Positions 1 to 64,000 of a DNA stretch of 64,000 nt are shown here, in pieces. The position numbers and the translations under genes were made by a program. The stretch covers positions 64,001 through 128,000 of the forward strand of contig CAWCFX010000004.1 of the NCBI GenBank assembly GCA_963795085.1. Direction: 5' to 3'. How positions within the stretch are numbered: position 1 is the first letter of the stretch; each line of letters opens with the position of its first letter. The notes below the pieces were generated by a model. The model searched no databases. It saw only the letters and a program-made list of their open reading frames with translations, and was not told the origin of the DNA. This stretch comes from an uncultured Gemmatimonadales bacterium (GTDB lineage Bacteria > Gemmatimonadota > Gemmatimonadetes > Gemmatimonadales > GWC2-71-9).

Positions 1-1
1 G

Positions 2-187
2 TTTGCCAGCCTCGGACACGGAGGGTGGGTGCTGCTCTTTGCCCTTACCGGTTTCCTGATGGAAGGCCCGGCCCGCTACCGCGATGGCGCGGCGCGGCCG
101 GACTGGAGCGGCACCGGCCTGGTCCGCGTGCTGGCCGGGGTCAGCCGGATCGTCGTGGCGGGCGGCATTCTCGCCTGGACGATGTGA
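2..187 (+). CDS. 3' end of a membrane protein (partial, runs off the window edge)
   Basis: Open frame from the edge reads FASLGHGGWVLLFALTGFLM...IVVAGGILAWTM then TGA at 185-187; two hydrophobic segments. Confidence 0.55.
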   Translation, partial: FASLGHGGWVLLFALTGFLMEGPARYRDGAARPDWSGTGLVRVLAGVSRIVVAGGILAWTM

Positions 188-245
188 GACAGGGCTGGAT
201 CGGGTCCTCGCCTCACTGGCTGCTCACCCTTAGTATCTTCCCCCC

Positions 246-1304
246 ATGTCCGACCCAACTCCCGACCAGCGGCCGCGAATCCGGCTGACCTCGCTCTCCC
301 ACGGCGCCGGCTGAGCTTGCAAGCTCGGCGCCGCCGAGCTGGCGCAGGTCCTGCGCCACCTGCCCAGCGTCGTGAATTCCAATGTCCTGGTGGATGCGGC
401 CAGCCGGGACGATGCCGCGGTGTACCGCCTGAGCGACGACCGGGCGATCGTCGCGACGGTGGACTTCTTCACGCCGATCGTGGACGACCCCGTCGCGTGG
501 GGCGCCATCACCGCCGCCAACGCGCTGAGTGACATCTACGCGATGGGGGCGACACCGCTGTTTGCGTTGAACCTGGTGGGCTGGCCCCGGGGGAAACTGT
601 CCTACGAGGTCCTGGGCGAGGTGATGCGGGGCGCCGCGGAAGTGGCTGCGGAAGCGGGCTGTCTCCTGCTGGGCGGCCACTCGGTGGACGACCCGGAGCC
701 CAAGTTCGGCATGTGCGTCATCGGCGAGGTGCATCCGGACCGGCTGCTCACCAACTCCCAGGCCCGCCCCGGGGACCGGCTGGTCCTCACCAAGCCGCTG
801 GGGACCGGGATTCTCTCCACTGCGCTCAAGCGGGGGATGATCGACGAGGCGGCCATGGCGCCGGCCATCGAATCCATGCGGACGCTCAACCGTGGCGCGA
901 TGGAGATCGCCCTGCGTCACGGTGTCCGCGCCGCGACCGATGTGACCGGGTTCGGGCTGCTGGGCCACCTGGGCAACATCCTGGCCGGAAGCGGGGTCGG
1001 AGCCGAGATTTCGTTCGGGTCACTCCCGTTTCTCGGCCGGGTTCGAGAGATGGCAGAAGCGGGTGCCATCCCGGGAGGCACCGAGCGCAACCTCGCCGCC
1101 GCGGACACGGTCGAGTGGGCCTCCCACCTCACCAGCACCGACCGCATGCTGACGGCCGACGCCCAGACATCGGGCGGCCTTCTCCTTGCGGTGCCACCGG
1201 ACCGGGTGGCTGCCCTGGTAGAGGAGTTAAGAGGCCAGGGTGCCCTCGCCCACGCCATCATCGGGACCCTGAACCCGGCGGCAGGTATCATCAGGGTGAC
1301 CTGA
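246..1304 (+). CDS. selD: Selenide, water dikinase (selenophosphate synthetase), selenocysteine-containing
   Basis: ATG 246 is in frame with ORF 372..1304 and gives IRLTSLSHGAG-(TGA 312-314)-ACKL, the SelD [C/U]xxK motif. Downstream SelD motifs: DDAAVY, TVDFFTPIVDDP, ANALSDIYAMG, GGHS, TDVTGFGLLGH, DAQTSGGLL. Confidence 0.95.
322..358 (+). promoter_or_regulatory. Candidate bacterial SECIS element in selD
   Basis: Just 3' of the UGA are two hairpins: AGCTCGGC/GCCGAGCT (322-340) and TGGCGCAG-GTC-CTGCGCCA (340-358). The second resembles the GCAGGUCUGC apical stem-loop of the E. coli fdhF SECIS. Confidence 0.65.
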
Positions 1305-1359
1305 CGAGGCACCTGACTGGCCACCTCACCTCTCCCCTCACGTCTCACATCTCCCTTCT

Positions 1360-1581
1360 ATGGCCTATCGCTGGACCACCCAACGCATGGACCTGCTGGA
1401 GCGCGCCGTGCGGGAAGCGCGCCGGGTGGCCATCAGCCGCCGGGGAACCGAGTTCATCGTGACGGCCGTCCGGATCACTTCCGTCCGGGCCCGGGATGCC
1501 CTGATCGGCCGGCTGCCCATGACCGGTGAGGAGATGGTCTTCGTCCTCGATGAACTGGAGGCCTTCTCGGTGCTGGACTAG
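1360..1581 (+). CDS. Small hypothetical protein (73 aa)
   Basis: ATG start, GC-typical codon usage, fills the gap after selD. Confidence 0.7.
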   Translation: MAYRWTTQRMDLLERAVREARRVAISRRGTEFIVTAVRITSVRARDALIGRLPMTGEEMVFVLDELEAFSVLD

Positions 1582-1736
1582 GCGAAAAATGGGACCTGCG
1601 TCACACTCTCAGGAAATGGATGTTTACGTCACAGACAAGGCACCGGCCGACTGTGAGATTGGGCGATCTCCGGTTTCCCCTAAAGCCTTAGGGCGTAACC
1701 AATTATACGGTACGTATACCCTTACGGGGCTGGCCG

Positions 1737-2807
1737 ATGCGCTTCTTTACGAGGTTGATCGACTTCTTCACGATGGGCTCCGAGCGCCCGGTGATGCGGC
1801 TGGTCGCCTACTACCTCTTCCTGGCGGGCCTCACGGTGGGCCTCCTGTACGCCTTCCCGGTTCTGACCCATCTGTTCTCCGGCGAGCGGCTGGATGAACT
1901 GACCAGCGCGCCCCAGCTTCTGCAGGATGGGCTGACCTCGGACCAGTTCGAGACGCCGGTCATCGAAATGCCGGCCCGGCTGGAGCTGGCGATCATCACC
2001 GTCTCGATCATGTTCGGGACCCTGGCGCTGATGCTCCCGGTCTCCTGGGTGTACATGTCCGCCCGGCAGACCAAGGGGTTCAGCCAGTCCATCGTGCAAA
2101 CCCTGGTCATCCTGCCGGTGGTGGTGGCGGGGATCGTACTCATCGTCCGCAACAGCCTGGCGCTGGCATTCAGCCTGGCCGGCATCGTGGCAGGAGTCCG
2201 GTTCCGGAATACGCTCAAGGAAGCCAGAGATGCGGTGTTCATCTTCCTGGCGATCCTGGTCGGCCTGGCGGCCGGGGTCCAGGCGCTGACGGTTGGGTTC
2301 ATCGTTTCGATCGTTTTCAACTTCGTGGTCCTGCTGATCTGGCGGTATGATTTCGGGCGCAACGTGCTGGAACCAAACGCCGGCGGCACCTGGGCGGAGC
2401 CGTTGAAGAATCTCGCCAATGACACGGGGGAGGTACCCGACCGGGACCTGGTGCTGGCCCTCTCGCCCAGCAAGGTGAAGGCCCTGGAAGAGCGGTTCGC
2501 GCGGGTGCGGCAGATGGTGAGCCCCAAGGGAAAGAAACAGCAGTACGACGGCGTCCTTCATGTCACGACGGAGCAGCTGCAGCCGGCGCAGGTCGCGCTG
2601 GAGGCGGTGCTCGACGACTCTACCAAGCGCTGGAAGCTCGACGAGGTCATCTCCAACGAGGGCAAGCCGTCCGAGCTCTACTACCTGGTGAAGACCCGGA
2701 AGTCCATCGACCGGGAGGAACTCCTGACCGAGATTCATGCCCGGGACGAGAACACCCTCATTTCGGCGGACCTGGAAATCGCCGGCTCCAGGAAGGACGA
2801 CGATTGA
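1737..2807 (+). CDS. DUF4956-family inner-membrane protein
   Basis: Multiple TM helices with the family-typical stretch IVRNSLALAFSLAGIVAGVRFRNTLKEARDAVFIF, followed by a soluble C-terminal domain. Confidence 0.8.
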   Translation: MRFFTRLIDFFTMGSERPVMRLVAYYLFLAGLTVGLLYAFPVLTHLFSGERLDELTSAPQLLQDGLTSDQFETPVIEMPARLELAIITVSIMFGTLALMLPVSWVYMSARQTKGFSQSIVQTLVILPVVVAGIVLIVRNSLALAFSLAGIVAGVRFRNTLKEARDAVFIFLAILVGLAAGVQALTVGFIVSIVFNFVVLLIWRYDFGRNVLEPNAGGTWAEPLKNLANDTGEVPDRDLVLALSPSKVKALEERFARVRQMVSPKGKKQQYDGVLHVTTEQLQPAQVALEAVLDDSTKRWKLDEVISNEGKPSELYYLVKTRKSIDREELLTEIHARDENTLISADLEIAGSRKDDD

Positions 2808-3697
2808 TGCGGGGCGGGTTGCTCCCCTGCCTCGCGGTGGCCGTCCTGCTGGCTGGGTACGGGTGCCGGGACCGAGCCGGCCGGGGCGAGACCACGGACC
2901 TGGCCGCCCGGGCGGCCCGCCTGGACGCGGCCAGGACCGCGGACTCCAGCAGCCGGGACGAGCCGCTGGCCCGCTGGGTCATGCCCAAAAACCTGGCAGA
3001 GATCTCGGGGCTGGCCCTCTCGCCCGATGGCCGGCTCTTCACCCACCCCGACGAGCACGGCGTGGTGTCCCAGGTCGACTATCGCCGCGGCATCACGATC
3101 AAACAGTTCGTGCTGGGCCGCCGCAAAGGCGTGCAGGCGGATTTCGAGGGGATCGCCATCACGCCCGAGGCCATGTATCTCCTCACCAGTAATGGCAGGC
3201 TGTACCAGTTCAAGGAAGGCGCCAACGGCGAAAACGTCGAGTACACCATGCAGGACCTCGAACTCGGCAAGGAATGCGAGTTCGAGGGGCTCGCCTACGA
3301 CTCGACGCTCAACGCCCTGCTCCTCGCCTGCAAGAACGTGGGGATCAAGGAGCTCAAGGACCACCTGGTGATCTATCGCTACCGGCTGGGTGACGGCGGG
3401 GGCGAACGGCTCTCGCGGCTGGACGTTCCCGTGAGCCAGATCCAGGAGCAGCATGACTGGAAGGACATCGGGCCCACCGGCATCGACGTGGATCCCCAGA
3501 CCGGGAATTATGTGCTGCTCACCATGGAGAAGGCGCTGATCATCATGACCCGAGAGGGAACCATCCTCGAGGTTCGCAGGCTGCCCCCGGCCCATGACCA
3601 GCCAGAAGGAATCGCGATCACCCGGGACAGCCTCCTGATTATCAGCGACGAAGCGGTCACCCGGCCCGCGACCGTCACTGTTTACCGCTGGCCCTGA
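2807..3697 (+). CDS. SdiA-regulated/YjiK-like beta-propeller lipoprotein
   Basis: Lipobox-like LLAGYGC; repeated blade motifs EISGLA, DFEGIA, EFEGLAY, PTGID, QPEGIAI; start overlaps the upstream stop (TGATG). Confidence 0.8.
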   Translation: MRGGLLPCLAVAVLLAGYGCRDRAGRGETTDLAARAARLDAARTADSSSRDEPLARWVMPKNLAEISGLALSPDGRLFTHPDEHGVVSQVDYRRGITIKQFVLGRRKGVQADFEGIAITPEAMYLLTSNGRLYQFKEGANGENVEYTMQDLELGKECEFEGLAYDSTLNALLLACKNVGIKELKDHLVIYRYRLGDGGGERLSRLDVPVSQIQEQHDWKDIGPTGIDVDPQTGNYVLLTMEKALIIMTREGTILEVRRLPPAHDQPEGIAITRDSLLIISDEAVTRPATVTVYRWP

Positions 3698-3707
3698 GGG
3701 CGACCAG

Positions 3708-5012
3708 ATGCGCAGGCTCGCCCTGGTTTCTGCCCTGTTCCTGGCCGCGAGCTGCGGCACCGGCCTCCTCCCTCCCAGCCTCGAGCCCGCCCCACCGGCC
3801 GATGCCGCCGCCGTTGAAGCGACCATTTATCTGATTGGCGATGCCGGCAACCCGGCTCCCGAAGAGCCGGTCCTGATCGCCCTGAAGAGACAGATCACCG
3901 CGGGAACCGGCGACCGGGTCGTCGTTTTTCTCGGCGACAACGTCTATCCCCGGGGCCTTCCCGTCGAGGGCGCCCCCGACCGGAGCGAGGCGGAGCGGCG
4001 GCTGCTGGCCCAGGTGGAGGTGGGGACCGAAACCCGGGTACCGGTCTATTTCGTCGGCGGCAACCACGACTGGACCTACATGGGCCCCTCCGGCTGGGAT
4101 GGCATCAAGCGGCAAAGCGAGTTCATCGAGAAGAACGGGGGCGGCTTTGCGCTGCTGTTGCCGGCAAACGGCTGCCCCGGCCCCGAGGTCCGGGACGTAG
4201 GCCGGCAGGTGCGTATCGTCCTCCTCGACACCCAGTGGTGGGTGCACGAGTTCGCGAAACCCGTGGATTCCACCTCCGGCTGTGCCACCTGGACCGAGAA
4301 GCAGGTCATCGATTCGCTGCGCGGCGCGCTGGCCTCTGCGGCCCGTGAAGATTCGGCGAAGAAGGCCCTGCCGGTGGCCCGGGACTCGGTCGCCGCCGCC
4401 GCGGATTCGGCCAAGAAGGCCACGCCGGTTCCCGCCGTGCGCGATTCCGTGGACCGGGCCAGGAAAGTGGCGACCGATTCGTTGACCCAGGCCCGGGATA
4501 CGGTCGCCAACCGGCACGTGATCGTGGTCGGGCATCACCCGCTGGAATCGGGGGGCCAGCACGGCGGGTACTTCGGGTGGCAGCGTCATCTCTTTCCGCT
4601 TCGCCGGTTCGCCAACTGGCTGTGGATTCCGCTGCCGGGAATCGGGTCGATCGAGCCGATCGCGCGGCAGGAAGGCGGCACCAACCAGGACCTGGCGGGG
4701 CCGCTCTACACCCGGCTGCGCAACTCGCTGGAAGATGTCTTTGCCGACCACAAACCGCTGGTGTACGCCGCCGGCCACGACCATGACCTGCAGGTTCTCA
4801 AAGGCGATCATGCGAAGGTGGTGCTGGTCAGTGGGACCGGCATCTACGGACACGTGAGCCCGGTGGACTATCGCCCCAACACCCATTTCGCCGCCTCGGT
4901 AAGCGGATTCATGCGGATAGACGTGCTGCGGGATGGCAAGGTCCGGCTGGGCGTTATCACCGTCAATGTCCTGGGGGAGACTGACGAAGCGTTTTCGATG
5001 TACCTGGAGTAG
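3708..5012 (+). CDS. Calcineurin-like metallophosphoesterase lipoprotein
   Basis: Lipobox LAASC; motifs GDAG, GDNVY, GNHDW, GHHP, GHDH. Confidence 0.9.
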   Translation: MRRLALVSALFLAASCGTGLLPPSLEPAPPADAAAVEATIYLIGDAGNPAPEEPVLIALKRQITAGTGDRVVVFLGDNVYPRGLPVEGAPDRSEAERRLLAQVEVGTETRVPVYFVGGNHDWTYMGPSGWDGIKRQSEFIEKNGGGFALLLPANGCPGPEVRDVGRQVRIVLLDTQWWVHEFAKPVDSTSGCATWTEKQVIDSLRGALASAAREDSAKKALPVARDSVAAAADSAKKATPVPAVRDSVDRARKVATDSLTQARDTVANRHVIVVGHHPLESGGQHGGYFGWQRHLFPLRRFANWLWIPLPGIGSIEPIARQEGGTNQDLAGPLYTRLRNSLEDVFADHKPLVYAAGHDHDLQVLKGDHAKVVLVSGTGIYGHVSPVDYRPNTHFAASVSGFMRIDVLRDGKVRLGVITVNVLGETDEAFSMYLE

Positions 5013-5052
5013 TCCCCTCTTCTGCGTGCAAGCGCGACGGGTAGCGGAAACC

Positions 5053-7626
5053 ATGTGCACCTATAAAGTCTGGATTGGCCGGGTCGGGATCATCGCTCTG
5101 CTGCTCGGGCTGGCCGGGAGACCGGCGGCGGCCCAGATGAATCCCGCTCCCATCCCCGGCGTGGACAGCGTCCTCGTGGCGCCCGGGGCCCAGTACGCCG
5201 CCGGAAGCCTGCACCAGTTCTTCTTCGGCGCCAGCTACCGGGACCTCTGGAAGACCCCCATCCGGGTGCCGGTCCTCGACCTGGCGCGGTTCGCCGGGGG
5301 GCTCACCCCGGTGAAGGAGAGCGGCGGCAAGCAAACCAGGTCCCTCCGGCTGGTTGACCCCACCGGCCAGGAATGGGTGTTCCGCTCGGTGGACAAGGAC
5401 AACGTGTCGATGCCGCCGCGGTTCGAAGGCACCGTGGTCGAGGACATCATGCGGGACCAGATCAGCTCGTCCCACCCGGCGGCCGCCATTGTAGCGGACC
5501 CGCTCCAGGAGGCCGCCGGTGTGCTCCACCCCCACCCCCGCTATGCCGTCATGCCCGACGATCCGCGGCTCGCAGAGTTCCGCGAAGATTTCGCGGGCCG
5601 GCTGGGCATGATCGAGGAGTACCCCAACGACCCCGATGGCGGCCGCCGCGGGTTCGCCGGGGCGGTGGATATCATCGACAGCGAAGATCTCCTTGAGAAG
5701 ATGAACGAGGAGCCGGGGACCCGGGTGGATACCCGGGCACTGCTCGCCGCACGGTTGATGGACATGTTCATGAATGACTGGGACCGGCACCACGGCCAGT
5801 GGAAGTGGCTCCGCACGAGCGAGAGCGATGCCAGCCCCTGGATCCCCATCGCGAGGGACCGGGACAAGGCGTTCATCTCCTACACCGGGCTGGTGCCCGG
5901 GCTGGCTCGCATGGCGGCCAAAAACCTCGTCACGTTCGGGGCCACCTATCCGGGGATCACCGCTCTGACCTCGAACAGCATGGCGTTCGACCGGCGAATG
6001 CTGTCAGGACTGGAGCGGCCGGTGTGGGATTCGGTCGCCCGGGCCCTGGTCGCCCGGCTGACGGACGACGTCATCGAACGGGCAGCCAACCGGCTGCCCC
6101 CGGAGTACCAGCACAGCCGCCGGGACCTGGTCGCCATCCTCAAGGCACGGCGGGACGGGCTGCCCGACCTCGCCTCCCGGTTCTACCTCACGCTCGCGAG
6201 GGTGCCCGATCTCCACGCCACCGACGCGAACGATCGGGCCCGGGTGATCCTGGCCGACAGCTCGGTGCTGGTCACGCTGTCGGCGGGCCCGGGAGAAGGC
6301 CACGAGTACTTCCGCCGCCGGTTCCACCCGGCTGAGACCGAGGAGATCCGGATCTACCTCCATGACGGCGATGACCAGGCGCTCTCGAGCGGGCAGGCCA
6401 GTTCCACGATTCCAGTCCGTATCGTCGGCGGAAACGGCACCAACGTCCTGGTGGACTCGGCGGTGGTTGCCGGCCACCGGCAGCGCCTTCATCTCTATGA
6501 TGTCGGCACGGTCAGCGGCATCCAGGCCGGGGGCGACACCATGTTCGACCGCCGCCCATGGCATCGCCAGCGGGGAAAGATGGTGCCCCCTGGCCGGGAC
6601 CGGGGGAGCAAGCTGGGCCCTATCTTCGGTTTCGGCGTGCACGGGGACTACGGAGTGCTTCCCCGGGTCGGGCTCAGTCATTACAGCTACGGTTTTGGGA
6701 AACGGCCTTATGCCCGCCGGGTCGCCGCGTCCCTCGAGTACGCCACCCGGATTGACGGCTGGCGCGTGGAGCTGCTGGTGGACCAGCGCCGGGAGCATTC
6801 GAAGCTCCACTGGCTCGTGAACGGGGGGTGGTCCGAACTGGAAGTCATCCGGTTCCACGGGTTCGGGAACCGGTCCGCCGGCCCCTCCGACAGTGAGTTC
6901 TTCGAGGTGGACCAGAATGAGTGGCGTGGCCAGGTGGCCGCGGGCTGGTACCTCGGGCCCAAGAGCGGGCTGACCTTCGGCCCGCTCATCAAGCACGTCA
7001 CCACCAATGGGAGCGCCAGCCGGTTCATCGGCGTCAGCCAGCCCTACGGATCGGGAGACTTTGGCGAGGCTGGCCTGGAGCTGGCCCTGCATCACGACGT
7101 CCGCGACCAGCCGAAGAATCCTCGGGAGGGCCTGTTGCTGGACCTGGCCGCATCGTATTACCCGGCGCTGTGGGACGTCGGGAGTCCCTTTGGATCGTTC
7201 TCGGCCAGTGCCGCCACCTACTTCACCCTCCCGGTCCCATTGCACCCGGTCCTGGCATTCCGGGGCAGCGGCAAGAAGCTCGTCGGCGATTTCCCGTACT
7301 TCGAATCCGCGTTCATCGGGGGTGGTGGAAGCCTGCGGAGCCTGGAGGCCCAGCGCTACGCCGGCGATGCCTCCCTGGCGGGCACCGCTGAACTGCGGGT
7401 GCCTCTTCTCAGCTTCTCGTTCATCCTGCCGCTGGACCTGGGCGTCTTTGGGCTGGCGGAAACCGGCAGGGTCTATTTGGATGGGGAATCACCGGGCGGG
7501 TGGCACGGCGGGTTCGGCGGCGGGTTCTGGATCGGGGTCATCGATCCCAGCTCAGCGTTGAGCTTTACCTTCACCAACAACCGGGAACGGACGGGAGTGT
7601 TCATCAAGGCGGGGCTGTCATTCTGA
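5053..7626 (+). CDS. Omp85/BamA-TamA-type outer-membrane protein with N-terminal atypical (CotH/HipA/PI3K-like) kinase domain
   Basis: Signal peptide (AAA-Q); kinase-like motifs GGKQTRSLRL, DWDRH and RDRDKAF; C-terminal amphipathic beta-strands with GGGGSLRS, GTAELRVP and terminal KAGLSF. Confidence 0.75.
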   Translation: MCTYKVWIGRVGIIALLLGLAGRPAAAQMNPAPIPGVDSVLVAPGAQYAAGSLHQFFFGASYRDLWKTPIRVPVLDLARFAGGLTPVKESGGKQTRSLRLVDPTGQEWVFRSVDKDNVSMPPRFEGTVVEDIMRDQISSSHPAAAIVADPLQEAAGVLHPHPRYAVMPDDPRLAEFREDFAGRLGMIEEYPNDPDGGRRGFAGAVDIIDSEDLLEKMNEEPGTRVDTRALLAARLMDMFMNDWDRHHGQWKWLRTSESDASPWIPIARDRDKAFISYTGLVPGLARMAAKNLVTFGATYPGITALTSNSMAFDRRMLSGLERPVWDSVARALVARLTDDVIERAANRLPPEYQHSRRDLVAILKARRDGLPDLASRFYLTLARVPDLHATDANDRARVILADSSVLVTLSAGPGEGHEYFRRRFHPAETEEIRIYLHDGDDQALSSGQASSTIPVRIVGGNGTNVLVDSAVVAGHRQRLHLYDVGTVSGIQAGGDTMFDRRPWHRQRGKMVPPGRDRGSKLGPIFGFGVHGDYGVLPRVGLSHYSYGFGKRPYARRVAASLEYATRIDGWRVELLVDQRREHSKLHWLVNGGWSELEVIRFHGFGNRSAGPSDSEFFEVDQNEWRGQVAAGWYLGPKSGLTFGPLIKHVTTNGSASRFIGVSQPYGSGDFGEAGLELALHHDVRDQPKNPREGLLLDLAASYYPALWDVGSPFGSFSASAATYFTLPVPLHPVLAFRGSGKKLVGDFPYFESAFIGGGGSLRSLEAQRYAGDASLAGTAELRVPLLSFSFILPLDLGVFGLAETGRVYLDGESPGGWHGGFGGGFWIGVIDPSSALSFTFTNNRERTGVFIKAGLSF

Positions 7627-7636
7627 TGGGCGCCGA

Positions 7637-8701
7637 ATGAAGCCCGACGACGCCAATGGCTCCCTGCCGCCGGACCGCCGGCCGATCCGGGTGCTGGTCA
7701 TTGCGGGGTCCAACCGCCGGCAATGGGACTGCCCGGGAGTGGACTCCAAGGCCAGGGCGTTGATGTTCCGGATGGCGGACCGGCTCCCCGCCGAATGGGA
7801 AATTGACTTCGAGGACCTCGGCAACATCTACAAGCGGGAGCAGATCCAGACCTGCAACGCCTGCGTCTCCACCTCCATGGCCCTCTGCGTCTGGCCCTGT
7901 AACTGCTATGAGAAACACAGCCGGGCCCAGCCTGACCTGATGTGGAACCTCGATCTCTACGCCAGGCTCGACCTCGCCGACGCCTGGGCCATCATCGGGC
8001 CGGTCAACTGGTACGCACCGACCAGCAACCTCAAGGCGATGTTCGACCGACTGGTGTGCATGAGCGGCGGGAATCCCCGGGAGGACCTTATCGGCCACAA
8101 GGATCCGGAGCAGGCCATCGCCCTGGAGCATAGCCCCGAGTGGGAAACCTTGAGCCGCAACCACCTGGAGGGCCGCTCGGCGGGCTTCTTCTGTTATGGC
8201 GATGGCGGGGGCGATGAGCTGGACGAGGAGGGCCGCCCTCGCACGCTGGAGCATCCCGAGTGGTTCGACCCATCGGAGGAGCCCTTCGACGATATGCGGG
8301 AGAGCCATGCATCTCTCGTCTGGCAGTGCCGATACAGCGGCATCGAGGTGCCGGACCAGCTATGGCGATACTGCGAGTTCGGCCGTGGGAAGAAGTACAG
8401 CGACAACCAGGCCGAGGACATGGCCGTGCACGGCGTATACCCGGCATTTGACGCCTGGGTGGACGCCTTCGCCGACCACGTCCGGGACAAGGGAGCGGTT
8501 TCCCCCGGTCTCCACCGGGCGTATGGCTATCGCCCTCCGGGACACCGGGTGGCTGACCTCAAGACCAAGTGGCGGGGGTTGAAGATGGCGTTGGGCGTGA
8601 TGCCAGCCGACACGATCCCGGCCATCCAGGACCGGCAGGGGCTCAATCGCGACCGTCGGATTCTCTACAAGCGGGGAGAAGGAAAACGCTTGCGGGATTG
8701 A
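7637..8701 (+). CDS. Flavodoxin-fold / NAD(P)H-dependent FMN reductase (iron-sulfur flavoprotein-like)
   Basis: RVLVIAGSNR; Cys cluster CNAC...C...CNC; PVNWYAPTSNLKAMFDRL. Confidence 0.75.
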   Translation: MKPDDANGSLPPDRRPIRVLVIAGSNRRQWDCPGVDSKARALMFRMADRLPAEWEIDFEDLGNIYKREQIQTCNACVSTSMALCVWPCNCYEKHSRAQPDLMWNLDLYARLDLADAWAIIGPVNWYAPTSNLKAMFDRLVCMSGGNPREDLIGHKDPEQAIALEHSPEWETLSRNHLEGRSAGFFCYGDGGGDELDEEGRPRTLEHPEWFDPSEEPFDDMRESHASLVWQCRYSGIEVPDQLWRYCEFGRGKKYSDNQAEDMAVHGVYPAFDAWVDAFADHVRDKGAVSPGLHRAYGYRPPGHRVADLKTKWRGLKMALGVMPADTIPAIQDRQGLNRDRRILYKRGEGKRLRD

Positions 8702-8753
8702 GGCGGTCGGGAGGAATGCCGAAGGCATGTGAGCAAACCAGGTACGCCGGGGC

Positions 8754-8793
8754 GGCCCTTGGCCCTCTGGCCCTCTGGCCCTCTGGCCCCCTG
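8754..8793 (+). repeat. Tandem 8-mer repeat (GGCCCTCT)n
   Basis: ggccctt-ggccctct-ggccctct-ggccctct-ggccccct in an intergenic region. Confidence 0.85.
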
Positions 8794-8795
8794 TA

Positions 8796-8876
8796 GAGGC
8801 CTCCGCCCCCTATAGAGGGAATATCGGTCCGATCCAGCGGAGAGCCGGCATTGGAAAACCGCGATCCGGTCCATAT
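8796..8876 (+). repeat. Dispersed ~80-bp intergenic element, copy A
   Basis: GAGGCCTCCGCCCCCTATAGAGGGAATATCGG...GGAAAACCGCGATCCGGTCCATAT matches the reverse complement of 43726..43805. Confidence 0.75.
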
Positions 8877-8989
8877 ACGCGCGATGCGCTGCCGACGGCG
8901 AGAGCTGGCCCCCATGCCCCCTGGCCCCCTTACATTCTGACTCTCTGACGCAGTGGTTTTCCCCCTGGGCCCCAGACCCTCTGACCCTC

Positions 8990-9598
8990 TTGGGTGCCGT
9001 GCCGACACTTCCGCTCGCCATCATTCATCTCGATGAGTCCTGCCTCGGCAACGGCCGGGAAGGCGACAACCCCGGGGGCGCCGCCGGGCTGATCGAGGTC
9101 CGCACCAGTTCCGGGATCCAGCGCCGAGACTTCACGCTGTGCGAACCCGCGACCACGAATAACCGGATGGCGCTGGCCGGCGCCTCCCGGGCCCTCGAGA
9201 TCCTGGCTGGAAAGGACCGGAGAATGCGGGTGCTGATGGTGTCCGATTCCCAGTACCTGGTCAAGGGTATCAGCGAGTGGGTCCCGGGATGGATCCGGCG
9301 CAACTGGACCCGGAAAGGCGGCCCCATCGAAAACCTCGAACTCTGGCGCCGTCTGGTCGGGGCAGAACGGAAACACCAGGTGACCTGGTCATGGGTGCGG
9401 GGGCACGCCGGACACCCGAGGAACGAATATGCCAACGACCTCGCCATCGAGGCCGCCCGGACCCAGGTTGCGCACCCCGAGGCAATCGAATCCGGGTACC
9501 TCGCCTGGGTGGAGGGACAGCGCGCGAAACGCCGCTATCTCGACTATGACCCCGACCTGGCCTTTCGAGAGTCCGAGCAGCAACTCCTCGCTCGCTAG
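8990..9598 (+). CDS. rnhA: Ribonuclease HI
   Basis: DESCLGN...NPGG, TTNNRMAL, SDSQY, ENLELW, WVRGHAGHPRNEYANDLA. Confidence 0.9.
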   Translation: MGAVPTLPLAIIHLDESCLGNGREGDNPGGAAGLIEVRTSSGIQRRDFTLCEPATTNNRMALAGASRALEILAGKDRRMRVLMVSDSQYLVKGISEWVPGWIRRNWTRKGGPIENLELWRRLVGAERKHQVTWSWVRGHAGHPRNEYANDLAIEAARTQVAHPEAIESGYLAWVEGQRAKRRYLDYDPDLAFRESEQQLLAR

Positions 9599-10431
9599 CC
9601 CCCTACCCGGATCGCCAGCCGGCCAGTCGTCGCGTCGGCTGGTGCGGTGTAGAGTTGGGCCGTGATTCCAATGCCGGGCCGGGGCGCCCAGGTCACCCCG
9701 CCAAAGATGACCATCCGTTCCAGGTCCACCTCGACCTTCCGGTCGTCGAGCTGCCCAAACTGGTTGACGAAATTCACCTGGAACCGGGGGCGCAGCAGGT
9801 TGATACCGGCGCCCGCAAAGGGCCGGAACCGGCCGTCGGCGGTGGACCAGGTCCCGGTGACGTCGGCCCCCAGCGCGTTGGGTCGGTACCGGTCGTTCGA
9901 CTCGGTCCCGTTGAAGCACTCGCTGACCGGATCGCGAAGCGCCTCCTGGTCGCAGGTGATCGGCGCGTCGATCTTCCCGGTGGTCGCGTGGAGCCGAACT
10001 CCCACCCGCATGGTCCGCCCAACCCGAAAAGCCCGCCCCAGCGCCAGCCCCACGAGGTTCGGCGTTGCGCCATTCATGCTGATCGGGGGGATATAGCTGG
10101 CCTCCAGAACGAGGCCGGCCGGCAGTCCCAGGCTGACCCGCGGGCGCGGCAACACCGGCGCAAAATCGGTATTCTCCGGACCCTTGCCGGGCCGGCAGAC
10201 GGTGGGCGTGGCGGTTTCGTCGTCGATGTCGGGGAGATAGCTCCCTTCCAGCGCCAGTCGGAGCGACCAGGGTGGCAGGAAATCGGGAGCTTCCGCAGGG
10301 CCGAAGGCCAACGGAACGGCGAAGATCGCGAAGACCTTGGCCTCGTTGGAGTCGTCAGGCGGAAAACAGTCACCCTGGGCCGCGGCGGCGGACGGCAGGG
10401 CGAGGAGAACCAACCAGAACAGGCGCGTCAC
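9595..10431 (-). CDS. Secreted/outer-membrane beta-barrel-like hypothetical protein
   Basis: Signal peptide (AAA-Q), alternating beta-strand pattern, several Cys. Confidence 0.7.
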   Translation of the reverse strand: MTRLFWLVLLALPSAAAAQGDCFPPDDSNEAKVFAIFAVPLAFGPAEAPDFLPPWSLRLALEGSYLPDIDDETATPTVCRPGKGPENTDFAPVLPRPRVSLGLPAGLVLEASYIPPISMNGATPNLVGLALGRAFRVGRTMRVGVRLHATTGKIDAPITCDQEALRDPVSECFNGTESNDRYRPNALGADVTGTWSTADGRFRPFAGAGINLLRPRFQVNFVNQFGQLDDRKVEVDLERMVIFGGVTWAPRPGIGITAQLYTAPADATTGRLAIRVGG

Positions 10432-10524
10432 GATTCCACTCCTTGCTTGACGGTGGAACTCTGTCGAGATTCCTTTCCTTCAATACCTTCACGTCCTTCA
10501 ACTCTCTCAATTCTGTCAATTGGA

Positions 10525-11220
10525 TTGACTGATCTCGAGCGTTTCTTTCGCCGCCTGGTGGACAACCTGATCGCCATCGATCCGGCGCGGTTGCACCGTC
10601 CCATCGAGCTGGGGGACATCGTGCAGACCGTCGTGCCGTACCGCACCAACCGACGGGCGCTCGAGCTGGAGAGCAACGAAGACTACGACATGGTACTGCT
10701 TCGGCTCTGTGCCGGGGAGGGGGGGTTCGTCCGAACCGATCCCGAGGATCTGCAGGAGTCCTTCCAGGCCCAGGCCTCCAGCCCTAATCCCGACTTCGAC
10801 ATTCTCCAGCGTTTGTCCTCCGCCAGCCTGGTGCTCGCCACGGAGCAGTTGGCCTATGCCCTGGGGCCCGAGCCGGGCGCCTCCTATGCCCCGCCCGACG
10901 ACGAGGACCTGGACACCGAGCCGGAGCCCCGCGCAATCACGCCTTCCTTTGACGCGGTTCGCTGGCCCCGCCCTACTATTGAACCGGTCGTCCCCTACGA
11001 CCTGGCCGACGAGGACGCGGCGGCACCGGCCATCCGGCCAGCCGAACGCGCCGGCCGCTGCAGCTATTGCGGGGGCTCACTTCCCTCCGGCCGGCCGGTC
11101 AACTTCTGCCCCCACTGCGGGGAGAGCCAGTCCTACGTCCGCTGCCCTTCCTGCCAGGCCGAGGTAGAACTGGGCTGGAAACATTGCGTGTCCTGCGGAA
11201 ATCCGGTCGTCGAAAGCTGA
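10525..11220 (+). CDS. Double zinc-ribbon domain protein
   Basis: Probable TTG start at 10525; C-terminal CSYC, CPHC, CPSC and CVSC motifs. Confidence 0.75.
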   Translation: MTDLERFFRRLVDNLIAIDPARLHRPIELGDIVQTVVPYRTNRRALELESNEDYDMVLLRLCAGEGGFVRTDPEDLQESFQAQASSPNPDFDILQRLSSASLVLATEQLAYALGPEPGASYAPPDDEDLDTEPEPRAITPSFDAVRWPRPTIEPVVPYDLADEDAAAPAIRPAERAGRCSYCGGSLPSGRPVNFCPHCGESQSYVRCPSCQAEVELGWKHCVSCGNPVVES

Positions 11221-11228
11221 ACCAGCTC

Positions 11229-12305
11229 ATGCACCATCAGGTAGCGGTGATCGCCGGGGACGGGATCGGCCCCGAGGTTGTCGCGGCCTCGCTCGAGGTC
11301 ATCGAGCGGGCCGCGACACTGGAAGGCGCTCAGCTCCGGTTTGAGCACCTCCCCTATTCCGCCGAGCACTACCTCCGCACCGGGGTCACCCTTCCGGAGG
11401 ACGCCTTCCGTCACCTCCGCGACGACGTTGACGCCATCTTCCTCGGCGCGCTGGGAGATCCCCGGGTGCCGGACAACGAGCACGCCCGGGACATCCTCCT
11501 GGGCCTGCGCTTTCGCCTGGATCTTTATATCAACTTCAGGCCGGTCACCCTGCTGCACCCCCGGCTGCTGGCGCTGCGGACGGACCGCCGGACGGCCGGG
11601 CAGGCGGAGGGCAGGCAGGTGGACTTCGTTGTTTTTCGGGAGAACACGGAGGGACAGTACCAGGGCTTCGGCCGCACCGAGAATGCCGGCACGCCGGACG
11701 AGAAACATGTCTCGGAAGAGATTCACAGCGTGAAGGGCGTTCGCCGGATCATCGAGGCCGCCTTTGCCTGGGCCCAGGCCCAGGGCCGGGACCGCATTAC
11801 CCTCTGCGACAAATCCAACGCGGTACCCTTCCACAAGGTCTGGAGCCGGCTGTTCGCGGAAGTGGGAGAGAGGTTCCCCGCGATCACGCGGGAACACCGC
11901 TACGTGGATGCGCTGGCCATGGAACTGGTCCGGGAGCCGGAACGATTTCAGGTGATCGTGACCAACAACCTCTATGGCGACATTCTATCCGACCTCGGCG
12001 CCGGTCTCATCGGGGGACTGGGGATGTCGGCCAGCGGCAACCTTCACCCGGGTCGCGCCGGCCTCTTCGAACCGGTGCACGGCTCGGCCCCTCCCCTGGC
12101 CGGAAAGAACGTCGCCAACCCGATGGCCGCGGTGCTGACCGGCGGGCTCCTGCTGGAGTCCCTGGGGTATCCCGCGGCCGCGAAGCGCCTGGAACAGGCG
12201 GTGCGCTCGGTGCTGGCGGACGGTCCGACCACCCCGGACATAGGGGGAACTTCGGGGACCCGGGAAGTCGCCGGGGCGATCCTCGCGGCCCTGCAGGAAA
12301 CCTGA
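11229..12305 (+). CDS. Isocitrate/isopropylmalate/tartrate dehydrogenase family protein
   Basis: VIAGDGIGPEV, FRENTEG, DKSN, NNLYGDILSDL, FEPVHGSAP, ANP, TPDIGG. Confidence 0.9.
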   Translation: MHHQVAVIAGDGIGPEVVAASLEVIERAATLEGAQLRFEHLPYSAEHYLRTGVTLPEDAFRHLRDDVDAIFLGALGDPRVPDNEHARDILLGLRFRLDLYINFRPVTLLHPRLLALRTDRRTAGQAEGRQVDFVVFRENTEGQYQGFGRTENAGTPDEKHVSEEIHSVKGVRRIIEAAFAWAQAQGRDRITLCDKSNAVPFHKVWSRLFAEVGERFPAITREHRYVDALAMELVREPERFQVIVTNNLYGDILSDLGAGLIGGLGMSASGNLHPGRAGLFEPVHGSAPPLAGKNVANPMAAVLTGGLLLESLGYPAAAKRLEQAVRSVLADGPTTPDIGGTSGTREVAGAILAALQET

Positions 12306-12324
12306 CCCTTTTCCAGGAGGATTT

Positions 12325-13209
12325 GTGCGCGCAAGTATTGTGGCGCTAACAGCCCTGGTCGCCTTTGTGCCGGGCGCGGCCGCGTCCGCCCAGGCCGCCC
12401 CAGGCCCTGACACGGTCATCGTGGAACGAGACTATGCCGACACCCTGCAGACGTCCCGGGTCACCCTGCTCCGCCGCTCGGTGTACCGGGTCGAACTCAG
12501 TCAGCCCGAGGCGACCCCCACATTCATGCCGGTGCGCAAGGGCGTCTACCCACCGACGGCTCTGCTGATTCTCGAACGCGGCGGGCTGGGCGGGCCTGTC
12601 TATGAAGTGCACATTGACCGGGACGGTGAGTACGATCTGAAGGTCCGGGGCCTCAGGCCGGGCCGGTCCGTGCGGGTCAGGCTCACCACCGACGTGGGTA
12701 CCACCCAGATGCGTCAGGCCCGGCAGGATGCCCCGGGCTGGTCCATCGGTGCGCGCGGCGAGGTCGGCCGCCATTCGGGGTACCTTACCGGCGCAGCGCC
12801 TGACAGTCCGGAGCCCGGCATGGCCTACTCCGGCTGCCTGGTGATCAGCAACGGGACATTCATGGACCTCTGCCTGGGCGGGGGCATGGATGCGCGGGGC
12901 GAAAGCAAGACTCGAATCGCCTGGATCTTCGCTGAAATACACTTCAAGGCTATTTCGCTGGGTACCCGGCGCCACCTCACCGAGCTCGGCATCCTGGGCC
13001 GGGTCGCGCAGGGAAGTGCCGGATCGGATGTCTCGCGCGATCCGAGCTATTACGGGTTTGGTGTGTTCGGACAGCAATGGATTGCGCGGTCGCCCAACGG
13101 CCGCGGGGTGAGCCTGCTGGCGTCCGCCCAGTACGGCCAGTTGGGCAACATCACTCTCAAGGACCAGCACACCACGGTCATCCGGGCCGGCGTCCAGTGG
13201 CTGCCATGA
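12325..13209 (+). CDS. Secreted protein with beta-sandwich N-domain and probable beta-barrel C-domain
   Basis: AGGAGG RBS, signal peptide (ASA-Q), C-terminal RAGVQWLP. Confidence 0.7.
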   Translation: MRASIVALTALVAFVPGAAASAQAAPGPDTVIVERDYADTLQTSRVTLLRRSVYRVELSQPEATPTFMPVRKGVYPPTALLILERGGLGGPVYEVHIDRDGEYDLKVRGLRPGRSVRVRLTTDVGTTQMRQARQDAPGWSIGARGEVGRHSGYLTGAAPDSPEPGMAYSGCLVISNGTFMDLCLGGGMDARGESKTRIAWIFAEIHFKAISLGTRRHLTELGILGRVAQGSAGSDVSRDPSYYGFGVFGQQWIARSPNGRGVSLLASAQYGQLGNITLKDQHTTVIRAGVQWLP

Positions 13210-13309
13210 CTTCCCGCTGTGCGTCCGTCTCCCCAGCGGGTCGTCCCCTCTCATGTTTCCGGCTCTGCCGCGGGTAACGGCAGGACGCGTCCTTTGCACG
13301 AGAGGTCCC

Positions 13310-13822
13310 ATGAAATACTCCATGCTGGCAGCGGCGGCGCTGCTGCTTCCCCCCCAGGCGCTGATGGTCCAGGCCTGCGACACCTCCGCTCAGGGTATGC
13401 TCGATGTCGCCTCCGAAAGTGAAACCTGGTGTCACCCCTGGCCTGGCTGCACCAGCTGGACCAGCGGGGACACCATCAAGGTGGCCAGCCACAAGCGCAA
13501 GTCCCGGACGGCCAAGGCGGACAGCGCGGATGTCCTGGTGGGTGCGTTCGACCTATCGTCGACTGGCGAGTTTGTCCGGGTGGAACTCCGGGCCGGCGCG
13601 ACTTACCGGGTGGAGTTTACCGCGCAGACCGGCAACCTCCAGGTCCGGCCCCGCCTCAGCTATGACCAGTCAATCCTGCCGCTTACCGTCGAGGATATTC
13701 CGCGGGCCAGCGGCACCCGGGCCATCGCGATCGTTCCCCGGCAGCACGGCGAGTACGATTTTCGCGCCACCGGCCTGACCGGGTATGGCGCGAGACTGGT
13801 CATCTTCCGGGAAGCGCACTGA
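13310..13822 (+). CDS. Secreted hypothetical protein, similar to the N-domain of the upstream gene
   Basis: Signal peptide; shares YRVE and GEYD.R/K..GL segments with 12325..13209. Confidence 0.65.
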   Translation: MKYSMLAAAALLLPPQALMVQACDTSAQGMLDVASESETWCHPWPGCTSWTSGDTIKVASHKRKSRTAKADSADVLVGAFDLSSTGEFVRVELRAGATYRVEFTAQTGNLQVRPRLSYDQSILPLTVEDIPRASGTRAIAIVPRQHGEYDFRATGLTGYGARLVIFREAH

Positions 13823-13994
13823 AGGACGGCAGGAAAACGCGGCAGGCCGATGAAGGATTCGGGCGAAGGCTCCTTGATCGTCCTGCCGTCGATGCCCGCC
13901 GCCCAGCCCCCCGCTCTTCATTACCGCCCCCGCCCTACCGCCCCGCTTATATTCCCAGGTTCTCATTTACCTAACCCAGGAATTCGAGCGGGCT

Positions 13995-15200
13995 ATGAAG
14001 ACACAAGGCCAGGCGAAGGACGTTCTCTTTCTATCCGGCGCCAGGACTGGTTTCGGCAGCTTCGGGGGGACCCTTAAAGACTTTACTGCCACGGACTTGG
14101 GCGCGATCGCGGCGAAGGCCGCCTTGGAGCGCGCCGGGGCCCGGGCCATCGACCACGTGGTCTTCGGCAATGCTCTGCAGACCTCGGCAGACGCCATCTA
14201 TCTCGCCCGCCACGTGGCCCTGCGGGCGGGCCTGCCCGTCGAAACGCCGGCCGTAACGGTGAACCGGCTCTGCGGAAGCGGCTTTGAATCAATCATCCAG
14301 GGCGCCCAGCAGATCCTGCTCGACGAATCGCGGGTGGTACTGGCAGGAGGGGCGGAATCCATGAGCCAGGCCCCTCACGTGGTACGCGGCGCCCGGTGGG
14401 GGCTTCGGCTTGGTCCGGCGCCGCCGTTCGAGGACCTCCTCTGGGAATCTCTCAAGGATCCGCAGTGCGGGTTCTCCATGGCCGAGACCGCCGAGAACCT
14501 GGCGGAGAAATACGGAATTCCGCGGCTGGATGTCGATGCCTATGCCCTGGCCAGCCAGCAACGCGCGAAGGACGGGTGGGCATCCGGCGCCTATGCCGAC
14601 GAAATTACCCCGGTGCCCATTCCCAACCGGAAGACCCGAACGACGGACGACTGGGGAGCTGACGAGCACATGCGTCCCAACACCACTCCAGAGGCGCTGG
14701 CCAAGCTACCGCCCTATTTCAAGAAGGACGGCGTAGTCACCGCCGGCAATGCCTCGGGCATCTGTGACGGTGCCGCCGCGGTCGTGCTGGCGGGAGAGGA
14801 TGCCGTTCCGGACGGAGGGAAGCCCATTGGGCGATTGGTTTCCTGGGCCGTCGCGGGGGTGGAGCCCAGGTACATGGGGATCGGGCCGGCCCCGGCGGCG
14901 CGGAAGGCGCTTTCCAGGGCCGGAATGACGCTGGACCAGATGGACCTCGTCGAGGTGAACGAGGCCTTCGCCGCACAGTACGTGGCCGTGGAGCGGGAAC
15001 TCGGTCTCGACCGGGAGCGAACCAACGTGGACGGCGGGGCCATCGCCATCGGGCACCCGCTCGCGGCCAGCGGCACCCGCATCACGCTCCATCTGCTGAT
15101 GGCACTGCGCCGCCGGGGGAAGCGGTTCGGCCTGGGCAGCGCCTGTATTGGCGGCGGCCAGGGAGCAGCGGTGATCGTGGAAGCGTTCGGGGATCAGTGA
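13995..15200 (+). CDS. Acetyl-CoA C-acyltransferase (thiolase)
   Basis: NRLCGSG, GNASGICDGAA, NEAFA, GGAIAIGHP, CIGGGQG. Confidence 0.95.
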   Translation: MKTQGQAKDVLFLSGARTGFGSFGGTLKDFTATDLGAIAAKAALERAGARAIDHVVFGNALQTSADAIYLARHVALRAGLPVETPAVTVNRLCGSGFESIIQGAQQILLDESRVVLAGGAESMSQAPHVVRGARWGLRLGPAPPFEDLLWESLKDPQCGFSMAETAENLAEKYGIPRLDVDAYALASQQRAKDGWASGAYADEITPVPIPNRKTRTTDDWGADEHMRPNTTPEALAKLPPYFKKDGVVTAGNASGICDGAAAVVLAGEDAVPDGGKPIGRLVSWAVAGVEPRYMGIGPAPAARKALSRAGMTLDQMDLVEVNEAFAAQYVAVERELGLDRERTNVDGGAIAIGHPLAASGTRITLHLLMALRRRGKRFGLGSACIGGGQGAAVIVEAFGDQ

Positions 15201-15268
15201 TCGCGCATTGGCGATTCGCCACGGTTCATTGACCGTTGGCCAATCGCTAATCACGCAAGGGAGGAATC

Positions 15269-16135
15269 ATGGAGGTCCTGCTGGGCGTACTCGGGGCTCT
15301 CGTCGCGTATTCCTTCGCGAGCCTGCGGGTGATCAAGCAGTATGAGCGCGCGGTCACCTTCTTCCTGGGGCGTTTTTCGGGCACCAAGGGGCCGGGTGTG
15401 GTCTTCATTCCGTTCCTGCTGGCCACCCAGCGCCGGGTCTCGCTTCGCATCATGGCCCTGGACATCCCGCCCCAGGACGTCATCACCCGCGACAACGTCT
15501 CGGTCAAGGTGAACGCGGTGCTGTACATGAAGGTCAGCACACCGGAGAAGGCGATTATCGAAATCGAAGACTACCGCTACGCGACCAGCCAGTTGGCCCA
15601 GACTACGCTCCGCTCGGTGCTCGGGGAAGTAGAGCTGGACGAGCTGCTCGCCGACCGTGAAAAGATCAACGGTATCCTCAAGCGTATCATCGACGAGCGC
15701 ACCGATGCCTGGGGTATCGAAGTGTCGGCGGTGGAAGTCAAGGACGTGGACCTGCCCTCCGAGATGAAGCGGGCCATGGCGCGGCAGGCCGAGGCCGAAC
15801 GGGAGCGGCGGGCCAAGGTGATCGCCGCGCAGGGCGAGTTCCAGGCCTCGGAGACGCTCGCCGATGCCGCCCGGGTGCTCTCGGCCCAGCCGGTGGCGAT
15901 CCAGCTGCGCTACCTGCAGACGGTCACCGAGATCGCCGCCGAAAACAACTCGACCACCCTGTTTCCCATCCCCATCGAACTGTTCCGGCCCTTTCTGACC
16001 GCCGCCGAAAACCGGGCCGCCGGGAACCTGCCGGCCCAGCCGCCGGCCCAGCCACCCTCCCAGATCGAGGCTCCCGACCCTTCGCTCGCGCTGCCGGCGT
16101 TCAAGATGGGTGAGCCGGTGCGGCGGAAGGAGTAG
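15269..16135 (+). CDS. Slipin/stomatin (SPFH/band 7) family protein
   Basis: QDVITRDNVSVKVNA, AQTTLRSVLG, MARQAEAERERRAKVI, QLRYLQT. Confidence 0.92.
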   Translation: MEVLLGVLGALVAYSFASLRVIKQYERAVTFFLGRFSGTKGPGVVFIPFLLATQRRVSLRIMALDIPPQDVITRDNVSVKVNAVLYMKVSTPEKAIIEIEDYRYATSQLAQTTLRSVLGEVELDELLADREKINGILKRIIDERTDAWGIEVSAVEVKDVDLPSEMKRAMARQAEAERERRAKVIAAQGEFQASETLADAARVLSAQPVAIQLRYLQTVTEIAAENNSTTLFPIPIELFRPFLTAAENRAAGNLPAQPPAQPPSQIEAPDPSLALPAFKMGEPVRRKE

Positions 16136-16140
16136 CAGCC

Positions 16141-16992
16141 GTGACCAGCAACCGGCCGGCCCGAATCGACAAGGCAGCGCTGGAGCGGATCATCCAGCGC
16201 GCGTCCGAACTGCAGACCGGTTCCCACGACGTCGGCGACAACCTCACCGCCGACGAAGTTCTCAAACTGGGCCGCGACGTCGGCCTCGACGAGGGCTATC
16301 TCCAGCAGGCCATCCTGGAAGAAACCAACCGGGCCGAGCTCCCCGACGAGAGCGGGCTCTGGAACCGGGTGGTCGGACCCGGCATGGTCAGTTCTCAGCG
16401 GGTGGTCCAGGGCGAGGTCGAAGAAGTGACCGCCCGGCTGATTCGGTGGATCGAAGAGAACGAGCTGTTCATCGTGCAGCGGCAGCTGCATGGGCGGGTG
16501 TCGTGGGAACCGCTGGGCGGATTCCAGGCGGCGATCCGCCGGTCCACCGCGATGCTGGGCGGCGGCAAGCGGCCCTTCATGCTCGCCAGCGCCGATGGGG
16601 TGTCGGCCACGATGGTTCGACTGGAGCCGGGCTACTGCAACGTGGTGCTCACCGCGACGCTCCGAAAGACGCGCTCGGGTTACGTCGGCGGCTCCGCAGC
16701 GGTGGTTACGGTGTCCGGCCTCGCTGCGGCGGCCATCGCCGCCATGTCACCATTTCTCCTGTTTGCGCTGGCGCCTATCACCGTTGGTCTGGGAATCGGA
16801 TGGGTGATCGCCCGCCAGTATCGCCCGGTGGCTGAGCGGGTCATGCTGGGCCTCGAGTGCGCGCTGGACCAGCTGGAGCGGGGGACGGTCAAGCCGAAAC
16901 ACCTGCTCCCGGAAAAGACCCAGGGTCTCTTCGGAATCATCGCCGACGAAGTGAAAAAGGCGATCAAGCCCGACAATCGCCTGTCTCAATAA
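16141..16992 (+). CDS. Hypothetical membrane protein
   Basis: Co-directional with its neighbours, two C-terminal TM helices. Confidence 0.7.
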   Translation: MTSNRPARIDKAALERIIQRASELQTGSHDVGDNLTADEVLKLGRDVGLDEGYLQQAILEETNRAELPDESGLWNRVVGPGMVSSQRVVQGEVEEVTARLIRWIEENELFIVQRQLHGRVSWEPLGGFQAAIRRSTAMLGGGKRPFMLASADGVSATMVRLEPGYCNVVLTATLRKTRSGYVGGSAAVVTVSGLAAAAIAAMSPFLLFALAPITVGLGIGWVIARQYRPVAERVMLGLECALDQLERGTVKPKHLLPEKTQGLFGIIADEVKKAIKPDNRLSQ

Positions 16993-17014
16993 TCCATTCC
17001 AAAGGACGTTTTGC

Positions 17015-17902
17015 ATGGCCGAGATCAAGAAGGTGGGAGTGCTGGGATGTGGACTGATGGGCAGCGGCATCGCCCAGGTCTCGGCTGCGGCCGGCTATCC
17101 CACCATCGTCCGGGAAGTGGCCCAGCCGCTGCTCGATAAGGGCAAGGCCAGCATCACCAAGTCGCTGGACAAGTTCGTGGAAAAGGGGAAGCTCCCCCAG
17201 GCCGAGCGGGACGCGGCGCTGGGACGGCTCTCCTTCGTGACCGACCTGGCCGCCCTCCAGGGATGCGACATCATCATCGAGGCGGTCACCGAGGATCTCG
17301 AGCTCAAGAACGGCATGTGGAAGGAACTGGACGGGATCTGTCCCGCCCATGCCATCTTCGCCTCCAATACGTCCAGTTTGACCATCGCGGCCATGGCGGC
17401 GGCCACCCGGCGGGCCGACCGGTTCGTGGGACTCCATTTCTTCAACCCGGTCCCCCTGATGCAACTGGTGGAGGTGGTCCGGACCGTGACCACCAGCCCC
17501 GACACATTCGAGAAGGCGCTCAACTTCGGCCGCAGCCTCGGCAAGGAGGCGGTGGCCGCCAAGGATAACTCGGGGTTCATCGTCAACCTCCTGCTGGTTC
17601 CCTACCTGCTGGATGCAATCCGTTCGCTGGAGCGGGGCGTAGGAAGTACGCTGGACATTGATAATGCGATGAAGCTGGGCTGCGGCTACCCCATGGGACC
17701 GTTTACCCTGCTCGATTTTGTGGGCAACGACACGACCTACAAGATCGCCGAGATCATGTTCGAGGAGTACCGGGAAACGCGGTACGCCCCGCCCCCCCTG
17801 CTCAGGCGCATGGTGCTGGCGGGGATGTACGGGCGGAAAAGCGGAAAAGGATTCTACGACTACTCGAACAACCCGCCCACCCCGGTGAACCTGGGGCTAT
17901 GA
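17015..17902 (+). CDS. hbd: 3-hydroxybutyryl-CoA dehydrogenase
   Basis: GCGLMGSGIAQ, ASNTSS, GLHFFNPVP, GFIVN, GYPMGPF, GRKSGKGFYDY. Confidence 0.9.
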   Translation: MAEIKKVGVLGCGLMGSGIAQVSAAAGYPTIVREVAQPLLDKGKASITKSLDKFVEKGKLPQAERDAALGRLSFVTDLAALQGCDIIIEAVTEDLELKNGMWKELDGICPAHAIFASNTSSLTIAAMAAATRRADRFVGLHFFNPVPLMQLVEVVRTVTTSPDTFEKALNFGRSLGKEAVAAKDNSGFIVNLLLVPYLLDAIRSLERGVGSTLDIDNAMKLGCGYPMGPFTLLDFVGNDTTYKIAEIMFEEYRETRYAPPPLLRRMVLAGMYGRKSGKGFYDYSNNPPTPVNLGL

Positions 17903-18429
17903 GCCGGCGGGCGGCGGAGGTCACGTGCGGCACCTCGTGGCGCCGGCCGCGAGCTTCCCGGCGGATCCTGGTGGGCGTCGGCCTGGCCTTGCTGGGCTGC
18001 CAGGCCAGCACCACCCGGCCGGTGTTCGGGCCAGTCTCGGGCGCACCCCGGGTGGTGCTCCAGATGGAAGTGGCCCGCGCCACCACCATCCTGGCGAGCG
18101 CGCTCCGGGCCGATAGCCTGCCGGTCGCGGCGCTGGAGCCGCGAGACGGATTCCTGGAGACGCCGTGGTTCGACAGCGCCACCAGCCGGCCCACCGGCCG
18201 GCGCCCCCTGGGACAGGGCGTGGTCCTGGTGCGCGGGTGGGTCGACCCGGATCGGCCGGGGTTCAGCCGGGTAACTGTAGAAACGGTCTTCCGCGATGTT
18301 GCGGACCCATCGCTCCCCGGGAGGGAACTCGACCGGGAAGTACCCCCAGATCACCCCGTATCCGTCCGGGTTCGCGCCGTGCTGGATACATTGAGGAAAC
18401 GCTATGGCGAGCCTGATCGATCTGGATAG
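17899..18429 (+). CDS. Hypothetical lipoprotein
   Basis: Lipobox LLGC after a basic N-terminus; overlaps both neighbours. Confidence 0.65.
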   Translation: MSRRAAEVTCGTSWRRPRASRRILVGVGLALLGCQASTTRPVFGPVSGAPRVVLQMEVARATTILASALRADSLPVAALEPRDGFLETPWFDSATSRPTGRRPLGQGVVLVRGWVDPDRPGFSRVTVETVFRDVADPSLPGRELDREVPPDHPVSVRVRAVLDTLRKRYGEPDRSG

Positions 18430-18811
18430 CACATACCTGCCCGTAGGCCAGATGCGGCAGATTACCGCGGTAACGGCGTTCTATGGCACCACCATCGAGT
18501 GCGAGATGTCGCTGGAATCCCATTGGGTGTACCCGATCCACTTCCCCGACGATCCGATCCTCCCGGCCAGCCTGATGCTCGAGGCCGCCGGCCAGGTGAC
18601 CGCCCTCTGGGCCTGGCTCAGCGGCCAGCGGGGCAAGCCCCGGATGGTCAAGGCCTCGGGCGACTTCCGCGCCCCCTGCGGCCCCAGCGACGGCGTGCTC
18701 ACCTTCCGCGCCACGATTCGCAAGAAGCGGTTTCTGAATTTCGGATCGATATCGGTCCTGATTAACGGGGCCGAGATTGCCACGATCGAGAACTGTATCG
18801 CGGTGGTGTAA
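18404..18811 (+). CDS. FabA/FabZ-like hotdog-fold dehydratase
   Basis: HFPDDPILPASLMLEAAGQ matches the FabZ-type His...Glu catalytic motif. Confidence 0.75.
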   Translation: MASLIDLDSTYLPVGQMRQITAVTAFYGTTIECEMSLESHWVYPIHFPDDPILPASLMLEAAGQVTALWAWLSGQRGKPRMVKASGDFRAPCGPSDGVLTFRATIRKKRFLNFGSISVLINGAEIATIENCIAVV

Positions 18812-18910
18812 CCTCTCCATCCGCCCTTCGCCGCCGCCATTCGCTGCATGCCGGAGGCGGTCCACTGCACGACGCTTCATCCGGCCCCTCGGCACCGGTA
18901 CCTTTTCCTC

Positions 18911-19498
18911 ATGAACGATCGTTTCGCCCGGGCCGAACGAATCCCCCGGATCGCGGTGGCCGGCGGGCTCGGCCTGGCCCTCATTCTCGGGGTCATCGGG
19001 CTCGGCAACGGCCGGAAACTGGCTGCCCAGTTCTACCTGCGTGACCTTACGGTCTTCAAGGTGATGTTTACGGCCATTCTCACGGCCTTGCTGGGACTCT
19101 TCTGGCTGGGACAGGCGGGACTCCTGGACCTGTCCCGCATTCCGCTGACCCCGACCTACCTGCTGCCCCAACTGGTGGGCGGTCTCCTCTTTGGTGCCGG
19201 ATTCGTCATCGGCGGTTATTGCCCGGGAACCTCCTGTGTTGCCATCGCGAGCGGAAAACTCGATGCGCTGGGCGTATTCGGCGGCATGATGGCCGGCATT
19301 TTCCTGTATGGCGAGATCTACCCCTGGATTCGGGGGTTTGCCGATACCACGCCCATGGGACGAGTGAGTCTCCCCCAAGTGTTCTCGCTGCGTCCCGGTA
19401 TAGTGGTGGGTGTCGTGACCCTGATCGCCCTCGGCGGTTTTGCCCTCGCGACCCGAATCGAGCGGCGCCGGGGCAATCAACTCGTGGGCCCCGAATGA
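18911..19498 (+). CDS. YeeE/YedE (TsuA-like) sulfur/selenium-compound transporter family protein, single repeat
   Basis: KLAAQFYLRDLTVFKVMFTAI and GGLLFGAGFVIGGYCPGT. Confidence 0.85.
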   Translation: MNDRFARAERIPRIAVAGGLGLALILGVIGLGNGRKLAAQFYLRDLTVFKVMFTAILTALLGLFWLGQAGLLDLSRIPLTPTYLLPQLVGGLLFGAGFVIGGYCPGTSCVAIASGKLDALGVFGGMMAGIFLYGEIYPWIRGFADTTPMGRVSLPQVFSLRPGIVVGVVTLIALGGFALATRIERRRGNQLVGPE

Positions 19499-20096
19499 CC
19501 GGCCGGTTCCTGGGCCTGGCCGCGTTGCTCATGGGTGGGGCAGCGGTGCTGATGCCCGACCAACCCGCTGGATCGACGCGCACGGAGCCGGCGCCCGCGG
19601 CCTCTCCCCCTGCGATCCGGCCTGAAGACCTTGCGGTTCGGAAGATGGATGGGGAATCGATGGGTTGATCCTGGTCGACCTGCGGCCGGCGGACGCATAT
19701 GACGCCTATCATATCCCCGGCGCCGTTCAGTCTGTCCCTCGAAACCTTGATGCTAACCTCCGGGATGAAAGCCTCATCGTCCTCTATGACCAGGCAGAAG
19801 AAATCGCCCCCCGGGTCGGGCAGCAGCTCCGAAACCGCGGCCACGTACAAGTACGATTCCTGGCCGGTGGAATGACCGCCTGGAGCGAGGAAGTTCTGCA
19901 TCCCACACTGCCGCCCGGGCTGGACCGGGACGCGGAACGAGTCTTCCTGGATAAGACGGAACGGAGTCGCTACTTCGGTGGTGCACCGGCGGCTGCTCCA
20001 CCAGCACCTGCCGCCAGGCAGTCTGGAGCCTCCAGCCGGCCCGGCACCCCCATACCGGAAGAAGTCACCCCCAGGCCCGGCGGCTGCCTGTACTAG
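19495..20096 (+). pseudogene. Rhodanese-like protein with a frameshift near 19650-19668 (real lesion or sequencing indel)
   Basis: ATG 19495 (ATGA overlap) gives a signal/TM segment plus IRPEDLA...; the rhodanese core LILVDLRP..AY..YHIPGA..LAGG continues in another frame from 19665. Confidence 0.7.
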
Positions 20097-20121
20097 AGGT
20101 GGCATCGCCGGGTGCCGCCGC

Positions 20122-20580
20122 TCAGCGCCGGGGCGACGCCGCGGCGTTATCCATATCCGCCGCGATCAGCCAGCGGCCGTCCGGCCCGAGTTTCAGCGCC
20201 AGCAGGAACTTACCTCCTGGCCCGGATGCACCGGGGTAGGTGTATCCCCCGACGATATATCCCACCGAGTCGGAGACTTCCCAGGCGAAGGCCCGCAGCC
20301 GCAGGTCGCCCGCCGGGCCGGTAACCAGGCCGGCGATTGCCTCCCTCCCCCGGAGCGGAAGCCGGCCATTGTTGAGGGCAAAACCAGTGGGCGTAAACAG
20401 CGCGGCCAGCGCCCCGCCGTCGCCCGCCTTCCAGGCGGTCTCGTAGTCCCGAAGCACCCTCTCCAGGGCGGGGGGAAGGGCAACCGGTTCGAGGCCGAGA
20501 GGATCGGCCGTCTGCGCGGCAGCCGGGAAGGCAGCGATTCCAAGACAGCCGGCAATCAGGAGAACCCGAACCCATCGCAT
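20122..20580 (-). CDS. Secreted NTF2/SnoaL-like (DUF4440) protein
   Basis: Signal peptide; YETAWKAGD..ALAALF, GREAI, GKFLLAL..DGRWLIAAD. Confidence 0.8.
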   Translation of the reverse strand: MRWVRVLLIAGCLGIAAFPAAAQTADPLGLEPVALPPALERVLRDYETAWKAGDGGALAALFTPTGFALNNGRLPLRGREAIAGLVTGPAGDLRLRAFAWEVSDSVGYIVGGYTYPGASGPGGKFLLALKLGPDGRWLIAADMDNAAASPRR

Positions 20581-20736
20581 GAAGACCTCCGGAGGCAGTT
20601 ATAGGCACTGCAGGTTGATCAAGGATTTCGCGCTGGGATCTTCGGTCGCAGAATGTTCTTTCACGGCCATGTGAGGCCGCACTCACTGTTCGGATGTCGG
20701 GGTTGTTCCGGGGAGAGCGTACGGCAGCGCGCTTGG

Positions 20737-21534
20737 TCAGGCCACGTAGGATTTCACCCACTCCTCCAGCTTGGGCAGGTCGAGGAGTGCATCCTTGCAG
20801 GGACCGGCGGGCAGGGTCATGGTCAGCCCGAGGACCGGGATCTTGCCGGCGACATCGTGGAGGCCGCTCACCATGTCGCGTTCGCAGGCCACCGCCACCA
20901 CCGCGCGGGGCCGGCGCTCCCGGATCACCCGCCGGGCCAGTTGCCCCCGGGTGGCCACGAAGACGGGCACATCATAGCGCCCCGCGATCTCCAGCACGCC
21001 GTTCAGAGTCTCCTTTGACAGGCACCGGGGAATGAGCAATAGCAGCTCGCCCTTGCCCACCTTGCGGCCCCGCTCCAGCGCCAGGGCATTATAGACTTTC
21101 ACGGCGGCATTTTCGACCCAGTCCCGCCTGCCGAAGACCTGTGCCAGCCGGGAAGTCAGCCGCATGAGCCGAAGGAAGGGTCCCCGCTCCGCCAGCTTCT
21201 CCGGCAGCAGCGGCCGCCGGAGCGCCCAGCTGACCGTGATGAGGCCCCACCAGAGCCAGGAAAGCCCGGAGAGGATCGCCAGGCTCGTCCACAGCAGCGC
21301 AGGGATGGAAGTATGCAGCAGGGCCAGCCGGGGAGCTAGCAGGTAGGTCAGGGCGGCGAGAATGCCCAGCCCGACCGCCAGACCGCCGGCCGACCACGCC
21401 ATGAACAGCGCCGGGGGCGAGTCGAAGTTGCCCTGGTTGGGCAGCTCATTGCCGTCCCACTCGTCCCACTCGTGGCCGAGGCGGCGGTCAACTTCGATAT
21501 GGATGAGCTGGGCCCGGGGGGCGGGAGTTGCCAT
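20737..21534 (-). CDS. DUF116-family membrane protein
   Basis: Two TM helices, then LLLIPRCL, VATRGQLARR, AVACERD and GPCKD. Confidence 0.8.
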   Translation of the reverse strand: MATPAPRAQLIHIEVDRRLGHEWDEWDGNELPNQGNFDSPPALFMAWSAGGLAVGLGILAALTYLLAPRLALLHTSIPALLWTSLAILSGLSWLWWGLITVSWALRRPLLPEKLAERGPFLRLMRLTSRLAQVFGRRDWVENAAVKVYNALALERGRKVGKGELLLLIPRCLSKETLNGVLEIAGRYDVPVFVATRGQLARRVIRERRPRAVVAVACERDMVSGLHDVAGKIPVLGLTMTLPAGPCKDALLDLPKLEEWVKSYVA

Positions 21535-21619
21535 GGCTGGAAGATAGGCGCGGGGACAGGGGGTGTCACGGTGGGGGTCCAATTCGCTTACAATCCCTGA
21601 TCCCCCACCAGGAAGACTC

Positions 21620-22093
21620 ATGAGCGCTTCACTCTTTATCAGTACCGACGACCTGCTGGAACACTGGCAGGGCCACCGCCGCCTAACCCGGCGCTTCATC
21701 GACATTTACCCCGAGGACAGGATGGCCACCTACGCCATCGGGGGAATGCGCCCCTTTTCCGCCTACGTCCTGGAGTTTCTCGGCATGGGTACTCCAACCC
21801 TCCAGGGATTGGCCACTGGGAACTGGGACACCTCCCGGCGAGAGACCCCGACGACCACCCGGGCGGAGCTGCTCCGCATGTGGGACGAGGAGACCGTAAA
21901 CATCAACCGGCTGTGGCAGGAAGTACCGCCGGAAGCCTTTCAGCGGACCCACGTCGCCTTTGGCCAATGGAAGATGGCCGGCCACGCCCTGGTCATGTAC
22001 GTGATCGACAACGAGATCCATCACCGGGCCCAGGCCTCCGTCTATCTCCGATCGCTGGGGATTGAGCCGCCATTCTTTCCCGACCGAAGCTGA
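21620..22093 (+). CDS. DinB family protein
   Basis: HWQGHRRLTRR and DNEIHHRAQASVYLRSLGIEPP. Confidence 0.88.
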   Translation: MSASLFISTDDLLEHWQGHRRLTRRFIDIYPEDRMATYAIGGMRPFSAYVLEFLGMGTPTLQGLATGNWDTSRRETPTTTRAELLRMWDEETVNINRLWQEVPPEAFQRTHVAFGQWKMAGHALVMYVIDNEIHHRAQASVYLRSLGIEPPFFPDRS

Positions 22094-22281
22094 GAGGGCG
22101 CTACCGCCTCCCCTCTCACCGCCTTGAACATGGGCGCAGACGCCACGACCGCCTCGTTCCGGCCCTGGGCCCGCCGGTCCGGTGCCTCCAGCAGGCTAAG
22201 CTCGGCATCGCACACCTGGGGGATTCGACCACGGCCCCTGGCAGTCCCGGGGTCCGCGCCCAACTCGCTATTTTTCCCGTC

Positions 22282-23886
22282 ATGATCCCCGCCCCCCCGA
22301 TCCGCGGTGAGTATCGCGACGATTCCCGTGCCCGGGCCCTCTACTCCGAGGGTGCCGGGATCTATCGAATCATCCCCCGGGGTGTCGCCTTCCCGGCGGA
22401 CGAAGCGGATGTCGTGGCCCTGGTCCGGTGGGCCGGCGCGCACGGTGTCCCCCTCGTGCCGCGCGGCGCCGGCAGCGCGGTGACCGGGAGTAACGTGGGC
22501 GCCGGCGTCATCGCGGACCTCACCCGCATGGCGCCGAAGATCCTCGAAGTGGACGCGGCCTCGGGCACCGCGCGCACCAGTGCCAACGTGCGGTGGGGAG
22601 AACTGGCCGCCGAGGCGGCATCGTATGGCCTCCGGCTGCCGCCGGACCCCTCCAGCGGACCATTCGCGACTCTGGGCGGCCTGGTCGCGACCAACGCGTC
22701 GGGGGCGATGAGCCTCCGCCACGGCAGCATGCGCCGGTGGGCGCAGGGCCTCACCTGCATCACCGGGACCGGAGAGCGGCTCATGGTTCACCGGTCCACC
22801 CGCACCCGCTTTGACCTGCCCCGCCGGTCGCTCGAGCAGGGCGCGGCCGCCATCCGGGCCCGCTTTCCGAGAACCAGCAAGAACTCCGCGGGGTATGCCC
22901 TCGACGCCTGGCTCGAGTCGGGCGATGCGATCGACCTCCTGGTCGGCTCCGAGGGGACGCTCGCGATCATCACCGAGATCAAGTGGCAACTCGCTCCGAT
23001 CCCCCCCCACCGGGCCGCACTCCACGTGGTACTGGACAGCCTGGACCGGCTGCCGACGGCTGTGGCAACCCTGCTCGGCTTCGAGCCCGTCACCGTCGAG
23101 CTCCTGGACCGCACTTTTCTTGATCTCGTGCTGGCGGGGCGTGGCAGTGAGGTGGTTCCCCCCGGCACCGAGAGCCTGCTGCTCGTCGAGTTCGAGGGGT
23201 CCAGCCTGCCGGAACTCCGGGAAGTCGTCGGCGCGGCGGCCGATGCCCTGGACCGGTTCGCTATCCACACAGACCGCATCACCACTCCGGAGCGGCAGGA
23301 GGCCATCTGGCGGCTGCGCCATGCGGCAAGTCCGATCATCGCCGACCTGCCGGCTGGCCGGCGGTCGCTCCAGGTCATCGAGGACGCCTGCGTTCCGGTC
23401 GCCCGGACCGGTGAGTACATTGAGGCGGTGAGGGCGGCGTCCGAACGGCACCGGGTGCCGGTCATCATCTTTGGCCATGCCGGCGATGGCAACATCCACG
23501 TGAACCTGATCCCGGACACTGAGGCGCCGAACTGGGAACCCCGGGTGATCGCCATGCAGCGAGAGGTCACGGAACGAGTCATCCAGCTGGGAGGTACCAC
23601 GACCGGCGAGCACGGCGATGGCCGGATCCGAAGCGCCGCCCTGGGGCAACTGTACGGGCCGGAGGTCACCGCCCTGTTCCGGGAGGTGAAAGCCGCGTTC
23701 GACCCCCTGGGTATTCTGAATCCGGATACCAAGCGTTTCGATGATCCCGGGGTACCGGTCTCCAACCTGAAAGCCGGAACGGGTGCCCAGCCCATCGCGC
23801 CGGACATCGCCGCCACCCTGCGGCGGATCGAGCGGGAAGGGGACTACTTCCGGGACCGGCTGAGCTTTATCCCTGGTCCGGCGTAG
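22282..23886 (+). CDS. FAD-linked oxidase (GlcD / D-2-hydroxyacid dehydrogenase-like)
   Basis: PRGAGS, PDPSS..ATLGG, GSEGTL, GHAGDGNIH, GEHGDG, FDPLGILNP. Confidence 0.9.
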   Translation: MIPAPPIRGEYRDDSRARALYSEGAGIYRIIPRGVAFPADEADVVALVRWAGAHGVPLVPRGAGSAVTGSNVGAGVIADLTRMAPKILEVDAASGTARTSANVRWGELAAEAASYGLRLPPDPSSGPFATLGGLVATNASGAMSLRHGSMRRWAQGLTCITGTGERLMVHRSTRTRFDLPRRSLEQGAAAIRARFPRTSKNSAGYALDAWLESGDAIDLLVGSEGTLAIITEIKWQLAPIPPHRAALHVVLDSLDRLPTAVATLLGFEPVTVELLDRTFLDLVLAGRGSEVVPPGTESLLLVEFEGSSLPELREVVGAAADALDRFAIHTDRITTPERQEAIWRLRHAASPIIADLPAGRRSLQVIEDACVPVARTGEYIEAVRAASERHRVPVIIFGHAGDGNIHVNLIPDTEAPNWEPRVIAMQREVTERVIQLGGTTTGEHGDGRIRSAALGQLYGPEVTALFREVKAAFDPLGILNPDTKRFDDPGVPVSNLKAGTGAQPIAPDIAATLRRIEREGDYFRDRLSFIPGPA

Positions 23887-23934
23887 AAACCTGTCGCCTG
23901 TCACCTGTCACTTCTTTCATCTCACTTCTCGCAG

Positions 23935-24729
23935 ATGCAGCCCTACCTCGACCTCGTGCGACATGTCCTCAGTTCCGGTACGGCCAAGTCGGACCGGACC
24001 GGGACGGGTACCCTGAGTGTCTTTGGCTACCAGTTGCGCTTCGACCTGGCCGAAGGCTTTCCTCTGGTCACCACCAAGAAGATCCACCTCAAGTCCATCA
24101 TCCACGAGTTGCTCTGGTTCCTGAAGGGTGACACCAACGTGGCCTACCTGCGGGAGCACGGGGTGAGTATCTGGAACGAGTGGGCCGACGCGGCGGGCGA
24201 ACTGGGCCCGGTCTATGGCTACCAGTGGCGGTCCTGGCCGGCGCCGGATGGGCGGCACATCGACCAGATCACCCAGGTCGTCGAGCAGATCCGGGCCAAC
24301 CCGAACTCCCGCCGCCTGGTCGTCAGCGCCTGGAACGTGGCGGACATCCCGAGGATGGCCCTGGCTCCCTGCCACGCCCTCTTCCAGTTCTACGTGAGCG
24401 AGGGCCGCCTCTCCTGCCAGCTCTACCAGCGGAGCGCCGACGTGTTCCTCGGGGTTCCCTTCAACATCGCCTCCTATGCCCTCCTCACCATGATGATGGC
24501 CCAGGTGACCGGCCTTCGAGCCGGGGATTTCATTCTCACCCTCGGCGACGCCCACCTCTATTCCAACCACCTGGACGCGGCCCGCCTTCAACTGGAACGG
24601 GCGCCCCGGCCCCGCCCCGCCATGCGGCTGAGCCCGGCCCCGCAGTCCATCTTCGACTTCCGATACGAGGATTTCCGGCTGGAGAACTACGACCCCTACC
24701 CGGCCATCCCGGCGCCCATCGCGGTATGA
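23935..24729 (+). CDS. thyA: Thymidylate synthase
   Basis: [41 protein letters not shown]. Confidence 0.98.
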
Positions 24730-25244
24730 TGGTCATCGTGGTTGCCGCGGTGAGCGAGAACGGTATCATCGGCCGGAGCAACGCGCTCCCCTGGCACCTG
24801 CCCGCCGACCTGCGGCGGTTCAAGCAGCTGACCACGGGCCAGACCGTGGTAATGGGGCGCAAGACCTGGGAGTCGATCGGCCAGCCCCTCCCCAACCGCC
24901 GGTCCATCGTCATCTCCCGCACCCCCGGCTTCCGGCCCGAGGGAGCCGAGGTGGTCCCCGACTTTTCCGCCGCCCTTCTGGCCAGCCGGACCGGCGACCT
25001 CTTCGTCATCGGAGGTTCCCGGGTGTTCGAGGCGGCGCTTCCCCTCGCTGACCGGCTGGAACTGACCCGCGTCCACGCCTCGGTCCCCGGCGATGCCCAC
25101 TTCCCGGCGGTGGATCTTTCCGAGTGGAAACTGGTCGCCGAGGCGCGCCATCCGGCCGACGATCGGCACGCCCACCCCTTCTCTTTTCTCACCTACGACC
25201 GCCGCCGCGGCCCCCTCAGTTTCGAAAACGCCGACGCCTTCTGA
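24726..25244 (+). CDS. folA: Dihydrofolate reductase
   Basis: ATGA overlap with thy[41 protein letters not shown]. Confidence 0.95.
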
Positions 25245-25388
25245 AGAATCCCGGACAAAATGTATTGTATTGTGATGGGCTTTTTCTTACTTTAGTTGTG
25301 CCATACGCATCAGACACAGCCGTCCGTTCCGGATTCACCGCTGTTCGTTCCGCCTCGCGCTGAGAGGCGACTCGTCTCAGAGGACCGT

Positions 25389-26489
25389 TTGGGTATCCGA
25401 ATAGGACTTGCCTACAACCTCAAACCCAACGCCCCAGCCGAGACCGGGGTGAGATTTGAGGCTCCCTCCTCGCCCGAGCCTTCCTACCGTTCCCTTCGCT
25501 ACGACCTCGAACAGCCCGACCTGTACGCGGAGTGGGATGAGCCCGCGACGATCGATGCGGTGGAACGTGCGCTCCGGCCATTGGGACAGATTATCCGGCT
25601 CGAAGCCGACAAGACCTTCCCCATGAAGCTCACCCGGACCCGGCCCGACTTCGTCTTCAACATCGCGGAGGGTCTCAAGGGGGTGAACCGGGAAGGACAC
25701 GTCCCGGCCATCTGCGAGTTCCTCGACATCCCGTACCTCGGGTCGGACCCGCTCACCCTGGGTCTCGCCCTGCACAAGGGACGGGCCAAGGAGGTCATGC
25801 AGCACCGGGGGGTGCCGACGGCGCCTTTCAAGATGCTGCACAACCGGGGCGATGCCCGGACCTGCGACCTGCCCTTCCCGGTATTCATCAAGCCGGCCTT
25901 TGAGGGCTCCGGCAAGGGCGTCAGCGTCAAGAGTCTCTGCCATACCCGGAAGGAGTTGCTCAAGCACACCGAGTACCTCCTGGCGACCTATCATGAGCCC
26001 GTCCTGGCGGAGACCTATCTCCCCGGGGCCGAGTTCACGGTCGCCATCATGGGCAACGGAGACGGCGCCCGCTGCCTCCCCATCGTCGGCATGCGCTTCG
26101 ATGAGCTGCCGGAAGGGGCGCCGCCAATCTACGGGTACGAGGCCAAGTGGATCTGGGACAGCGTCGAGGAGCCGCTCCAGATGTTCGAGTGCCCCGCCCG
26201 CATTACGCGCAAGCAGGCCCAGGCGGTCCGGGCCGCGGCGCTGGGCGCCTACCGGGCGCTGGATTGCCGCGACTGGAGCCGGATCGACGTCCGCTGTGAC
26301 GCCGACGGCCGTCCTAACGTGGTGGAGATCAATCCCCTCCCCGGGATCCTCCCCGACCCGCGCGACAACTCCTGCTTCCCCAAGGCCGCCCGGGCCGCCG
26401 GGATGTCCTATGACGAGCTGATCCGCACTGCGGCGGACATCGCCTGGCAGCGGATCAGCGGCCGTGCCCTGCTGGCGGAGGTCGCCTGA
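25389..26489 (+). CDS. D-Ala-D-Ala ligase-like ATP-grasp protein 1
   Basis: Probable TTG start after GAGGA; VFNIAEG, IPYLGSD, IKPAFEGSGKG, SRIDVR, EINPLPG. Confidence 0.88.
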   Translation: MGIRIGLAYNLKPNAPAETGVRFEAPSSPEPSYRSLRYDLEQPDLYAEWDEPATIDAVERALRPLGQIIRLEADKTFPMKLTRTRPDFVFNIAEGLKGVNREGHVPAICEFLDIPYLGSDPLTLGLALHKGRAKEVMQHRGVPTAPFKMLHNRGDARTCDLPFPVFIKPAFEGSGKGVSVKSLCHTRKELLKHTEYLLATYHEPVLAETYLPGAEFTVAIMGNGDGARCLPIVGMRFDELPEGAPPIYGYEAKWIWDSVEEPLQMFECPARITRKQAQAVRAAALGAYRALDCRDWSRIDVRCDADGRPNVVEINPLPGILPDPRDNSCFPKAARAAGMSYDELIRTAADIAWQRISGRALLAEVA

Positions 26490-27493
26490 TGAAGGTGGCG
26501 ATCCTGTTCGATCCGGGCGGAGCGCATTGGGACCAGAAGGACATCCTCGCCGCGGTGGAAGGGACCAAGATCATCCAGTCCCACCTCCGCGAGGCCGGCT
26601 ACGAGGTGACCATCGTCCCTATCCGGCCTAACGACTGGCGCTACATCAACAAGATCCGCCAGGCCGACGTGGTCTTCAACCTCTGCGAAGGGCTGGACGG
26701 CCATTCCCGGTATGAGGACTGGATCGTCTCGACCCTGGAGCTTACCGGCACCCCCTATACCGGATGCCGGCCCTGGGCCACCGCCATCTGCCACCGGAAG
26801 CACGTGGCCAACACGGTCCTCTCGGCCGCCGGCATCCCGGTGCCCAAGTTCGCGGTGGCCCACCGCAACAAGGTGCCTACCGCACTGGAACTGCCGGTCA
26901 TCGTGAAGCCGGCCGCCGAGGACGCCAGCCTGGGCATCGACAGCGGGGCCGTCTGCACCAGCCGGAAGAGCCTCAAGCGGCGGATCGCCCTGATGGCCGA
27001 GCAGTGGGAGAGCGTCCTGGTCCAGGAGTACGTCGCCGGCCGCGAGTTCAACGTCGGGTTCATCGGCAAGACCGTGCTTCCCATCTCCGAAATCACCTTC
27101 GACAACATGCCGGAGGGGAGCTGGCCGATCCTCACCTACAGCGGCAAGTGGGACGAGGGGAGTCCCGAAGACCTGGGATCCATCCCCCAGTGCCCGGCCC
27201 AGATCCCCGTGGAACTGGCCCGCAAGCTGGAGAAAGTCGGCCGGGACGCCTGGGAACTCATGGCCGAGTCCGAAGGGTACGGGCGGGTGGACCTTCGGGT
27301 GGACACCTCCGGGCAGCCCTTTGTCCTCGAGGTGAACCCCAACCCCGACCTCTCCCAGGAGGCTGGCCTGGCCCGGATGGCACGCGCCTACGGCTGGAGC
27401 TACAGCGAGTTGCTGCAGCAGGTGATCCGGGAGACGCTGGAGCGCGCCGCCGCACGCAAGGCGGGGCAGGCGCTGGTGGGAGTCACGGCGTGA
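26489..27493 (+). CDS. D-Ala-D-Ala ligase-like ATP-grasp protein 2
   Basis: VFNLCEG, PYTGC, VKPAAEDASLGI, GRVDLR, LEVNPNPDLS; start overlaps the upstream stop. Confidence 0.88.
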   Translation: MKVAILFDPGGAHWDQKDILAAVEGTKIIQSHLREAGYEVTIVPIRPNDWRYINKIRQADVVFNLCEGLDGHSRYEDWIVSTLELTGTPYTGCRPWATAICHRKHVANTVLSAAGIPVPKFAVAHRNKVPTALELPVIVKPAAEDASLGIDSGAVCTSRKSLKRRIALMAEQWESVLVQEYVAGREFNVGFIGKTVLPISEITFDNMPEGSWPILTYSGKWDEGSPEDLGSIPQCPAQIPVELARKLEKVGRDAWELMAESEGYGRVDLRVDTSGQPFVLEVNPNPDLSQEAGLARMARAYGWSYSELLQQVIRETLERAAARKAGQALVGVTA

Positions 27494-27978
27494 CGCTGGT
27501 ATCGGCGGCGGCGGAGCTTCGTCCGGTCACCGCCGCCGACCGGCCCGCGCTGGAGGCCCTGCTCCGGGCCAACACCATCTTCGCTGGCCACGAAATCACC
27601 GTAGCCCTCGAAGTATTTGATGCCACGCTCGTCCCGGGGCAGGTGGACTATGAGTCCCTGGCCGCCGATCTCGATGGTCGGCTGGCCGGCTGGATCTGCT
27701 GGGGTCCCACGCCCTGCACCGAAGGCACTTTCGACATGTACTGGATCGCCGTGGATCCCTCGGCCCACGGCGCCGGGATCGGCTCCCTGATGGCGAGCGC
27801 AATGGAGCGCCGACTCCTGGGGCGGGCCCGCCTGGTGGTCGTAGAGACCGGCGGCCGGCCGGCCTATGACGCCACCCGGGCCTTCTACCTTGCGCGCGGG
27901 TATCGGGAGGCCGCTCGGATCCCCGATTTCTATGCGTTGGGCGATGACCAGGTGATCTTCACCAAGCGCCTGGGGTAA
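27490..27978 (+). CDS. GNAT N-acetyltransferase
   Basis: GTGA overlap; YWIAVDP..HGAGIGS and TRAFY..RGY. Confidence 0.85.
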   Translation: MTLVSAAAELRPVTAADRPALEALLRANTIFAGHEITVALEVFDATLVPGQVDYESLAADLDGRLAGWICWGPTPCTEGTFDMYWIAVDPSAHGAGIGSLMASAMERRLLGRARLVVVETGGRPAYDATRAFYLARGYREAARIPDFYALGDDQVIFTKRLG

Positions 27979-28000
27979 CCGCTGAATCTTCCCGTGTAAC

Positions 28001-28033
28001 CGCCCGGTCCCAACCGACCGGGCGATTTTTTTT
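28001..28033 (+). terminator. Rho-independent terminator
   Basis: CGCCCGGTC-loop-GACCGGGCG followed by an A and 8 T. Confidence 0.85.
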
Positions 28034-28105
28034 CGAGTAGATTGGGCTTGTGGTGCGCTCCGCGAAAAGCCTTGGAGTTCGCCGGATCAAGACCTGGAGG
28101 TTGCG

Positions 28106-29074
28106 GTGAAAGCGATCCGAATCAGCACGCACGGGGGCCCGGAATCACTGCGGCTGGAGCAGCTGCCCGATCCCCGGCCCGGGGCCGGTGAAGTCCTGGT
28201 CCGGATGGAGGCGGCAGGCGTGAACTTCATCGAGATCTACCAGCGGAAGGGCCAATATCCGATGACCCTGCCGTACACGCCGGGGACGGAAGGAGCCGGG
28301 ACGGTCACGGCGCTGGGCACCGGGGTCGATTCCCTGAAGGTCGGTGACCGGGTAGCCTCCCAGGCGTTCCGCGGATCCTACGCCGAGCTGGCCGTGGCCC
28401 CGGCCGACAAAGTGGTCGCCATCCCGGACGGCATCGATACCCGCTCCGCCGCCGCCGTCATGCTCCAGGGCCTCACCGCCCACTACCTCGCCACCTCCAC
28501 GTTCAAGCTGTCCTCCGGGGTCTGGTGCCTGGTGCATGCCGCCGCCGGCGGTGTCGGGCTCCTGCTCTGCCAGCTCGCCCGGGAAAAGGGCGCCTGGGCC
28601 ATCGGGACGGTATCGACCGAAGCCAAGGCCCAACTCGCCGAGGCGGCGGGCGCGACCGCCACCATCCGGTACACCGAGCAGGATTTCGTGGCGGAGGTCC
28701 ATCGAATCACCGGCGGCCAGGGCGTCCAGGTCGTCTATGACTCGGTGGGAGCCACGACGTTCGAGGGAAGCCTGGACTGCCTCGCACCACGGGGGTTGCT
28801 GGCCCTCTTCGGCCAGTCAAGTGGGCCGGCTCCGCCGCTCGACCCCCAGGTGCTCAACCGGAAAGGCTCCCTTTTCCTTACCCGTCCCACCCTGGCCCAC
28901 TACGTGGCGACCCGGGAGGAGCTGCTCGAACGGGCCGACGAACTGTTCGGCTGGATCGCAGCGGGCCGGCTGACAGTGAACATTCATGCCGACTTCCCCC
29001 TGGCCCAGGCGTCCCGGGCCCACCAGGCCCTGGAGTCCCGGGAGACCTCGGGGAAGGTCCTGCTGGTCCCATGA
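28106..29074 (+). CDS. qor: NADPH:quinone oxidoreductase (zeta-crystallin/MDR family)
   Basis: GVNFIE, HAAAGGVG, VYDSVG, KGSLFLTRPTL, GKVLL. Confidence 0.9.
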   Translation: MKAIRISTHGGPESLRLEQLPDPRPGAGEVLVRMEAAGVNFIEIYQRKGQYPMTLPYTPGTEGAGTVTALGTGVDSLKVGDRVASQAFRGSYAELAVAPADKVVAIPDGIDTRSAAAVMLQGLTAHYLATSTFKLSSGVWCLVHAAAGGVGLLLCQLAREKGAWAIGTVSTEAKAQLAEAAGATATIRYTEQDFVAEVHRITGGQGVQVVYDSVGATTFEGSLDCLAPRGLLALFGQSSGPAPPLDPQVLNRKGSLFLTRPTLAHYVATREELLERADELFGWIAAGRLTVNIHADFPLAQASRAHQALESRETSGKVLLVP

Positions 29075-29586
29075 CACTGCCGGCCGCCACCGTCCGCGCC
29101 CTGGGCCCGGGGGATGTCGCCGCCTTCATTGAAATGAGGCGATTGGGGTTGGACACGGAACCGCACGCCTTTGGGGCCTCGCCGGAGGATGACCTTGCCC
29201 TGTCGCCGGATTTTGTGCGGCGGGCCATCGGCGAATCCGGCCAGGTCATCCTCGGCGCGTTCGCGCCGCACCTGGTCGGCACGGCGGGCGTCCGCCGGCT
29301 CCGCGAAGCGAAGAGCCGGCACAAGGCCATGGTATGGGGCGTCTATGTCAGCCCCGTTTGCCGGGGGCAGGGCGTTGGCAGGCAGCTCCTTGAGCACGCC
29401 CGGCAGTGGGCCCGGGAACAGCCCGGGCTCACGCACCTGCACCTGGTGGTCAGCACGCGCACACCGGCGGCGCGGGCACTCTACGAGGCGGTCGGGTTCC
29501 GGGTGTGGGGCACCGAGCCTTCGGCGCTTTTCGTCAACGGCGAGTTTGTGGATGACGACCATATGACATGCGATCTCTCCGGGTAA
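29071..29586 (+). CDS. GNAT N-acetyltransferase
   Basis: VYVSP..RGQGVGRQLL and ARALYEAVGF. Confidence 0.88.
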   Translation: MTLPAATVRALGPGDVAAFIEMRRLGLDTEPHAFGASPEDDLALSPDFVRRAIGESGQVILGAFAPHLVGTAGVRRLREAKSRHKAMVWGVYVSPVCRGQGVGRQLLEHARQWAREQPGLTHLHLVVSTRTPAARALYEAVGFRVWGTEPSALFVNGEFVDDDHMTCDLSG

Positions 29587-29706
29587 CTCCCACGGTGCCG
29601 CCTGCACCACTATGGTTTCCGGGTACCGAGTTGCAGGCCCGGGACCGATCCCGGGAAGCCGGTGGGAGGAGTAGTTGCTGAGCGGCCCCCCGGTTACTCT
29701 ACAATC

Positions 29707-30105
29707 GTGAAACCTACCGGTGCTCCGAAGCCGGCCCGGCGGCCATCCCCCGCCGCGGCGGGGGACGAGGCGTCTCAGCGGCGCCATCTTGTCGTGGTGA
29801 TGACCCGTCCGGTGAGCCCCGGGGACCAGGCTCCCGGCGCCGCCCTGGTCACCCGTTTCTGGCATCCCCGGGACCGTCGCTGGAGCGAAAACGCCTTCGA
29901 ATCGATCGAGCATGCCATCCGGCTCTTCGTGGATGAAAGCGGCTGGGTGCTTCTGCAGCACCAGACCCTGGCCGGCCCCTACGAGCACGAACTGATCTTC
30001 CGCGCCAGGGCCGAAGATTTCCAGCGCCCCAGCACCGAGGAGATCCTCGAGGACGTGGGCCTCACGCCCGGCGAGGTGAAAGAGTTGCTGAACGGGGAGC
30101 AATAG
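29707..30105 (+). CDS. Hypothetical protein
   Basis: Co-directional ORF with typical codon usage; start position uncertain. Confidence 0.6.
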   Translation: MKPTGAPKPARRPSPAAAGDEASQRRHLVVVMTRPVSPGDQAPGAALVTRFWHPRDRRWSENAFESIEHAIRLFVDESGWVLLQHQTLAGPYEHELIFRARAEDFQRPSTEEILEDVGLTPGEVKELLNGEQ

Positions 30106-30109
30106 GTCC

Positions 30110-31486
30110 GTGCTCCCCATCGAGCAGACGTGCTTCTGGCTTGCCACCGGGCGGCGCGCCGCCAGGCCTCCAGCGCAGATTCCCCCCAGGTGTGATGTCG
30201 CGGTCATCGGCGGTGGCCTCACCGGCCTCTGGACCGCGCTCTTTCTCCAGGACCTTTCTCCCGCCAGTTCGGTGGTCCTCCTCGAGGCCGAATCCGTGGC
30301 CTATGGCGCCAGCGGGAGGAACGCCGGCATGCTGTCGGAAACCATTGACCACACCCACGCCCTCGCCGTGGATCACTTCGGCGAGAACGAGGCCCGCCGG
30401 CTGGCGGCGCTGGGGCAGCAGAACCTGGCCGAAATGGCCCGATGGCTGGCGGATCGAAAGGTGGATTGCGGCCTTGAACTTACCGGCCGGCTCCAGGTAG
30501 CGCTGACCGACGGCCAACTGGCGGACTGCGCCCGCGCCGCCGAGACGGCACGCCGGCTGGGCGTCACCACCCACACCCTCCTGGGCGCGGCCGAGACCCG
30601 GGCCCGGCTGAACTCCCCGCTCTACCTGGGCGGAGTATTGGTGTCCTCGGGCGGAATTCTTGACCCGGTCAAGCTGGTTCACGGCCTCTGCCGCGAAGCG
30701 GAGCGCCGGGGCGCCACGGTCGCCGAAGGGTGCCGGGTCGAAGCATTCCACAAGAGCGGGGCAGGCGTTGCCATCCAGCACAGCCGCGGCAGCCTGCTCG
30801 CGACTCGTGCGGTCCTCGCTACGAACGCCTATACCCACCACCTGGTACCCCGGTTGCTGCGCCGGTTCATACCGTTATACGACTACATCCTGGTCAGCGA
30901 ACCGCTGACCCCGGAACAGCGGGCCGCAATGGGGTGGAGCGGACGGGAAGGCGTTACGGACGGACGGACCTTTTTCAATTATTACCGCCTGACTCGCGAT
31001 CAGCGAATCCTGTGGGGCACCAGCGAGGCAACATACTATCCGGGGAACCGGGTTGGTCCCGCCCACGACCATTCGATCCCTCACTATGCCGGGCTGGAGC
31101 GAAGCTTCCACCGGCACTTTCCCGATTTCGGGCCACTTGCGTTTCCCTACCGGTGGGGCGGGCCGATCGCTGCCACGACTCGGATGACCCCGACATTCGG
31201 TTCCCTCCTCGACGGCCGGGTTCTCTATGGCCTCGGCTACACGGGCCACGGCCTGGGGACTACCCGGATCGCGGGCCGGCTGCTGGCCCACCTGGCCCTG
31301 GGCCGGCCCAGCGATCTCGCGCGTTTGCAGCTCGTGACCCGCCCTCCCTTTCCGTACCCACCGGAACCGGTCCGGCGACTGGCCGTCGGGCTGGTGACCC
31401 GGGCATTGCGGCGGGTGGACGCAGGTCAGCCTCCGAACCTCTTGCTTCGTCTGCTCGACCGGCTGGGCATCGGGTTTTCGAGCTGA
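30110..31486 (+). CDS. FAD-dependent amine oxidoreductase (DAO family, PuuB-like)
   Basis: DVAVIGGGLTGL, GASGRNAG, LATNAY, GYTGHGLG. Confidence 0.85.
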   Translation: MLPIEQTCFWLATGRRAARPPAQIPPRCDVAVIGGGLTGLWTALFLQDLSPASSVVLLEAESVAYGASGRNAGMLSETIDHTHALAVDHFGENEARRLAALGQQNLAEMARWLADRKVDCGLELTGRLQVALTDGQLADCARAAETARRLGVTTHTLLGAAETRARLNSPLYLGGVLVSSGGILDPVKLVHGLCREAERRGATVAEGCRVEAFHKSGAGVAIQHSRGSLLATRAVLATNAYTHHLVPRLLRRFIPLYDYILVSEPLTPEQRAAMGWSGREGVTDGRTFFNYYRLTRDQRILWGTSEATYYPGNRVGPAHDHSIPHYAGLERSFHRHFPDFGPLAFPYRWGGPIAATTRMTPTFGSLLDGRVLYGLGYTGHGLGTTRIAGRLLAHLALGRPSDLARLQLVTRPPFPYPPEPVRRLAVGLVTRALRRVDAGQPPNLLLRLLDRLGIGFSS

Positions 31487-31525
31487 CAGCGAGCGTTCAT
31501 CATGTGAACCGGGAATTCGATTTCT

Positions 31526-31554
31526 TTGACAAGAATGCCGTCCCGCCTCATTTT
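31526..31554 (+). promoter_or_regulatory. Putative sigma70 promoter for susC-susD
   Basis: TTGACA-N17-CATTTT about 90 bp upstream of the susC ATG. Confidence 0.5.
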
Positions 31555-31640
31555 GAATTGCTCCATCCGTCCCACCCACTTTGCCATCCAGTTGCACCAT
31601 CGAAGGACCGGACGATCCCATCAAGGGGGAGGAAGGTCGC

Positions 31641-34600
31641 ATGAGAATCGGCATTCTTGGCGTCTCCAGCCTGGGGCTGGCCTTGGCGTTGTCGGGGTGG
31701 CCCGCCCCGCTCCAGGCCCAGGCCGGCCGCATCGGCGGGCAGGTCTCCGACCGCGCGACTGGCGCGCCACTGGAAGGCGCCCGCGTCATGGTCGTCGGGA
31801 GCCAGTTGATCGAGACGACCAGCCGGGAGGGCCGCTACCTCTTCCGGAGCCTCGCTCCCGATGGTTACCAGGTCAGGGTGCTCCATATCGGTTACCAGTC
31901 GCAGACTCGGGTGGTCACCGTCGCGGCGAACCAAACCGCCGCGGCTGATTTCACCCTGACGTCCATGCCGGTTACCCTGGACGAGATCGTGGTGACGGCC
32001 ACCGGAGAGCAGCGTAAGCTGGAGGTGGCCAACTCGGTCTCCACCATAGATGCCGCCCGCGTGGTGGAGGAGGCGCCGATCGCCGAGTTCGGGAACCTGA
32101 TCTCCGGCCGGGCCGCCGGAGTCCAGGTCTTGAAGAGCGGCGGTACCACCGGCACCGGCACCCGGATCCGGATCCGCGGTTCCAACAGCATCTCCCTGTC
32201 CAATGAGCCGCTGTACTACATCGACGGCGTCCGTATGGAAAGCGGCAGTACCTCCAGCACGCTGGACATCGGCGGGTTCGGGCAGGGGAGCGGGGCCGGG
32301 CCCTCCCGGATCAACGATCTCAATCCCGAGGACATCGAAGACATCGAGATCGTCAAGGGGCCGGCGGCGGCGACGCTCTACGGCATCCAGGCTTCCAACG
32401 GGGTCGTCCGTATCACCACCAAGCGGGGCCGGACCGGGCGGCCCCGGTGGAACATGTACGTCGAGCAGGGCGCCGTTACCGATCCCAACACCTATCCGCT
32501 CAACTACCACGGGCGCGACAACACCGGTTCCGGCTACGATCCCTTCTGCACTCTGCAGGACGAGCTGGACGGCAACTGTACCCAGACCTCGCTGGACGTG
32601 GGTTCGCCGCTGGAAGACCGGGCGACTCGGCCGCTCAAGGCCGGCCACCGGCAGCAGTACGGGATGAACGTCTCCGGCGGCAGCGAGGCCATGACCTACT
32701 ACTTCTCGGCCGATTATGAAACCGAGGACGGGGTGTTCCGGCTTCCCAGGGCCGAGGAGGACTCGGTTCGGGCGCTCCGGGGCGAGGTGCCCGGGAACCA
32801 GATCCGTCCGAACGCCTTGGAGCGGGTCAACCTGCGCGCCAACGTGGGAACCAACCTCTCCTCGAATGCCGAACTGCAGGTATCCCTTGGCTACCTGTCC
32901 AGCGATATCCGCTTTGTGGAGAACGACAACAGTTTCCTGACCGTGACCGGCAGCGCCGAGGCCAGCGGCAACCCCCAGGACATCAACCGGGGGTGGTACT
33001 TCATTCCCGCCGAGTTGTTCGCGGAGCTGGCCAACCAGGCCACGGAGCGGTTTACCAGCGGCCTCACCGCGACCTACCGCCCCCTCCGATGGCTTAGCAC
33101 CCGCGCCACCGTGGGCTACGACGTGGTCAACAGGCAGGATGTCCAGTTCTTCCCCACCAACCAGGTGGCGGACTATCCCGACGCCGAGTCCAACCGGCTG
33201 GGCGCCCGGTTCGACAACCGCTCCCAGATTGCCCAGACCTCGGTGGACGTGGGTGCGTCGGCGCGGTTCGCCCTCTCGCCATCGATGAGCTCCAAGACCT
33301 CCATGGGCGCGCAGTTCTTCCGGGACTTCCTGACCACCTCCTACACCAGCGGGCGGCGGCTGCCTCCGGGCTCCGGATCCCTGAACGGCGCCGGCAGCAC
33401 CGAGGCGCGCGACACCACGGTCGAATCCCGCTCCCTGGGTTCATACATCGAAGAAGAACTGAGCTGGAACAGCCGGCTTTTCATCACCGGTGCGCTCCGC
33501 TTCGATGACAACAGCGCCTTCGGCCAGAACTTCAACGCCACCGTTTACCCCAAGGCCAGCGTCTCCTGGCTGGTGTCGGAAGAACCGTTTTTCGGAATGG
33601 ATCTCTTCAACACCTTGCGGCTGCGGGCCGCCTTCGGCGCCTCCGGGCAGCAGCCCGGAACCACCGACGCCCTCCGGTATCTCAACCCGGTCTCCGGCCG
33701 GAAGAGCGGCACCCCGCTGACCGGCGTGACCTTCGGCAGTTCCGGCAATGCCGATCTCAAGCCGGAGCGCTCCCAGGAATTGGAAGTCGGGCTGGATGCG
33801 GCTCTCCTGGGCGGGCGGCTGGGGATGGAATTGACCTTCTATAACAAGCGAACCCGGGACGCACTGGTCCAGCGGCCTCTGCCCCCTTCCTCCGGCGAGT
33901 CCTCGGTGCAGTTCTTCAACCTCGGTGAAGTCCGGAACCGGGGGTTCGAAGTGGCGCTGAACACCCGGCTGTTCGACCGGCCGGGCTTCTCCTGGGACAT
34001 CGCCCTCTCGGGATCGGTGACCAGCAACCAGCTTATCGAGCTGGGCGAAGGTATTGAGCCCATCACCTTTGGCTTCTACCAGCAGCATACCGAGGGCCAT
34101 CCCCTGGGGGGCTTCTGGGGCCTCGAGTTGACCGGCTTCGACGACGCCAACGGGGATGGCATCATCGACCGGGACGAGTACACGGTCAGCAGCGAGGCGG
34201 TATTCCAGGGAAGCGCCCTCCCCACCCGGGAGGCGTCCCTCAACACCACCCTCAGTTTCTTCAACGGACGAGTCCGGCTGGGAGGCCAGTTCGATTATCG
34301 CGGCGGCCACGTCATCGACAATTCGATCGAGAACTTCCGCTGTACTCCGGTCTTCAACTGCCGGGGGCTCTACGACCGCACGGCGCCCCTGGAAGAACAG
34401 GCCCGTGCCGCGGCTGTGGTGAACGAAGGCGCCAACGTCTTTGGATTCTTCGAGCCAGGCTGGTTCATCAAGCTGCGCGAGGTGTCCCTGACCTACTCCG
34501 TCCCGGAGCGGGTCGCAGCCGCGTTCCGCGCCAGCCGTATGAGTGTCTCGCTCTCGGCCCGGAACCTCTGGACGATCACCGATTATACCGGGGTGGACCC

Positions 34601-34700
34601 CGAGGTGAACGCGTTCGCCCAGGACAACTTTGCGTCGAGCGACTTCGAATCCCAGCCGCAGGTGCGGTACTGGATCGTCCGGCTCAACGTCGGCTTCTGA
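31641..34700 (+). CDS. susC: SusC/RagA-family TonB-linked outer-membrane transporter
   Basis: Signal peptide; LDEIVVTATG; plug domain IRIRGSNS...EPLYYIDG; DLNPEDIEDIEIVKGPAAATLYG...NGVV; DLKPERS; YTGVDPE; terminal F. Confidence 0.93.
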   Translation: MRIGILGVSSLGLALALSGWPAPLQAQAGRIGGQVSDRATGAPLEGARVMVVGSQLIETTSREGRYLFRSLAPDGYQVRVLHIGYQSQTRVVTVAANQTAAADFTLTSMPVTLDEIVVTATGEQRKLEVANSVSTIDAARVVEEAPIAEFGNLISGRAAGVQVLKSGGTTGTGTRIRIRGSNSISLSNEPLYYIDGVRMESGSTSSTLDIGGFGQGSGAGPSRINDLNPEDIEDIEIVKGPAAATLYGIQASNGVVRITTKRGRTGRPRWNMYVEQGAVTDPNTYPLNYHGRDNTGSGYDPFCTLQDELDGNCTQTSLDVGSPLEDRATRPLKAGHRQQYGMNVSGGSEAMTYYFSADYETEDGVFRLPRAEEDSVRALRGEVPGNQIRPNALERVNLRANVGTNLSSNAELQVSLGYLSSDIRFVENDNSFLTVTGSAEASGNPQDINRGWYFIPAELFAELANQATERFTSGLTATYRPLRWLSTRATVGYDVVNRQDVQFFPTNQVADYPDAESNRLGARFDNRSQIAQTSVDVGASARFALSPSMSSKTSMGAQFFRDFLTTSYTSGRRLPPGSGSLNGAGSTEARDTTVESRSLGSYIEEELSWNSRLFITGALRFDDNSAFGQNFNATVYPKASVSWLVSEEPFFGMDLFNTLRLRAAFGASGQQPGTTDALRYLNPVSGRKSGTPLTGVTFGSSGNADLKPERSQELEVGLDAALLGGRLGMELTFYNKRTRDALVQRPLPPSSGESSVQFFNLGEVRNRGFEVALNTRLFDRPGFSWDIALSGSVTSNQLIELGEGIEPITFGFYQQHTEGHPLGGFWGLELTGFDDANGDGIIDRDEYTVSSEAVFQGSALPTREASLNTTLSFFNGRVRLGGQFDYRGGHVIDNSIENFRCTPVFNCRGLYDRTAPLEEQARAAAVVNEGANVFGFFEPGWFIKLREVSLTYSVPERVAAAFRASRMSVSLSARNLWTITDYTGVDPEVNAFAQDNFASSDFESQPQVRYWIVRLNVGF

Positions 34701-34714
34701 AAAAGGCGTCTCCC

Positions 34715-36031
34715 ATGACGAAACCATTCCGGTTGTCGCTGGCAGCGATCGGGTTCCTCCTGGCCGCCCCGGCGTGCGGCCTGCTCGATACCGAGCAACC
34801 CAATATCATCGCCCCGGGCGACCTGGACACTCCCGAAGGCGCCGAAGCAAAACGGGTCGGCGCCCGTACCGACTTCACGATCGCCCACGATGGCGATGGT
34901 GACGAGAACAGCGCGGCGACCGAGGGCTATGTGATGGTGAGCGGCCTGCTCTCGGACGAGTTCATCCATTCCTCCACGCCGCCCAGCCAGCAGGAAGTCG
35001 ATCAGCGGGTGATCATCGACGTCAATCCCACCCTGTACGGCGTCTATCATACCCTGCATCGCGCCCGCCGCGCCGCCGAGGACGCTGCCGTGTCGCTGGA
35101 GACTTTTTCGGTGGACGGGGCACTGGACCCGGGGATCGCCGAGATGCTTACGCTGGCCGGGTTCACGTACGTGTACTTCGCGGAGGGCTTTTGTTCCGGG
35201 GTGCCGTACAGCGAACGGGTAAACGGCGACCTGGTCTTCGGTGACCCGGAGACCACCGCCGAGACGCTGGCCCGGGCCGTCGCCCGGTTTGATGCGGCGC
35301 TCGCCAGCCCCGGCGCCATGCCGGAGGAGATCAACGCTGCCGCCGTGGGACGGGGCCGGGCCCTGCTCAACGGCGGCCAGTACGCCGCGGCCGCGGCCGC
35401 CGTCCAGGCGGTCCCCTCAGACTTCGAGTACGTGATGGAGCACGCGACCGCTCCCCTGACCCTGCGAAACGCCATCTTCCTGCTCACCAATGGCGGTCAG
35501 TGGTCCATCGCCGACAACGAGGGCGGTGTGGGTCTCTCCTTTCTCGCCGGCGACCCGCGGGTTCCCTTCCTCGATGAAGGCGGACCTGGCCTCGACAATT
35601 CCACGCCCCAGTTCTCGCTGCTCAAGTTTCCCGACGTGGGAACCCCGGTACCGGTCGCCAGTGGAATCGAGGCCCGGCTCATCGAAGCCGAGGCGCAGTT
35701 CCAGGCTGGGGATACGGCGACCATGCTGGTCACCCTCAACGATCTTAGAGCCGCCGCCAGCATCCCGGCTCTCACCGGCCCCACCTCGCTGGCCGAGGCC
35801 CGGGACATGGTCTTCAGCGAGCGGGCATTCTGGCTCTTCTCAACCGGACACCGGCTCGGCGACATGCGCCGCCTGGCCCGCGCATCGCTCTACGGCCTTC
35901 CCGTCGCCAGCGTCTATCCGACCGGCCCCTATCACAAGGGCGGCTCCTATGGGGCCGATGTCAGCCTGCCAATCCCCCTCCAGGAACGGAACAACCCCAA
36001 CTTCACGGACTGCCTGGACCTGAATCCCTGA
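34715..36031 (+). CDS. susD: SusD/RagB-family lipoprotein
   Basis: Lipobox APAC; EARLIEAEA and ERAFWLF.TGHRLGDMRR; directly follows susC. Confidence 0.88.
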   Translation: MTKPFRLSLAAIGFLLAAPACGLLDTEQPNIIAPGDLDTPEGAEAKRVGARTDFTIAHDGDGDENSAATEGYVMVSGLLSDEFIHSSTPPSQQEVDQRVIIDVNPTLYGVYHTLHRARRAAEDAAVSLETFSVDGALDPGIAEMLTLAGFTYVYFAEGFCSGVPYSERVNGDLVFGDPETTAETLARAVARFDAALASPGAMPEEINAAAVGRGRALLNGGQYAAAAAAVQAVPSDFEYVMEHATAPLTLRNAIFLLTNGGQWSIADNEGGVGLSFLAGDPRVPFLDEGGPGLDNSTPQFSLLKFPDVGTPVPVASGIEARLIEAEAQFQAGDTATMLVTLNDLRAAASIPALTGPTSLAEARDMVFSERAFWLFSTGHRLGDMRRLARASLYGLPVASVYPTGPYHKGGSYGADVSLPIPLQERNNPNFTDCLDLNP

Positions 36032-36055
36032 GGAGGGCCACGCCATCTTGACCAG

Positions 36056-36083
36056 AAGGGGAGCGCCCGGGCGCTCCCCTTTC
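36056..36083. terminator. Hairpin between convergent genes (probable bidirectional terminator)
   Basis: Perfect palindrome AAGGGGAGCGCCC/GGGCGCTCCCCTT. Confidence 0.75.
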
Positions 36084-36110
36084 GTCATGGGGCTGGAGTC
36101 TCCGAACTGG

Positions 36111-36494
36111 TCAGAAAACCGAGATCCCGGATTGCCGGAGCCCGCTTCCGATGGTCCATTCGACGACGGCGCCGGGCCGGACTGTGAAGAAATCGGTGAC
36201 GAGGTTCCCGCCCTGGCCTACCGGATCGGCGCGCAGCCTGATGTGGCCGCTGCCTCCCACCCGGGACCACGGAACCGAGAACACCTGATCCGCCGGGCCC
36301 CGGGCCGTCCCCAAACGTTCGCTGAGGGTGCCCCGGATGATGTACACGTTGAGATCCAGCCAGTGCTGGTTCTTGACGACCACCGTGATCTCGGCATTGC
36401 GAATATCCGGCGGGGGGGCTTCCGTATCCGGGGAGGGCTGGCGTCCGCAGGCCAGGAGAAAGAGAACCGGGGCGAAACGGCGAATGCTGGACAC
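36111..36494 (-). CDS. Small hypothetical lipoprotein
   Basis: AGGAG RBS plus GTG; lipobox LLAC. Confidence 0.65.
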   Translation of the reverse strand: MSSIRRFAPVLFLLACGRQPSPDTEAPPPDIRNAEITVVVKNQHWLDLNVYIIRGTLSERLGTARGPADQVFSVPWSRVGGSGHIRLRADPVGQGGNLVTDFFTVRPGAVVEWTIGSGLRQSGISVF

Positions 36495-36504
36495 GACTCC
36501 TGCC

Positions 36505-39500
36505 TTACCGCCGCCGGTGGGCGTCAAACCACTCCAGGACCAGGCGGCTCCGCAGCGGGTACGAGCTGGCCTGGGCATCGAAGTTATGGTTTTCCCCGGG
36601 AAATATCACCAGCCGAGTCGGGATTCCCCGAAGGGCCAGGGCCAGGTACATCCGTTCCGACTCACCCACCGGGCAGATATGGTCCTCCGCGCCGTGCAGG
36701 AAGATCGTCGGGGTGGTAACCCGCTCCACCCAGGTCATCGGCGATTCGCGCCGGTACCGCTCGGGGACCTGCCACGGCGCTCCGCCCATGTCGGCGATCC
36801 ACTCGATGTGGTCATCGTCCACGCCGAAGGAGGCGGTGTAGTCGGCAACGCCGGACGAACTGGCGGCCGCCCGGAACCGCCCCGTTTGGGTGACCAGCCA
36901 GTTGGTCGCGATGCCGCCGTAGGAATTCCCCATCAGGAACAGGTTGTCCGGATCGGCCCAGCCGCGGGACACCACGGTGTCCAGCGCCGCCATGAAATCC
37001 TGGTCGTCGGCATGGCCGTAGCGGCCGCCCACCAGCGCCATGAAGTCATGGCCATAGGTGGTGCTGCCCCGGGGGTTGATATACACCGCGAGATATCCTC
37101 GGCTCGCCGCGATCTGGAACTGCATGTGATAGGAGGAGGAATAGTACCACTGGGGTCCGCCGTGGATGCCGAGGATGGCGGGATACTTCCGGCCCGGCTG
37201 GAAATCAGGTGGTTTGACGACGAAAGCCTCGACCTCGGCGCCATCGGGAGCCCGAATCGACAGCCGCTCCATGGGGAGGACCCGCACGTCGCGGAACCAG
37301 GCATCGTTGAGCCGGGTCAGCTGGCGGGGAGGAGAGACTCCCTCGTCGAGCGCAAACACATCGGAAAGGTGCGCGGCACCGGCGATGCCCAGCAGCAACC
37401 CGCCGGCCACCGGCGTGAGGAACTCGACGGACCGGTCGCCGCCCAGCACCAGTTGGCGTACGCCGGTGGCGGGATCGATGGCATAGGCGTGCACCCGCGC
37501 CCGGTCTTCGATAGCGACATAGAGACGCCCGCCATCCGGCGACCAACGCGGGTAGGGAGACCCGCCCTCGGTGTAGGAACCCTCCGCCACGTGGCGGTCC
37601 ATGTCAGCGGTGAGGTTCAAGGGCTCCCCGAATGACGGCACCGATCCCACGCTCCGCACCGGGGTCACCCAGAGATAGGAATGCGCGCCATAGTTGTTCG
37701 GGACCACCTGCTCCAGATAGGCCAGCATGCCACCGTCCGGCGACCAGCGCGGCTGGTCGGCGCTCCCGGCTTCGTGGGACACCTGCACCAGGCTGCCGCT
37801 ATCCGCCGGGACGGCGAAGACGTCGCTGTTCCGGTTCTCGTCCCGGTCCGGCGTCCGGTTGGACACGAACGCGACCCACCGCCCATCGGGAGAGACAGCT
37901 GGCGCTGCATGGTCATATGGCCCTCCGGAAATTCGCCGCACCGTGCCGGCACGGAGGTCAGCCACCCAGAGATGGACAGGCCGGTTGTCGAGGAACCCGA
38001 TCCCGTTCACCTTGTACAGCGTCCGGTCGTATTGCCGCACCTGGGCCCGGACCCGGGCAGAGTCTTCCGGCTCCGGGACCTTCGCGGTGAACGCGATGTA
38101 GTCGCCGTCAGGGAACCATTCAAACTCCTCCACGGCCTCGCCAAAGGAAAAGAGCCGGCTGGAGGGCCCGCCGCCGGCCGGGATGACCCTCACCTCTCCC
38201 GAGGCGGCGATGAACGCCACCCGGCGGCCATCCGGAGAGAACCTGGGATGGCTTTCGGTGCCTTCACTGAAGGTGAGCTGGCGAAGATTGCCGCTGGCAG
38301 GATCAATAATCCACAGGTCCGACGTGTACTCGTCCTTGAGGGTGTCCACCGTGCCGATCTTCAGCAAGGCCATCCGGCCGGTAGGCGCGGCCTGGATGTC
38401 CTGGAGTCCCCTGAGCCGGCTGTAGTCGTCGGTGGTCAGGGCCCGGCCGGCTCGAGCGCCGGGCTGCTTGACGACTTCGCCGCCTTTCATCACGAACGGG
38501 ATCCCCAGGGCCGACCAGGTACCCTCCGGCGCCTGGACCCGCGCCTGCAGGGTATCCAGCAGGTTGCCCGGGACGGCGATGATATCGGCGAACTTGCCCG
38601 GGGCGATCGAACCCACCCGGTCTTCCCATCCCATTACCCGGGCCGCGCTGATCGTGGCCGATTGCACCGCCTGCATCGGAGTCAGCCCATATCGCACCAT
38701 GTAGGGCAGCTGCGCGGTGGCGAGCCCGTGGGGATATACCCCGCTGTCGGTGCCGTAGGCGATCCGGACCCCGGCCCGGACCGCCCGCCGGAACACCTCG
38801 CGCTGTGCGCCGGTTGTCGCGTCGTTCTTCTGGAGAATGTCTTCCGGCCAGCCGGCCCGGCGCCCTTCGGTAGCGATATAGTCGCCGTTAAAGATGTCGG
38901 CAACCAGCCAGGTCCCCCCATCCTTCATCAGCGCGATGCCTTCCGCGTCCATCAGGGATCCATGTTCGATCGACCGAACGCCGGCCCGGACCGCCCGCCG
39001 GATGCCCTCCGCGCCATGGGCGTGAGCCGCCACGTAGGTCCCTCGCGCCCGGGCTTCCTCGACCGCCGCCCGGATTTCGTCCTCGGAATACTCCGGGTTG
39101 CCAGGGTCGGTCCCCGGGGTCAAGACGGCGCCGGTGGCGATGATCTTGATGAAATCCGCGCCTCCATCCAGGATCTCCCCGACTCGGCGGCGAACCTCAG
39201 CGGCCCCGTTCGCGACCCCTGCCCGCATCTCCGGAGGGATGTTCACCGTGGTGTCTCCGGTCACCTCCCCACCGCCTCCCCGGGCCGTCACGTAGGGGCC
39301 CGCAACCGCCATGCGGGGGCCGGGGATCCCATACCGGTTGATCGTGTCCCGGAGGGCCACGTCCACGAAGGCCCGATAACTGCCAACGTCCCGCACCGTG
39401 GTAAAGCCCGCCGTCAGGGTAGCACGCGCATTCCGGATGCCGCCTGCCATGTCCTGGTCCCTGGTCGTGCGCAACGGAGCCAGCGGATCACTGGACTGGA

Positions 39501-39765
39501 GGTCGCCAACCAGGTGAGTGTGCAGGTCGATCAGGCCGGGAAGAACCGTGTACGCCGAGAGATCGATCACGCTGGCATGCGCCGGAAGGGGCTGGCCGGA
39601 TGGCCGGACAGTGACAATGCGTTGCCCCTCGACCAGGATCTCCTGGTTCACCCGGGTGGTTCCCCGCTCGACATCCACCAGCCTCCCGGCCCGAACGACG
39701 GTGACCTGGGCCGTGGCGGGCGGTCCCCAAATGACGGCCAGGGCCAGCAGGAAGCGCAGCGTCAC
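36505..39765 (-). CDS. Secreted fusion: metal-dependent amidohydrolase (Xaa-Pro dipeptidase-like) + S9 family peptidase
   Basis: N-half: PGLIDLHTH, FIKI, AAHAHG, SIEHG, YGTDSG. C-half: PD40-type propeller, IHGGP, GNSYGG, EDHICP, PGENH. Confidence 0.88.
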   Translation of the reverse strand: MTLRFLLALAVIWGPPATAQVTVVRAGRLVDVERGTTRVNQEILVEGQRIVTVRPSGQPLPAHASVIDLSAYTVLPGLIDLHTHLVGDLQSSDPLAPLRTTRDQDMAGGIRNARATLTAGFTTVRDVGSYRAFVDVALRDTINRYGIPGPRMAVAGPYVTARGGGGEVTGDTTVNIPPEMRAGVANGAAEVRRRVGEILDGGADFIKIIATGAVLTPGTDPGNPEYSEDEIRAAVEEARARGTYVAAHAHGAEGIRRAVRAGVRSIEHGSLMDAEGIALMKDGGTWLVADIFNGDYIATEGRRAGWPEDILQKNDATTGAQREVFRRAVRAGVRIAYGTDSGVYPHGLATAQLPYMVRYGLTPMQAVQSATISAARVMGWEDRVGSIAPGKFADIIAVPGNLLDTLQARVQAPEGTWSALGIPFVMKGGEVVKQPGARAGRALTTDDYSRLRGLQDIQAAPTGRMALLKIGTVDTLKDEYTSDLWIIDPASGNLRQLTFSEGTESHPRFSPDGRRVAFIAASGEVRVIPAGGGPSSRLFSFGEAVEEFEWFPDGDYIAFTAKVPEPEDSARVRAQVRQYDRTLYKVNGIGFLDNRPVHLWVADLRAGTVRRISGGPYDHAAPAVSPDGRWVAFVSNRTPDRDENRNSDVFAVPADSGSLVQVSHEAGSADQPRWSPDGGMLAYLEQVVPNNYGAHSYLWVTPVRSVGSVPSFGEPLNLTADMDRHVAEGSYTEGGSPYPRWSPDGGRLYVAIEDRARVHAYAIDPATGVRQLVLGGDRSVEFLTPVAGGLLLGIAGAAHLSDVFALDEGVSPPRQLTRLNDAWFRDVRVLPMERLSIRAPDGAEVEAFVVKPPDFQPGRKYPAILGIHGGPQWYYSSSYHMQFQIAASRGYLAVYINPRGSTTYGHDFMALVGGRYGHADDQDFMAALDTVVSRGWADPDNLFLMGNSYGGIATNWLVTQTGRFRAAASSSGVADYTASFGVDDDHIEWIADMGGAPWQVPERYRRESPMTWVERVTTPTIFLHGAEDHICPVGESERMYLALALRGIPTRLVIFPGENHNFDAQASSYPLRSRLVLEWFDAHRRR

Positions 39766-42293
39766 TGTGACTCCCTTTCCTCTCGCCGTCGCACAAACTC
39801 ACGCCGGGCCTGGTCAATATGGTGCAGGACGACCGCCTTCTCGGCTTCGGTGTTCCAGCCGGCATGGGCCCGGGCCGCCTCCTCCAGGCGATCGATCCAG
39901 GCGATGAAGAACTCGGCATCCCGGCGAGACCGGATGGGCCGGTTTCCCAGCAGGATGTAGATCGGGCTGGTGGTGGCGAAGGGGTGGATGTCCAGGATCG
40001 GCTCTGCCGGCCGCTCGCTCCAGGCGCGCAGGGTGTACCATCCACTTTCCCTCACCGGCAATGCCAGGGAGGTGTCAATGCGCGAGCGGCTGCCTCCGAG
40101 GGGAATCCTGGCTGCCACTTCGCCGTTGCGCACGATCTCCAGGTGATCAACTGGAACGATGGATCGAAGCGACACGTCGAATCGGACACGGCGGGGCCGC
40201 TCCAGCCGAATCTCGCCGCCGATGTCGGTTCCCTCCGCCGCAAACGTGAGCAGCGGGCCGTTGGTCACAAAGGTCCGGCCCGACCGCAGCCCTTCCAGCC
40301 AGCGGCGGTAGTCGAGCGGCAGAGCCGACTTCACGTAAACCCTCGTGGTTCCCAGCGGGCCACGAAGGGAGGCGTAGTTGGTCATCGCATCGGTCCCCGC
40401 CCCGGCCGGGATCCGGAACCCGGTGTTGAGCAATCGGTACCAGACCCGGGCCGTCGAGAAATGATCACTGAAGCCCATGACCTCGTAGTAATCAAGCTTC
40501 CCCAGCGCTGCGTCGACCGGGAGGGCGTTGGTCAGAGGTACCTCGACCCGGGCGGGGTCGGGTAGTTCGTCGAACGGATGCACGTACCCGAACAGGGCTC
40601 CCTGTGCCCTGGCCAGGTCGCTGGCCGTGGCGTTGTCCGGGTAGAGGCTGGCGGCGGCCGTGTTGACGTATCCGGCATAGTCCGGCAACAGCAGGTTGCG
40701 GGTCAGTCCCAGAATGCCGGCGTGGCCCCAGAAGCTGGTGTGGTACTCCTGGTCGTGGGCCACCAGCAGGTCCGGGCCGGACACGGAATCCAGGCTCCCG
40801 GTGAAATAGGCGATGTCCGGAATCCGTCCCTCCTTATTCACTATCAGGTTCTCCACCACATGCAGCCCTTCGGCCCTGGCCTGGAGGGCCAGCGAAGCCG
40901 GGGTGGCGCGGTAGCTCCCGCCGTAGTTCATGTGGACATGAAGGTCCCCGCTGGTCCAGCCCTGGCTCGCCAGGTCAGCCAGGCGTTCCATTGGGGCATT
41001 GACCGTGACGGCGCGAGCCGGCCCTACCCGGACCGTCGTGCGAAACACCTTGAACTCCGGCCCCCGACTGATCTCCACCGACACCACTCCCGCCGGGAGC
41101 GTTAGTGTTGAGGACCCCGGGATGTGGAAGTACCCATACTCCATCCGTCGCGCGGCAGGGTTGAAGCCATCGTCCGCATGGTGCCAGGCATCCGGCGGAG
41201 CCGCGCTGCGGCCATCTTCGAGGCGCAGGGATACCCGGGCCGGCATCGGCAGGCCGGCCGGGCCGGTCACCGTGATTCGAAGTTGGCCGGTGGGAACCCG
41301 ATAGGCCAGCGTTTCTGGCACGACCCGGGTGCGAGCCCCGCCGGGAACCTGGAGCACCCACAGACTGGTATTGCCCCCCTCATTGGACACGTAGGCAATG
41401 TGGCGCCCGGCAGGAGACCACCGGGGCGCCGTGGCATCATGGTCCCCATAGGTCAACTGGAAGGCATCGCCGCCATCGGCCGGCACCAGCCAGAGTTGGT
41501 TCCACTGGCGGCCGAGGTAGGAGCTGTAGATGATGCGGCGGCCATCGGGCCCCCAGTCGGGCCGGGCCTTCCAGGTGGTCTCTTCATGGTGGACCGATCG
41601 CAGCGTCCCGCCAGCCCGGGCCGGCATCCGCCAGAACCCGCCGGTGCCCCAGACGCTTCCGCGGTTGGAAACCAGCAGGATCTCTTCGCCATCCGGCGAC
41701 CAGCTGGGCGACAGGTAGTGATCGAAAGCGCTGTAGTAATATCGAGGCAGCCCGCTGTCGCGATCCTCGGTGATCCGCGTGGTCCCGGCTACCCGTCCAT
41801 TGGCCAGGCGCGCCACGAACACGTGCCAGCGGCCTTCATGCCGGGTGCTGACGTACGCGATCCGGGTGCCGTCGGGTGACCATCGTGGTTCGACGTTCAC
41901 GGCGCTGTCCTCCAGCAGCGGCCGGGACACCAGGGTGGCAAGGTCGAGCAGCCACAGGCCCAGCGCATGGCCGCGATAGGAGACATACACCACGGATCGT
42001 CCGTCCGGCGACCAATCCGGCTGGTAGTCGTACCCGTCCCCCGCGGTGATCTGCTCCGCCCGCCCGCTGCCGATCCGCTGGCGCCACAGCGATCCGCCCA
42101 TGGAATAGATCAACGCCTGGCCATCCGGAGACCAGGTGGCCGAGCTGGGTCCGGTGGTCAACTGGGGCAGGTACATCTCGCGGAAGTAGTAACTGTGGGG
42201 AACCCGAATCTGGCTGAACACCGGCTCGCGCTGCGCCAGTACGGGTGAGGCGATTACTCCGAGGCCCAGCAGCAGGACCAGGTGACCCTTCAT
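39762..42293 (-). CDS. Secreted TolB-like propeller + CehA/McbA-family (PHP-like) metallohydrolase
   Basis: Repeated (P)xWSPDG; SGDLHVH, QEYH..FWGH, YVHP, AGAGTD, GRTFVTNGP. Confidence 0.85.
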   Translation of the reverse strand: MKGHLVLLLGLGVIASPVLAQREPVFSQIRVPHSYYFREMYLPQLTTGPSSATWSPDGQALIYSMGGSLWRQRIGSGRAEQITAGDGYDYQPDWSPDGRSVVYVSYRGHALGLWLLDLATLVSRPLLEDSAVNVEPRWSPDGTRIAYVSTRHEGRWHVFVARLANGRVAGTTRITEDRDSGLPRYYYSAFDHYLSPSWSPDGEEILLVSNRGSVWGTGGFWRMPARAGGTLRSVHHEETTWKARPDWGPDGRRIIYSSYLGRQWNQLWLVPADGGDAFQLTYGDHDATAPRWSPAGRHIAYVSNEGGNTSLWVLQVPGGARTRVVPETLAYRVPTGQLRITVTGPAGLPMPARVSLRLEDGRSAAPPDAWHHADDGFNPAARRMEYGYFHIPGSSTLTLPAGVVSVEISRGPEFKVFRTTVRVGPARAVTVNAPMERLADLASQGWTSGDLHVHMNYGGSYRATPASLALQARAEGLHVVENLIVNKEGRIPDIAYFTGSLDSVSGPDLLVAHDQEYHTSFWGHAGILGLTRNLLLPDYAGYVNTAAASLYPDNATASDLARAQGALFGYVHPFDELPDPARVEVPLTNALPVDAALGKLDYYEVMGFSDHFSTARVWYRLLNTGFRIPAGAGTDAMTNYASLRGPLGTTRVYVKSALPLDYRRWLEGLRSGRTFVTNGPLLTFAAEGTDIGGEIRLERPRRVRFDVSLRSIVPVDHLEIVRNGEVAARIPLGGSRSRIDTSLALPVRESGWYTLRAWSERPAEPILDIHPFATTSPIYILLGNRPIRSRRDAEFFIAWIDRLEEAARAHAGWNTEAEKAVVLHHIDQARREFVRRREERESQ

Positions 42294-43654
42294 CGCGCCT
42301 GGGTGCGCCGGCCGCGCAGGTAGAAGATCCCCCCGAACAGGATCGACCCGAGGGCGCCGCCCACCACCTTGAGTTCATAGGTCCACAGGTCGGTGGTGCC
42401 TGGCGGCGGAATCATGGCAAGAATCATCGCGAACGCCGTCAGGCAGAAACCGGCAGCGCCCACCAGGAGACGCCGGATGCCCAACCGTCCGGGACGAAGC
42501 ACGATGTAGGCGAGGAAGAGGTAGAGAAATGGAATGAAATACACCAGCACCATCGTACTCAGCAGGATGAGATACACCCGCTCTACCGTGCTGCCCTGGC
42601 CCAGCGAGGCAAGCAGCAGGAAGACCGTGGCCAGAGAGGCATGAATGAGAATGGCGACGTACGGGGTCTTCCAGGTCGGGTGGATGCGGCCGAACGCCGG
42701 CGGGAAATACCGGTCCAGGCCGATCATCAGCGCCACCCGTGCCGGCCCCACCAGCCAGGCGCCCACGTTGCCCAGGTTACCCACTACGTACATCGCCGCC
42801 GCCAGGGGGATCAGCCAGGCGACTCCCCCGGCGCCGGCCGCGATGGCCTGCAGGAACCCGGACACGACGTTGACCTCTCCGGCGGGCACCAGGTAGAGGA
42901 CCGAGGCCGTACCCAGGATGTACAGACCGGCGATCAGCGGTGCCGAGATATAGACGGACCGTGGCAGGTTGCGCGTGGGGTCGGCGGTCTCTCCGCCCAT
43001 GGATGGCGCCAGTTCCAGCCCCGCGAAGGCGAACGCCACCGAGGCCCACAGGTTGAGCTGGTTGAAATCGCTGAAGTCCGGCAGCAGCGACGGAGCGCTG
43101 AACGGCGTAGCCGGTGGTCCGTGGAAGGCCGCCCATGCACCGAGGCCGAGAAGGACGAGGCCAGGCAGGTACGAACCGATAGCGCCGATGTTCTGCAGCC
43201 ACTTGCCGGTGCTGAGTCCCACGATGTTGACGCCCGTCGCGAGCCAGAGCATGGCCAGGGTGGCGATGAAGACATAACCCCGGTTCTCCATCAGGCCGGA
43301 GCCCTCCTGGCCGGTCACGTACGTGGCGATCACCGCCGTGGACATGAGCAGGCTCGGTGGGTACAGCACGTTGTTGACCCAGTAACACCAGCCGCAGAGA
43401 AACCCGTGACCTTCGCCGAACGCGCGCTTGGTCCAGGCATAAATGCCACCCTGCTCTGGAAACCGTGCACCCAGGTCGGCCACGGCGAGGCCCTGGGGAA
43501 CGAAGAAGAGCAGGGCGGCCAGCAGCCAGAGGGTGAGCGCGCTCCATCCGTTAGACGCGGAGGTGGCAAGCCACCGAAGGCTGAGTACCGCGACCACATT
43601 GAAGAACACGAGGTCGCGGAGCCGAAGCGCGCGGGGAAGTTGCGGCGAGGTGAT
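42290..43654 (-). CDS. APC-family amino acid/polyamine permease
   Basis: About 12 TM helices; LRDLVFF, GGIYAW..AFG, FAFAGLE, HPTWKTP. Start placed at ATC 43654 after GGAGG; the first standard start is GTG 43609. Confidence 0.88.
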   Translation of the reverse strand: MTSPQLPRALRLRDLVFFNVVAVLSLRWLATSASNGWSALTLWLLAALLFFVPQGLAVADLGARFPEQGGIYAWTKRAFGEGHGFLCGWCYWVNNVLYPPSLLMSTAVIATYVTGQEGSGLMENRGYVFIATLAMLWLATGVNIVGLSTGKWLQNIGAIGSYLPGLVLLGLGAWAAFHGPPATPFSAPSLLPDFSDFNQLNLWASVAFAFAGLELAPSMGGETADPTRNLPRSVYISAPLIAGLYILGTASVLYLVPAGEVNVVSGFLQAIAAGAGGVAWLIPLAAAMYVVGNLGNVGAWLVGPARVALMIGLDRYFPPAFGRIHPTWKTPYVAILIHASLATVFLLLASLGQGSTVERVYLILLSTMVLVYFIPFLYLFLAYIVLRPGRLGIRRLLVGAAGFCLTAFAMILAMIPPPGTTDLWTYELKVVGGALGSILFGGIFYLRGRRTQAR

Positions 43655-43725
43655 GGAAGCCTCCCGGAAAAAACGTGGATTGCGTATGAGCCCGACTTGG
43701 AAGGTTCGACCGGATGCACGCAGAA

Positions 43726-43805
43726 ATATGACCCGGCCCGCGTTTTCCCGGTTGCCCCCATGCCCGACATTGCGCCGATATTCCCTCTATAGGGGCGGAA
43801 GCCTC
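43726..43805 (-). repeat. Dispersed ~80-bp intergenic element, copy B
   Basis: Minus strand reads GAGGCTTCCGCCCCTATAGAGGGAATATCGG...GGAAAACGCGGGCCGGGTCATAT, matching 8796..8876. Confidence 0.75.
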
Positions 43806-43826
43806 AGGGCCGCCGGGCCGCCGGGC

Positions 43827-44591
43827 CTATCCCAGGTAGAGCCGCTTCGGATCCAGTTGCTCCCGCAGCAGCGTCAGCTCCCGTTCCGTCGGAGGGGCGA
43901 CGCTCCCCGGTTCACTCCGGGACTGCAGGGCCCAGCCCACCCCCGCCCTGACCTCCTCCGCCGAGATCCCCGGATACAGTTTCGTCAGCACCAGCTCACC
44001 GGTCGCCGGGTCGGCCTCGAGAATCGCCTTGTCGGTGATGACCTTCACCGGGCCAGCGCCGGGCATCCCCAGGGCTGAGCGCGGCGTGCCATCCCGAAAA
44101 CGGTGGCCCGGGCTGGTGATGAAATCGACCTGTTCCGGAAACGCCCGGCGGTCCAGCCGGCTGATGATAAGCGTCCGTTGGGCGTGGATGGCGATCTCGG
44201 CGGCGCCGCCGCTCCCCGGCAGACGCACCTTGGGGTTGTCATAGGATCCGACCACGGTGGTGTTGATGTTGCCATACCGGTCGATCTGGGCGCCCCCCAG
44301 GAAGCCTACTTCGATCCGGCCGTTCTGCAGGATCATCTGAAATACCTGGGCCATCCCGCACACCATGAGCGAACCGGTGACCAGGGCCGGGTCTCCAATC
44401 GAGACCGGGACCCGCTCCGGCACCGCGCCCACCGCCCCCGACTCGTAGATCAGCACCAGGTTGGGGGCATGGATCGCACGAGCCAGGTTGCAGGCGAGAT
44501 TGGGGAGGCCAATCCCGACAAAAACGACCTCGCCGTCGCCCAACTCCCGGGCCGCAACGGCGGTCATCATTTCCGCAGGGGTATAGGTCAT
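43827..44591 (-). CDS. catJ: CoA-transferase subunit B, CatJ/PcaJ (GctB-like) type 3-oxoadipate CoA-transferase
   Basis: EMM..AAR.L, FVGIGLP..NLAR, LIYESG (catalytic Glu), GFLGGAQIDRYGNINTT, VRLPGSGGAAEIA. Confidence 0.8.
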   Translation of the reverse strand: MTYTPAEMMTAVAARELGDGEVVFVGIGLPNLACNLARAIHAPNLVLIYESGAVGAVPERVPVSIGDPALVTGSLMVCGMAQVFQMILQNGRIEVGFLGGAQIDRYGNINTTVVGSYDNPKVRLPGSGGAAEIAIHAQRTLIISRLDRRAFPEQVDFITSPGHRFRDGTPRSALGMPGAGPVKVITDKAILEADPATGELVLTKLYPGISAEEVRAGVGWALQSRSEPGSVAPPTERELTLLREQLDPKRLYLG

Positions 44592-44663
44592 GATCTCGGG
44601 TTTCCCATAAAGCACTGTGCGAGCCTTCCCTCCAACCCGGAGAGGGGGATAGGGGGTGAGGAC

Positions 44664-45587
44664 CTAGAACCCATAATTCACCGGGGAGCTCAGCCGCTCG
44701 CTCGCGTGGAGGCGTGCGGCCAGCCCGGGTTGCCGGGCCATGTAGGCCGCTCGGTCGGGAACGTCGTACACAAATTCCTGCAGGTAGCTCTTGAGTTTCG
44801 ACGGATCGCGAGAGACCGGCTCCCACGCCACGTAGAAGTCATTGTCCCGGTCATAGTAACCCTGGGCGTAGGAGGGGTGTGCGCCCCACGGCTCAACCAC
44901 CACGGAGTCCACAATCATGCCCGGAATGAGTGTCCGGTTGGGATCCGACCGGATCACCGATTCCTCGACCAGTTCCTCCACCACCACGATCACCCGCTTC
45001 GAGGCAAAGGCGGCTTCCTGCTGGACGCCGAGCAGGCCCCACACCTGGGTGTTTCCCTGGGTGTCGGCCCGCTGGGCATGGATAATGGTGACATCGGGAT
45101 TGAGGGCCGGTACCGTCGCGAGCACTTCACCGGTGTAGGGACAGGTCACCGTGCGAATCAGCGGATTCGCACTGGCCAGATCCGTCCCCATGTAGTCCCG
45201 GAGCGTCCAGAAGGGAAGCCGTGCGGCGCCGGCGCTCAGCCGCGCCACCATGCCGAAGTGGGAATACTCCTCGATTTCGAGTGGCTGGTCGGCCTTGCCC
45301 TCCACCGCCCGCCGGAAGGCGTGCAGCGACCCCGCCCCCGGATTCCCCGCCCAGCTGAAGACCAGCTTGCGGGCTACCCCGGCGGCAATCATCTGGTCGT
45401 AGATCAGATCGGGAGTGAGCCGGCAGATGGTCAAGTCCTTCCGGCGCTGCCGAATGATCTCGTGCCCCGCCGCAAAACAGATCAGGTGGGTAAATCCCTC
45501 GATCACCACGGTATCACCGTCGTGGACGTGGCGGGCGATGGCATCCTTCAGGGACACCACCTTCGATAGCGCCGGTTCTTTATGCAT
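44664..45587 (-). CDS. catI: CoA-transferase subunit A, CatI/PcaI (GctA-like) type 3-oxoadipate CoA-transferase
   Basis: DGDTV.IEGFTHLI..AAGHEIIRQ, TPDLIYDQ, LVFSWAGNPG.GSLH, EEYSH, CPYTGE, GAHPSYAQGYYDRDN. Confidence 0.8.
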   Translation of the reverse strand: MHKEPALSKVVSLKDAIARHVHDGDTVVIEGFTHLICFAAGHEIIRQRRKDLTICRLTPDLIYDQMIAAGVARKLVFSWAGNPGAGSLHAFRRAVEGKADQPLEIEEYSHFGMVARLSAGAARLPFWTLRDYMGTDLASANPLIRTVTCPYTGEVLATVPALNPDVTIIHAQRADTQGNTQVWGLLGVQQEAAFASKRVIVVVEELVEESVIRSDPNRTLIPGMIVDSVVVEPWGAHPSYAQGYYDRDNDFYVAWEPVSRDPSKLKSYLQEFVYDVPDRAAYMARQPGLAARLHASERLSSPVNYGF

Positions 45588-45593
45588 GGATAA

Positions 45594-46286
45594 TCAGTTG
45601 GAGTTTCCCGCCCCTTCGACCGCTTCGATCTCGGCGATCAGGCGGTCGCTGGCGCCAGCGAGGTGTTCGGTGAGGAGCGTTTCCGCCCCGGCCGCGTCGT
45701 GGGCGACGAGAGCGGCCAGCAAGGCCCGGTGCTCGGCATCGAACACACTGCGGTACTTGAGCATCAGGTCGTAGGATAGCCAATACCGGTCCACCCGGTG
45801 CAGAAGTTCGGTGATCAGCTCCTGCAGGCGGGGCCGCTGGTCGAGATCATAGATCAGGGTGTGGAACTCCATGTCCAGCGACCCCCAGCTGCCGCCGTCG
45901 GTGGCCTGCTCCGCCGTATCCAGCACCGCTTGAGCCCGGGCCAGGGTCTCGGCGGACAGGGCCGGCGACGAGCGGCGGATCGCTCCAGACTCCAGCAGTG
46001 AACGTATCTCGTAGATCTCCCGGATCTCCTCGGTGGAGAGCGCGCTGACCGTGGCCCCTCGGTTCGGCTGGTAAGTGACCAGGCCTTCCGATTCCAGTTG
46101 GCGCAGCGCCTCGCGGACGGGAATGTGGCTCACCTGCAGGTTCGCCGCGATCTCCGCCTGGGGGAGCGGCTGCCGAGCCTTGAGCCGCCCGGTTGTGATG
46201 GCCTCCCGAAGGGCGGCGGCAACCACTTCGTGAGTGGCCTGGCGACCGGGACGTCGGACCCTACCTAAAGCAGTGGTAATACTCAA
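45594..46286 (-). CDS. GntR (FCD/FadR subfamily) transcriptional regulator
   Basis: wHTH LREAI..G...VSHIPVREAL.QLESEGL..PNRGA; FCD domain with EFH and EHRALL. Confidence 0.92.
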   Translation of the reverse strand: MSITTALGRVRRPGRQATHEVVAAALREAITTGRLKARQPLPQAEIAANLQVSHIPVREALRQLESEGLVTYQPNRGATVSALSTEEIREIYEIRSLLESGAIRRSSPALSAETLARAQAVLDTAEQATDGGSWGSLDMEFHTLIYDLDQRPRLQELITELLHRVDRYWLSYDLMLKYRSVFDAEHRALLAALVAHDAAGAETLLTEHLAGASDRLIAEIEAVEGAGNSN

Positions 46287-46332
46287 AGCTTGCTCTTCCG
46301 ATCAGTTGAGAAGGACCGTACGGTGACTGCGC

Positions 46333-46361
46333 TTGCAACAGAATATATTATATATTATCTT
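46333..46361 (+). promoter_or_regulatory. Putative kamA sigma70 promoter with an AT-rich operator in its spacer
   Basis: TTGCAA-N17-TATCTT; the region contains ATATATT-ATATATT (near-palindrome AATATATTATATATT), between divergent gntR and kamA. Confidence 0.6.
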
Positions 46362-46434
46362 CCATTCAGTCAACAGCCACCGCGGACCCAATCACGCGGC
46401 GGTTCCTCCTGTTTCCTGTTTCGACGGGTTACCC

Positions 46435-47796
46435 ATGAGCGATTCAACGACGGTCGAAACCATCCAGCAGCCGATCCAGTATCCGCCGGCCCGCGAGTAT
46501 GTGGAACCGGATTGGACCCGGCTGCCCGGATTCCGTGGTGCTTCCCGGGAAGACTGGGAAAGCGCCCTCTGGCAGCGAAAGAACACGGTCAAGAACCTGA
46601 AGGAGCTCAAGGCGGTGCTGGGCCCCCTCCTTCCGGAAACCCTGTTCGCGAGCATCGCTCGCGACCAGGAGGAGCGGGCGACCATGTCCATGCTATTGCC
46701 GCCCCAGATGATCAATACCATGAACACGGAGAATCTCTGGGAGGACCCGGTGCGCCGCTACATGGCGCCTGCCCTGGACGACCGGCGGACTGACTGGCCC
46801 AACCATCCCATGGCCTCGCGGGACAGTCTGCATGAGGCCGAGATGTGGAAAGTGGAAGGCCTCACCCATCGCTATCCCACCAAGGTCCTGGCGGAATTGC
46901 TATCGACCTGTCCCCAGTACTGCGGGCACTGCACCCGCATGGACCTGGTCGGCAATGACGTGCCCCAGGTGGACAAGCTCAAGTTCGTGACGCCCCAGAA
47001 GAGCCGCCACCAGCAGATCCTGGAGTACCTCCGCCAGACGCCCTCGGTGCGGGACGTCGTCGTATCCGGCGGCGATATCGCCAACTTGCCGATCACGGTC
47101 CTGGAGCCGTTCATCAGCGCCCTGCTCGATATTCCGAGCATCCGGGATATTCGGCTGGCCAGCAAGGGCCTGATGGGTATTCCCCAGCATTTCCTGCAGG
47201 AGTCGGTCGTCGATGGGATGGCCCGCCTGGCCAGGAAGGCGATCGAGCGGGGCGTGGACCTGGCGCTGCATACCCACGTCAACCACGCGCAGCAGGTCAC
47301 GCCGCTGGTGGGCCGGGCCGCCCAGAAACTGCTGGAGATCGGCTTCCGCGATGTCCGGAACCAGGGTGTGCTTCTCCGCGGGGTGAACACCACTCCGCAG
47401 GACCTGCTCGAACTCTGCTTCATGCTGCTCGATCACGCCAAGATCATGCCCTACTACTTCTACATGTGCGACATGATTCCGAATTCGGAGCACTGGCGGC
47501 TCGGCGTCTTTGAGGCGCAGCAGCTGCAGCATGACATCATGGGGTACCTCCCCGGTTTTGCCACGCCGCGGATCGTGTGCGACGTGCCCTTCGTCGGCAA
47601 ACGCTGGATTCACCAGCTGGCGGACTACGACCGGGAAAAAGGTATCAGCTACTGGACCAAGAACTACCGCACCGGCATCGAGATGGACGATCCCGAGGCG
47701 CTCAACCGGAAATACGAGTATTACGATCCGATTTACCTCCTGCCGGAATCGGGGCAGGAATGGTGGCAGAAACAGTACCCTCAAGGCGGGAGGTAA
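46435..47796 (+). CDS. kamA: KamA-family radical SAM/PLP aminomutase, probably lysine 2,3-aminomutase
   Basis: GLTHRYP, CPQYCGHCTR (CxxxCxxC), VVSGGD, HVNH, NQGVLLRGVN, PYYFYMCD, CDVPFVGK (PLP Lys). Confidence 0.88.
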   Translation: MSDSTTVETIQQPIQYPPAREYVEPDWTRLPGFRGASREDWESALWQRKNTVKNLKELKAVLGPLLPETLFASIARDQEERATMSMLLPPQMINTMNTENLWEDPVRRYMAPALDDRRTDWPNHPMASRDSLHEAEMWKVEGLTHRYPTKVLAELLSTCPQYCGHCTRMDLVGNDVPQVDKLKFVTPQKSRHQQILEYLRQTPSVRDVVVSGGDIANLPITVLEPFISALLDIPSIRDIRLASKGLMGIPQHFLQESVVDGMARLARKAIERGVDLALHTHVNHAQQVTPLVGRAAQKLLEIGFRDVRNQGVLLRGVNTTPQDLLELCFMLLDHAKIMPYYFYMCDMIPNSEHWRLGVFEAQQLQHDIMGYLPGFATPRIVCDVPFVGKRWIHQLADYDREKGISYWTKNYRTGIEMDDPEALNRKYEYYDPIYLLPESGQEWWQKQYPQGGR

Positions 47797-47799
47797 AGC

Positions 47800-49155
47800 A
47801 TGGTGACCCAGACCGAACCCCAGACGAAAGCCCGGGAGACCTCTGCGCCGGAGTACCCCCGGATCCTGACGCCGCCGCCCGGGCCCCGGGGCCGCGCCAT
47901 AGTGGACCAGGACGCCGAGTGGACCTCGACATCCTATATCAAGGAGTATCCGCTCGTCTTCGCCGGCGGGAAGGGCGCCATGGTCGAGGACGTGGACGGC
48001 AACCGGTACATCGATTTCATGGCCGGCATCGCCGTTTCGGCCACCGGGTACAACCACCCGAAGGTCGTGGCGGCCATCCAGGACCAGGCCGCCCGGTTTC
48101 TGCACGCCTGCGGCACCGACTTCTACTTCGAGAATTTTGCCCGGCTCGCCGAGCGGTTGGCCCGCTCGGTACCGGGTCCGAACAAGAAACGGGTCTTCCT
48201 GACCAACTCGGGCACCGAGGCGGTGGAGGGCGCCATCAAACTGGCCCGGAACCACACCGGCCGCACCGCGCTGATCGCGTTCCACGGCTCGTTTCATGGC
48301 CGCACCTACGGCGCCATGAGCCTGACATCCAGCAAGACCAAGCAGCGCAAGGGATTCGGGCCGTTCCTGCCGGAGGTGTACCACGTACCCTACCCGGCCC
48401 CATACCGGCTGGGCGGTGACGGAGCGGCCAGCGCCGTGTCCCTGAATGCACTGCAGGAGATGTTCGATCGCCAGCTGAGTCCCACCGACGTCGCCGCCAT
48501 CTTCGTCGAACCGGTCCAGGGCGAGGGCGGCTACGTCCTCCCGCCGGCCGGCTTCCTCCGTTCGCTGCGGGAGCTCTGCGACCAGCACGGCATCCTCCTG
48601 GTAGCAGACGAGGTGCAGTGCGGGGTCGGCCGCACCGGGAAGATGTGGGCCTGCGAATGGGACGGGGTGGAGCCCGATATCCTGTGCACCGCCAAGGGGC
48701 TCGGCAGCGGCATGCCAATCGGGGCGTTCATCGCGAAGGAGTCGGTGATGACCTGGGAGTCGGGGGCTCACGGCTCCACCTTTGGAGGCAACCCGGTCGG
48801 TTGCGCCGCGGCCCTGGCCACTCTGGATATCGTCGAGGAATCCCTGCCCCACGTCCTCGCCATGGGCGACCGGATCCTCGCCGCCGCCCGGGTACTCCAG
48901 CAGAAGTATCCGGTCATCGGCGATGTCCGGGGCAAGGGCCTGATGATCGGCATCGAGTTTGTGAAGGACCGGAAGACCAGGGAACCCTACCCCGAGCTGG
49001 TGGACCGGATCACCGAGCGTGCCTTCGCCAAGGGCCTTCTCCTCCTCGGCTGCGGCAAGAGCGCTTTCCGCCTGGCGCCACCCCTGGTCCTGAACGAGTA
49101 CGATGTGGACACCGGGATGGCGATACTGGGAGAGTGCTTGGGGGAGGAGAAGTGA
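47800..49155 (+). CDS. Class-III PLP aminotransferase (GabT/ornithine omega-aminotransferase-like)
   Basis: DVDGNRYIDF, NSGTEAVE, SFHGRT, EPVQGEGG, DEVQCG.GRTG, AKG, STFGGNP; starts 3 nt after the kamA stop. Confidence 0.9.
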   Translation: MVTQTEPQTKARETSAPEYPRILTPPPGPRGRAIVDQDAEWTSTSYIKEYPLVFAGGKGAMVEDVDGNRYIDFMAGIAVSATGYNHPKVVAAIQDQAARFLHACGTDFYFENFARLAERLARSVPGPNKKRVFLTNSGTEAVEGAIKLARNHTGRTALIAFHGSFHGRTYGAMSLTSSKTKQRKGFGPFLPEVYHVPYPAPYRLGGDGAASAVSLNALQEMFDRQLSPTDVAAIFVEPVQGEGGYVLPPAGFLRSLRELCDQHGILLVADEVQCGVGRTGKMWACEWDGVEPDILCTAKGLGSGMPIGAFIAKESVMTWESGAHGSTFGGNPVGCAAALATLDIVEESLPHVLAMGDRILAAARVLQQKYPVIGDVRGKGLMIGIEFVKDRKTREPYPELVDRITERAFAKGLLLLGCGKSAFRLAPPLVLNEYDVDTGMAILGECLGEEK

Positions 49156-49330
49156 GAAGTGAGCCGTGAAAAGTGCTCAGAAAGTGAAATTGGAAGGGGC
49201 GCTCGATGGTGGAGCGCCTTTTCAGCGTCCTGCACTTTCTCGCTGTGCGGCAGGTTTGGCAGCATTGCAGAACGCGTTACATGCTAGTGGACTGTCTCAC
49301 ATGTTTCGATAGTCGCTGTCGAACACCTCG

Positions 49331-49446
49331 CCACGGAGCCACGAAGCACACGGAGGTAGCACGGAGCACCCACCGTAGCGGGCTCCCAATACCTTGGTGG
49401 CAGCATGAAGCTTCTTCGTGCTGCCGTGAACTTCGTGACTCCGTGG
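49331..49446. repeat. Long imperfect inverted repeat built from CACG(G/A)AG units
   Basis: Left arm CCACGGAGCCACGAAGCACACGGAGGTAGCACGGAG (49331-49366) pairs with right arm CTTCGTGCTGCCGTGAACTTCGTGACTCCGTGG (49414-49446). Confidence 0.75.
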
Positions 49447-49548
49447 TGAATCAGTTCTTGCCCACCTGATCGGGACCTTGTATACAGTCCACTAGTCTTG
49501 GACCATGAGGAACCATCGCAGCTTGTGGCCTGGCCCCCCTCTCACTTC

Positions 49549-51132
49549 TCACCTCTCCCTTTCTGTTACTACTGTCCTGCTCTGCTCCCGGACAAACTGC
49601 TGCACATAGTACGGGCCGCAGCCGCCCTTTCCGCTCGAACCTGATCCCTTCCACCCCGTGAAGGGCTGGGCTCCGGGCCAGGCGCCGGTGGTGGCACCGC
49701 TCCGCTTATTGGCATAACAGACGCCCGCCTCGATCTCGTCGAAGAAACGGTCTACTTCCTCCGGGTCCTCCGAGAAGATTCCCGCCGTCAAACCATACTC
49801 CGCCTTGTTGCTTTCGGCGATCGCCTGGTCCAGGGAGTCAACCTCGGCGACAGCCAGAAAGGGAACAAACAGCTCCTCGAAAAAGAGCGAGCTGGACAGC
49901 GGCACCCGCGCCACGGTGGGCGCCACGTAGTGGCCCTTGTCGAAGCCTCCGCCTTTCAGGCGATCACCACCGGCCAGGATGGTCCCCTCTTTCTTCGCCT
50001 GCTCCACCGCGGCCTCCCACCGCTTGACCGCTTTCTGGTTGATCACCGGGCCGAAATAGACATCCCGCTCGGTGGGATCGCCCATCTTCATGCCCTTCAT
50101 CTTGTCCAGCAGCTTGGCCACAAACGGCTCAACTATGGTTTTGTGGACATACACGCGGGAGGTGGCGCTGCACTTCTGGTTCTGCAGCCCAAAGGCCGAC
50201 TTCATGACTCCTTCGGCCGCCGCGTCGAGGTCCGCTGACTCCATCACGATCGCCGGGTTCTTGCCCCCCAGCTCAAGCAGGCACGGCTTGATCCACTTCC
50301 GGCTGATCCCCTGGTGAATCCGAAGCCCCACCGCCTTGGACCCGGTGAAGACGATACCGTCCACCCCGGGATGCTGCCATAGCGCATCTCCCATGACCGA
50401 CCCGTGGCCGGACAGGAAGCTGAACACCCCTGTGGGCATCCCGGCGTCGCGATAGACCTCGTACAACTGCCAGCCGGTAAGCGGGGTATCCTCCGCCGGC
50501 TTGTACACCACCGCGTTGCCGGTCATCAGCGCCGCGGAGGACATCCCGGTGGATAGCGCCAACGGGAAGTTGAACGGTGCGATACACGCGAAGACCCCGT
50601 AGGGCCGCTGCACGTCGGTGTTGCGCTCGATCGGCGTCAGATTGGCCATCGGACGGACGAAGCCGTTAGCGTCCTCCACCTGCTGGGCGTAGTAGTCGAT
50701 CAAGTCCGCCGCTTCTTCCGCGTCCCCCATGGACTCCAGCCGGCTCTTGCCCACCTCCAGGCTCATGGTGGCGGCGAGGTCGTACTTCCGGTCCCGGATG
50801 ATCTCCGCGGCGCGCCGGATGATCGCCAGCCGCTCCTGCCAGGGCCGGCGACCCCAGCCCTTCTGGGCTCGGCGGGCGGCCTGGACGGCCAGGTCCACCT
50901 GCTGGGGACCCGCTGCGGCAAAGGTGCCGATCACCACGGACGTGTCGATGGGGGAGGTGTCCACGATGGGATCGCCTCCGCCGCTCCCGGGTACCTCCCG
51001 GCCGTCGATCAGCAGCGGGTAGGTCTTCCCGAGCTGGGACCGCAACCGGGTGAGCGCCTCGTCGAAGCGACGGTGGAAGTCGTCCAGGTCGACGTTGGTG
51101 GAGGTGTAGGTGACTTTCTGGGTAGTAGCCAT
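49549..51132 (-). CDS. Aldehyde dehydrogenase, P5C-dehydrogenase (PruA/RocA)-like
   Basis: IAPFNFP, FTGS, LELGGKN, QNQKCSATSR (catalytic Cys), EELF, YGLTAG, QPFTGWKGSG; RocA-like N-terminus. Confidence 0.88.
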   Translation of the reverse strand: MATTQKVTYTSTNVDLDDFHRRFDEALTRLRSQLGKTYPLLIDGREVPGSGGGDPIVDTSPIDTSVVIGTFAAAGPQQVDLAVQAARRAQKGWGRRPWQERLAIIRRAAEIIRDRKYDLAATMSLEVGKSRLESMGDAEEAADLIDYYAQQVEDANGFVRPMANLTPIERNTDVQRPYGVFACIAPFNFPLALSTGMSSAALMTGNAVVYKPAEDTPLTGWQLYEVYRDAGMPTGVFSFLSGHGSVMGDALWQHPGVDGIVFTGSKAVGLRIHQGISRKWIKPCLLELGGKNPAIVMESADLDAAAEGVMKSAFGLQNQKCSATSRVYVHKTIVEPFVAKLLDKMKGMKMGDPTERDVYFGPVINQKAVKRWEAAVEQAKKEGTILAGGDRLKGGGFDKGHYVAPTVARVPLSSSLFFEELFVPFLAVAEVDSLDQAIAESNKAEYGLTAGIFSEDPEEVDRFFDEIEAGVCYANKRSGATTGAWPGAQPFTGWKGSGSSGKGGCGPYYVQQFVREQSRTVVTERER

Positions 51133-51135
51133 GAT

Positions 51136-52467
51136 TCAGTCCATCGCCTTCAGGGTTTGCGAGAACAGGGCGATCATTTCGTCAATCTGGTCTTCGGTCA
51201 CGATGAATGGAGGCGCCAGCATGACCAGGTCGCCGTTGGTGCCGTCGGCCTGCCCGACATTGGCCCAGACGATCAGGCCGTTCGCCCGGGCGGCGTCGGT
51301 GAAGCGCTCGGCGAATTTCCGGGCCCGCGGCATCGGAGCCTTGGTCGCCTTGTCGGCCACGAACTCGATCCCGGCCAGCAGGCCCCGGCCCCGGACGTCT
51401 CCCACCAGGGGCAAGTCCAGCAGGGCGCGCAATCGCTCATGAAACACCGGCCCGATGACGGCGCAGCGCTCGATCAGTCTGTGCTTCTCCAGGTACTGAA
51501 TGGACGCCAGCCCGGCCGCACACAGCACCGGGTTGTGGGAGAATGTCTGTGCGTGCATGAAGTCGCCGGACCCCGCAACCAGAGCATCCAGGATCCTGCG
51601 GCCGGTCACGATCGCCGACAGCGGAGCGTAGCCGCCGCTGAGCCCCTTGCCCAGGATCAGGATGTCGGGGGTGACGCCGAACTGCTCGATGGCCGTGTAG
51701 GTCCCGGTCCGGCCGGCTCCGACCAGCACCTCATCCGCGATGAACAGGACATTGTGCCGGTCGCAGATGGCCCGGATCTCCTTGAAATACCCCGGCGGCG
51801 GCACCGAGGCACCGGTCGAGGATCCCCCAATCGGCTCGGCGATGAACGCCGCGATGTTCATCGCGCCCTGCTGCAGGATCATGGTCTCCAGCGCCTCGCC
51901 GGTGCAGCCCAGGCATTCCGGCTCGCCGCCGCCGCACTTGCATCGGTACGGATAGGGCGCGGGAATTCGGACGACGTCCACCATCCACTGCCAGTACATC
52001 AGCTTGTAATGCTCCCGGGCCGAAGCGGAGAGGGCCAGCAGGGTGTTGCCATGGTAGGATGGCTGCAGGGCGATGATCTTGTGCTTCGACGGCTGCCCTG
52101 CTTCCACCCAGTACTGCCGGGCCAGCTTGAGCGCCGCCTCCACCGCCTCCGACCCGCTGCTCAGGAAATAGGAATACTCCAGGCCGGGACCGCACCGGCG
52201 GGCCAGTTCCGTGCTCAGGTCCTCCACGGCCTGGTGGGTGAAAGCGGTTCCATTGATGTAGCCGACCCGGCCGGCCTGCGCCGCCATGGCCGCGCCGATC
52301 TCCATGACCCCATGCCCCAGGTTGGCCACGAATGCCCCCCCGGAACCGTCCAGGTACCGCTTTCCGGTCTCGTCGTACAGGCAGCACCCTTCCCCCCGCA
52401 CGATGAGCGGGTGATCCCGCTGAAGGCGGCGGTAGAAAACGCTGGAATTTGGATAGGCGTGTTTCAT
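51136..52467 (-). CDS. Class-III PLP aminotransferase (YodT/BioA-like subgroup)
   Basis: YLDGSGGA.V.NLGHG, SGSEAVE.ALKLARQYW, SYHGNT, DEVLVGAGRTG, LGKGLSGGY, HAQTF. Confidence 0.9.
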   Translation of the reverse strand: MKHAYPNSSVFYRRLQRDHPLIVRGEGCCLYDETGKRYLDGSGGAFVANLGHGVMEIGAAMAAQAGRVGYINGTAFTHQAVEDLSTELARRCGPGLEYSYFLSSGSEAVEAALKLARQYWVEAGQPSKHKIIALQPSYHGNTLLALSASAREHYKLMYWQWMVDVVRIPAPYPYRCKCGGGEPECLGCTGEALETMILQQGAMNIAAFIAEPIGGSSTGASVPPPGYFKEIRAICDRHNVLFIADEVLVGAGRTGTYTAIEQFGVTPDILILGKGLSGGYAPLSAIVTGRRILDALVAGSGDFMHAQTFSHNPVLCAAGLASIQYLEKHRLIERCAVIGPVFHERLRALLDLPLVGDVRGRGLLAGIEFVADKATKAPMPRARKFAERFTDAARANGLIVWANVGQADGTNGDLVMLAPPFIVTEDQIDEMIALFSQTLKAMD

Positions 52468-52534
52468 ATGCTTATTCTTGAGAGACTCTGGACCCGGTTC
52501 GTATTCTAACACCCCTCGCCCTCATCGTCCCGCC

Positions 52535-53782
52535 ATGCGATTTCTCCTGCTCCTGGTGCTCGCGTCTCTCCCCCTCCGGCCGGCGGCGGCTCAGACCCCG
52601 GAACGCGCCCGGGACCTGGGTGTCCCCCTCGATGGCGTTCCCGGCCGCCTCAACGCCATCACCGACGTGCCCGGCGTTCGGGTCGGCCACACCACCATCA
52701 TCCGGGGCAGCGGGGACCTGGTGCCCGGGCAGGGGCCGGTGCGCACCGGGGTCACCGCGGTGTTCCCGACCGGGGACTCCATCCTCCGGCCAGTCTTTGC
52801 GGGGTGGTTCAGCCTCAACGGCAACGGGGAGATGACCGGGACCACCTGGATCGAAGAATACGGAGAACTCCTCTACCCGGTCCTGATCACCAACACCAAC
52901 AGCGTCGGGGTCGCCCGCGACGCGGTCATCGAGTGGGGCCGCGAACGGCTTGCCCCCGACGCCTGGAACTGCTGTCTCCCGGTGGCCGCGGAGACCTGGG
53001 ACGGCGACCTGAACGATATCTTCGGCTTTCATGTCACCCGCGACGATGTATTCAACGCGCTGAACACCGCCCGCGCCGGGCCGGTCGCGGAGGGCAACGT
53101 CGGAGGCGGGACGGGCATGCAGTGTCTCGGGTTCAAGGGAGGCATCGGCACGGCGTCGCGGCGGGTGGGAATCGCCAGCGACACTTTTACGGTTGGTGTC
53201 CTGGTCCAGTGCAACTTCGGCAGCCGGAACCAGCTTCGAGTCGCCGGCATTCCAGTCGGCCGGGAAATCACGGCGCCTCCCGACTGCTACGACTCAGACA
53301 GCCCCCTCGACTCTGACCGGGCGGCGCAGCGCTGCCCGCGCGAGCAGGGCCGGGCGCCCGCCCCGCGTGAGCCCGATGGGTACCTGCCAGCCAGCTACGA
53401 GGATGACCACGGCTCCATCATCGTGGTGATTGCCACCGATGCTCCCCTGCTTCCCCACCAGCTCAAGCGCATCGCCAAACGCGCCTCGCTCGGCGTCGCC
53501 CGCGCCGGCGGCGTCGCCGGCAGCGGGTCAGGGGACATATTCCTCGCCTTTTCCACCGTCCCCGCCGAGTCCTCCGATTCGAGCATCCTGACCCAGCGCA
53601 TGGTGCACGACCGCCGCATCAATACCCTGTACGAAGCCACCGTTCAGGCCACCGAAGAGTCAATTCTCAACGCCATGCTCGCCGCCCGCACCATGACGGG
53701 CGCCAACTACTACCGCGTTACCGCCTTGCCGCACGAGGAGTTGCGGTCGGTGCTGGCGCGCTACAACCGGCTCACCCGTTGA
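52535..53782 (+). CDS. Secreted DmpA/BapA-family (P1/S58) aminopeptidase
   Basis: Signal peptide; NAITDVPGVRVGH, RTGVT, LNGNGEMTG, EGNVGGGTGM, autoprocessing site G|SIIVVIATDAP, GSGDIF. Confidence 0.9.
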   Translation: MRFLLLLVLASLPLRPAAAQTPERARDLGVPLDGVPGRLNAITDVPGVRVGHTTIIRGSGDLVPGQGPVRTGVTAVFPTGDSILRPVFAGWFSLNGNGEMTGTTWIEEYGELLYPVLITNTNSVGVARDAVIEWGRERLAPDAWNCCLPVAAETWDGDLNDIFGFHVTRDDVFNALNTARAGPVAEGNVGGGTGMQCLGFKGGIGTASRRVGIASDTFTVGVLVQCNFGSRNQLRVAGIPVGREITAPPDCYDSDSPLDSDRAAQRCPREQGRAPAPREPDGYLPASYEDDHGSIIVVIATDAPLLPHQLKRIAKRASLGVARAGGVAGSGSGDIFLAFSTVPAESSDSSILTQRMVHDRRINTLYEATVQATEESILNAMLAARTMTGANYYRVTALPHEELRSVLARYNRLTR

Positions 53783-53897
53783 TTGCCTGGCCATGCCTGG
53801 CTCAAGATGATCTCGACCTTCGCCAGCCCGGACCCGGCCCTGCCGAAGATCGGGATGCCGTTCGGCATCCGACCTACCCCCGGAAATGAATGGCGCG

Positions 53898-55048
53898 CTA
53901 CAGGCCGGATCCTTCAATAGCTTCGAGAAACGAGCGGTCCCACGCCGCGGGCACGCTCTCCCGGGGAGAGTAGGGTCCCGGCTCGTAGGCCAGCGAAGAG
54001 ATTCCCGCGAAGCTCAATTCGGTGATATGCCAGTCCTGGCGATTGGTCGTGTCCCAGAACTCCACGGCATCGTCCGGGTGGAAGTCCGGCCGCGCGAACG
54101 CGTCGGGGTGGAACAGCCACTCGCACACCACCCGGGTGCGCCCCGCGGACTGAGGCCAGAGCGTGTAGTACACCACGTAGTCGGGGTGGATGCTCAACAT
54201 CAGGTTCGGAAAGATGGTGTAGTAGTACGCCCGCTGCAGATCCTCGCCCGACAGGTCACCCAGCGGCAGGCCGCAGGCACGGCCGCTCATGGTCATGCTG
54301 CGGTTGGGCGCCGAGATAACCATGTAGCCGCCGAGCACATGCCCCTCGGTCAGGTCGTTGGCGCCGCTGGTGTACGGCATCAGGCTGGAAAGCTCCGGGT
54401 GGATCACCGGGCAGTGCAGGCATTCCGAATAGTTCTGAAAAACCAGTTTCCAGTTGGAGTTGACGTCGTACTCGATCCGCCGGCCGGCCTTGAGCCGGGG
54501 CAGCGCAAAACGGCTGAACCGTCCAACCAGCGGCGCCAGCGCGACCTCGAACGGTTCAGGCTCGGCCCCCAGGTGGAGGAAGATGAAGCCCTCCCACTCG
54601 TGTACCGCGACCGGCTTGAGCGGGTAATCGGCCTTGGCGAAATCCACCGCTTCCTGCATGTGCGGCGCCCCGACCAGCCGGCCATCGGTCGCATAGGTCC
54701 AGGCGTGGTAGGGACACTGGATGGTCTCGCCGAAGCGGCCCTGCGCGGATTCGCAGATCCGGGTGCCACGGTGCCGGCACGTATTGTAAAAGGCGCGCAC
54801 CTGTCCGCCCTTGCGGTCGCGGAGAACAATGATGCTCTCCTTGCCGATGGCCTGCAGGAAATATTCTCCCGGCTCCGGATGGCGGCGGACCGGCCCACGC
54901 AGAACCAGTGCCTGGTCAGCAGGTACTCCTGCTCCCGCACGAAGACATCCGGCGAGGTGTAGTAATGCCCCGGCATGGTTCGGGCACCCGGCTGGAACGA
55001 CTTCACGGTGGAGACGAACGATCCCATGGTATGGTTCTCCTCGGTCAT
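53898..55048 (-). pseudogene. Rieske non-heme iron oxygenase alpha subunit (choline/carnitine/betaine monooxygenase-like), with a single-base frameshift near 54877
   Basis: N-terminus MTEENH...YYTSPDVF..E...HWFCVGRSAAI is in one frame; PEPGEYF...CRHRG...CPYHAW...NWK...ECLHC..IH...QD is in another. ATCCGGAG lacks one C relative to the in-frame ATCCCGGAG. Confidence 0.85.
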
Positions 55049-56634
55049 GAATCCTTGAGCATCGCTTTCGCGGCCAGCCGGCCCGCACCACCGACGATCC
55101 CGCCGCCAGGATGGGTACCGGATCCACCCAGGTAGAGCCGGCGCACCGGGGTCCGGTGATGGCCCCACCCCGGGACCGGCCGCATGAAGAGGATCTGGTC
55201 CAGTCCCATCTCGCCGTGGTACAGGCTGCCTTCGGTAACCGAATAACGCTCCGCCAGGTCCGCGGGCGTCAGCACCTGCCTGGCCAGGACGGCGCCTTTC
55301 AGGTTCGGAGCCCGCTCGGCGAGGGATGCCACGACCAGGTCACCCAGCGACTCCCGGGCGGCGGCGTCCCAGCCATCCTTCCTGCGGTAGGGAGCATACT
55401 GCATCCAGACCGACATGACGTGCCGGCCCGCTGGAGCCAGCGACGGATCGGCCAGCGACGGAATGACCGCCTCGATGTACGGCCGTCGGGAGGTGCGGCC
55501 ATGCTTGGCGTCGTCATAGGCCTGCTCGAGATAGTCCAGGCTCGGACTCAGCGAAATGACGCCGTGCAGAGCGTCCTCGCCCGAGACTCCAGTGAAATGC
55601 GGTAGTTCACCCAGAGCGAGATTCACCTTGGCCGCGACGCCCCGGTAGCGGATGTTGGCGAGGGCCCGCAGGTATTCGGGGGCCAGGTTAGCCGGGTCCA
55701 CCATGGCCAGCATGGTCTGCCGCGGGTCCACCGTGGAGACAACCTGGCGCGCCGCGATATCGTCGCCGCCCTGGAGGACAACCCCCGTGACCCCACCGCC
55801 GTCGGTGCGCACCCGCTCGACCCGGGCTCCGGTCCGTACCTCGACACCCAGGTGAACGGCCGCCTCGCGCAGCAAGGCACTCATCGTGCCCGCACCGCCT
55901 CGGCGAAGGGAGCCGCCGCGAAAGACGCCGGCCGGGTTGCCTACCCGGTGATGCAGCATGACGAATGCGGTGCCCGCGGAGCGGGGACCCTGCAGAATCC
56001 CGGTGATCCCCGCGGCGCCCAGGGCGCCTTTCAACCCGTCATACTCGAACCAGTCGTCCAGCAGCTCCGCCACCGACATGGGAAGGACCCGGAGGAACTC
56101 GACCATGTCCTCCTTGCCCATGCCCCGGACCCGGCGTCCCAAGCCAAGCAACTGCCAGAGGTCGGCGGGCCGGGAGCTGGTCAACTGGGGCGGCGTCAGG
56201 CCATAGGCATACTGCAGGAAGCCGGTCAGCTTCTGAGCCAGGCGGCAGAAGTCTGCCCACTTCCCGGCATCGGCGGAGGAATGGCGGCGCAGCTCGGCCG
56301 CGGTCGGGTCGATTCCGCGGCGAAGCAACAGGGCCCCATCGTCGGTAAGCGCGAGGCAGGAAACGTCGGGCTCCAGCAGAGACTGCTGCCCGGTGCCAAG
56401 CGACAGGTCCTCCGCGAGAGCCGGGTCGAGCCAGCCAGACTGATGCAGGGCGGTATCCACCCGGAACCCGGGGTGGAACTCCTCGGTGGCGTGTACTCCG
56501 CCCACCTCCGGGCGAGCCTCGACCACCAGCACCCGTTTCCCGGCCCGGGCCAGGTAAGACGCCGCCACCAGGCCGTTGTGCCCGGCTCCGATCACGACGA
56601 CGTCGTAGGATGAACTTGTCATGCGATCAGACAC
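55045..56634 (-). CDS. Phytoene-dehydrogenase-like (PYROXD2-like) FAD oxidoreductase, copy 2
   Basis: IGAGHNGL, GPRSAGTA, AYDDAK.G, TP.DL, GSLYHGE, GSGTHPGGG. Confidence 0.88.
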   Translation of the reverse strand: MSDRMTSSSYDVVVIGAGHNGLVAASYLARAGKRVLVVEARPEVGGVHATEEFHPGFRVDTALHQSGWLDPALAEDLSLGTGQQSLLEPDVSCLALTDDGALLLRRGIDPTAAELRRHSSADAGKWADFCRLAQKLTGFLQYAYGLTPPQLTSSRPADLWQLLGLGRRVRGMGKEDMVEFLRVLPMSVAELLDDWFEYDGLKGALGAAGITGILQGPRSAGTAFVMLHHRVGNPAGVFRGGSLRRGGAGTMSALLREAAVHLGVEVRTGARVERVRTDGGGVTGVVLQGGDDIAARQVVSTVDPRQTMLAMVDPANLAPEYLRALANIRYRGVAAKVNLALGELPHFTGVSGEDALHGVISLSPSLDYLEQAYDDAKHGRTSRRPYIEAVIPSLADPSLAPAGRHVMSVWMQYAPYRRKDGWDAAARESLGDLVVASLAERAPNLKGAVLARQVLTPADLAERYSVTEGSLYHGEMGLDQILFMRPVPGWGHHRTPVRRLYLGGSGTHPGGGIVGGAGRLAAKAMLKDS

Positions 56635-56657
56635 CCCGGTGAGGACGATTCACACGC

Positions 56658-56692
56658 CACTCGGCACTCGGCACTCTGCACTCTCCCCTCTC
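56658..56692 (+). repeat. Degenerate heptamer tandem repeat (CACTCGG-like)
   Basis: cactcgg-cactcgg-cactctg-cactctc-ccctctc. Confidence 0.75.
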
Positions 56693-56696
56693 CCCC

Positions 56697-58277
56697 TCAC
56701 CGCTTCAGAATCTCCATCGCCGCCAGCCGCCCCGAGGCTCCCATGATCCCGCCGCCGGGATGGGTCCCTGCGCCACACTGGTAGTAGTTACGGATCGGCG
56801 TGGTGTAGCGAGACCAGGCTGGGGCGGGCCGCAGAAAGAAGAGCTGGTGCAGCGCCAGCTCACCCTGAAAAATGTTCCCCTCGCTCAAGCCCGTGATGTC
56901 CTCGATGTCTCGCGGCGTTATGACCTGGCGATGCCGGATGATCGACTTGATGTTGGGGGCGTGCTCGGCGAGCGTGTCGATGACGGCGTCGCCGAACGCT
57001 TCTCGCTTCTGGTCGGTCCAGCCGCCGTTGAGGTGGTAAGGCGCGTACTGGACAAAAATGGACATCACGTGCTTGCCTGGCGGCGCCATCCCCGGATCGA
57101 TCATCGATGGGATGATGATGTCCATGTAGGGCTGGCGGGAGAACTCGCCGTACTTCGCGTCGTCGTAGGCCCGCTCGATGTAATCGATGCTGGGGCTGAT
57201 CGAAATTGCCCCCCGAAGATGGGGGCCGTCGCCGGGCATGCAGGTGAAATCTGGCAGGGCATCCAGCGCCAGGTTCACCTTGCCGGAGGACCCCCGGAAC
57301 TTGAAACGCCGGATCGCCTCGACCAGGTCGTCGGGCAGCTGTTTCGGATCCACCATCCGGGTAAACGTCTGCCGGGGGTCCAGCCCGGATACCACCGTTC
57401 TGGCCCGGATCTCGTCGCCGTTCTCAAGTGCCACCCCGATGGCCTTCCCCCCCCGCACGATGACCTGCGCCACCGGTGCGTTCACCCGTATTTCAGCCCC
57501 GAAACCCCGGGCGGCCGACGCGATCGACTCGCTGATCGCGCCCGTACCGCCCTTGGCGAAGCCCCAGGCCCGGAAGGCCCCGTCGATCTCGCCCATGTAG
57601 TGATGCAGGAGCACGTAGGCCGTACCCGGCGACCGCGGCCCCAGGAACGTCCCGATGATACCGCTGGCTGACTTGGTGGCTTTGAGCGGTTCGCATTCGA
57701 ACCATTCGTCGAGAAAGTCCGAGGCGCTCATCGTCATCAGCTTGTAGAGCGCGTGGAAATGCTCTTCCCCCAGCGAGGAGAAGTGCCGACCCAGCTTGCC
57801 CAGCGACACCAGCTCCCGGGGATCCAGACTCGTCGGATCGGGGGGCGCCATGCCGAGGATCGGACGTACCGCCATCGCCATATGGTGCATCAGCCGGCCG
57901 AACTCGTCGTAGGCCTCGGCGTCACGGGGCGAGTGCCGAACCAGCTCTCGCCGGGTGAGATCGTGGTCGGCCCAGGAGGCCAGGTAATCGCCGTTGGGCA
58001 GGGGGGTCAGGGTGCTTTCCAGCGGAAGGACCTGCAGCCCGTGGGCCGGCAGATCCAGATCACGGATGATCTCCGGCCGCAGCAGGCTCACCACGTAGGA
58101 AAACACCGAAAACTTGTAGCCCGGGAAAATCTCCTCCGTCACCGCCGCGCCACCAACCAGGTGCCGGCGTTCCAGTACCAGCACCCGCTGCCCGGCGCGC
58201 GCCAGGTAGGCCGCGGTGACCAGGCCGTTATGGCCGCCCCCGATGATGACCGCATCGTACTGATTGGTGGAGGTCAT
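56697..58277 (-). CDS. Phytoene-dehydrogenase-like (PYROXD2-like) FAD oxidoreductase, copy 1
   Basis: IGGGHNGL, GGAAVTEE, SY.VSLLRP, GPRSPGTAYVLLHHYMG, GNIFQGE, GAGTHPGGGIMG. Confidence 0.9.
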   Translation of the reverse strand: MTSTNQYDAVIIGGGHNGLVTAAYLARAGQRVLVLERRHLVGGAAVTEEIFPGYKFSVFSYVVSLLRPEIIRDLDLPAHGLQVLPLESTLTPLPNGDYLASWADHDLTRRELVRHSPRDAEAYDEFGRLMHHMAMAVRPILGMAPPDPTSLDPRELVSLGKLGRHFSSLGEEHFHALYKLMTMSASDFLDEWFECEPLKATKSASGIIGTFLGPRSPGTAYVLLHHYMGEIDGAFRAWGFAKGGTGAISESIASAARGFGAEIRVNAPVAQVIVRGGKAIGVALENGDEIRARTVVSGLDPRQTFTRMVDPKQLPDDLVEAIRRFKFRGSSGKVNLALDALPDFTCMPGDGPHLRGAISISPSIDYIERAYDDAKYGEFSRQPYMDIIIPSMIDPGMAPPGKHVMSIFVQYAPYHLNGGWTDQKREAFGDAVIDTLAEHAPNIKSIIRHRQVITPRDIEDITGLSEGNIFQGELALHQLFFLRPAPAWSRYTTPIRNYYQCGAGTHPGGGIMGASGRLAAMEILKR

Positions 58278-59464
58278 CCCTGGGCTCGTTTCCGGGGGGG
58301 GTCGAAAAACGGGGTCTTCACCACTGTCGCGTCCGCCAGTTTCCTGCGATGCTCGACCGTGACCTCCATCTGCACCGGGGTGCCGGCCCCGCCAAACGCC
58401 GATTCCACGTGGGCCAGCGCGATGTAGCGCTTGAGAATCGGGGACCAGCAACCTGACGACGCGTAGCCGACCTGTACCCCACCCGAATAGAGAGGGACGC
58501 TGGTCCGCCAGGCCACCGTCGGGAGCTTCGGCGGCAAACCCCGCTCGGCGTACAGGCGCTCCAGCGATTCCCAGTTGACGTCAATGCCCACGAACTGCCA
58601 TGCCGGGCCCCGGGCGCTTTCCGCCCGGAGCGCCTGCTGCCCGACGAACGGCGCCTTGTCGAGCTTCACGGTCCATCCCAGGTTCAGTTCGAACGGAGTC
58701 GACTTCTGGTCCTCGATCAGGGCATGACGCGCGGAGACGTAGTCCACCTCGATCATCAGGAGGCCGGCTTCGATCCGCGCCACATCGAGGCCAAGGATGC
58801 CGGACGGCACGATTCCGTACCGGCCGCCGACCTTCATCAGGGAGTCCCACAACGCCGCCCCCAGGGGGGCGTCCACCCAGATCTCGAAACCCAGGTCTCC
58901 AGTGTAGCCGGTGCGGGACACGGTGACCGGGATATCGCGAATCACCCCCCGGGTCAGCCGAAAGTACTTGAGCTGCGAGACGTCCACGCCCGCCGCCAGC
59001 AGAATGTCGCGCGACAGCGGCCCCTGCAGGCTGAGGGCGCCTACCCGGTCCGAGATATCGGTGATTGCCACGTCGAGGCCCACCGCGTTCTGGTGGAGCC
59101 AGCGCAGGTTGGGATCCGCCGATGTCAGTCGGAACACCTGCTCATCCAGCCGGCTCACCGTGCCGTCGTCGATGACCTTGCCATGGCTGTCGCACCAGGG
59201 CGAGTACGCCACCTGGTTGATCCGGAGCTTGGTCACGTCACGGGGCAGCGTCCGGTCCAGCAGGCGCTCAGCGTCCCGGCCTTCGATCAGGTACTTGTAA
59301 AGCGGCGACACGTCGATGAGGGCGGCCGAGTTCCGGATGGCCGCGTACTCCCGGTCGTGCAGGAGATCGTAGGAGCTGGCCACCACGTGGCCGGCCCAGC
59401 GGCGCCAGTTCTGCCCTTCCATCAGCGGGGCAGTGCGAGAATGGAACGGCGTGGTCTTGAGCAT
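58274..59464 (-). CDS. GcvT-like folate-binding aminomethyltransferase family protein
   Basis: EY.AIRN...IDVSPL, VIDDGTV, LSLQGP, SRTGYTGDLGFE, ARIEAG, PFFDP; no gcvH or gcvP nearby. Confidence 0.9.
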   Translation of the reverse strand: MLKTTPFHSRTAPLMEGQNWRRWAGHVVASSYDLLHDREYAAIRNSAALIDVSPLYKYLIEGRDAERLLDRTLPRDVTKLRINQVAYSPWCDSHGKVIDDGTVSRLDEQVFRLTSADPNLRWLHQNAVGLDVAITDISDRVGALSLQGPLSRDILLAAGVDVSQLKYFRLTRGVIRDIPVTVSRTGYTGDLGFEIWVDAPLGAALWDSLMKVGGRYGIVPSGILGLDVARIEAGLLMIEVDYVSARHALIEDQKSTPFELNLGWTVKLDKAPFVGQQALRAESARGPAWQFVGIDVNWESLERLYAERGLPPKLPTVAWRTSVPLYSGGVQVGYASSGCWSPILKRYIALAHVESAFGGAGTPVQMEVTVEHRRKLADATVVKTPFFDPPRKRAQG

Positions 59465-60258
59465 CAGCCTCTCGTGGATATCGCGGTGTCGTAGCCCAGC
59501 TGCCGTGAGATGGCCTCGCCAGCCTGTCGAAGGGAAGCCACCAGCAACCCGATCCGTTCCGGCGGGATCCGGACACTGGGCCCCCCGAGGCTGATCGCGG
59601 CTACCACTTCGCCATCGTGGTTGCGTACCGGCACCCCGATCGCCGTGTAGCCGTCCTCCAGTTCACCGACCGCGGTGGCGTAGCCCTGCTCCCGCACTTT
59701 CTTGAGCTCCTGACGGAGCGCAGTGATGCCGATAATCGTCCGCCGCGCCGGGCGGGCCAGCGGCAGCCGCAAACGCCCGCTTCGCTCGGATTCCGGGAGA
59801 GAAGCAAGCAGCACCTTCCCGGTGGACGTCGCATGGGCGGGCCAGCGAGTCCCGACCGACGGACTCGCGTGCAGCCACTTTCGGCTGTGGACTTCCTCGA
59901 CGATCAAAACATCGGCGTCCACCAGGACTTCGAGGGTGGCCGTCTCGGCCGACAAGCTCGCGAGTTGCGCCAGCGTATCCCGGCTGACCCGCCGCAAGTC
60001 ATTGGCGCGAAGCGCCCGCCCCCCGATCGAGATGGCCTCGGGTCCCAGCCGGTAGGCCTCGGTCTCCGGGTTGCGGGCAACCAGGCCTTCGTGGGCCAGC
60101 GCGGTCAGCAGGCGATAGGCCGTGGTCTTGTTCAGTCCCGACGCCCGGGCCATCTCGGTGAGTCCCCACTCCGGCTTCGCGTCGGTGAAGATCTTGAGAA
60201 GGGACAGCGCGCGGCGGACCGCCTGGGTCCCCGAATATGCATCGGGAGGTGGATTCAT
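59464..60258 (-). CDS. IclR-family transcriptional regulator
   Basis: RRALSLL, GL.KTTAYRLL..L, ATSTGKVLLA, VREQGYA, VVAAISLGGP. Confidence 0.92.
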   Translation of the reverse strand: MNPPPDAYSGTQAVRRALSLLKIFTDAKPEWGLTEMARASGLNKTTAYRLLTALAHEGLVARNPETEAYRLGPEAISIGGRALRANDLRRVSRDTLAQLASLSAETATLEVLVDADVLIVEEVHSRKWLHASPSVGTRWPAHATSTGKVLLASLPESERSGRLRLPLARPARRTIIGITALRQELKKVREQGYATAVGELEDGYTAIGVPVRNHDGEVVAAISLGGPSVRIPPERIGLLVASLRQAGEAISRQLGYDTAISTRG

Positions 60259-60267
60259 GAAATGCCA

Positions 60268-60312
60268 GTTCAGTATATGAACCACGTTACCGGGCAACGG
60301 CCTTCCTGTCAA
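60268..60312 (-). promoter_or_regulatory. Putative sigma70 promoter and IclR operator of the iclR/gcvT-like operon
   Basis: Minus strand TTGACA-N17-TAACGT; palindrome GTTCA-N5-TGAAC (60268-60282) lies over the predicted start site. Confidence 0.65.
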
Positions 60313-60327
60313 CGGTGACGGGAGAAG

Positions 60328-62013
60328 CTATCGGCCCTGGCCCCGGTAAACGACGCGGCCGCCCGCAATGGTCATCAACACCCGGGTACCTCCCACCGCC
60401 TCGGGAGCTACCATGAAGAGATCCCGCTCGAGGAGAACCAGATCGGCCAGCTTGCCGACCGACACCGATCCGGTGAGACTGTCCGCGAACCGGGCATGCG
60501 CTCCATTGATGGTGTAGGCCAGCAGTAGCGCCTGGAGACCAGCTCGCTCTTCCGGTATCCACGCCGTTCCCCGGCCTTCATCGAGTCCGCGCCGTGTCAT
60601 CGCCACCTGGATGGCCTCCAGCGGGTTCATGGTACTCACCGACCAGTCGCTGCCGGCCACCACCGTGGCGCCGCTCTGAATCATACTTTGGATCGGATAC
60701 AGCCAGCGCGACCGGGCCGGGCCCAGCACCGGAATGGTCAGTTCAGTTATATACGGATCGGCGGAGGCCCAGAAGGGCTGGAAATTGGCGATGACCCGAA
60801 GGGCCTTGAAACGGGGGATATCCCCCGGGTCGATCAGTTCCAGGTGCGCAATCTGGTGCCGGGAATCCCGGATCCCATTGACCGACCGGGCCCGAGCAAA
60901 GGCATCGAGGGCCATCCGGATGGCCCGGTCGCCGATGGCGTGAACATGGACCTGGATTCCGGCCCGGTCCAGGCGGGCCACCAGGTCGTCGAGTTCTTCC
61001 TGCGGCAGGGTGGGTTCCCCCCGTGAACCGGGCGAGCCAAGGTATGGCTCCAGCAGCGCGGCGGACCGGGCTTCGATCACCCCATCCAGAAAGATCTTGG
61101 CGCTGTTCGCGCTCAGCCGCTCGCCACGGAACCGGTCCCGCACTCGAACCAGCCCTTCCACATCGGGAGGCCCGGCGTCCAGGTCCAGTTGCTGGGCAAC
61201 CGTGATCCGGACCGGCAGGCGGCCCAGGGAATCCATGAGGCGATACGCGTCCAGCATGGCGGAGTCGCCGTTGGCGTCGATCAACGCGGTGATGCCGAAG
61301 CTCGAGGCAAGAGCAAAGGCTCGGTCGAACCCCTCGATGTAATCGTCGGTGGTGTACTCGGGAAGCAGGCGCTCCACCAGCCGCATCGCCGACTCGCGGA
61401 GTGCGCCGGTAGGCGCGCCGGTGGCATCACGCTCGATCCGTCCTCCTGGCGGGTCCCGGGTTTCGCGGCCCAGGCCGGCCAACTGTATCGCCTTCGAATT
61501 GATCCACGCGGAGTGGCCGTCGGCCGCGGTCAGAAAGACGGGGCGGTTCGCGACGGCCTGGTCCAGCAGCGTCGCCTTCGGATTGGCCGCGGGAAACATC
61601 GGCAGCGCCCATCCGGTACCCCGGACCCATGGTGCATCGGGCCTGGCTCGGGCGCATTCCCCAACCGTCGCCAGGGCCTGCTGGGGAGTAGAATCTCGGC
61701 TCAGATCGCATTCGCCGAGTTCAACTCCGGAATAGGGGTGCACATGGCTGTCGACAAAGCCCGGCAACAGCATCCTCCCCCGTCCGTCCACCACTTCCGT
61801 GGATGTCCCGATGTGCCGCCGAATCCCGCTGTCAGGGCCGGCGAACACGATCCGCCCGTCACGAATCGCCACTGAACCGGACGCGGTTCCCGGCGACGCA
61901 ACGGGATCGCCGCTGAAGATGGCCGCGTTTCGAATAACCAGGTCGGCCGCCGGCTCCGCTCCTGCGCCGCATCCGGTCAGAAGCAGCAGGGCGGCGAGCC
62001 GGCGGCGGTTCAT
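60328..62013 (-). CDS. Amidohydrolase-3 (YtcJ/NfdA-like) lipoprotein
   Basis: Lipobox LTGC; PGFVDSHVH, DGHSAW.NS, KIFLDG, HAIGD, HLE, GSDW, GKLADLV. Confidence 0.88.
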   Translation of the reverse strand: MNRRRLAALLLLTGCGAGAEPAADLVIRNAAIFSGDPVASPGTASGSVAIRDGRIVFAGPDSGIRRHIGTSTEVVDGRGRMLLPGFVDSHVHPYSGVELGECDLSRDSTPQQALATVGECARARPDAPWVRGTGWALPMFPAANPKATLLDQAVANRPVFLTAADGHSAWINSKAIQLAGLGRETRDPPGGRIERDATGAPTGALRESAMRLVERLLPEYTTDDYIEGFDRAFALASSFGITALIDANGDSAMLDAYRLMDSLGRLPVRITVAQQLDLDAGPPDVEGLVRVRDRFRGERLSANSAKIFLDGVIEARSAALLEPYLGSPGSRGEPTLPQEELDDLVARLDRAGIQVHVHAIGDRAIRMALDAFARARSVNGIRDSRHQIAHLELIDPGDIPRFKALRVIANFQPFWASADPYITELTIPVLGPARSRWLYPIQSMIQSGATVVAGSDWSVSTMNPLEAIQVAMTRRGLDEGRGTAWIPEERAGLQALLLAYTINGAHARFADSLTGSVSVGKLADLVLLERDLFMVAPEAVGGTRVLMTIAGGRVVYRGQGR

Positions 62014-63626
62014 CGCGTTCCGGCCCGGAATTTCCACTCCGGCAGGTCACTCAGCCAGGAATACGGATTAATGGTGACCGGCTCCAGTCTCCGGGTAACC
62101 GCGGCAATGTTGGTCGGCGCAAACAGGAAGACTGCCGGCACATCGGCATTCAACGTATCGAGTACGGCGCGGTAGAGTCGTCCTGCCTCCGCGGGCTGGA
62201 CGCTTCGGGAGGCAGCCGTCAGCAGAGAGTCCAGCGAAGGATTGTGGTAGTGGCCGTAGTTCAGGTCCGACCACCCCTGGCGACTCCACTGATCGGCCAG
62301 GCCCCGGGGACTGGGCTCGTCCAGCCATGCCCCGACGAACGCCTCGAAGTTTCCTGCCGCGATCCGCTGTTGCATGACCGGAAAATCCACAAGGGTCACG
62401 ACACCGGCGACGCCGGTGGCCTTCCATTGGGCCTGGACCGCCTCGGCTGCGCGGCGCCGGGCGGGACTCGTCGAGGGAACCAGGATCTCCAGCCGGAGCG
62501 GCCGCCCCGCGCGGGTGCGCATGCCGTCGGCCCCCCGGATCCAGCCGGCCGCATCGAAGGCCGCCGCCGCCGCCGCCGTGTCGTATGGCAGCGGCTTCAC
62601 ACTGCTGTCCCAGATCCAGAGCAACTGCGAGATCGGCCCCGGCGGGACCTTCGTCTCCGGCCCGAACACGGCGCGGGCGACGGTGGTCCGGTCAATCGAC
62701 TGCACCAGGGCTCGCCGGAGATTCCGGTTGGAGAGAATCGCATCCGAGGCGCGCGGACGGTCACCGGCCAACCGGAAGCCGATCAGGCCGTAGGAGGCCG
62801 AGGGGTAGGGCACCAGCCGGAAGGCCGAGTCGTGGGCCAGTTGTTCGGCACCGGCCAGGGCGGCCGTCTCCAGCAGGTCGGCTTCGTGGCTCAGGAGCAG
62901 GTTGGCGGCGGCCTCCGGATCGCCGGCGAACCGCCACGCCACGCGGCGGATGTCTGGCGGGAGCGCCACGGTCGTGTCCGCGATCAAGGTCAGGGACTGG
63001 CCCCGCTGCCAACTGGCAAAACGGTAGGGACCGCTGCCTATCAGGCGCCCGCCAGTCGTATCGTCAGCCCAGGCAGCACGGGGACCTGCCTGCTCCCACA
63101 CGTGCCGGGGAATGATCCGCACGTGGTAAGTGGCGTCATACAGCTGTTCAGCATAGGGATGCGTGAAGCGCACCAGCACCGTGGCACTGTCCGCCGCCTC
63201 TACCGAGGCGATACTCGCCAACTGGGATCGGGGCGCCGCATCGAGGACCGAGTCGCGGAACACGTCAAAGGAGTAGACCACGTCGCTGGCAGTCACCGGC
63301 TGGCCGTCATGCCACCGGGCGCCGGAGCGCAGGGTAAACCGCCAGGTGAGCGAATCCACCCGTGCCCACTTGGTCGCCAGACCTGGGGCATAAGCCGTTT
63401 CGTCCATGGTAGGCCGGCGCGGAAGCAGATCAGCGAGCCGTTCGTAAATCAAATCTCCCACATCGCGCCCCACCGACTCGTACGTCAGCGGCGGGAAGAT
63501 GCTGGATGGTTCCCCGACTGCGGCGACCACCAGGGTTCCGCAGGTGGCACAGGAAGGCGTTCGGTCGCAGCCGGCCAAGAACAGGAGGATCCCCGGCAAG
63601 GCCAGGCTAATACGGAAAGTGCGCAT
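62010..63626 (-). CDS. Peptide ABC transporter substrate-binding lipoprotein (family 5)
   Basis: Lipobox LAGC; WHDGQPVTASDV.YS, IGSGPY, RRAL..IDR. Confidence 0.9.
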   Translation of the reverse strand: MRTFRISLALPGILLFLAGCDRTPSCATCGTLVVAAVGEPSSIFPPLTYESVGRDVGDLIYERLADLLPRRPTMDETAYAPGLATKWARVDSLTWRFTLRSGARWHDGQPVTASDVVYSFDVFRDSVLDAAPRSQLASIASVEAADSATVLVRFTHPYAEQLYDATYHVRIIPRHVWEQAGPRAAWADDTTGGRLIGSGPYRFASWQRGQSLTLIADTTVALPPDIRRVAWRFAGDPEAAANLLLSHEADLLETAALAGAEQLAHDSAFRLVPYPSASYGLIGFRLAGDRPRASDAILSNRNLRRALVQSIDRTTVARAVFGPETKVPPGPISQLLWIWDSSVKPLPYDTAAAAAAFDAAGWIRGADGMRTRAGRPLRLEILVPSTSPARRRAAEAVQAQWKATGVAGVVTLVDFPVMQQRIAAGNFEAFVGAWLDEPSPRGLADQWSRQGWSDLNYGHYHNPSLDSLLTAASRSVQPAEAGRLYRAVLDTLNADVPAVFLFAPTNIAAVTRRLEPVTINPYSWLSDLPEWKFRAGTR

Positions 63627-63820
63627 GGATTGTATGGATAAGGAGGGAATAAGGACCGGTCGCACATCATCTCACTTTTTCGGAGGAATCTCAAGCTCGC
63701 CCTGTTAGTATCACTATATTACGACGATGTAACAAACTGATCCGGTTACAGGGAAGCCGCCGGCGTGGATACCATTCGTAAGCGCATATACTAAAAGAAG
63801 ATAGCTCAACTATCCTGGAT

Positions 63821-63836
63821 GGGCACCGGGATTGCC
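63821..63836 (+). promoter_or_regulatory. Putative sigma54 (-24/-12) promoter
   Basis: GGGCAC-CGGGA-TTGC with exact GG-N10-GC spacing; upstream palindrome TGTAAC-N11-GTTACA at 63728-63750. Confidence 0.5.
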
Positions 63837-63885
63837 ATTGCGGGGGACGGAAAGCCGTTGAACCCCTCGAGTAAGGATGGATCCC

Positions 63886-64000
63886 ATGACATACCCGACT
63901 TTGCATTTCCTCGGCGCCCTGGCCCTGGCTGGTAGCCTGGTCGCCTGTGACTCCGCCTCCCCAATAGGCGGCGGCGGCCAGTTGAGCCTCAATGTCTCCA
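63886..64000 (+). CDS. N-terminus of a lipoprotein (partial, runs off the window edge)
   Basis: MTYPTLHFLGALALAGSLVAC lipobox, preceded by an AGGA/GGA RBS. Confidence 0.65.
   Translation, partial: MTYPTLHFLGALALAGSLVACDSASPIGGGGQLSLNVS

Follow-up and report, generated by a model that had tools for sequence, protein, structure and literature searches.

A Gemmatimonadota gene cluster that may carry lysine through beta-lysine and 3-aminoadipate to 3-oxoadipate

Introduction

Why would a predicted lysine 2,3-aminomutase be encoded beside two class-III aminotransferases, an aldehyde dehydrogenase (ALDH) and a candidate 3-oxoadipate:succinyl-CoA transferase? These genes lie together in a 64,000-nucleotide stretch of DNA, hereafter the window, from an uncultured Gemmatimonadales bacterium (assembly GCA_963795085.1, contig CAWCFX010000004.1, positions 64,001 to 128,000). 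An earlier, sequence-only reading of the window proposed that they convert lysine via beta-lysine and 3-aminoadipate to 3-oxoadipate, and knew of no description of such a pathway. All seven genes that it named are present at or near the positions it gave, and our literature searches for a lysine route via beta-lysine and 3-aminoadipate to 3-oxoadipate likewise found none. Judging from gene content and neighbourhood, we put the chance that the cluster of this soil-type Gemmatimonadota genome encodes such a hitherto undescribed breakdown of lysine at a little under even.

Results

The aminomutase is a KamA-family radical SAM/PLP protein, encoded divergently on the plus strand, and is the only KamA-family protein of this genome. 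Its reading frame is open from 46333 (46333-47796); homologue lengths (449-461 amino acids) and the sequence point to the ATG at 46436 as the likely true start (46436..47796). None of the Pfam models matched the protein and every NCBIfam KamA cut-off was unmet, while comparison with the solved lysine 2,3-aminomutase 2A5H gave an E value of 5e-42. The motifs YMCD and CDVPFVGK, which had been taken to indicate a basic substrate, are indeed present and align to D293, D330 and K337 of 2A5H; D293 and D330 are presumably the Asp pair that binds the lysine side-chain amine. Equivalents of CxxxCxxC, R134, D293, D330 and K337 are retained in all nine rows of the divergent clade that we aligned, drawn from several phyla.

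More than 590 relatives of this divergent KamA occur in species-representative genomes. Its actinomycete orthologues (62-67% identity) are located in kamD/kamE/kdd/kal clusters: within 6 kb of KamA, 41 actinomycete loci hold KamD-like genes in 32 cases, KamE in 25, Kdd in 22 and Kal in 11. Because such close orthologues occupy these clusters, it is very likely that divergent KamA acts as a lysine 2,3-aminomutase, and the proposed first step, from lysine to beta-lysine, is well supported by both residues and orthologue context. A canonical KamA with other, ATP-grasp neighbours is found in most Gemmatimonadota, a feature that the sequence-only reading overlooked; the ATP-grasp block was conserved in six of six same-family loci examined. 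Divergent and canonical KamA exclude each other across genomes and occupy the same chromosomal position, a pattern that points to a common product.

The class-III aminotransferase AT1 (47800..49155, plus strand) is a predicted beta-lysine 6-aminotransferase. Its start lies 3 nt past the KamA stop, and the two genes are translationally coupled. AT1 (592 bits; cut-off 552) and AT1', the aminotransferase found in the core operon described below, both belong to NCBIfam PRK05769 above cut-off and not to the NCBIfam family of GabT, a distinct protein encoded elsewhere in the genome (558 bits; cut-off 507). The best solved relative of AT1 is 7VNO (382 bits), which we take to be PH1423 of P. horikoshii. 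PH1423 is reported to act on the distal amine of both Orn and Lys (PMC9986279). In our tree, KamA-linked AT1 proteins form a 100/100 clade on a 0.3 branch, apart from AT1'; the CoA-transferase alpha-subunit (CoAT-A), AT2 and ALDH trees have no split of this kind.

On the opposite strand, the ALDH (49549..51132, minus) is predicted to oxidise 3-amino-6-oxohexanoate to 3-aminoadipate. Among protein families it scores highest on two models of P5C dehydrogenase (P5CDH), PRK03137 (427 bits) and TIGR01237 (415 bits), without reaching either cut-off; among solved structures it comes closest to PutA and P5CDH. The genome has a canonical P5CDH at another site (815 bits; cut-off 614). One further locus (L002) has the order KamA-ALDH-AT1 in a single operon. 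In 5 of 14 operon loci the ALDH gene is missing, and the five genomes in question contain no orthologue (best match 36-37% identical), so a dedicated ALDH is not obligatory. Coupled to the ALDH gene is that of a second class-III aminotransferase, AT2 (51136..52512, minus), which is omega-transaminase/YodT-like and is predicted to convert 3-aminoadipate to 3-oxoadipate. The gene is as first read, except that its ORF starts 45 nt beyond the original limit of 52467. Its best families are PRK07483 (450 bits) and PRK06917 (443 bits), both below cut-off, and its best solved relative, 3I4J, is also the nearest structure given for Bacillus subtilis YodT (PMC6522883).

We infer the reactions of AT1, ALDH and AT2, including which amine each transaminase would take. 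Favouring these assignments are the KamA-AT1 coupling, the L002 gene order, the AT1 clade, and the separate GabT and canonical P5CDH; the five operon genomes lacking both the ALDH and an orthologue count against them.

The beta (GctB/CatJ-like; 43827..44615) and alpha (GctA/CatI-like, CoAT-A; 44664..45587) subunits of the CoA-transferase, both on the minus strand and both matching PF01144, make up the candidate 3-oxoadipate:succinyl-CoA transferase. Among solved structures, the alpha subunit is closest to GctA (1POI, 139 bits), in line with the GctAB-like type first ascribed to the enzyme. The subunit is 50-57% identical to transferases of five pca operons (Stutzerimonas, Rubrobacter, Azospirillum, S. 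rimosus and Sinorhizobium); the beta subunit is 48-50% identical to pca-operon beta subunits, and the Glu of its YESG motif is invariant in a nine-row alignment. Scores on the NCBIfam PcaI and PcaJ models are 44 and 48 bits, against cut-offs of 128 and 243. In the tree, alpha-subunit orthologues form their own clade outside the pca clade, grouping weakly (78) with haloarchaeal homologues whose context is different. The anticipated kinship with CatIJ finds support in identity, but not in nesting within the pca clade.

A PcaF-like thiolase gene adjoins the operon in 7 of 22 loci, and its best NCBIfam family is pcaF (511 bits, below cut-off). These operon-adjacent thiolases are 70-75% identical to their orthologue in this genome, which is encoded outside the window on a contig that we call C2. 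The C2 copy is 51-54% identical to PcaF, compared with 43-45% for the thiolase at 13995, the candidate that had been put forward from within the window; the latter is the wrong paralogue.

Absence searches covered the whole assembly (3.89 Mb, 93.4% complete). KamD, KamE, Kdd and Kal were not found there by tblastn, nor did the assembly yield BKACE/Kce, an AblB/YodP-type acetyltransferase, or orthologues of pcaG, pcaB, pcaC and pcaD. The intradiol dioxygenase search returned one weak partial domain (38 bits), and a pca/cat ring-cleavage set was not found in the genome. The lack of ring-cleavage and clostridial lysine fermentation genes, originally claimed for the window, therefore extends to the assembly. 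With ring cleavage, KamDE, Kdd, Kal, Kce and AblB absent, and with GabT and P5CDH separately encoded, the enzymes of the cluster appear to be without competing use.

Co-clustering is found in other genomes as well. Among 80 KamA-like loci fetched, the cluster recurs in 9 of 12 from Gemmatimonadota and in none of the 68 others, and on this basis we reject chance juxtaposition. The transaminase/ALDH/transferase genes also exist without an adjacent KamA, as an operon that the sequence-only reading missed. Its core, on one strand, has the order AT2-ALDH-AT1'-CoAT-A/B-permease-hydrolase, and AT2 comes first in 14 of 14 loci. Of 201 sampled Gemmatimonadota, 45 have a CoAT-A orthologue, and about 32 sampled genomes have the operon without divergent KamA; where that KamA is present in Gemmatimonadota, it lies within 6 kb of the transferase in 12 of 14 genomes. 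The operon is the older element, and KamA, the distinct AT1 clade and the GntR regulator are an add-on module. A KamA-family gene of any kind is found in 42 of 45 genomes with a CoAT-A orthologue and in 76 of 156 without one, which is weak evidence of association: nearly all members of the family concerned have KamA (81 of 96), and the relatives are not independent.

The gene of the GntR/FCD regulator (45594..46286, minus; Pfam GntR and FCD) heads the minus-strand operon. Nine KamA-linked loci and L101 have orthologues (60-68%), whereas the 14 operon loci that lack an adjacent KamA have none; the regulator is confined to KamA-linked versions of the cluster. The divergent control region (46287..46435) contains an AT-rich stretch and promoter-like sites on both strands, the hexamers at 46323-46351 (plus) and 46373-46345 (minus) being consensus matches only.

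Downstream of the transferase, an APC-family amino-acid/amine permease (42290..43609, minus; Pfam AA_permease_2) is a candidate substrate importer. It scores far below cut-off on GadC-type models, and its orthologues (55-63%) lie 3' of the transferase in L001, L016, L032 and L035 and in 9 of 14 further loci. The conserved terminal operon gene encodes an 843-residue fusion of a TolB-like propeller and a CehA/McbA-family metallohydrolase (39762..42293, minus; NCBIfam NF038032, 229 bits, and PD40 repeats); 57-63% orthologues stand beside the transferase in L002, L016, L032 and L033, and others occur in 13 of 14 further operon loci. The minus-strand run ends, with a 4-nt overlap with its upstream neighbour, in a gene for a 1086-residue protein that joins an amidohydrolase, a PD40 propeller and an S9 peptidase (36505..39765, minus; Pfam Amidohydro_1, Peptidase_S9 and PD40), possibly a peptide-processing accessory. 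Divergent from AT2, an S58 (DmpA/BapA-type) peptidase (52478..53782, plus; Pfam Peptidase_S58, 378 bits) is another possible accessory of weak association: a 59% orthologue lies on the same strand directly upstream of AT2 in L091, and none was found in the other loci.

Discussion

GABA is the end point of the aerobic beta-lysine route already known, and an unprotected version of this Pseudomonas-type pathway would also give every enzyme here one step. AT2 would first remove the C3 amine, the transferase and thiolase would split 6-amino-3-oxohexanoyl-CoA into acetyl-CoA and 4-aminobutyryl-CoA, and, once GABA is released, AT1 would serve as GABA transaminase and the ALDH as succinate-semialdehyde dehydrogenase (SSADH). 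AT1 does match the GABA-transaminase model TIGR00700 (406 bits, below cut-off), the transferase falls outside the pca clade, and the operons without ALDH would pose no difficulty if a housekeeping SSADH took over; the genome does have an SSADH-like gene. However, a GabT that exceeds its cut-off is already encoded there, whereas AT1 and AT1' belong to a different family, and the ALDH is nearer to P5CDH than to SSADH (271-306 bits). An AT1 clade that travels with KamA, and a KamA-ALDH-AT1 operon, would be odd if AT1 and ALDH acted four steps later. Unprotected 6-amino-3-oxohexanoate and 4-aminobutyryl-CoA would be expected on chemical grounds to cyclise, and the AblB-type acetyltransferase is absent. 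We consider this scheme unlikely.

Alternatively, the older operon could act on some other amine, such as a diamine, an omega-amino acid or a peptide-derived beta-amino acid, and KamA could sit beside it for another reason: shared regulation, for example, or a role in supplying beta-lysine to the pair of ATP-grasp ligases that adjoin KamA in most Gemmatimonadota. The operon does stand without adjacent KamA in 14 of 14 loci taken from genomes of that kind, the ATP-grasp block around canonical KamA is conserved, and peptidase genes (S58, M28, M20, DUF885 and S9) recur around the operon. On a Natronosalvus plasmid, moreover, a 55% transferase homologue lies beside class-III aminotransferases and a PotD-type transporter. 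Yet two transaminations, an aldehyde oxidation and a 3-oxoacid transferase and thiolase would fit beta-lysine exactly, and we found no commoner substrate that would use them all. The proximity of divergent KamA to the transferase and its co-transcription with pathway enzymes also argue against this explanation, which we regard as quite improbable. Least probable is an order in which AT1 would act on lysine itself as a 6-aminotransferase, the ALDH would turn 2-aminoadipate semialdehyde (P6C) into 2-aminoadipate, and the KamA-like protein would be a 2-aminoadipate 2,3-aminomutase leading to the same 3-aminoadipate and 3-oxoadipate: the nearest solved relative of AT1, presumably PH1423, accepts L-lysine, P6C is a P5C homologue that would suit a P5CDH-like ALDH, and the L002 operon is compatible, but both lysine-amine-binding Asp residues are retained in all rows where an acidic substrate is expected to need others, the close KamA orthologues neighbour genes for beta-lysine 5,6-aminomutase, which needs beta-lysine, and the mutual exclusion of the two KamA types at one chromosomal position suggests the same product.

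The route through beta-lysine and 3-aminoadipate would run as follows. Divergent KamA would convert L-lysine to beta-lysine; AT1 would take the C6 amine to give 3-amino-6-oxohexanoate, in equilibrium with pyrroline-5-acetate; the P5CDH-like ALDH would yield 3-aminoadipate; and AT2 would yield 3-oxoadipate. The PcaIJ-like transferase would then form 3-oxoadipyl-CoA, and the PcaF-like thiolase, here encoded on C2, would cleave it to succinyl-CoA and acetyl-CoA, both assignments being backed by similarity and neighbourhood. As first proposed, then, the pathway stands well at its aminomutase step and in kind at its transferase and thiolase step, with a different thiolase gene, a transferase of a separate clade, and five operon genomes that lack the dedicated ALDH.

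Lysine fermentation in Clostridium and Fusobacterium (KamA, KamDE, Kdd, Kce, Kal) begins with the same lysine 2,3-aminomutase reaction, and fermentation-type clusters of actinomycetes share the divergent KamA clade. The later fermentation genes were not found in this genome, no B12-enzyme rearrangement of the carbon skeleton is predicted, and the predicted products are succinyl-CoA and acetyl-CoA in place of acetate and butyrate. The aerobic beta-lysine pathway of Pseudomonas B4 runs via N6-acetyl-beta-lysine. The kamA-yod gene group of B. subtilis, with yodQ and yodS near kamA, likewise combines KamA, a YodT-like class-III aminotransferase and a two-subunit CoA-transferase. Unlike these two systems, the present genome has no AblB/YodP-type acetyltransferase, and an M20 deacylase is confined to L001 and L035. 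What is added is a further transaminase, together with a P5CDH-like ALDH, and the transferase is of the GctAB/CatIJ type.

The end steps resemble those of the beta-ketoadipate pathway (PcaIJ/CatIJ and PcaF), with 48-57% identity of the transferase subunits to pca-operon enzymes and pcaF as best family of the associated thiolase, but lactone-processing genes are missing along with those for ring cleavage, and scores are below curated cut-offs. GctAB of Acidaminococcus fermentans is also a two-subunit family-I CoA-transferase; it is far more distant from the alpha subunit than are the pca-operon transferases (about 290-330 bits, tblastn), and its glutamate-fermentation context is absent here. 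Ornithine and proline catabolism (RocD-type ornithine aminotransferase and P5C dehydrogenase) follows the same logic of an omega-transaminase and then oxidation of a pyrroline-forming amino-aldehyde, whereas the ALDH here falls below P5CDH cut-offs, and its predicted substrate has one more carbon between amine and carboxylate.

We therefore view the cluster as a plausible new variant of lysine catabolism. The steps that follow beta-lysine would belong to the older Gemmatimonadota operon, which KamA, its own AT1 clade and GntR would have joined later as a module; genomes without this module may draw beta-lysine from canonical KamA elsewhere, or from outside the cell. It is tentatively, at odds near balance, that we propose for these bacteria a route from L-lysine to central metabolism that would be independent of both B12 and acetylation.

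Results

Layout of the cluster

All of the genes named by the sequence-only reading, which proposed that this region converts beta-lysine via 3-aminoadipate to 3-oxoadipate, were recovered in the window by ORF and profile searches. Window G+C is 66%, and homologue searches place its close relatives in Gemmatimonadota. A minus-strand run opens with a GntR/FCD regulator (45594-46286) and continues through the alpha (44664-45587) and beta (43827-44615) subunits of a CoA-transferase, both matched by PF01144 as expected of a two-subunit family-I enzyme, an APC permease (42290-43609) and a propeller-CehA/McbA hydrolase (39762-42293). On the plus strand, divergent from the regulator, lies a KamA-family gene (ORF 46333-47796); 3 nt beyond it is AT1, a class-III aminotransferase (47800-49155). 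Homologue lengths of 449-461 aa make the ATG at 46436 the probable start of KamA. With that start, the AT-rich control region spans 149 nt and carries promoter-like sites in both orientations. Converging on KamA-AT1 from the minus strand are a second class-III aminotransferase, AT2 (51136-52512), and, 3 nt from it, an aldehyde dehydrogenase (ALDH) resembling P5C dehydrogenase (P5CDH; 49549-51132). A search for RNA data sets containing 43827-52512 listed none.

Several flanking genes were also recorded. The minus-strand run ends with a 1086-aa amidohydrolase-propeller-S9 peptidase (36505-39765) that adjoins the operon, and a SusC/SusD-like outer-membrane pair (31581-36031) adjoins it as well; SusC-like genes also stand beside the operon in loci L091 and L092. 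The pair and the peptidase together suggest uptake of peptides or other oligomers. An S58 (DmpA/BapA-type) peptidase at 52478-53782 adjoins AT2, as does one on the same strand at 5807-7051 of L091, from a genome of another family; the source genome has two further S58 paralogues. A 358-aa ORF at 53886-54962 has no Pfam or NCBIfam match and third-position G+C below the filter, and may not be a gene. Two amine-oxidase/phytoene-desaturase-family genes at 55045-58451, the first CrtO-like at 265 bits, far below cut-off, are probably carotenoid genes without relation to the cluster.

The aminomutase

The KamA protein aligns with the solved lysine 2,3-aminomutase 2A5H at E 5e-42. Its radical SAM CxxxCxxC motif and PLP lysine line up with those of 2A5H and are invariant in nine rows of its own divergent clade and nine rows of the canonical, AblA-like copies of other Gemmatimonadota. 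In 2A5H, D293 and D330 presumably hold the side-chain amine of the substrate and an arginine its carboxylate; the window protein has D380 and D417 at the Asp positions, and the TR of CTRM supplies the arginine. Cysteines, Arg, both Asp and PLP Lys are invariant across nine divergent-clade rows from several phyla, in agreement with the earlier statement that the two Asp and the PLP Lys appear retained. The protein scores below every NCBIfam KamA cut-off (173 vs 199 bits for TIGR00238; 170 vs 525 for TIGR03820) and has no Pfam match at all, PF12544 (LAM_C) and PF04055 included.

This clade is large and highly conserved, with relatives on more than 590 stretches of species-representative genomes. 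We read the neighbourhoods of the best 80, which are 62-82% identical and come from Gemmatimonadota, Myxococcota, Actinomycetota, Acidobacteriota and others. Within 6 kb of KamA, the 41 actinomycete loci encode lysine 5,6-aminomutase alpha (KamD-like, 32/41) and beta (KamE, 25/41), a GlmL-like protein (23/41), 3,5-diaminohexanoate dehydrogenase (Kdd, 22/41) and 3-aminobutyryl-CoA ammonia-lyase (Kal, 11/41). Because these neighbour enzymes need beta-lysine, the clade is taken to be a genuine, if predicted, lysine 2,3-aminomutase. In 31 of the actinomycete loci (L031-L080) an Amidohydro_3 gene accompanies KamA beside the kdd, kamDE and kal genes. In three Myxococcota loci (L009, L012 and L019) a second, canonical-type KamA paralogue (LAM_C; 490 bits to the AblA model) lies directly 3' of the divergent one, and a PEGA-domain Ser/Thr kinase precedes the tandem pair.

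The source genome (93.4% complete) differs from clostridial lysine fermenters in that KamD, KamE, Kdd and Kal gave no tblastn match and BKACE/Kce no PF05853 match, which extends to the whole genome an absence noted earlier for the window. It differs likewise from the acetyl-beta-lysine route of Pseudomonas B4 and the B. subtilis yod genes: neither an AblB-type acetyltransferase (TIGR03827) nor an orthologue of the M20 gene of locus L035 was found in the genome. Ring-cleavage genes, also said to be missing, were searched for as pcaG, pcaB, pcaC and pcaD and not found; the genome has one weak partial dioxygenase domain. A GNAT gene is present in the window at 29071-29586.

An operon probably older than its KamA

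Gemmatimonadota account for 12 of the best 80 KamA loci. AT1 (75-80% identity) follows KamA in nine of these, the transferase is adjacent in seven, ALDH is within the locus in six and AT2 in five, some contigs being short; L002 has the one-strand order KamA-ALDH-AT1. We then surveyed 201 Gemmatimonadota genomes. Divergent KamA occurs in 14, plus one 35% relative, and transferase-alpha orthologues (74-85% identity) in 45, counting G182, which is flagged unpublished. Of the 14 divergent-KamA genomes, 12 have the transferase on the same contig as KamA and no more than 6 kb from it; in G145 the two genes are on separate contigs, and in G148 no transferase was found. The co-clustering on which the sequence-only reading depended was thus found in other genomes, within Gemmatimonadota: AT1, transferase, ALDH and AT2 are in none of the other 68 of the best 80 loci.

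The transferase also occurs apart from divergent KamA. Divergent KamA is missing or unlinked in 33 of the genomes with the transferase; for 14 of these, picked for their long contigs, we read the transferase region. Every one has a single co-directional run of AT2, ALDH (9/14), AT1' (the counterpart of AT1, at 64-68% identity), transferase alpha and beta, permease (9/14) and propeller hydrolase (13/14), with KamA and GntR in none. In the aminotransferase tree, the 11 KamA-linked AT1 rows group together with 100/100 support on a branch of 0.3, and all 14 AT1' rows, among them those of a second family, fall outside. Trees of the transferase, AT2 and ALDH (the last a quick version) show no split by KamA linkage. 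Given the separate AT1 clade and these unsplit trees, KamA, its AT1 and GntR behave as a module that took the place of AT1' in a pre-existing operon.

One subgroup (L001, L002, L027, L033 and L035) carries, between AT1 and ALDH, genes for an M20 deacylase-like enzyme, a membrane acyltransferase resembling HGSNAT and a 136-aa protein, and an M28 peptidase recurs beside the hydrolase. These extra genes may hint at an acylated substrate.

By the KamA family model, a gene is found in 118 of the 201 genomes (counting G182, G057 and G157, flagged unpublished). The 13 genomes with full-length divergent KamA have no other copy, and in the remainder the gene is of the canonical, AblA-like form, ~360-400 aa long, and retains the two Asp as well; across this sample the two forms are mutually exclusive. 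In 6/6 same-family loci, canonical KamA ends a conserved block (listed for L114-L120) in the order DUF116, FAD-linked oxidase, 260-aa protein, two Ddl-like ATP-grasp ligases, 131-aa protein, KamA. Divergent KamA occupies the exact position of the canonical copy in three loci (L026, L028 and, in G145, L097). The window retains the block at 20737-27493 without KamA, and ThyA replaces the 260-aa gene. The ATP-grasp pair (25296-27493) was considered as the housekeeping Ddl and ruled out, an above-cut-off Ddl being encoded elsewhere in the genome; the block may make a beta-lysine conjugate. In two second-family genomes the canonical KamA block is 3-5 kb from the operon. A KamA-family gene is present in 42/45 operon genomes vs 76/156 others, a co-occurrence that is weak support because KamA is present in 81/96 main-family genomes and relatives are not independent.

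Aminotransferases and aldehyde dehydrogenase

AT1 scores 592 bits against a cut-off of 552 in NCBIfam PRK05769, which we take to be the archaeal Orn/Lys omega-aminotransferase type; AT1' of L086 and L089 reach 595 and 605. The nearest solved structure to AT1 is 7VNO, presumably P. horikoshii PH1423. PH1423 is reported to use Orn, Lys and, weakly, omega-amino acids as substrates (PMC9986279). AT2 is nearest to 3I4J, which has been listed as the nearest structure of B. subtilis YodT too (PMC6522883). A Kat-type acyl-CoA beta-transaminase was considered for AT2 and rejected at the family level: Kat is described as HemL-like (PMC3149608), and the family and structure matches of AT2 are omega-transaminase, BioA and YodT, with no GSAM/HemL among the matches listed.

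The description of the ALDH as P5CDH-like holds in that P5CDH models match it; the scores, 415-427 bits, are below the cut-offs of 648-660, and the genome has a separate canonical P5CDH (contig C1, 135.4-137.4 kb; 815 vs cut-off 614). The five operon loci without ALDH belong to genomes that lack an orthologue (best match 36-37% identity). The ALDH is thus the weakest point of the beta-lysine to 3-oxoadipate reading: in these genomes another ALDH would have to serve, or the step order differs.

CoA-transferase and thiolase

With PcaIJ/CatIJ the transferase has in common the two-subunit family-I architecture and the Glu of YESG in the beta subunit, invariant in a nine-row alignment and presumably the catalytic residue. 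It falls below the NCBIfam cut-offs for PcaI (44 vs 128.5 bits) and PcaJ (48 vs 243.6), models that may not cover GctAB-like transferases of pca operons, and the best solved relative of its alpha subunit is GctA (139 bits). Alpha matches on plasmids are found in 244 records, all below 60% identity. Among the contexts read, five (in Stutzerimonas, Rubrobacter, Azospirillum, S. rimosus and Sinorhizobium; 50-57% identity) are pca operons, and a 57% homologue on a plasmid of Streptomyces sp. N50 lies in a gentisate-like aromatic cluster rather than an amine cluster. Of two haloarchaeal contexts, one has a thiolase and one has aminotransferases. In a 16-row tree, the five pca-context transferases group together at 100%, and the eight Gemmatimonadota rows stand outside, in a clade of their own whose link with the haloarchaeal pair is weak (78). 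The proposed CatIJ type is therefore upheld as resemblance to pca-operon enzymes and fails as membership of their clade. In L104, on a Natronosalvus halobius plasmid, a 55% identical transferase pair is accompanied by three class-III aminotransferase genes, an ornithine cyclodeaminase-family gene and a PotD-type ABC transporter; the locus is possibly an analogous haloarchaeal amine-catabolic cluster.

In 7/22 loci the operon adjoins a thiolase that scores best on the pcaF family (511-535 bits vs cut-offs of 597-605). None stands beside the operon in the window; the orthologue is on contig C2 of the source genome, 70-75% identical to the operon-linked enzymes and with PaaF-, PaaH- and BoxB-like neighbours. 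The window thiolase at 13995, earlier nominated for the last step, gives way to this copy: its identity is 43-45% to PcaF and only 43-48% to the operon-linked and C2 thiolases, and 3-hydroxyacyl-CoA dehydrogenase genes stand beside it. Besides its PcaF/PaaJ-like thiolase, the C2 region (134000-153000) encodes two enoyl-CoA hydratases, a 3-hydroxyacyl-CoA dehydrogenase, a StyD-like ALDH and a protein with weak resemblance to BoxB; the cluster is possibly a CoA-dependent pathway for aromatic acids in which 3-oxoadipyl-CoA is likewise an intermediate.

Discussion

In the route considered here, radical-SAM KamA would make beta-lysine and feed a dedicated operon, which would take it via 3-aminoadipate to 3-oxoadipate. 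The set of transaminases, ALDH, transferase and thiolase fits 3,6-diaminohexanoate (beta-lysine) exactly: neither of the two amines is at the alpha position, one aldehyde has to be oxidised, and the product is a 3-oxo-diacid. A rival is that the operon acts on another substrate, for which the KamA-free runs speak. Where KamA is present, its coupling with AT1, and with ALDH in L002, is an argument for beta-lysine itself as the substrate of AT1. A second rival keeps lysine and changes the step order, with 2-aminoadipate formed first. A third ends in GABA. Away from the cluster, the source genome encodes an SSADH-like protein, an above-cut-off GabT and a putrescine-aminotransferase-like protein.

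Our proposal remains the beta-lysine route, as a Gemmatimonadota lysine pathway that would run through 3-aminoadipate to 3-oxoadipate without B12, acetyl protection or an aromatic substrate. In most members of the phylum the same beta-lysine pool would also be used by the conserved Ddl-like ATP-grasp pair beside KamA to make a beta-lysine conjugate, which the operon and neighbouring peptidases would recycle. Taken whole, this scheme is tentative, and we think it rather unlikely to be right in every part. Lysine catabolism is among the most varied of amino-acid pathways, and to our knowledge 3-aminoadipate has no established place in metabolism. Literature searches on 3-aminoadipate, beta-lysine breakdown, aminomutases with 3-oxoadipate and lysine use by Gemmatimonadota, which left older Pseudomonas beta-lysine work uncovered, found no description of the route, as the first reading had supposed, and none of 3-aminoadipate in bacterial catabolism.

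The enzymes may be of practical use, for example as an omega-transaminase for beta-lysine, as a beta-transaminase for a dicarboxylate, or in converting lysine to adipate-type C6 diacids. If the route is real, lysine catabolism would gain a branch with a 3-aminoadipate intermediate, and amino-acid breakdown would be joined to the end steps of the beta-ketoadipate pathway. A function would follow for a large unmodelled KamA clade, with its more than 590 relatives in species-representative genomes, for a PcaIJ-related transferase clade and a P5CDH-like ALDH paralogue, and for two class-III aminotransferases in an abundant, little-studied soil phylum.

Follow-up and report, generated by a model that had tools for sequence, protein, structure and literature searches.

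What reaction might a bacterial operon carry out when it pairs two phytoene-dehydrogenase-like flavoproteins with a GcvT-like folate-binding protein and a Rieske oxygenase? The question is raised by a locus in the window analyzed here, a 64,000-nucleotide stretch of DNA from an uncultured Gemmatimonadales bacterium. Five minus-strand genes (53898-60312) encode an IclR-family regulator, the GcvT-like protein, the flavoproteins Fl1 and Fl2, and a Rieske alpha subunit; no published characterization of this module was found in the literature. On balance, we consider it probable that they constitute an IclR-controlled catabolic operon for the stepwise oxidative N-demethylation of some methylated amine. 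The relevant features of the window are as follows.

46333-47796: KamA-family gene
49549-51132, minus strand: aldehyde dehydrogenase, possible downstream step for the demethylated amine (weak assignment)
51136-52512, minus strand: class-III aminotransferase, possible downstream step for the demethylated amine (weak assignment)
53898-55048, minus strand: Rieske oxygenase alpha subunit of the Stc2/CntA/GbcA type, frameshifted (PF00355 and PF00848)
55045-56634, minus strand: Fl2, flavoprotein of 529 aa, a paralogue that has diverged from Fl1 (Amino_oxidase, PF01593, about 1e-21)
56697-58277, minus strand: Fl1, PYROXD2-like FAD flavoprotein, 526 aa (PF01593, about 1e-21)
58274-59464, minus strand: stand-alone GcvT-like folate-binding protein, 396 aa, putative catcher of formaldehyde or iminium onto tetrahydrofolate (THF) (GCV_T 5.5e-54, GCV_T_C 3.2e-13)
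59464-60258, minus strand: IclR-family transcriptional regulator (HTH_IclR 1.1e-15, IclR_C 2.4e-37)
60268-60282, strandless: 15-bp palindrome GTTCAGTATATGAAC (GTTCA-N5-TGAAC) between the -10 hexamer and the IclR start, candidate IclR operator
60284-60312, minus strand: promoter-like hexamers TTGACA (60312-60307) and TAACGT (60289-60284) with a 17-nt spacer, read from the sequence
60328-62037, minus strand: Amidohydro_3 amidohydrolase, directly upstream and codirectional, possible accessory step (weak assignment)

Organization and putative regulation of the operon

A sequence-only reading of the locus had described five codirectional genes with mostly overlapping stop and start codons behind one promoter-operator. 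Coordinates and domain matches agree with the gene assignments, and overlap was confirmed at three of the four junctions: coordinates and sequence place a 1-nt overlap between the IclR and GcvT-like genes, a common ATGA joins both GcvT-like to Fl1 and Fl2 to the Rieske gene, and Fl1 and Fl2 are separated by a gap of 62 nt. None of the five proteins reached a curated equivalog cut-off in its family matches. The operator part of the description was strengthened by the palindrome, of which the window has two copies where 0.02 would be expected. Its region upstream of IclR is kept in part in three related loci (L015, L019, and L027), and the exact palindrome was found in none of the other 84 loci. 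The promoter part fared less well. The hexamers sit in a 69-nt gap behind the amidohydrolase stop, and a consensus scan upstream of IclR accepted no sites, TTGACA-17-TAACGT being rejected because of its weak -10 element. The IclR reading frame extends to 60312, and the ATG at 60258 is the likelier start. The regulator contains both HTH_IclR and IclR_C; every NCBIfam equivalog scored below its cut-off, the best models being PcaR/PcaU/PobR, and 3 of the 80 related loci carry an ortholog at the corresponding place.

Conservation of the flavoprotein pair and its folate-binding partner

The core triad of Fl1, Fl2, and the GcvT-like protein is strongly conserved. Related loci were found in at least 595 species, and the top 80 made up the sample; it was picked by similarity to Fl1 from related genomes, so its counts are not independent. 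In 69 of the 70 loci whose downstream sequence extends for 1.7 kb or more, Fl2 comes next after Fl1. Where 1.4 kb or more is available upstream (70 loci), a GcvT-like gene is present in 61: in 53 it borders Fl1, 34 times codirectionally and 19 times divergently, and in 8 it lies at another place in the locus; the other 9 have none within reach. All three genes occur in 38 of the 44 fully flanked loci, and the row Fl1-Fl2-aminomethyltransferase was seen in all four alphaproteobacterial plasmid loci examined. Synteny of the triad, a check proposed in the earlier reading, is conserved. The Rieske gene is found in 22 of the fully flanked loci and is absent from the other half.

Class-III aminotransferases, transporters for amino acids or of the polyamine type, and hydrolases recur in the neighborhood of the module. 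The plasmid modules have Rieske alpha genes, aminotransferases, and ABC transporters of the polyamine type nearby; aminotransferases stand beside the module in all four plasmid loci and, by tblastn, in only one (L014) of the 80 sampled loci, about 20 of which contain APC-family amino-acid permeases.

A stand-alone relative of the folate-binding half of TMAO demethylase

In both NCBIfam and the PDB, the GcvT-like protein comes nearest to the C-terminal half of TMAO demethylase (Tdm). The match to NF053776 (E = 2.8e-79) covers positions 386-762 of the 763-position model and scores 267 bits against a cut-off of 1100, and the alignment with the Tdm structures 9q59 and 9q5a spans residues 407-785 (profile E = 6.6e-77). 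The C-terminal half of Tdm binds THF and captures the formaldehyde made by the other half. Assignment as full-length Tdm was rejected, as the C-terminal half alone matches and the N-terminal catalytic half is missing; two flavoproteins stand in its place. The relatives that follow are T-proteins, DMGO, DMGDH, and SoxA, with E values for folate domains of the DMGO/DMGDH/SoxA type of 1e-25 to 1e-28 by single sequence and about 1e-38 to 1e-44 by profile. The DDG and RTGYTGDLGxE motifs are invariant among 46 GcvT-like orthologs. Assignment as GcvT proper was also rejected, because the equivalog level was not reached (TIGR00528, 139 against a cut-off of 236; NF001567, 206 against 300). As had been noted from the sequence, neither gcvH nor gcvP is adjacent to the operon; gcvH is located on another contig (C6). 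No purU, folD, or glyA was seen in the flanks of the related loci. A second GcvT-family gene is found on contig C1.

Relationship of the flavoproteins to PYROXD2

Fl1, presumed to be the catalytic subunit, is highly conserved, with 67-85% identity across phyla. Residue comparison showed that Fl2 has kept the FAD core, yet many of the residues fixed throughout Fl1 are variable in it. Eukaryotic proteins named PYROXD2 by their sources (from Macrostomum, Lagenidium, Perkinsus, Paramuricea, and a bird) align with 96-100% of Fl1 at 37-41% identity (E = 1e-80 to 1e-122), these being pairwise identities and not statements of orthology; Fl2 is more distant, at 31-35%. Across 61 bacterial Fl1 sequences and six fused or eukaryotic relatives, 71 columns are invariant. 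Eukaryotic PYROXD2 is an orphan mitochondrial flavoprotein for which no assigned reaction was found in the literature, and we know of no GcvT-like partner of the animal protein.

The nearest solved relatives of Fl1 by sequence and fold are the CrtI-family C-C desaturases 4rep and 4dgk; its AF2 model (pLDDT 82) lies closest to the CrtI family and then to flavin amine oxidases, with putrescine oxidase, MAO, and NicA2 among the fold neighbors. The best NCBIfam model for both flavoproteins is CrtO (NF045689; 311 and 265 bits against a cut-off of 1000), and crtI_fam (TIGR02734) scores about 116 against 238. Membership of the carotenoid enzymes was rejected because all scores are below cut-off and carotenoid context is lacking: a search of the genome, which is 93% complete, gave no phytoene/squalene synthase (PF00494), in accord with the earlier remark that the two paralogous phytoene-dehydrogenase-like proteins stand without carotenoid genes. 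Unlike CrtI and CrtO, they have one-carbon and amine enzymes as conserved partners. Membership of the DAO family was likewise rejected, since the full-length match is to PF01593 and CrtO/CrtI-type models and the DAO (PF01266) matches are short, covering the N-terminal dinucleotide-binding stretch (residues 66-102 of Fl1 in ORF numbering and 11-98 of Fl2).

Domain fusions connect these flavoproteins to one-carbon chemistry. P0128 and P0129 each carry an N-terminal GCV_T domain and a C-terminal flavoprotein; they are 62% identical to one another, and each aligns with 99% of Fl1 at 49% identity. This fusion is rare, with two clean sequences, and none of the best 150 representatives covers both halves. 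Several other long matches are patchy and look like gene-calling artefacts. A GFA domain (PF04828; glutathione-dependent formaldehyde-activating) is attached to a PYROXD2-like flavoprotein in seven clusters, two of them from eukaryotic transcriptomes (marine eukaryote). At the level of sequence, both kinds of fusion suggest that formaldehyde is released, i.e., oxidative demethylation.

A frameshifted Rieske oxygenase

The Rieske gene contains a 1-nt frameshift at 54877/54878, missed in the earlier reading, which leaves its N-terminal 56 codons (55048-54881) out of frame with the rest (54878-53898). Both parts share one frame in 14 of 14 relatives, and a near-identical metagenome contig has one extra base at this site and an in-frame gene. 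With the gene frameshifted in the assembly, the organism may lack the first demethylation step; an error in assembly is the other possible source of the break. Placement in the quaternary-amine demethylase group, proposed from the sequence, is supported by the closest solved relatives, although the gene as written would not provide a functional step. The PDB neighbors of a Rieske ortholog are 3n0q, 3vca, 4qup (named "demethylase"), and CntA (6y8j); 3vca we take to be the stachydrine demethylase Stc2. The best NCBIfam model is GbcA (NF058607), and both the Rieske and alpha catalytic domains are shared with Stc2, CntA, and GbcA. In contrast to the GbcA and CntA systems, the gene is interrupted, its 200-232 bits against the GbcA model fall well short of the cut-off of 670, and a GbcB/CntB-type reductase domain (PF00175) had no matches in the genome. 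For this domain, the last result extends to the genome the earlier statement that the alpha subunit lacks an adjacent reductase.

Proposed pathway

In the favored reading, the Rieske oxygenase would take the first methyl off a quaternary (trimethylammonio) group. Fl1, probably as a heteromer with its diverged paralogue Fl2, would then oxidize the remaining N-methyl C-N bonds to iminium and thence to formaldehyde, and the GcvT-like protein would bind THF and trap the released carbon in the form of 5,10-methylene-THF, the role played by its relatives in TMAO demethylase, dimethylglycine oxidase, and sarcosine oxidase. The leftover primary amine would probably pass to the class-III aminotransferase and aldehyde dehydrogenase. 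A flavoprotein coupled to a GcvT-like folate domain is also the arrangement in DMGO (1pj5), DMGDH/SARDH (4pab, 5l46), and SoxABDG (2gag, 1vrq), and the association typical of folate-linked N-demethylases is seen here in the GCV_T and GCV_T_C domains, the adjacency to Fl1, and the P0128 and P0129 fusions. SoxABDG is similar in having its parts as separate subunits with a second, diverged flavoprotein-like partner. Unlike DMGO and SoxABDG, the flavoproteins here belong to the CrtI/CrtO/PYROXD2 branch of PF01593, and no SoxD- or SoxG-like genes are present. Synteny, fusions, solved relatives, and identity to PYROXD2 thus speak for the split folate-linked demethylase of two flavoproteins and a GcvT-like protein suggested by the sequence-only reading; the predicted GcvT-Fl1 complex gave a weak pass, and the DAO-type scaffold is absent. 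If the proposal is correct, folate-coupled demethylation would gain a third flavoprotein scaffold, and there would be signs of an unrecognized route by which soil Gemmatimonadota, Acidobacteriota, Chloroflexota, and Proteobacteria turn over methylated amines.

Implications for PYROXD2 and candidate substrates

The bacterial module, present in at least 595 species genomes, ties the closest bacterial relatives of PYROXD2 to a folate one-carbon catcher, and the eukaryotic fusions tie a PYROXD2-like flavoprotein to a formaldehyde-activating domain. Together, the linkage and the GFA fusions make a PYROXD2 function directly testable, namely demethylation of free N-methyl amines. A bolder extension, which we think unlikely, would make the PYROXD2 family as a whole formaldehyde-releasing demethylases of such amines, an activity of the "epsilon-alkyllysinase" type that has long lacked an assignment. 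The bacterial Fl1/Fl2, GcvT-like, and Rieske proteins would then act as a self-contained machine, with flavoprotein electrons from the di- and monomethyl steps driving the reductase-less Rieske enzyme on trimethylammonium and every methyl carbon delivered to folate.

Human genetics offers one set of candidate substrates. Human PYROXD2, a mitochondrial protein, gives strong signals in metabolite genetics. One missense variant accounts for about 50% of plasma N6-methyllysine variance, and the strongest associations of PYROXD2 variants are with N6-methyllysine, N6,N6-dimethyllysine, trimethyllysine, and N-methylpipecolate (PMC8109053); urinary trimethylamine is also associated with PYROXD2 variants (PMC8109053, PMC3930510). 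Enzymatic demethylation of free epsilon-N-methyl-lysine, with lysine and formaldehyde as products, has been on record since 1963 (PMC3936616). These reports, the many peptidases, oligopeptide-type binding protein, and amino-acid permeases in the window, and the APC permeases of related loci favor the idea that N6-mono-, di-, and trimethyl-lysine from digested proteins are demethylated and the lysine is fed to the neighboring KamA-family pathway. The linkage to kamA put forward earlier did not hold, however: the KamA-family gene lies about 6 kb from the operon beyond oppositely oriented genes, and no counterpart was found in the 80 related loci or in the annotation of the four plasmid loci. Moreover, the recurrent omega-type class-III aminotransferases and polyamine-type ABC transporters suit omega-amino compounds or polyamines at least equally. 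N6-methyl-lysines, which the sequence-only reading had singled out, are therefore kept as one candidate among several, and the lysine-to-KamA scheme is in our estimate quite improbable.

The same small probability is given to oxidation of a non-methylated amine, such as a polyamine or omega-amino acid, with the GcvT-like protein serving as a true aminomethyl-transferase that yields ammonia and methylene-THF. The PF01593 assignment, the amine-oxidase fold neighbors, and the polyamine-type transporters, aminotransferases, and aldehyde dehydrogenases that recur in the flanks would suit such chemistry, but it fits poorly with the recurrence of Rieske enzymes of the quaternary-amine demethylase type, with GFA fusions that imply free formaldehyde, with a GcvT-like protein whose nearest relative is the half of TMAO demethylase that captures formaldehyde, and with the lack of an adjacent H-protein-like carrier.

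Demethylation at oxygen or sulfur, of aryl methyl ethers (cf. LigM/VanA) or DMSP-like compounds (cf. DmdA) under an aromatic-type IclR regulator, is very unlikely. It draws on the PcaR/PcaU/PobR models, on weak matches of the GcvT-like protein to LigM, DesA, and DmdA, and on a DMSP-lyase-family cupin in the Fuscovulum cluster. Those matches (59, 48, and 118 bits) are far below the 267 bits for TMAO demethylase and 206 for GcvT, the Rieske protein is nearer to Stc2/CntA/GbcA than to aromatic oxygenases, and no ring-cleavage genes lie nearby; to our knowledge, THF-dependent O- and S-demethylases need no flavoprotein. Most improbable is that Fl1 and Fl2 are CrtI/CrtO-type desaturases, ketolases, or isomerases of a carotenoid or other lipid next to unrelated GcvT-like and Rieske genes, which has the top model and nearest folds in its favor but runs against the low scores and the missing synthase and leaves the cross-phyla GcvT linkage and the GcvT and GFA fusions unexplained.

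The amidohydrolase directly upstream is absent from 79 of the sampled loci; homologues are encoded in L024 (33% identical) and in the Fuscovulum plasmid cluster (36% identical), the one that also carries the cupin.

Gene organisation and control region of the operon

Five co-directional genes lie on the minus strand of the window (G+C content 66%), as the sequence-only reading had claimed, and all of the domains that it named were recovered by Pfam. The module is real, conserved and, as far as our literature search found, uncharacterised. In operon order, the genes are:

59464–60312, minus strand: ORF of the IclR-family regulator (likelier start, ATG at 60258)
58274–59464, minus strand: GcvT-like protein, 396 aa
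56697–58277, minus strand: Fl1 flavoprotein, 526 aa from MTSTNQYD
55045–56634, minus strand: Fl2 flavoprotein, 529 aa
53898–55048, minus strand: Rieske oxygenase alpha subunit

The IclR and GcvT-like genes overlap by 1 nt, ATGA is shared at the GcvT/Fl1 and Fl2/Rieske junctions, and 62 nt separate Fl1 from Fl2. The 69-nt gap 5' of the IclR gene contains TTGACA-17 nt-TAACGT (read from the sequence), directly followed by a palindrome, GTTCAGTATATGAAC, at 60268–60282. A generic promoter scan accepted no promoter, these hexamers included, and a terminator scan returned one terminator-like site, which is located inside Fl1 and is within chance. The palindrome pattern occurs twice in the window versus 0.02 occurrences expected from shuffling. 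In the loci of relatives, the exact pattern was found nowhere outside the window's own locus; a looser form of the stretch is kept 5' of three IclR orthologs. The second exact copy, GTTCATCATGTGAAC, at 31495–31509, is flanked by a DAO-family oxidase gene (30110–31486) whose product weakly resembles aminophosphonate oxidoreductase and L-pipecolate oxidase, and by a TonB-dependent receptor/SusD-like pair (31581–36031). Both sites might be under the control of the same IclR protein.

Conservation and synteny

Conservation of Fl1 is unusually high: it is 79–91% identical to the best 120 database proteins. The loci compared were the best 80 of at least 595 species-genome matches to Fl1. Going by record titles, these matches come from Gemmatimonadota, Acidobacteriota, Chloroflexota, Beta- and Gammaproteobacteria, Myxococcota-like "Deltaproteobacteria," Eisenbacteria, Thermodesulfobacteriota and Binatia. 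Identity to Fl1 is 65–85% in 79 of the 80, and the remaining locus (L063) is tabulated at 46% yet contains a partial Fl1 copy with 70% identity. The sequence-only reading had treated the two flavoproteins and the GcvT-like protein as a unit, and synteny bore this out: Fl1 is followed by Fl2 in 69 of 70 loci whose downstream flank is 1.7 kb or longer (L023 is the exception), a count that, like the other locus counts here, is not one of independent cases because the loci were picked by Fl1 similarity and the genomes are related. The upstream flank is 1.4 kb or longer in 70 loci. A GcvT-like gene directly neighbours Fl1 in 53 of them (34 on the same strand, 19 divergent), lies farther off within the locus in 8 and is missing from 9. 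All three genes are present in 38 of the 44 loci with at least 5 kb upstream and at least 4.5 kb downstream. A Rieske gene was found in 22 of these 44; it is of the window type in 13, and 9 have only a distant type (26–31% identical), whose best model is likewise GbcA. None of purU, folD or glyA was seen among the 34 families that are most frequent in the flanks of the 80 loci (crude ORF calling; 28 representatives scanned). Six of the nine loci without a GcvT-like gene near Fl1-Fl2 (L037, L043, L053, L056, L068 and L074, from Pyrinomonadaceae and other Acidobacteriota) have in common a Pterin_bind (PF00809) gene slightly upstream (representative L037:2317–3186, 2e-86), which may be folP or an alternative folate-binding partner.

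Within the phylum of the source genome, 97 of 201 sampled genomes have an Fl1 match with an E value no higher than 1e-100, and in about 58 of these the identity is at least 66%; this tally includes G182 and G057, both flagged as unpublished. Many genomes of the phylum (e.g., G035, G108 and G084) have a single-copy Fl1 homologue of approximately 50% identity, replacing or beside the 66–85% ortholog.

A tblastn search of plasmids matched 37 records, and four loci were examined, from the cultured carriers Fuscovulum ytuae, Rhizobium sp. SL42, Parasedimentitalea marina (W43) and Shinella zoogloeoides (ATCC 19623). Each of these contains, in a row, a TetR gene, Fl1 (50–52% identical), Fl2 and a gene for an "aminomethyltransferase family protein." Genes for an aminotransferase and an ABC transporter lie within about 10 kb, as do one or more Rieske alpha genes. 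The solute-binding proteins of these transporters are polyamine-type or "extracellular." A 679-aa NADH:flavin oxidoreductase is encoded nearby in two of the four loci, and the Fuscovulum locus has an amidohydrolase that is 36% identical to the one directly upstream of the window's IclR gene. Adjoining the module on the Rhizobium plasmid (L087:4242–8754) is a moc-like gene set, encoding a fatty-acid-desaturase-family protein, a MocE-type ferredoxin, an FAD oxidoreductase, a PanB-like hydroxymethyltransferase and an inositol 2-dehydrogenase. This is a further demethylation-type cluster, probably unrelated to the module.

The GcvT-like protein and its relatives

The GcvT-like protein reaches none of the equivalog cut-offs for GcvT and most closely matches the C-terminal half of TMAO demethylase (NCBIfam 2.8e-79 over model positions 386–762; PDB 9q59 residues 407–785), followed by T-proteins, sarcosine oxidase alpha, dimethylglycine oxidase and dimethylglycine dehydrogenase; the O-/S-demethylases LigM, DesA and DmdA gave far lower scores. 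DDG and RTGYTGDLGxE motifs are invariant in 46 orthologs and line up with the same motifs of Tdm and a T-protein, where they presumably have a role in folate binding. The source genome (G000) has one other GcvT-family gene, on contig C1, and its gcvH is on contig C6.

Family and structure of Fl1 and Fl2

Both flavoproteins are full-length members of PF01593. Their best named model is the ketolase CrtO, at 311 (Fl1) and 265 bits (Fl2) versus a cut-off of 1000, and their solved sequence relatives are CrtI-type enzymes only (E 1e-19). A carotenoid function was rejected on the basis of these scores and because no phytoene/squalene synthase (PF00494) was found in G000 (3.89 Mb, 93% complete). The AlphaFold model of Fl1 (pLDDT 82) has 4rep and 4dgk as its nearest folds, and the next are NicA2, putrescine oxidase, MAO and other flavin amine oxidases. 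Alignment of 61 Fl1 orthologs with six fused or eukaryotic relatives revealed 71 invariant columns. Fl2 retains the FAD core and varies at many of the Fl1-invariant positions, e.g., S60, Y61, H225-Y227, W238 and N468 (Fl1 numbering); this variation suggests that Fl2 may be either a differently specialised or a non-catalytic partner.

Fusions and the predicted complex

A search for longer relatives of Fl1 identified P0128 and P0129, each with a complete N-terminal GCV_T domain and a complete C-terminal Fl1-like flavoprotein. The two share 62% identity, and their identity to Fl1 is 49%. The linker of P0129 is clean and about 25 residues long, and the middle of P0128 appears to be out of frame. 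With 1.84 billion representatives searched, none of the best 150 matches to P0129 spans both halves, so the GcvT-flavoprotein fusion is rare. Tandem Fl1-Fl2 proteins exist as well, with near-complete coverage of both halves only in P0121. P0122–P0127, P0138, P0140, P0143 and P0145 were rejected as fusions owing to patchy matches, and such "long" Fl1 matches were treated as putative gene-calling artefacts.

The sequence-only reading had proposed that the flavoproteins and the GcvT-like protein form a complex. The part of this concerning Fl1 and the GcvT-like protein was weakly supported by structure prediction using an alignment for each protein (median score 0.56, with runs of 0.56, 0.17 and 0.73, versus a top score of 0.00 among three controls); at least 89% of contacts are common to the runs, and partner pLDDT is at least 92. 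In calibration, 116 of 157 solved complexes passed, as did 2 of 215 mismatches, with scores of 0.60 or lower accounting for 18 of the 157 solved complexes and both passing mismatches, counts that apply only roughly to this pair because its own alignments were used. A pass at 0.60 or lower is wrong more often than right unless the pairing is likely a priori, and gene linkage and the fusion make this pairing likely. The predicted complex nonetheless counts as minor evidence.

A second type of fusion places a GFA domain (PF04828, glutathione-dependent formaldehyde-activating enzyme) at the N terminus of PYROXD2-like flavoproteins. It was seen in P0134 and P0136, and a follow-up search added P0147–P0150 and P0152, making seven clusters in total. 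Two of the seven are from marine eukaryote transcriptomes (EukProt, MMETSP) and are thus single transcripts. To our knowledge, this architecture has not been described. Gfa has had its own catalytic role questioned, and the domain link is a hint, not proof.

The Rieske oxygenase gene

The Rieske gene is broken in the assembly. Its N-terminal 56 codons begin at an ATG overlapping the Fl2 stop and continue in one frame to about 54881; the remainder, encoding the Rieske and catalytic domains, is in another frame entered at 54878. The parts share one frame in all 14 related loci that hold both. X1, a 239-nt contig from an unrelated public metagenome run, covers 54708–54945 with two mismatches and has one additional base at 54877/8, which restores the frame and gives a length equal to that of the orthologs, indicating an intact allele in a near-identical strain. 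The comparison was with this close relative's contig only (the best-matching run shares 0.20 of sampled words), and the break is either an assembly error or a recent mutation.

Relatives of the protein were judged using the intact ortholog from locus L027. Its nearest solved structures are 3n0q, 3vca, 4qup ("monooxygenase; demethylase") and the carnitine monooxygenase CntA. Among NCBIfam models it fits GbcA best, with a score below the cut-off. GbcB/CntB-type reductases carry PF00175 (NAD_binding_1), for which no match was found anywhere in G000 (3.89 Mb, 93% complete). The genome also has a second Rieske alpha paralogue, 34% identical, at C1:607539–608390.

Relationship to PYROXD2

Proteins named PYROXD2 by their sources (Macrostomum, Lagenidium, Perkinsus, Paramuricea and a bird) align with 96–100% of Fl1 at 37–41% identity; their identity to Fl2 is 31–35%. 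A published study reports that rs2147896, a missense variant of PYROXD2, accounts for about 50% of the variance in plasma N6-methyllysine and 48% of that in N6,N6-dimethyllysine, with associations also to N-methylpipecolate and trimethyllysine (PMC8109053). Two further articles describe an association of PYROXD2 with urinary trimethylamine (PMC3930510) and epsilon-alkyllysinase, discovered in 1963–64, which converts free epsilon-N-methyl-lysine to lysine and formaldehyde (PMC3936616). No publication assigning PYROXD2 a reaction, or describing the bacterial module, was found in a search that lay outside most subscription journals. Through the bacterial module, PYROXD2 function becomes directly testable.

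A proposed N-demethylation pathway and its substrates

On balance, the operon probably encodes a folate-linked oxidative N-demethylation pathway. Demethylation of a trimethylammonium group would start with the Rieske enzyme, which would remove one methyl. Fl1 together with Fl2 would oxidise the N-methyl C-N bond of the tertiary and secondary amines, and the GcvT-like protein would capture the iminium or formaldehyde on tetrahydrofolate. A class-III aminotransferase and an aldehyde dehydrogenase would then take over the leftover primary amine. The proposed pathway shares its logic with dimethylglycine oxidase and heterotetrameric sarcosine oxidase, and the folate part of TMAO demethylase is the closest to that of the operon, but the operon is not a member of these families because its flavoprotein scaffold differs.

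Genes that recur beside the module encode transporters (APC amino-acid/polyamine permeases in about 20 acidobacterial loci, and PotF-like ABC transporters) and enzymes (aminotransferases, aldehyde dehydrogenases and hydrolases from various superfamilies). These fit methylated omega-amino compounds (betaines of beta-alanine, GABA and 5-aminovalerate), methylated polyamines and methylated basic amino acids about equally well. The more specific proposal of methyl-lysine substrates, drawn from proximity to a KamA cluster, is not supported by synteny: a KamA-family counterpart occurs in none of the 80 loci and none is annotated in the four plasmid loci. The window's own KamA-family gene (46333–47796) matches TIGR00238 with 173 bits, short of the 199-bit cut-off. 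In the window, the operon is surrounded by genes for peptidases, an oligopeptide-type binding protein and amino-acid permeases, which lend the methyl-lysine idea some local colour, nothing further.

The below-cut-off KamA-family radical SAM aminomutase gene is part of a set at 43827–49155 that also includes a GntR regulator, two CoA-transferase subunits and a class-III aminotransferase, which begins 4 nt past the aminomutase gene. These genes look like a unit for the catabolism of beta-amino acids, distinct from the demethylation operon. At 36505–43609, two very large genes on the minus strand encode an amidohydrolase-PD40/S9 peptidase fusion (1086 aa) and a PD40/DPPIV-like protein (843 aa), and next to them is an APC permease whose closest relatives are Glu/GABA antiporters. 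Along with the S58 peptidase at 52478–53782, the 36505–43609 genes constitute a peptide-degradation neighbourhood.
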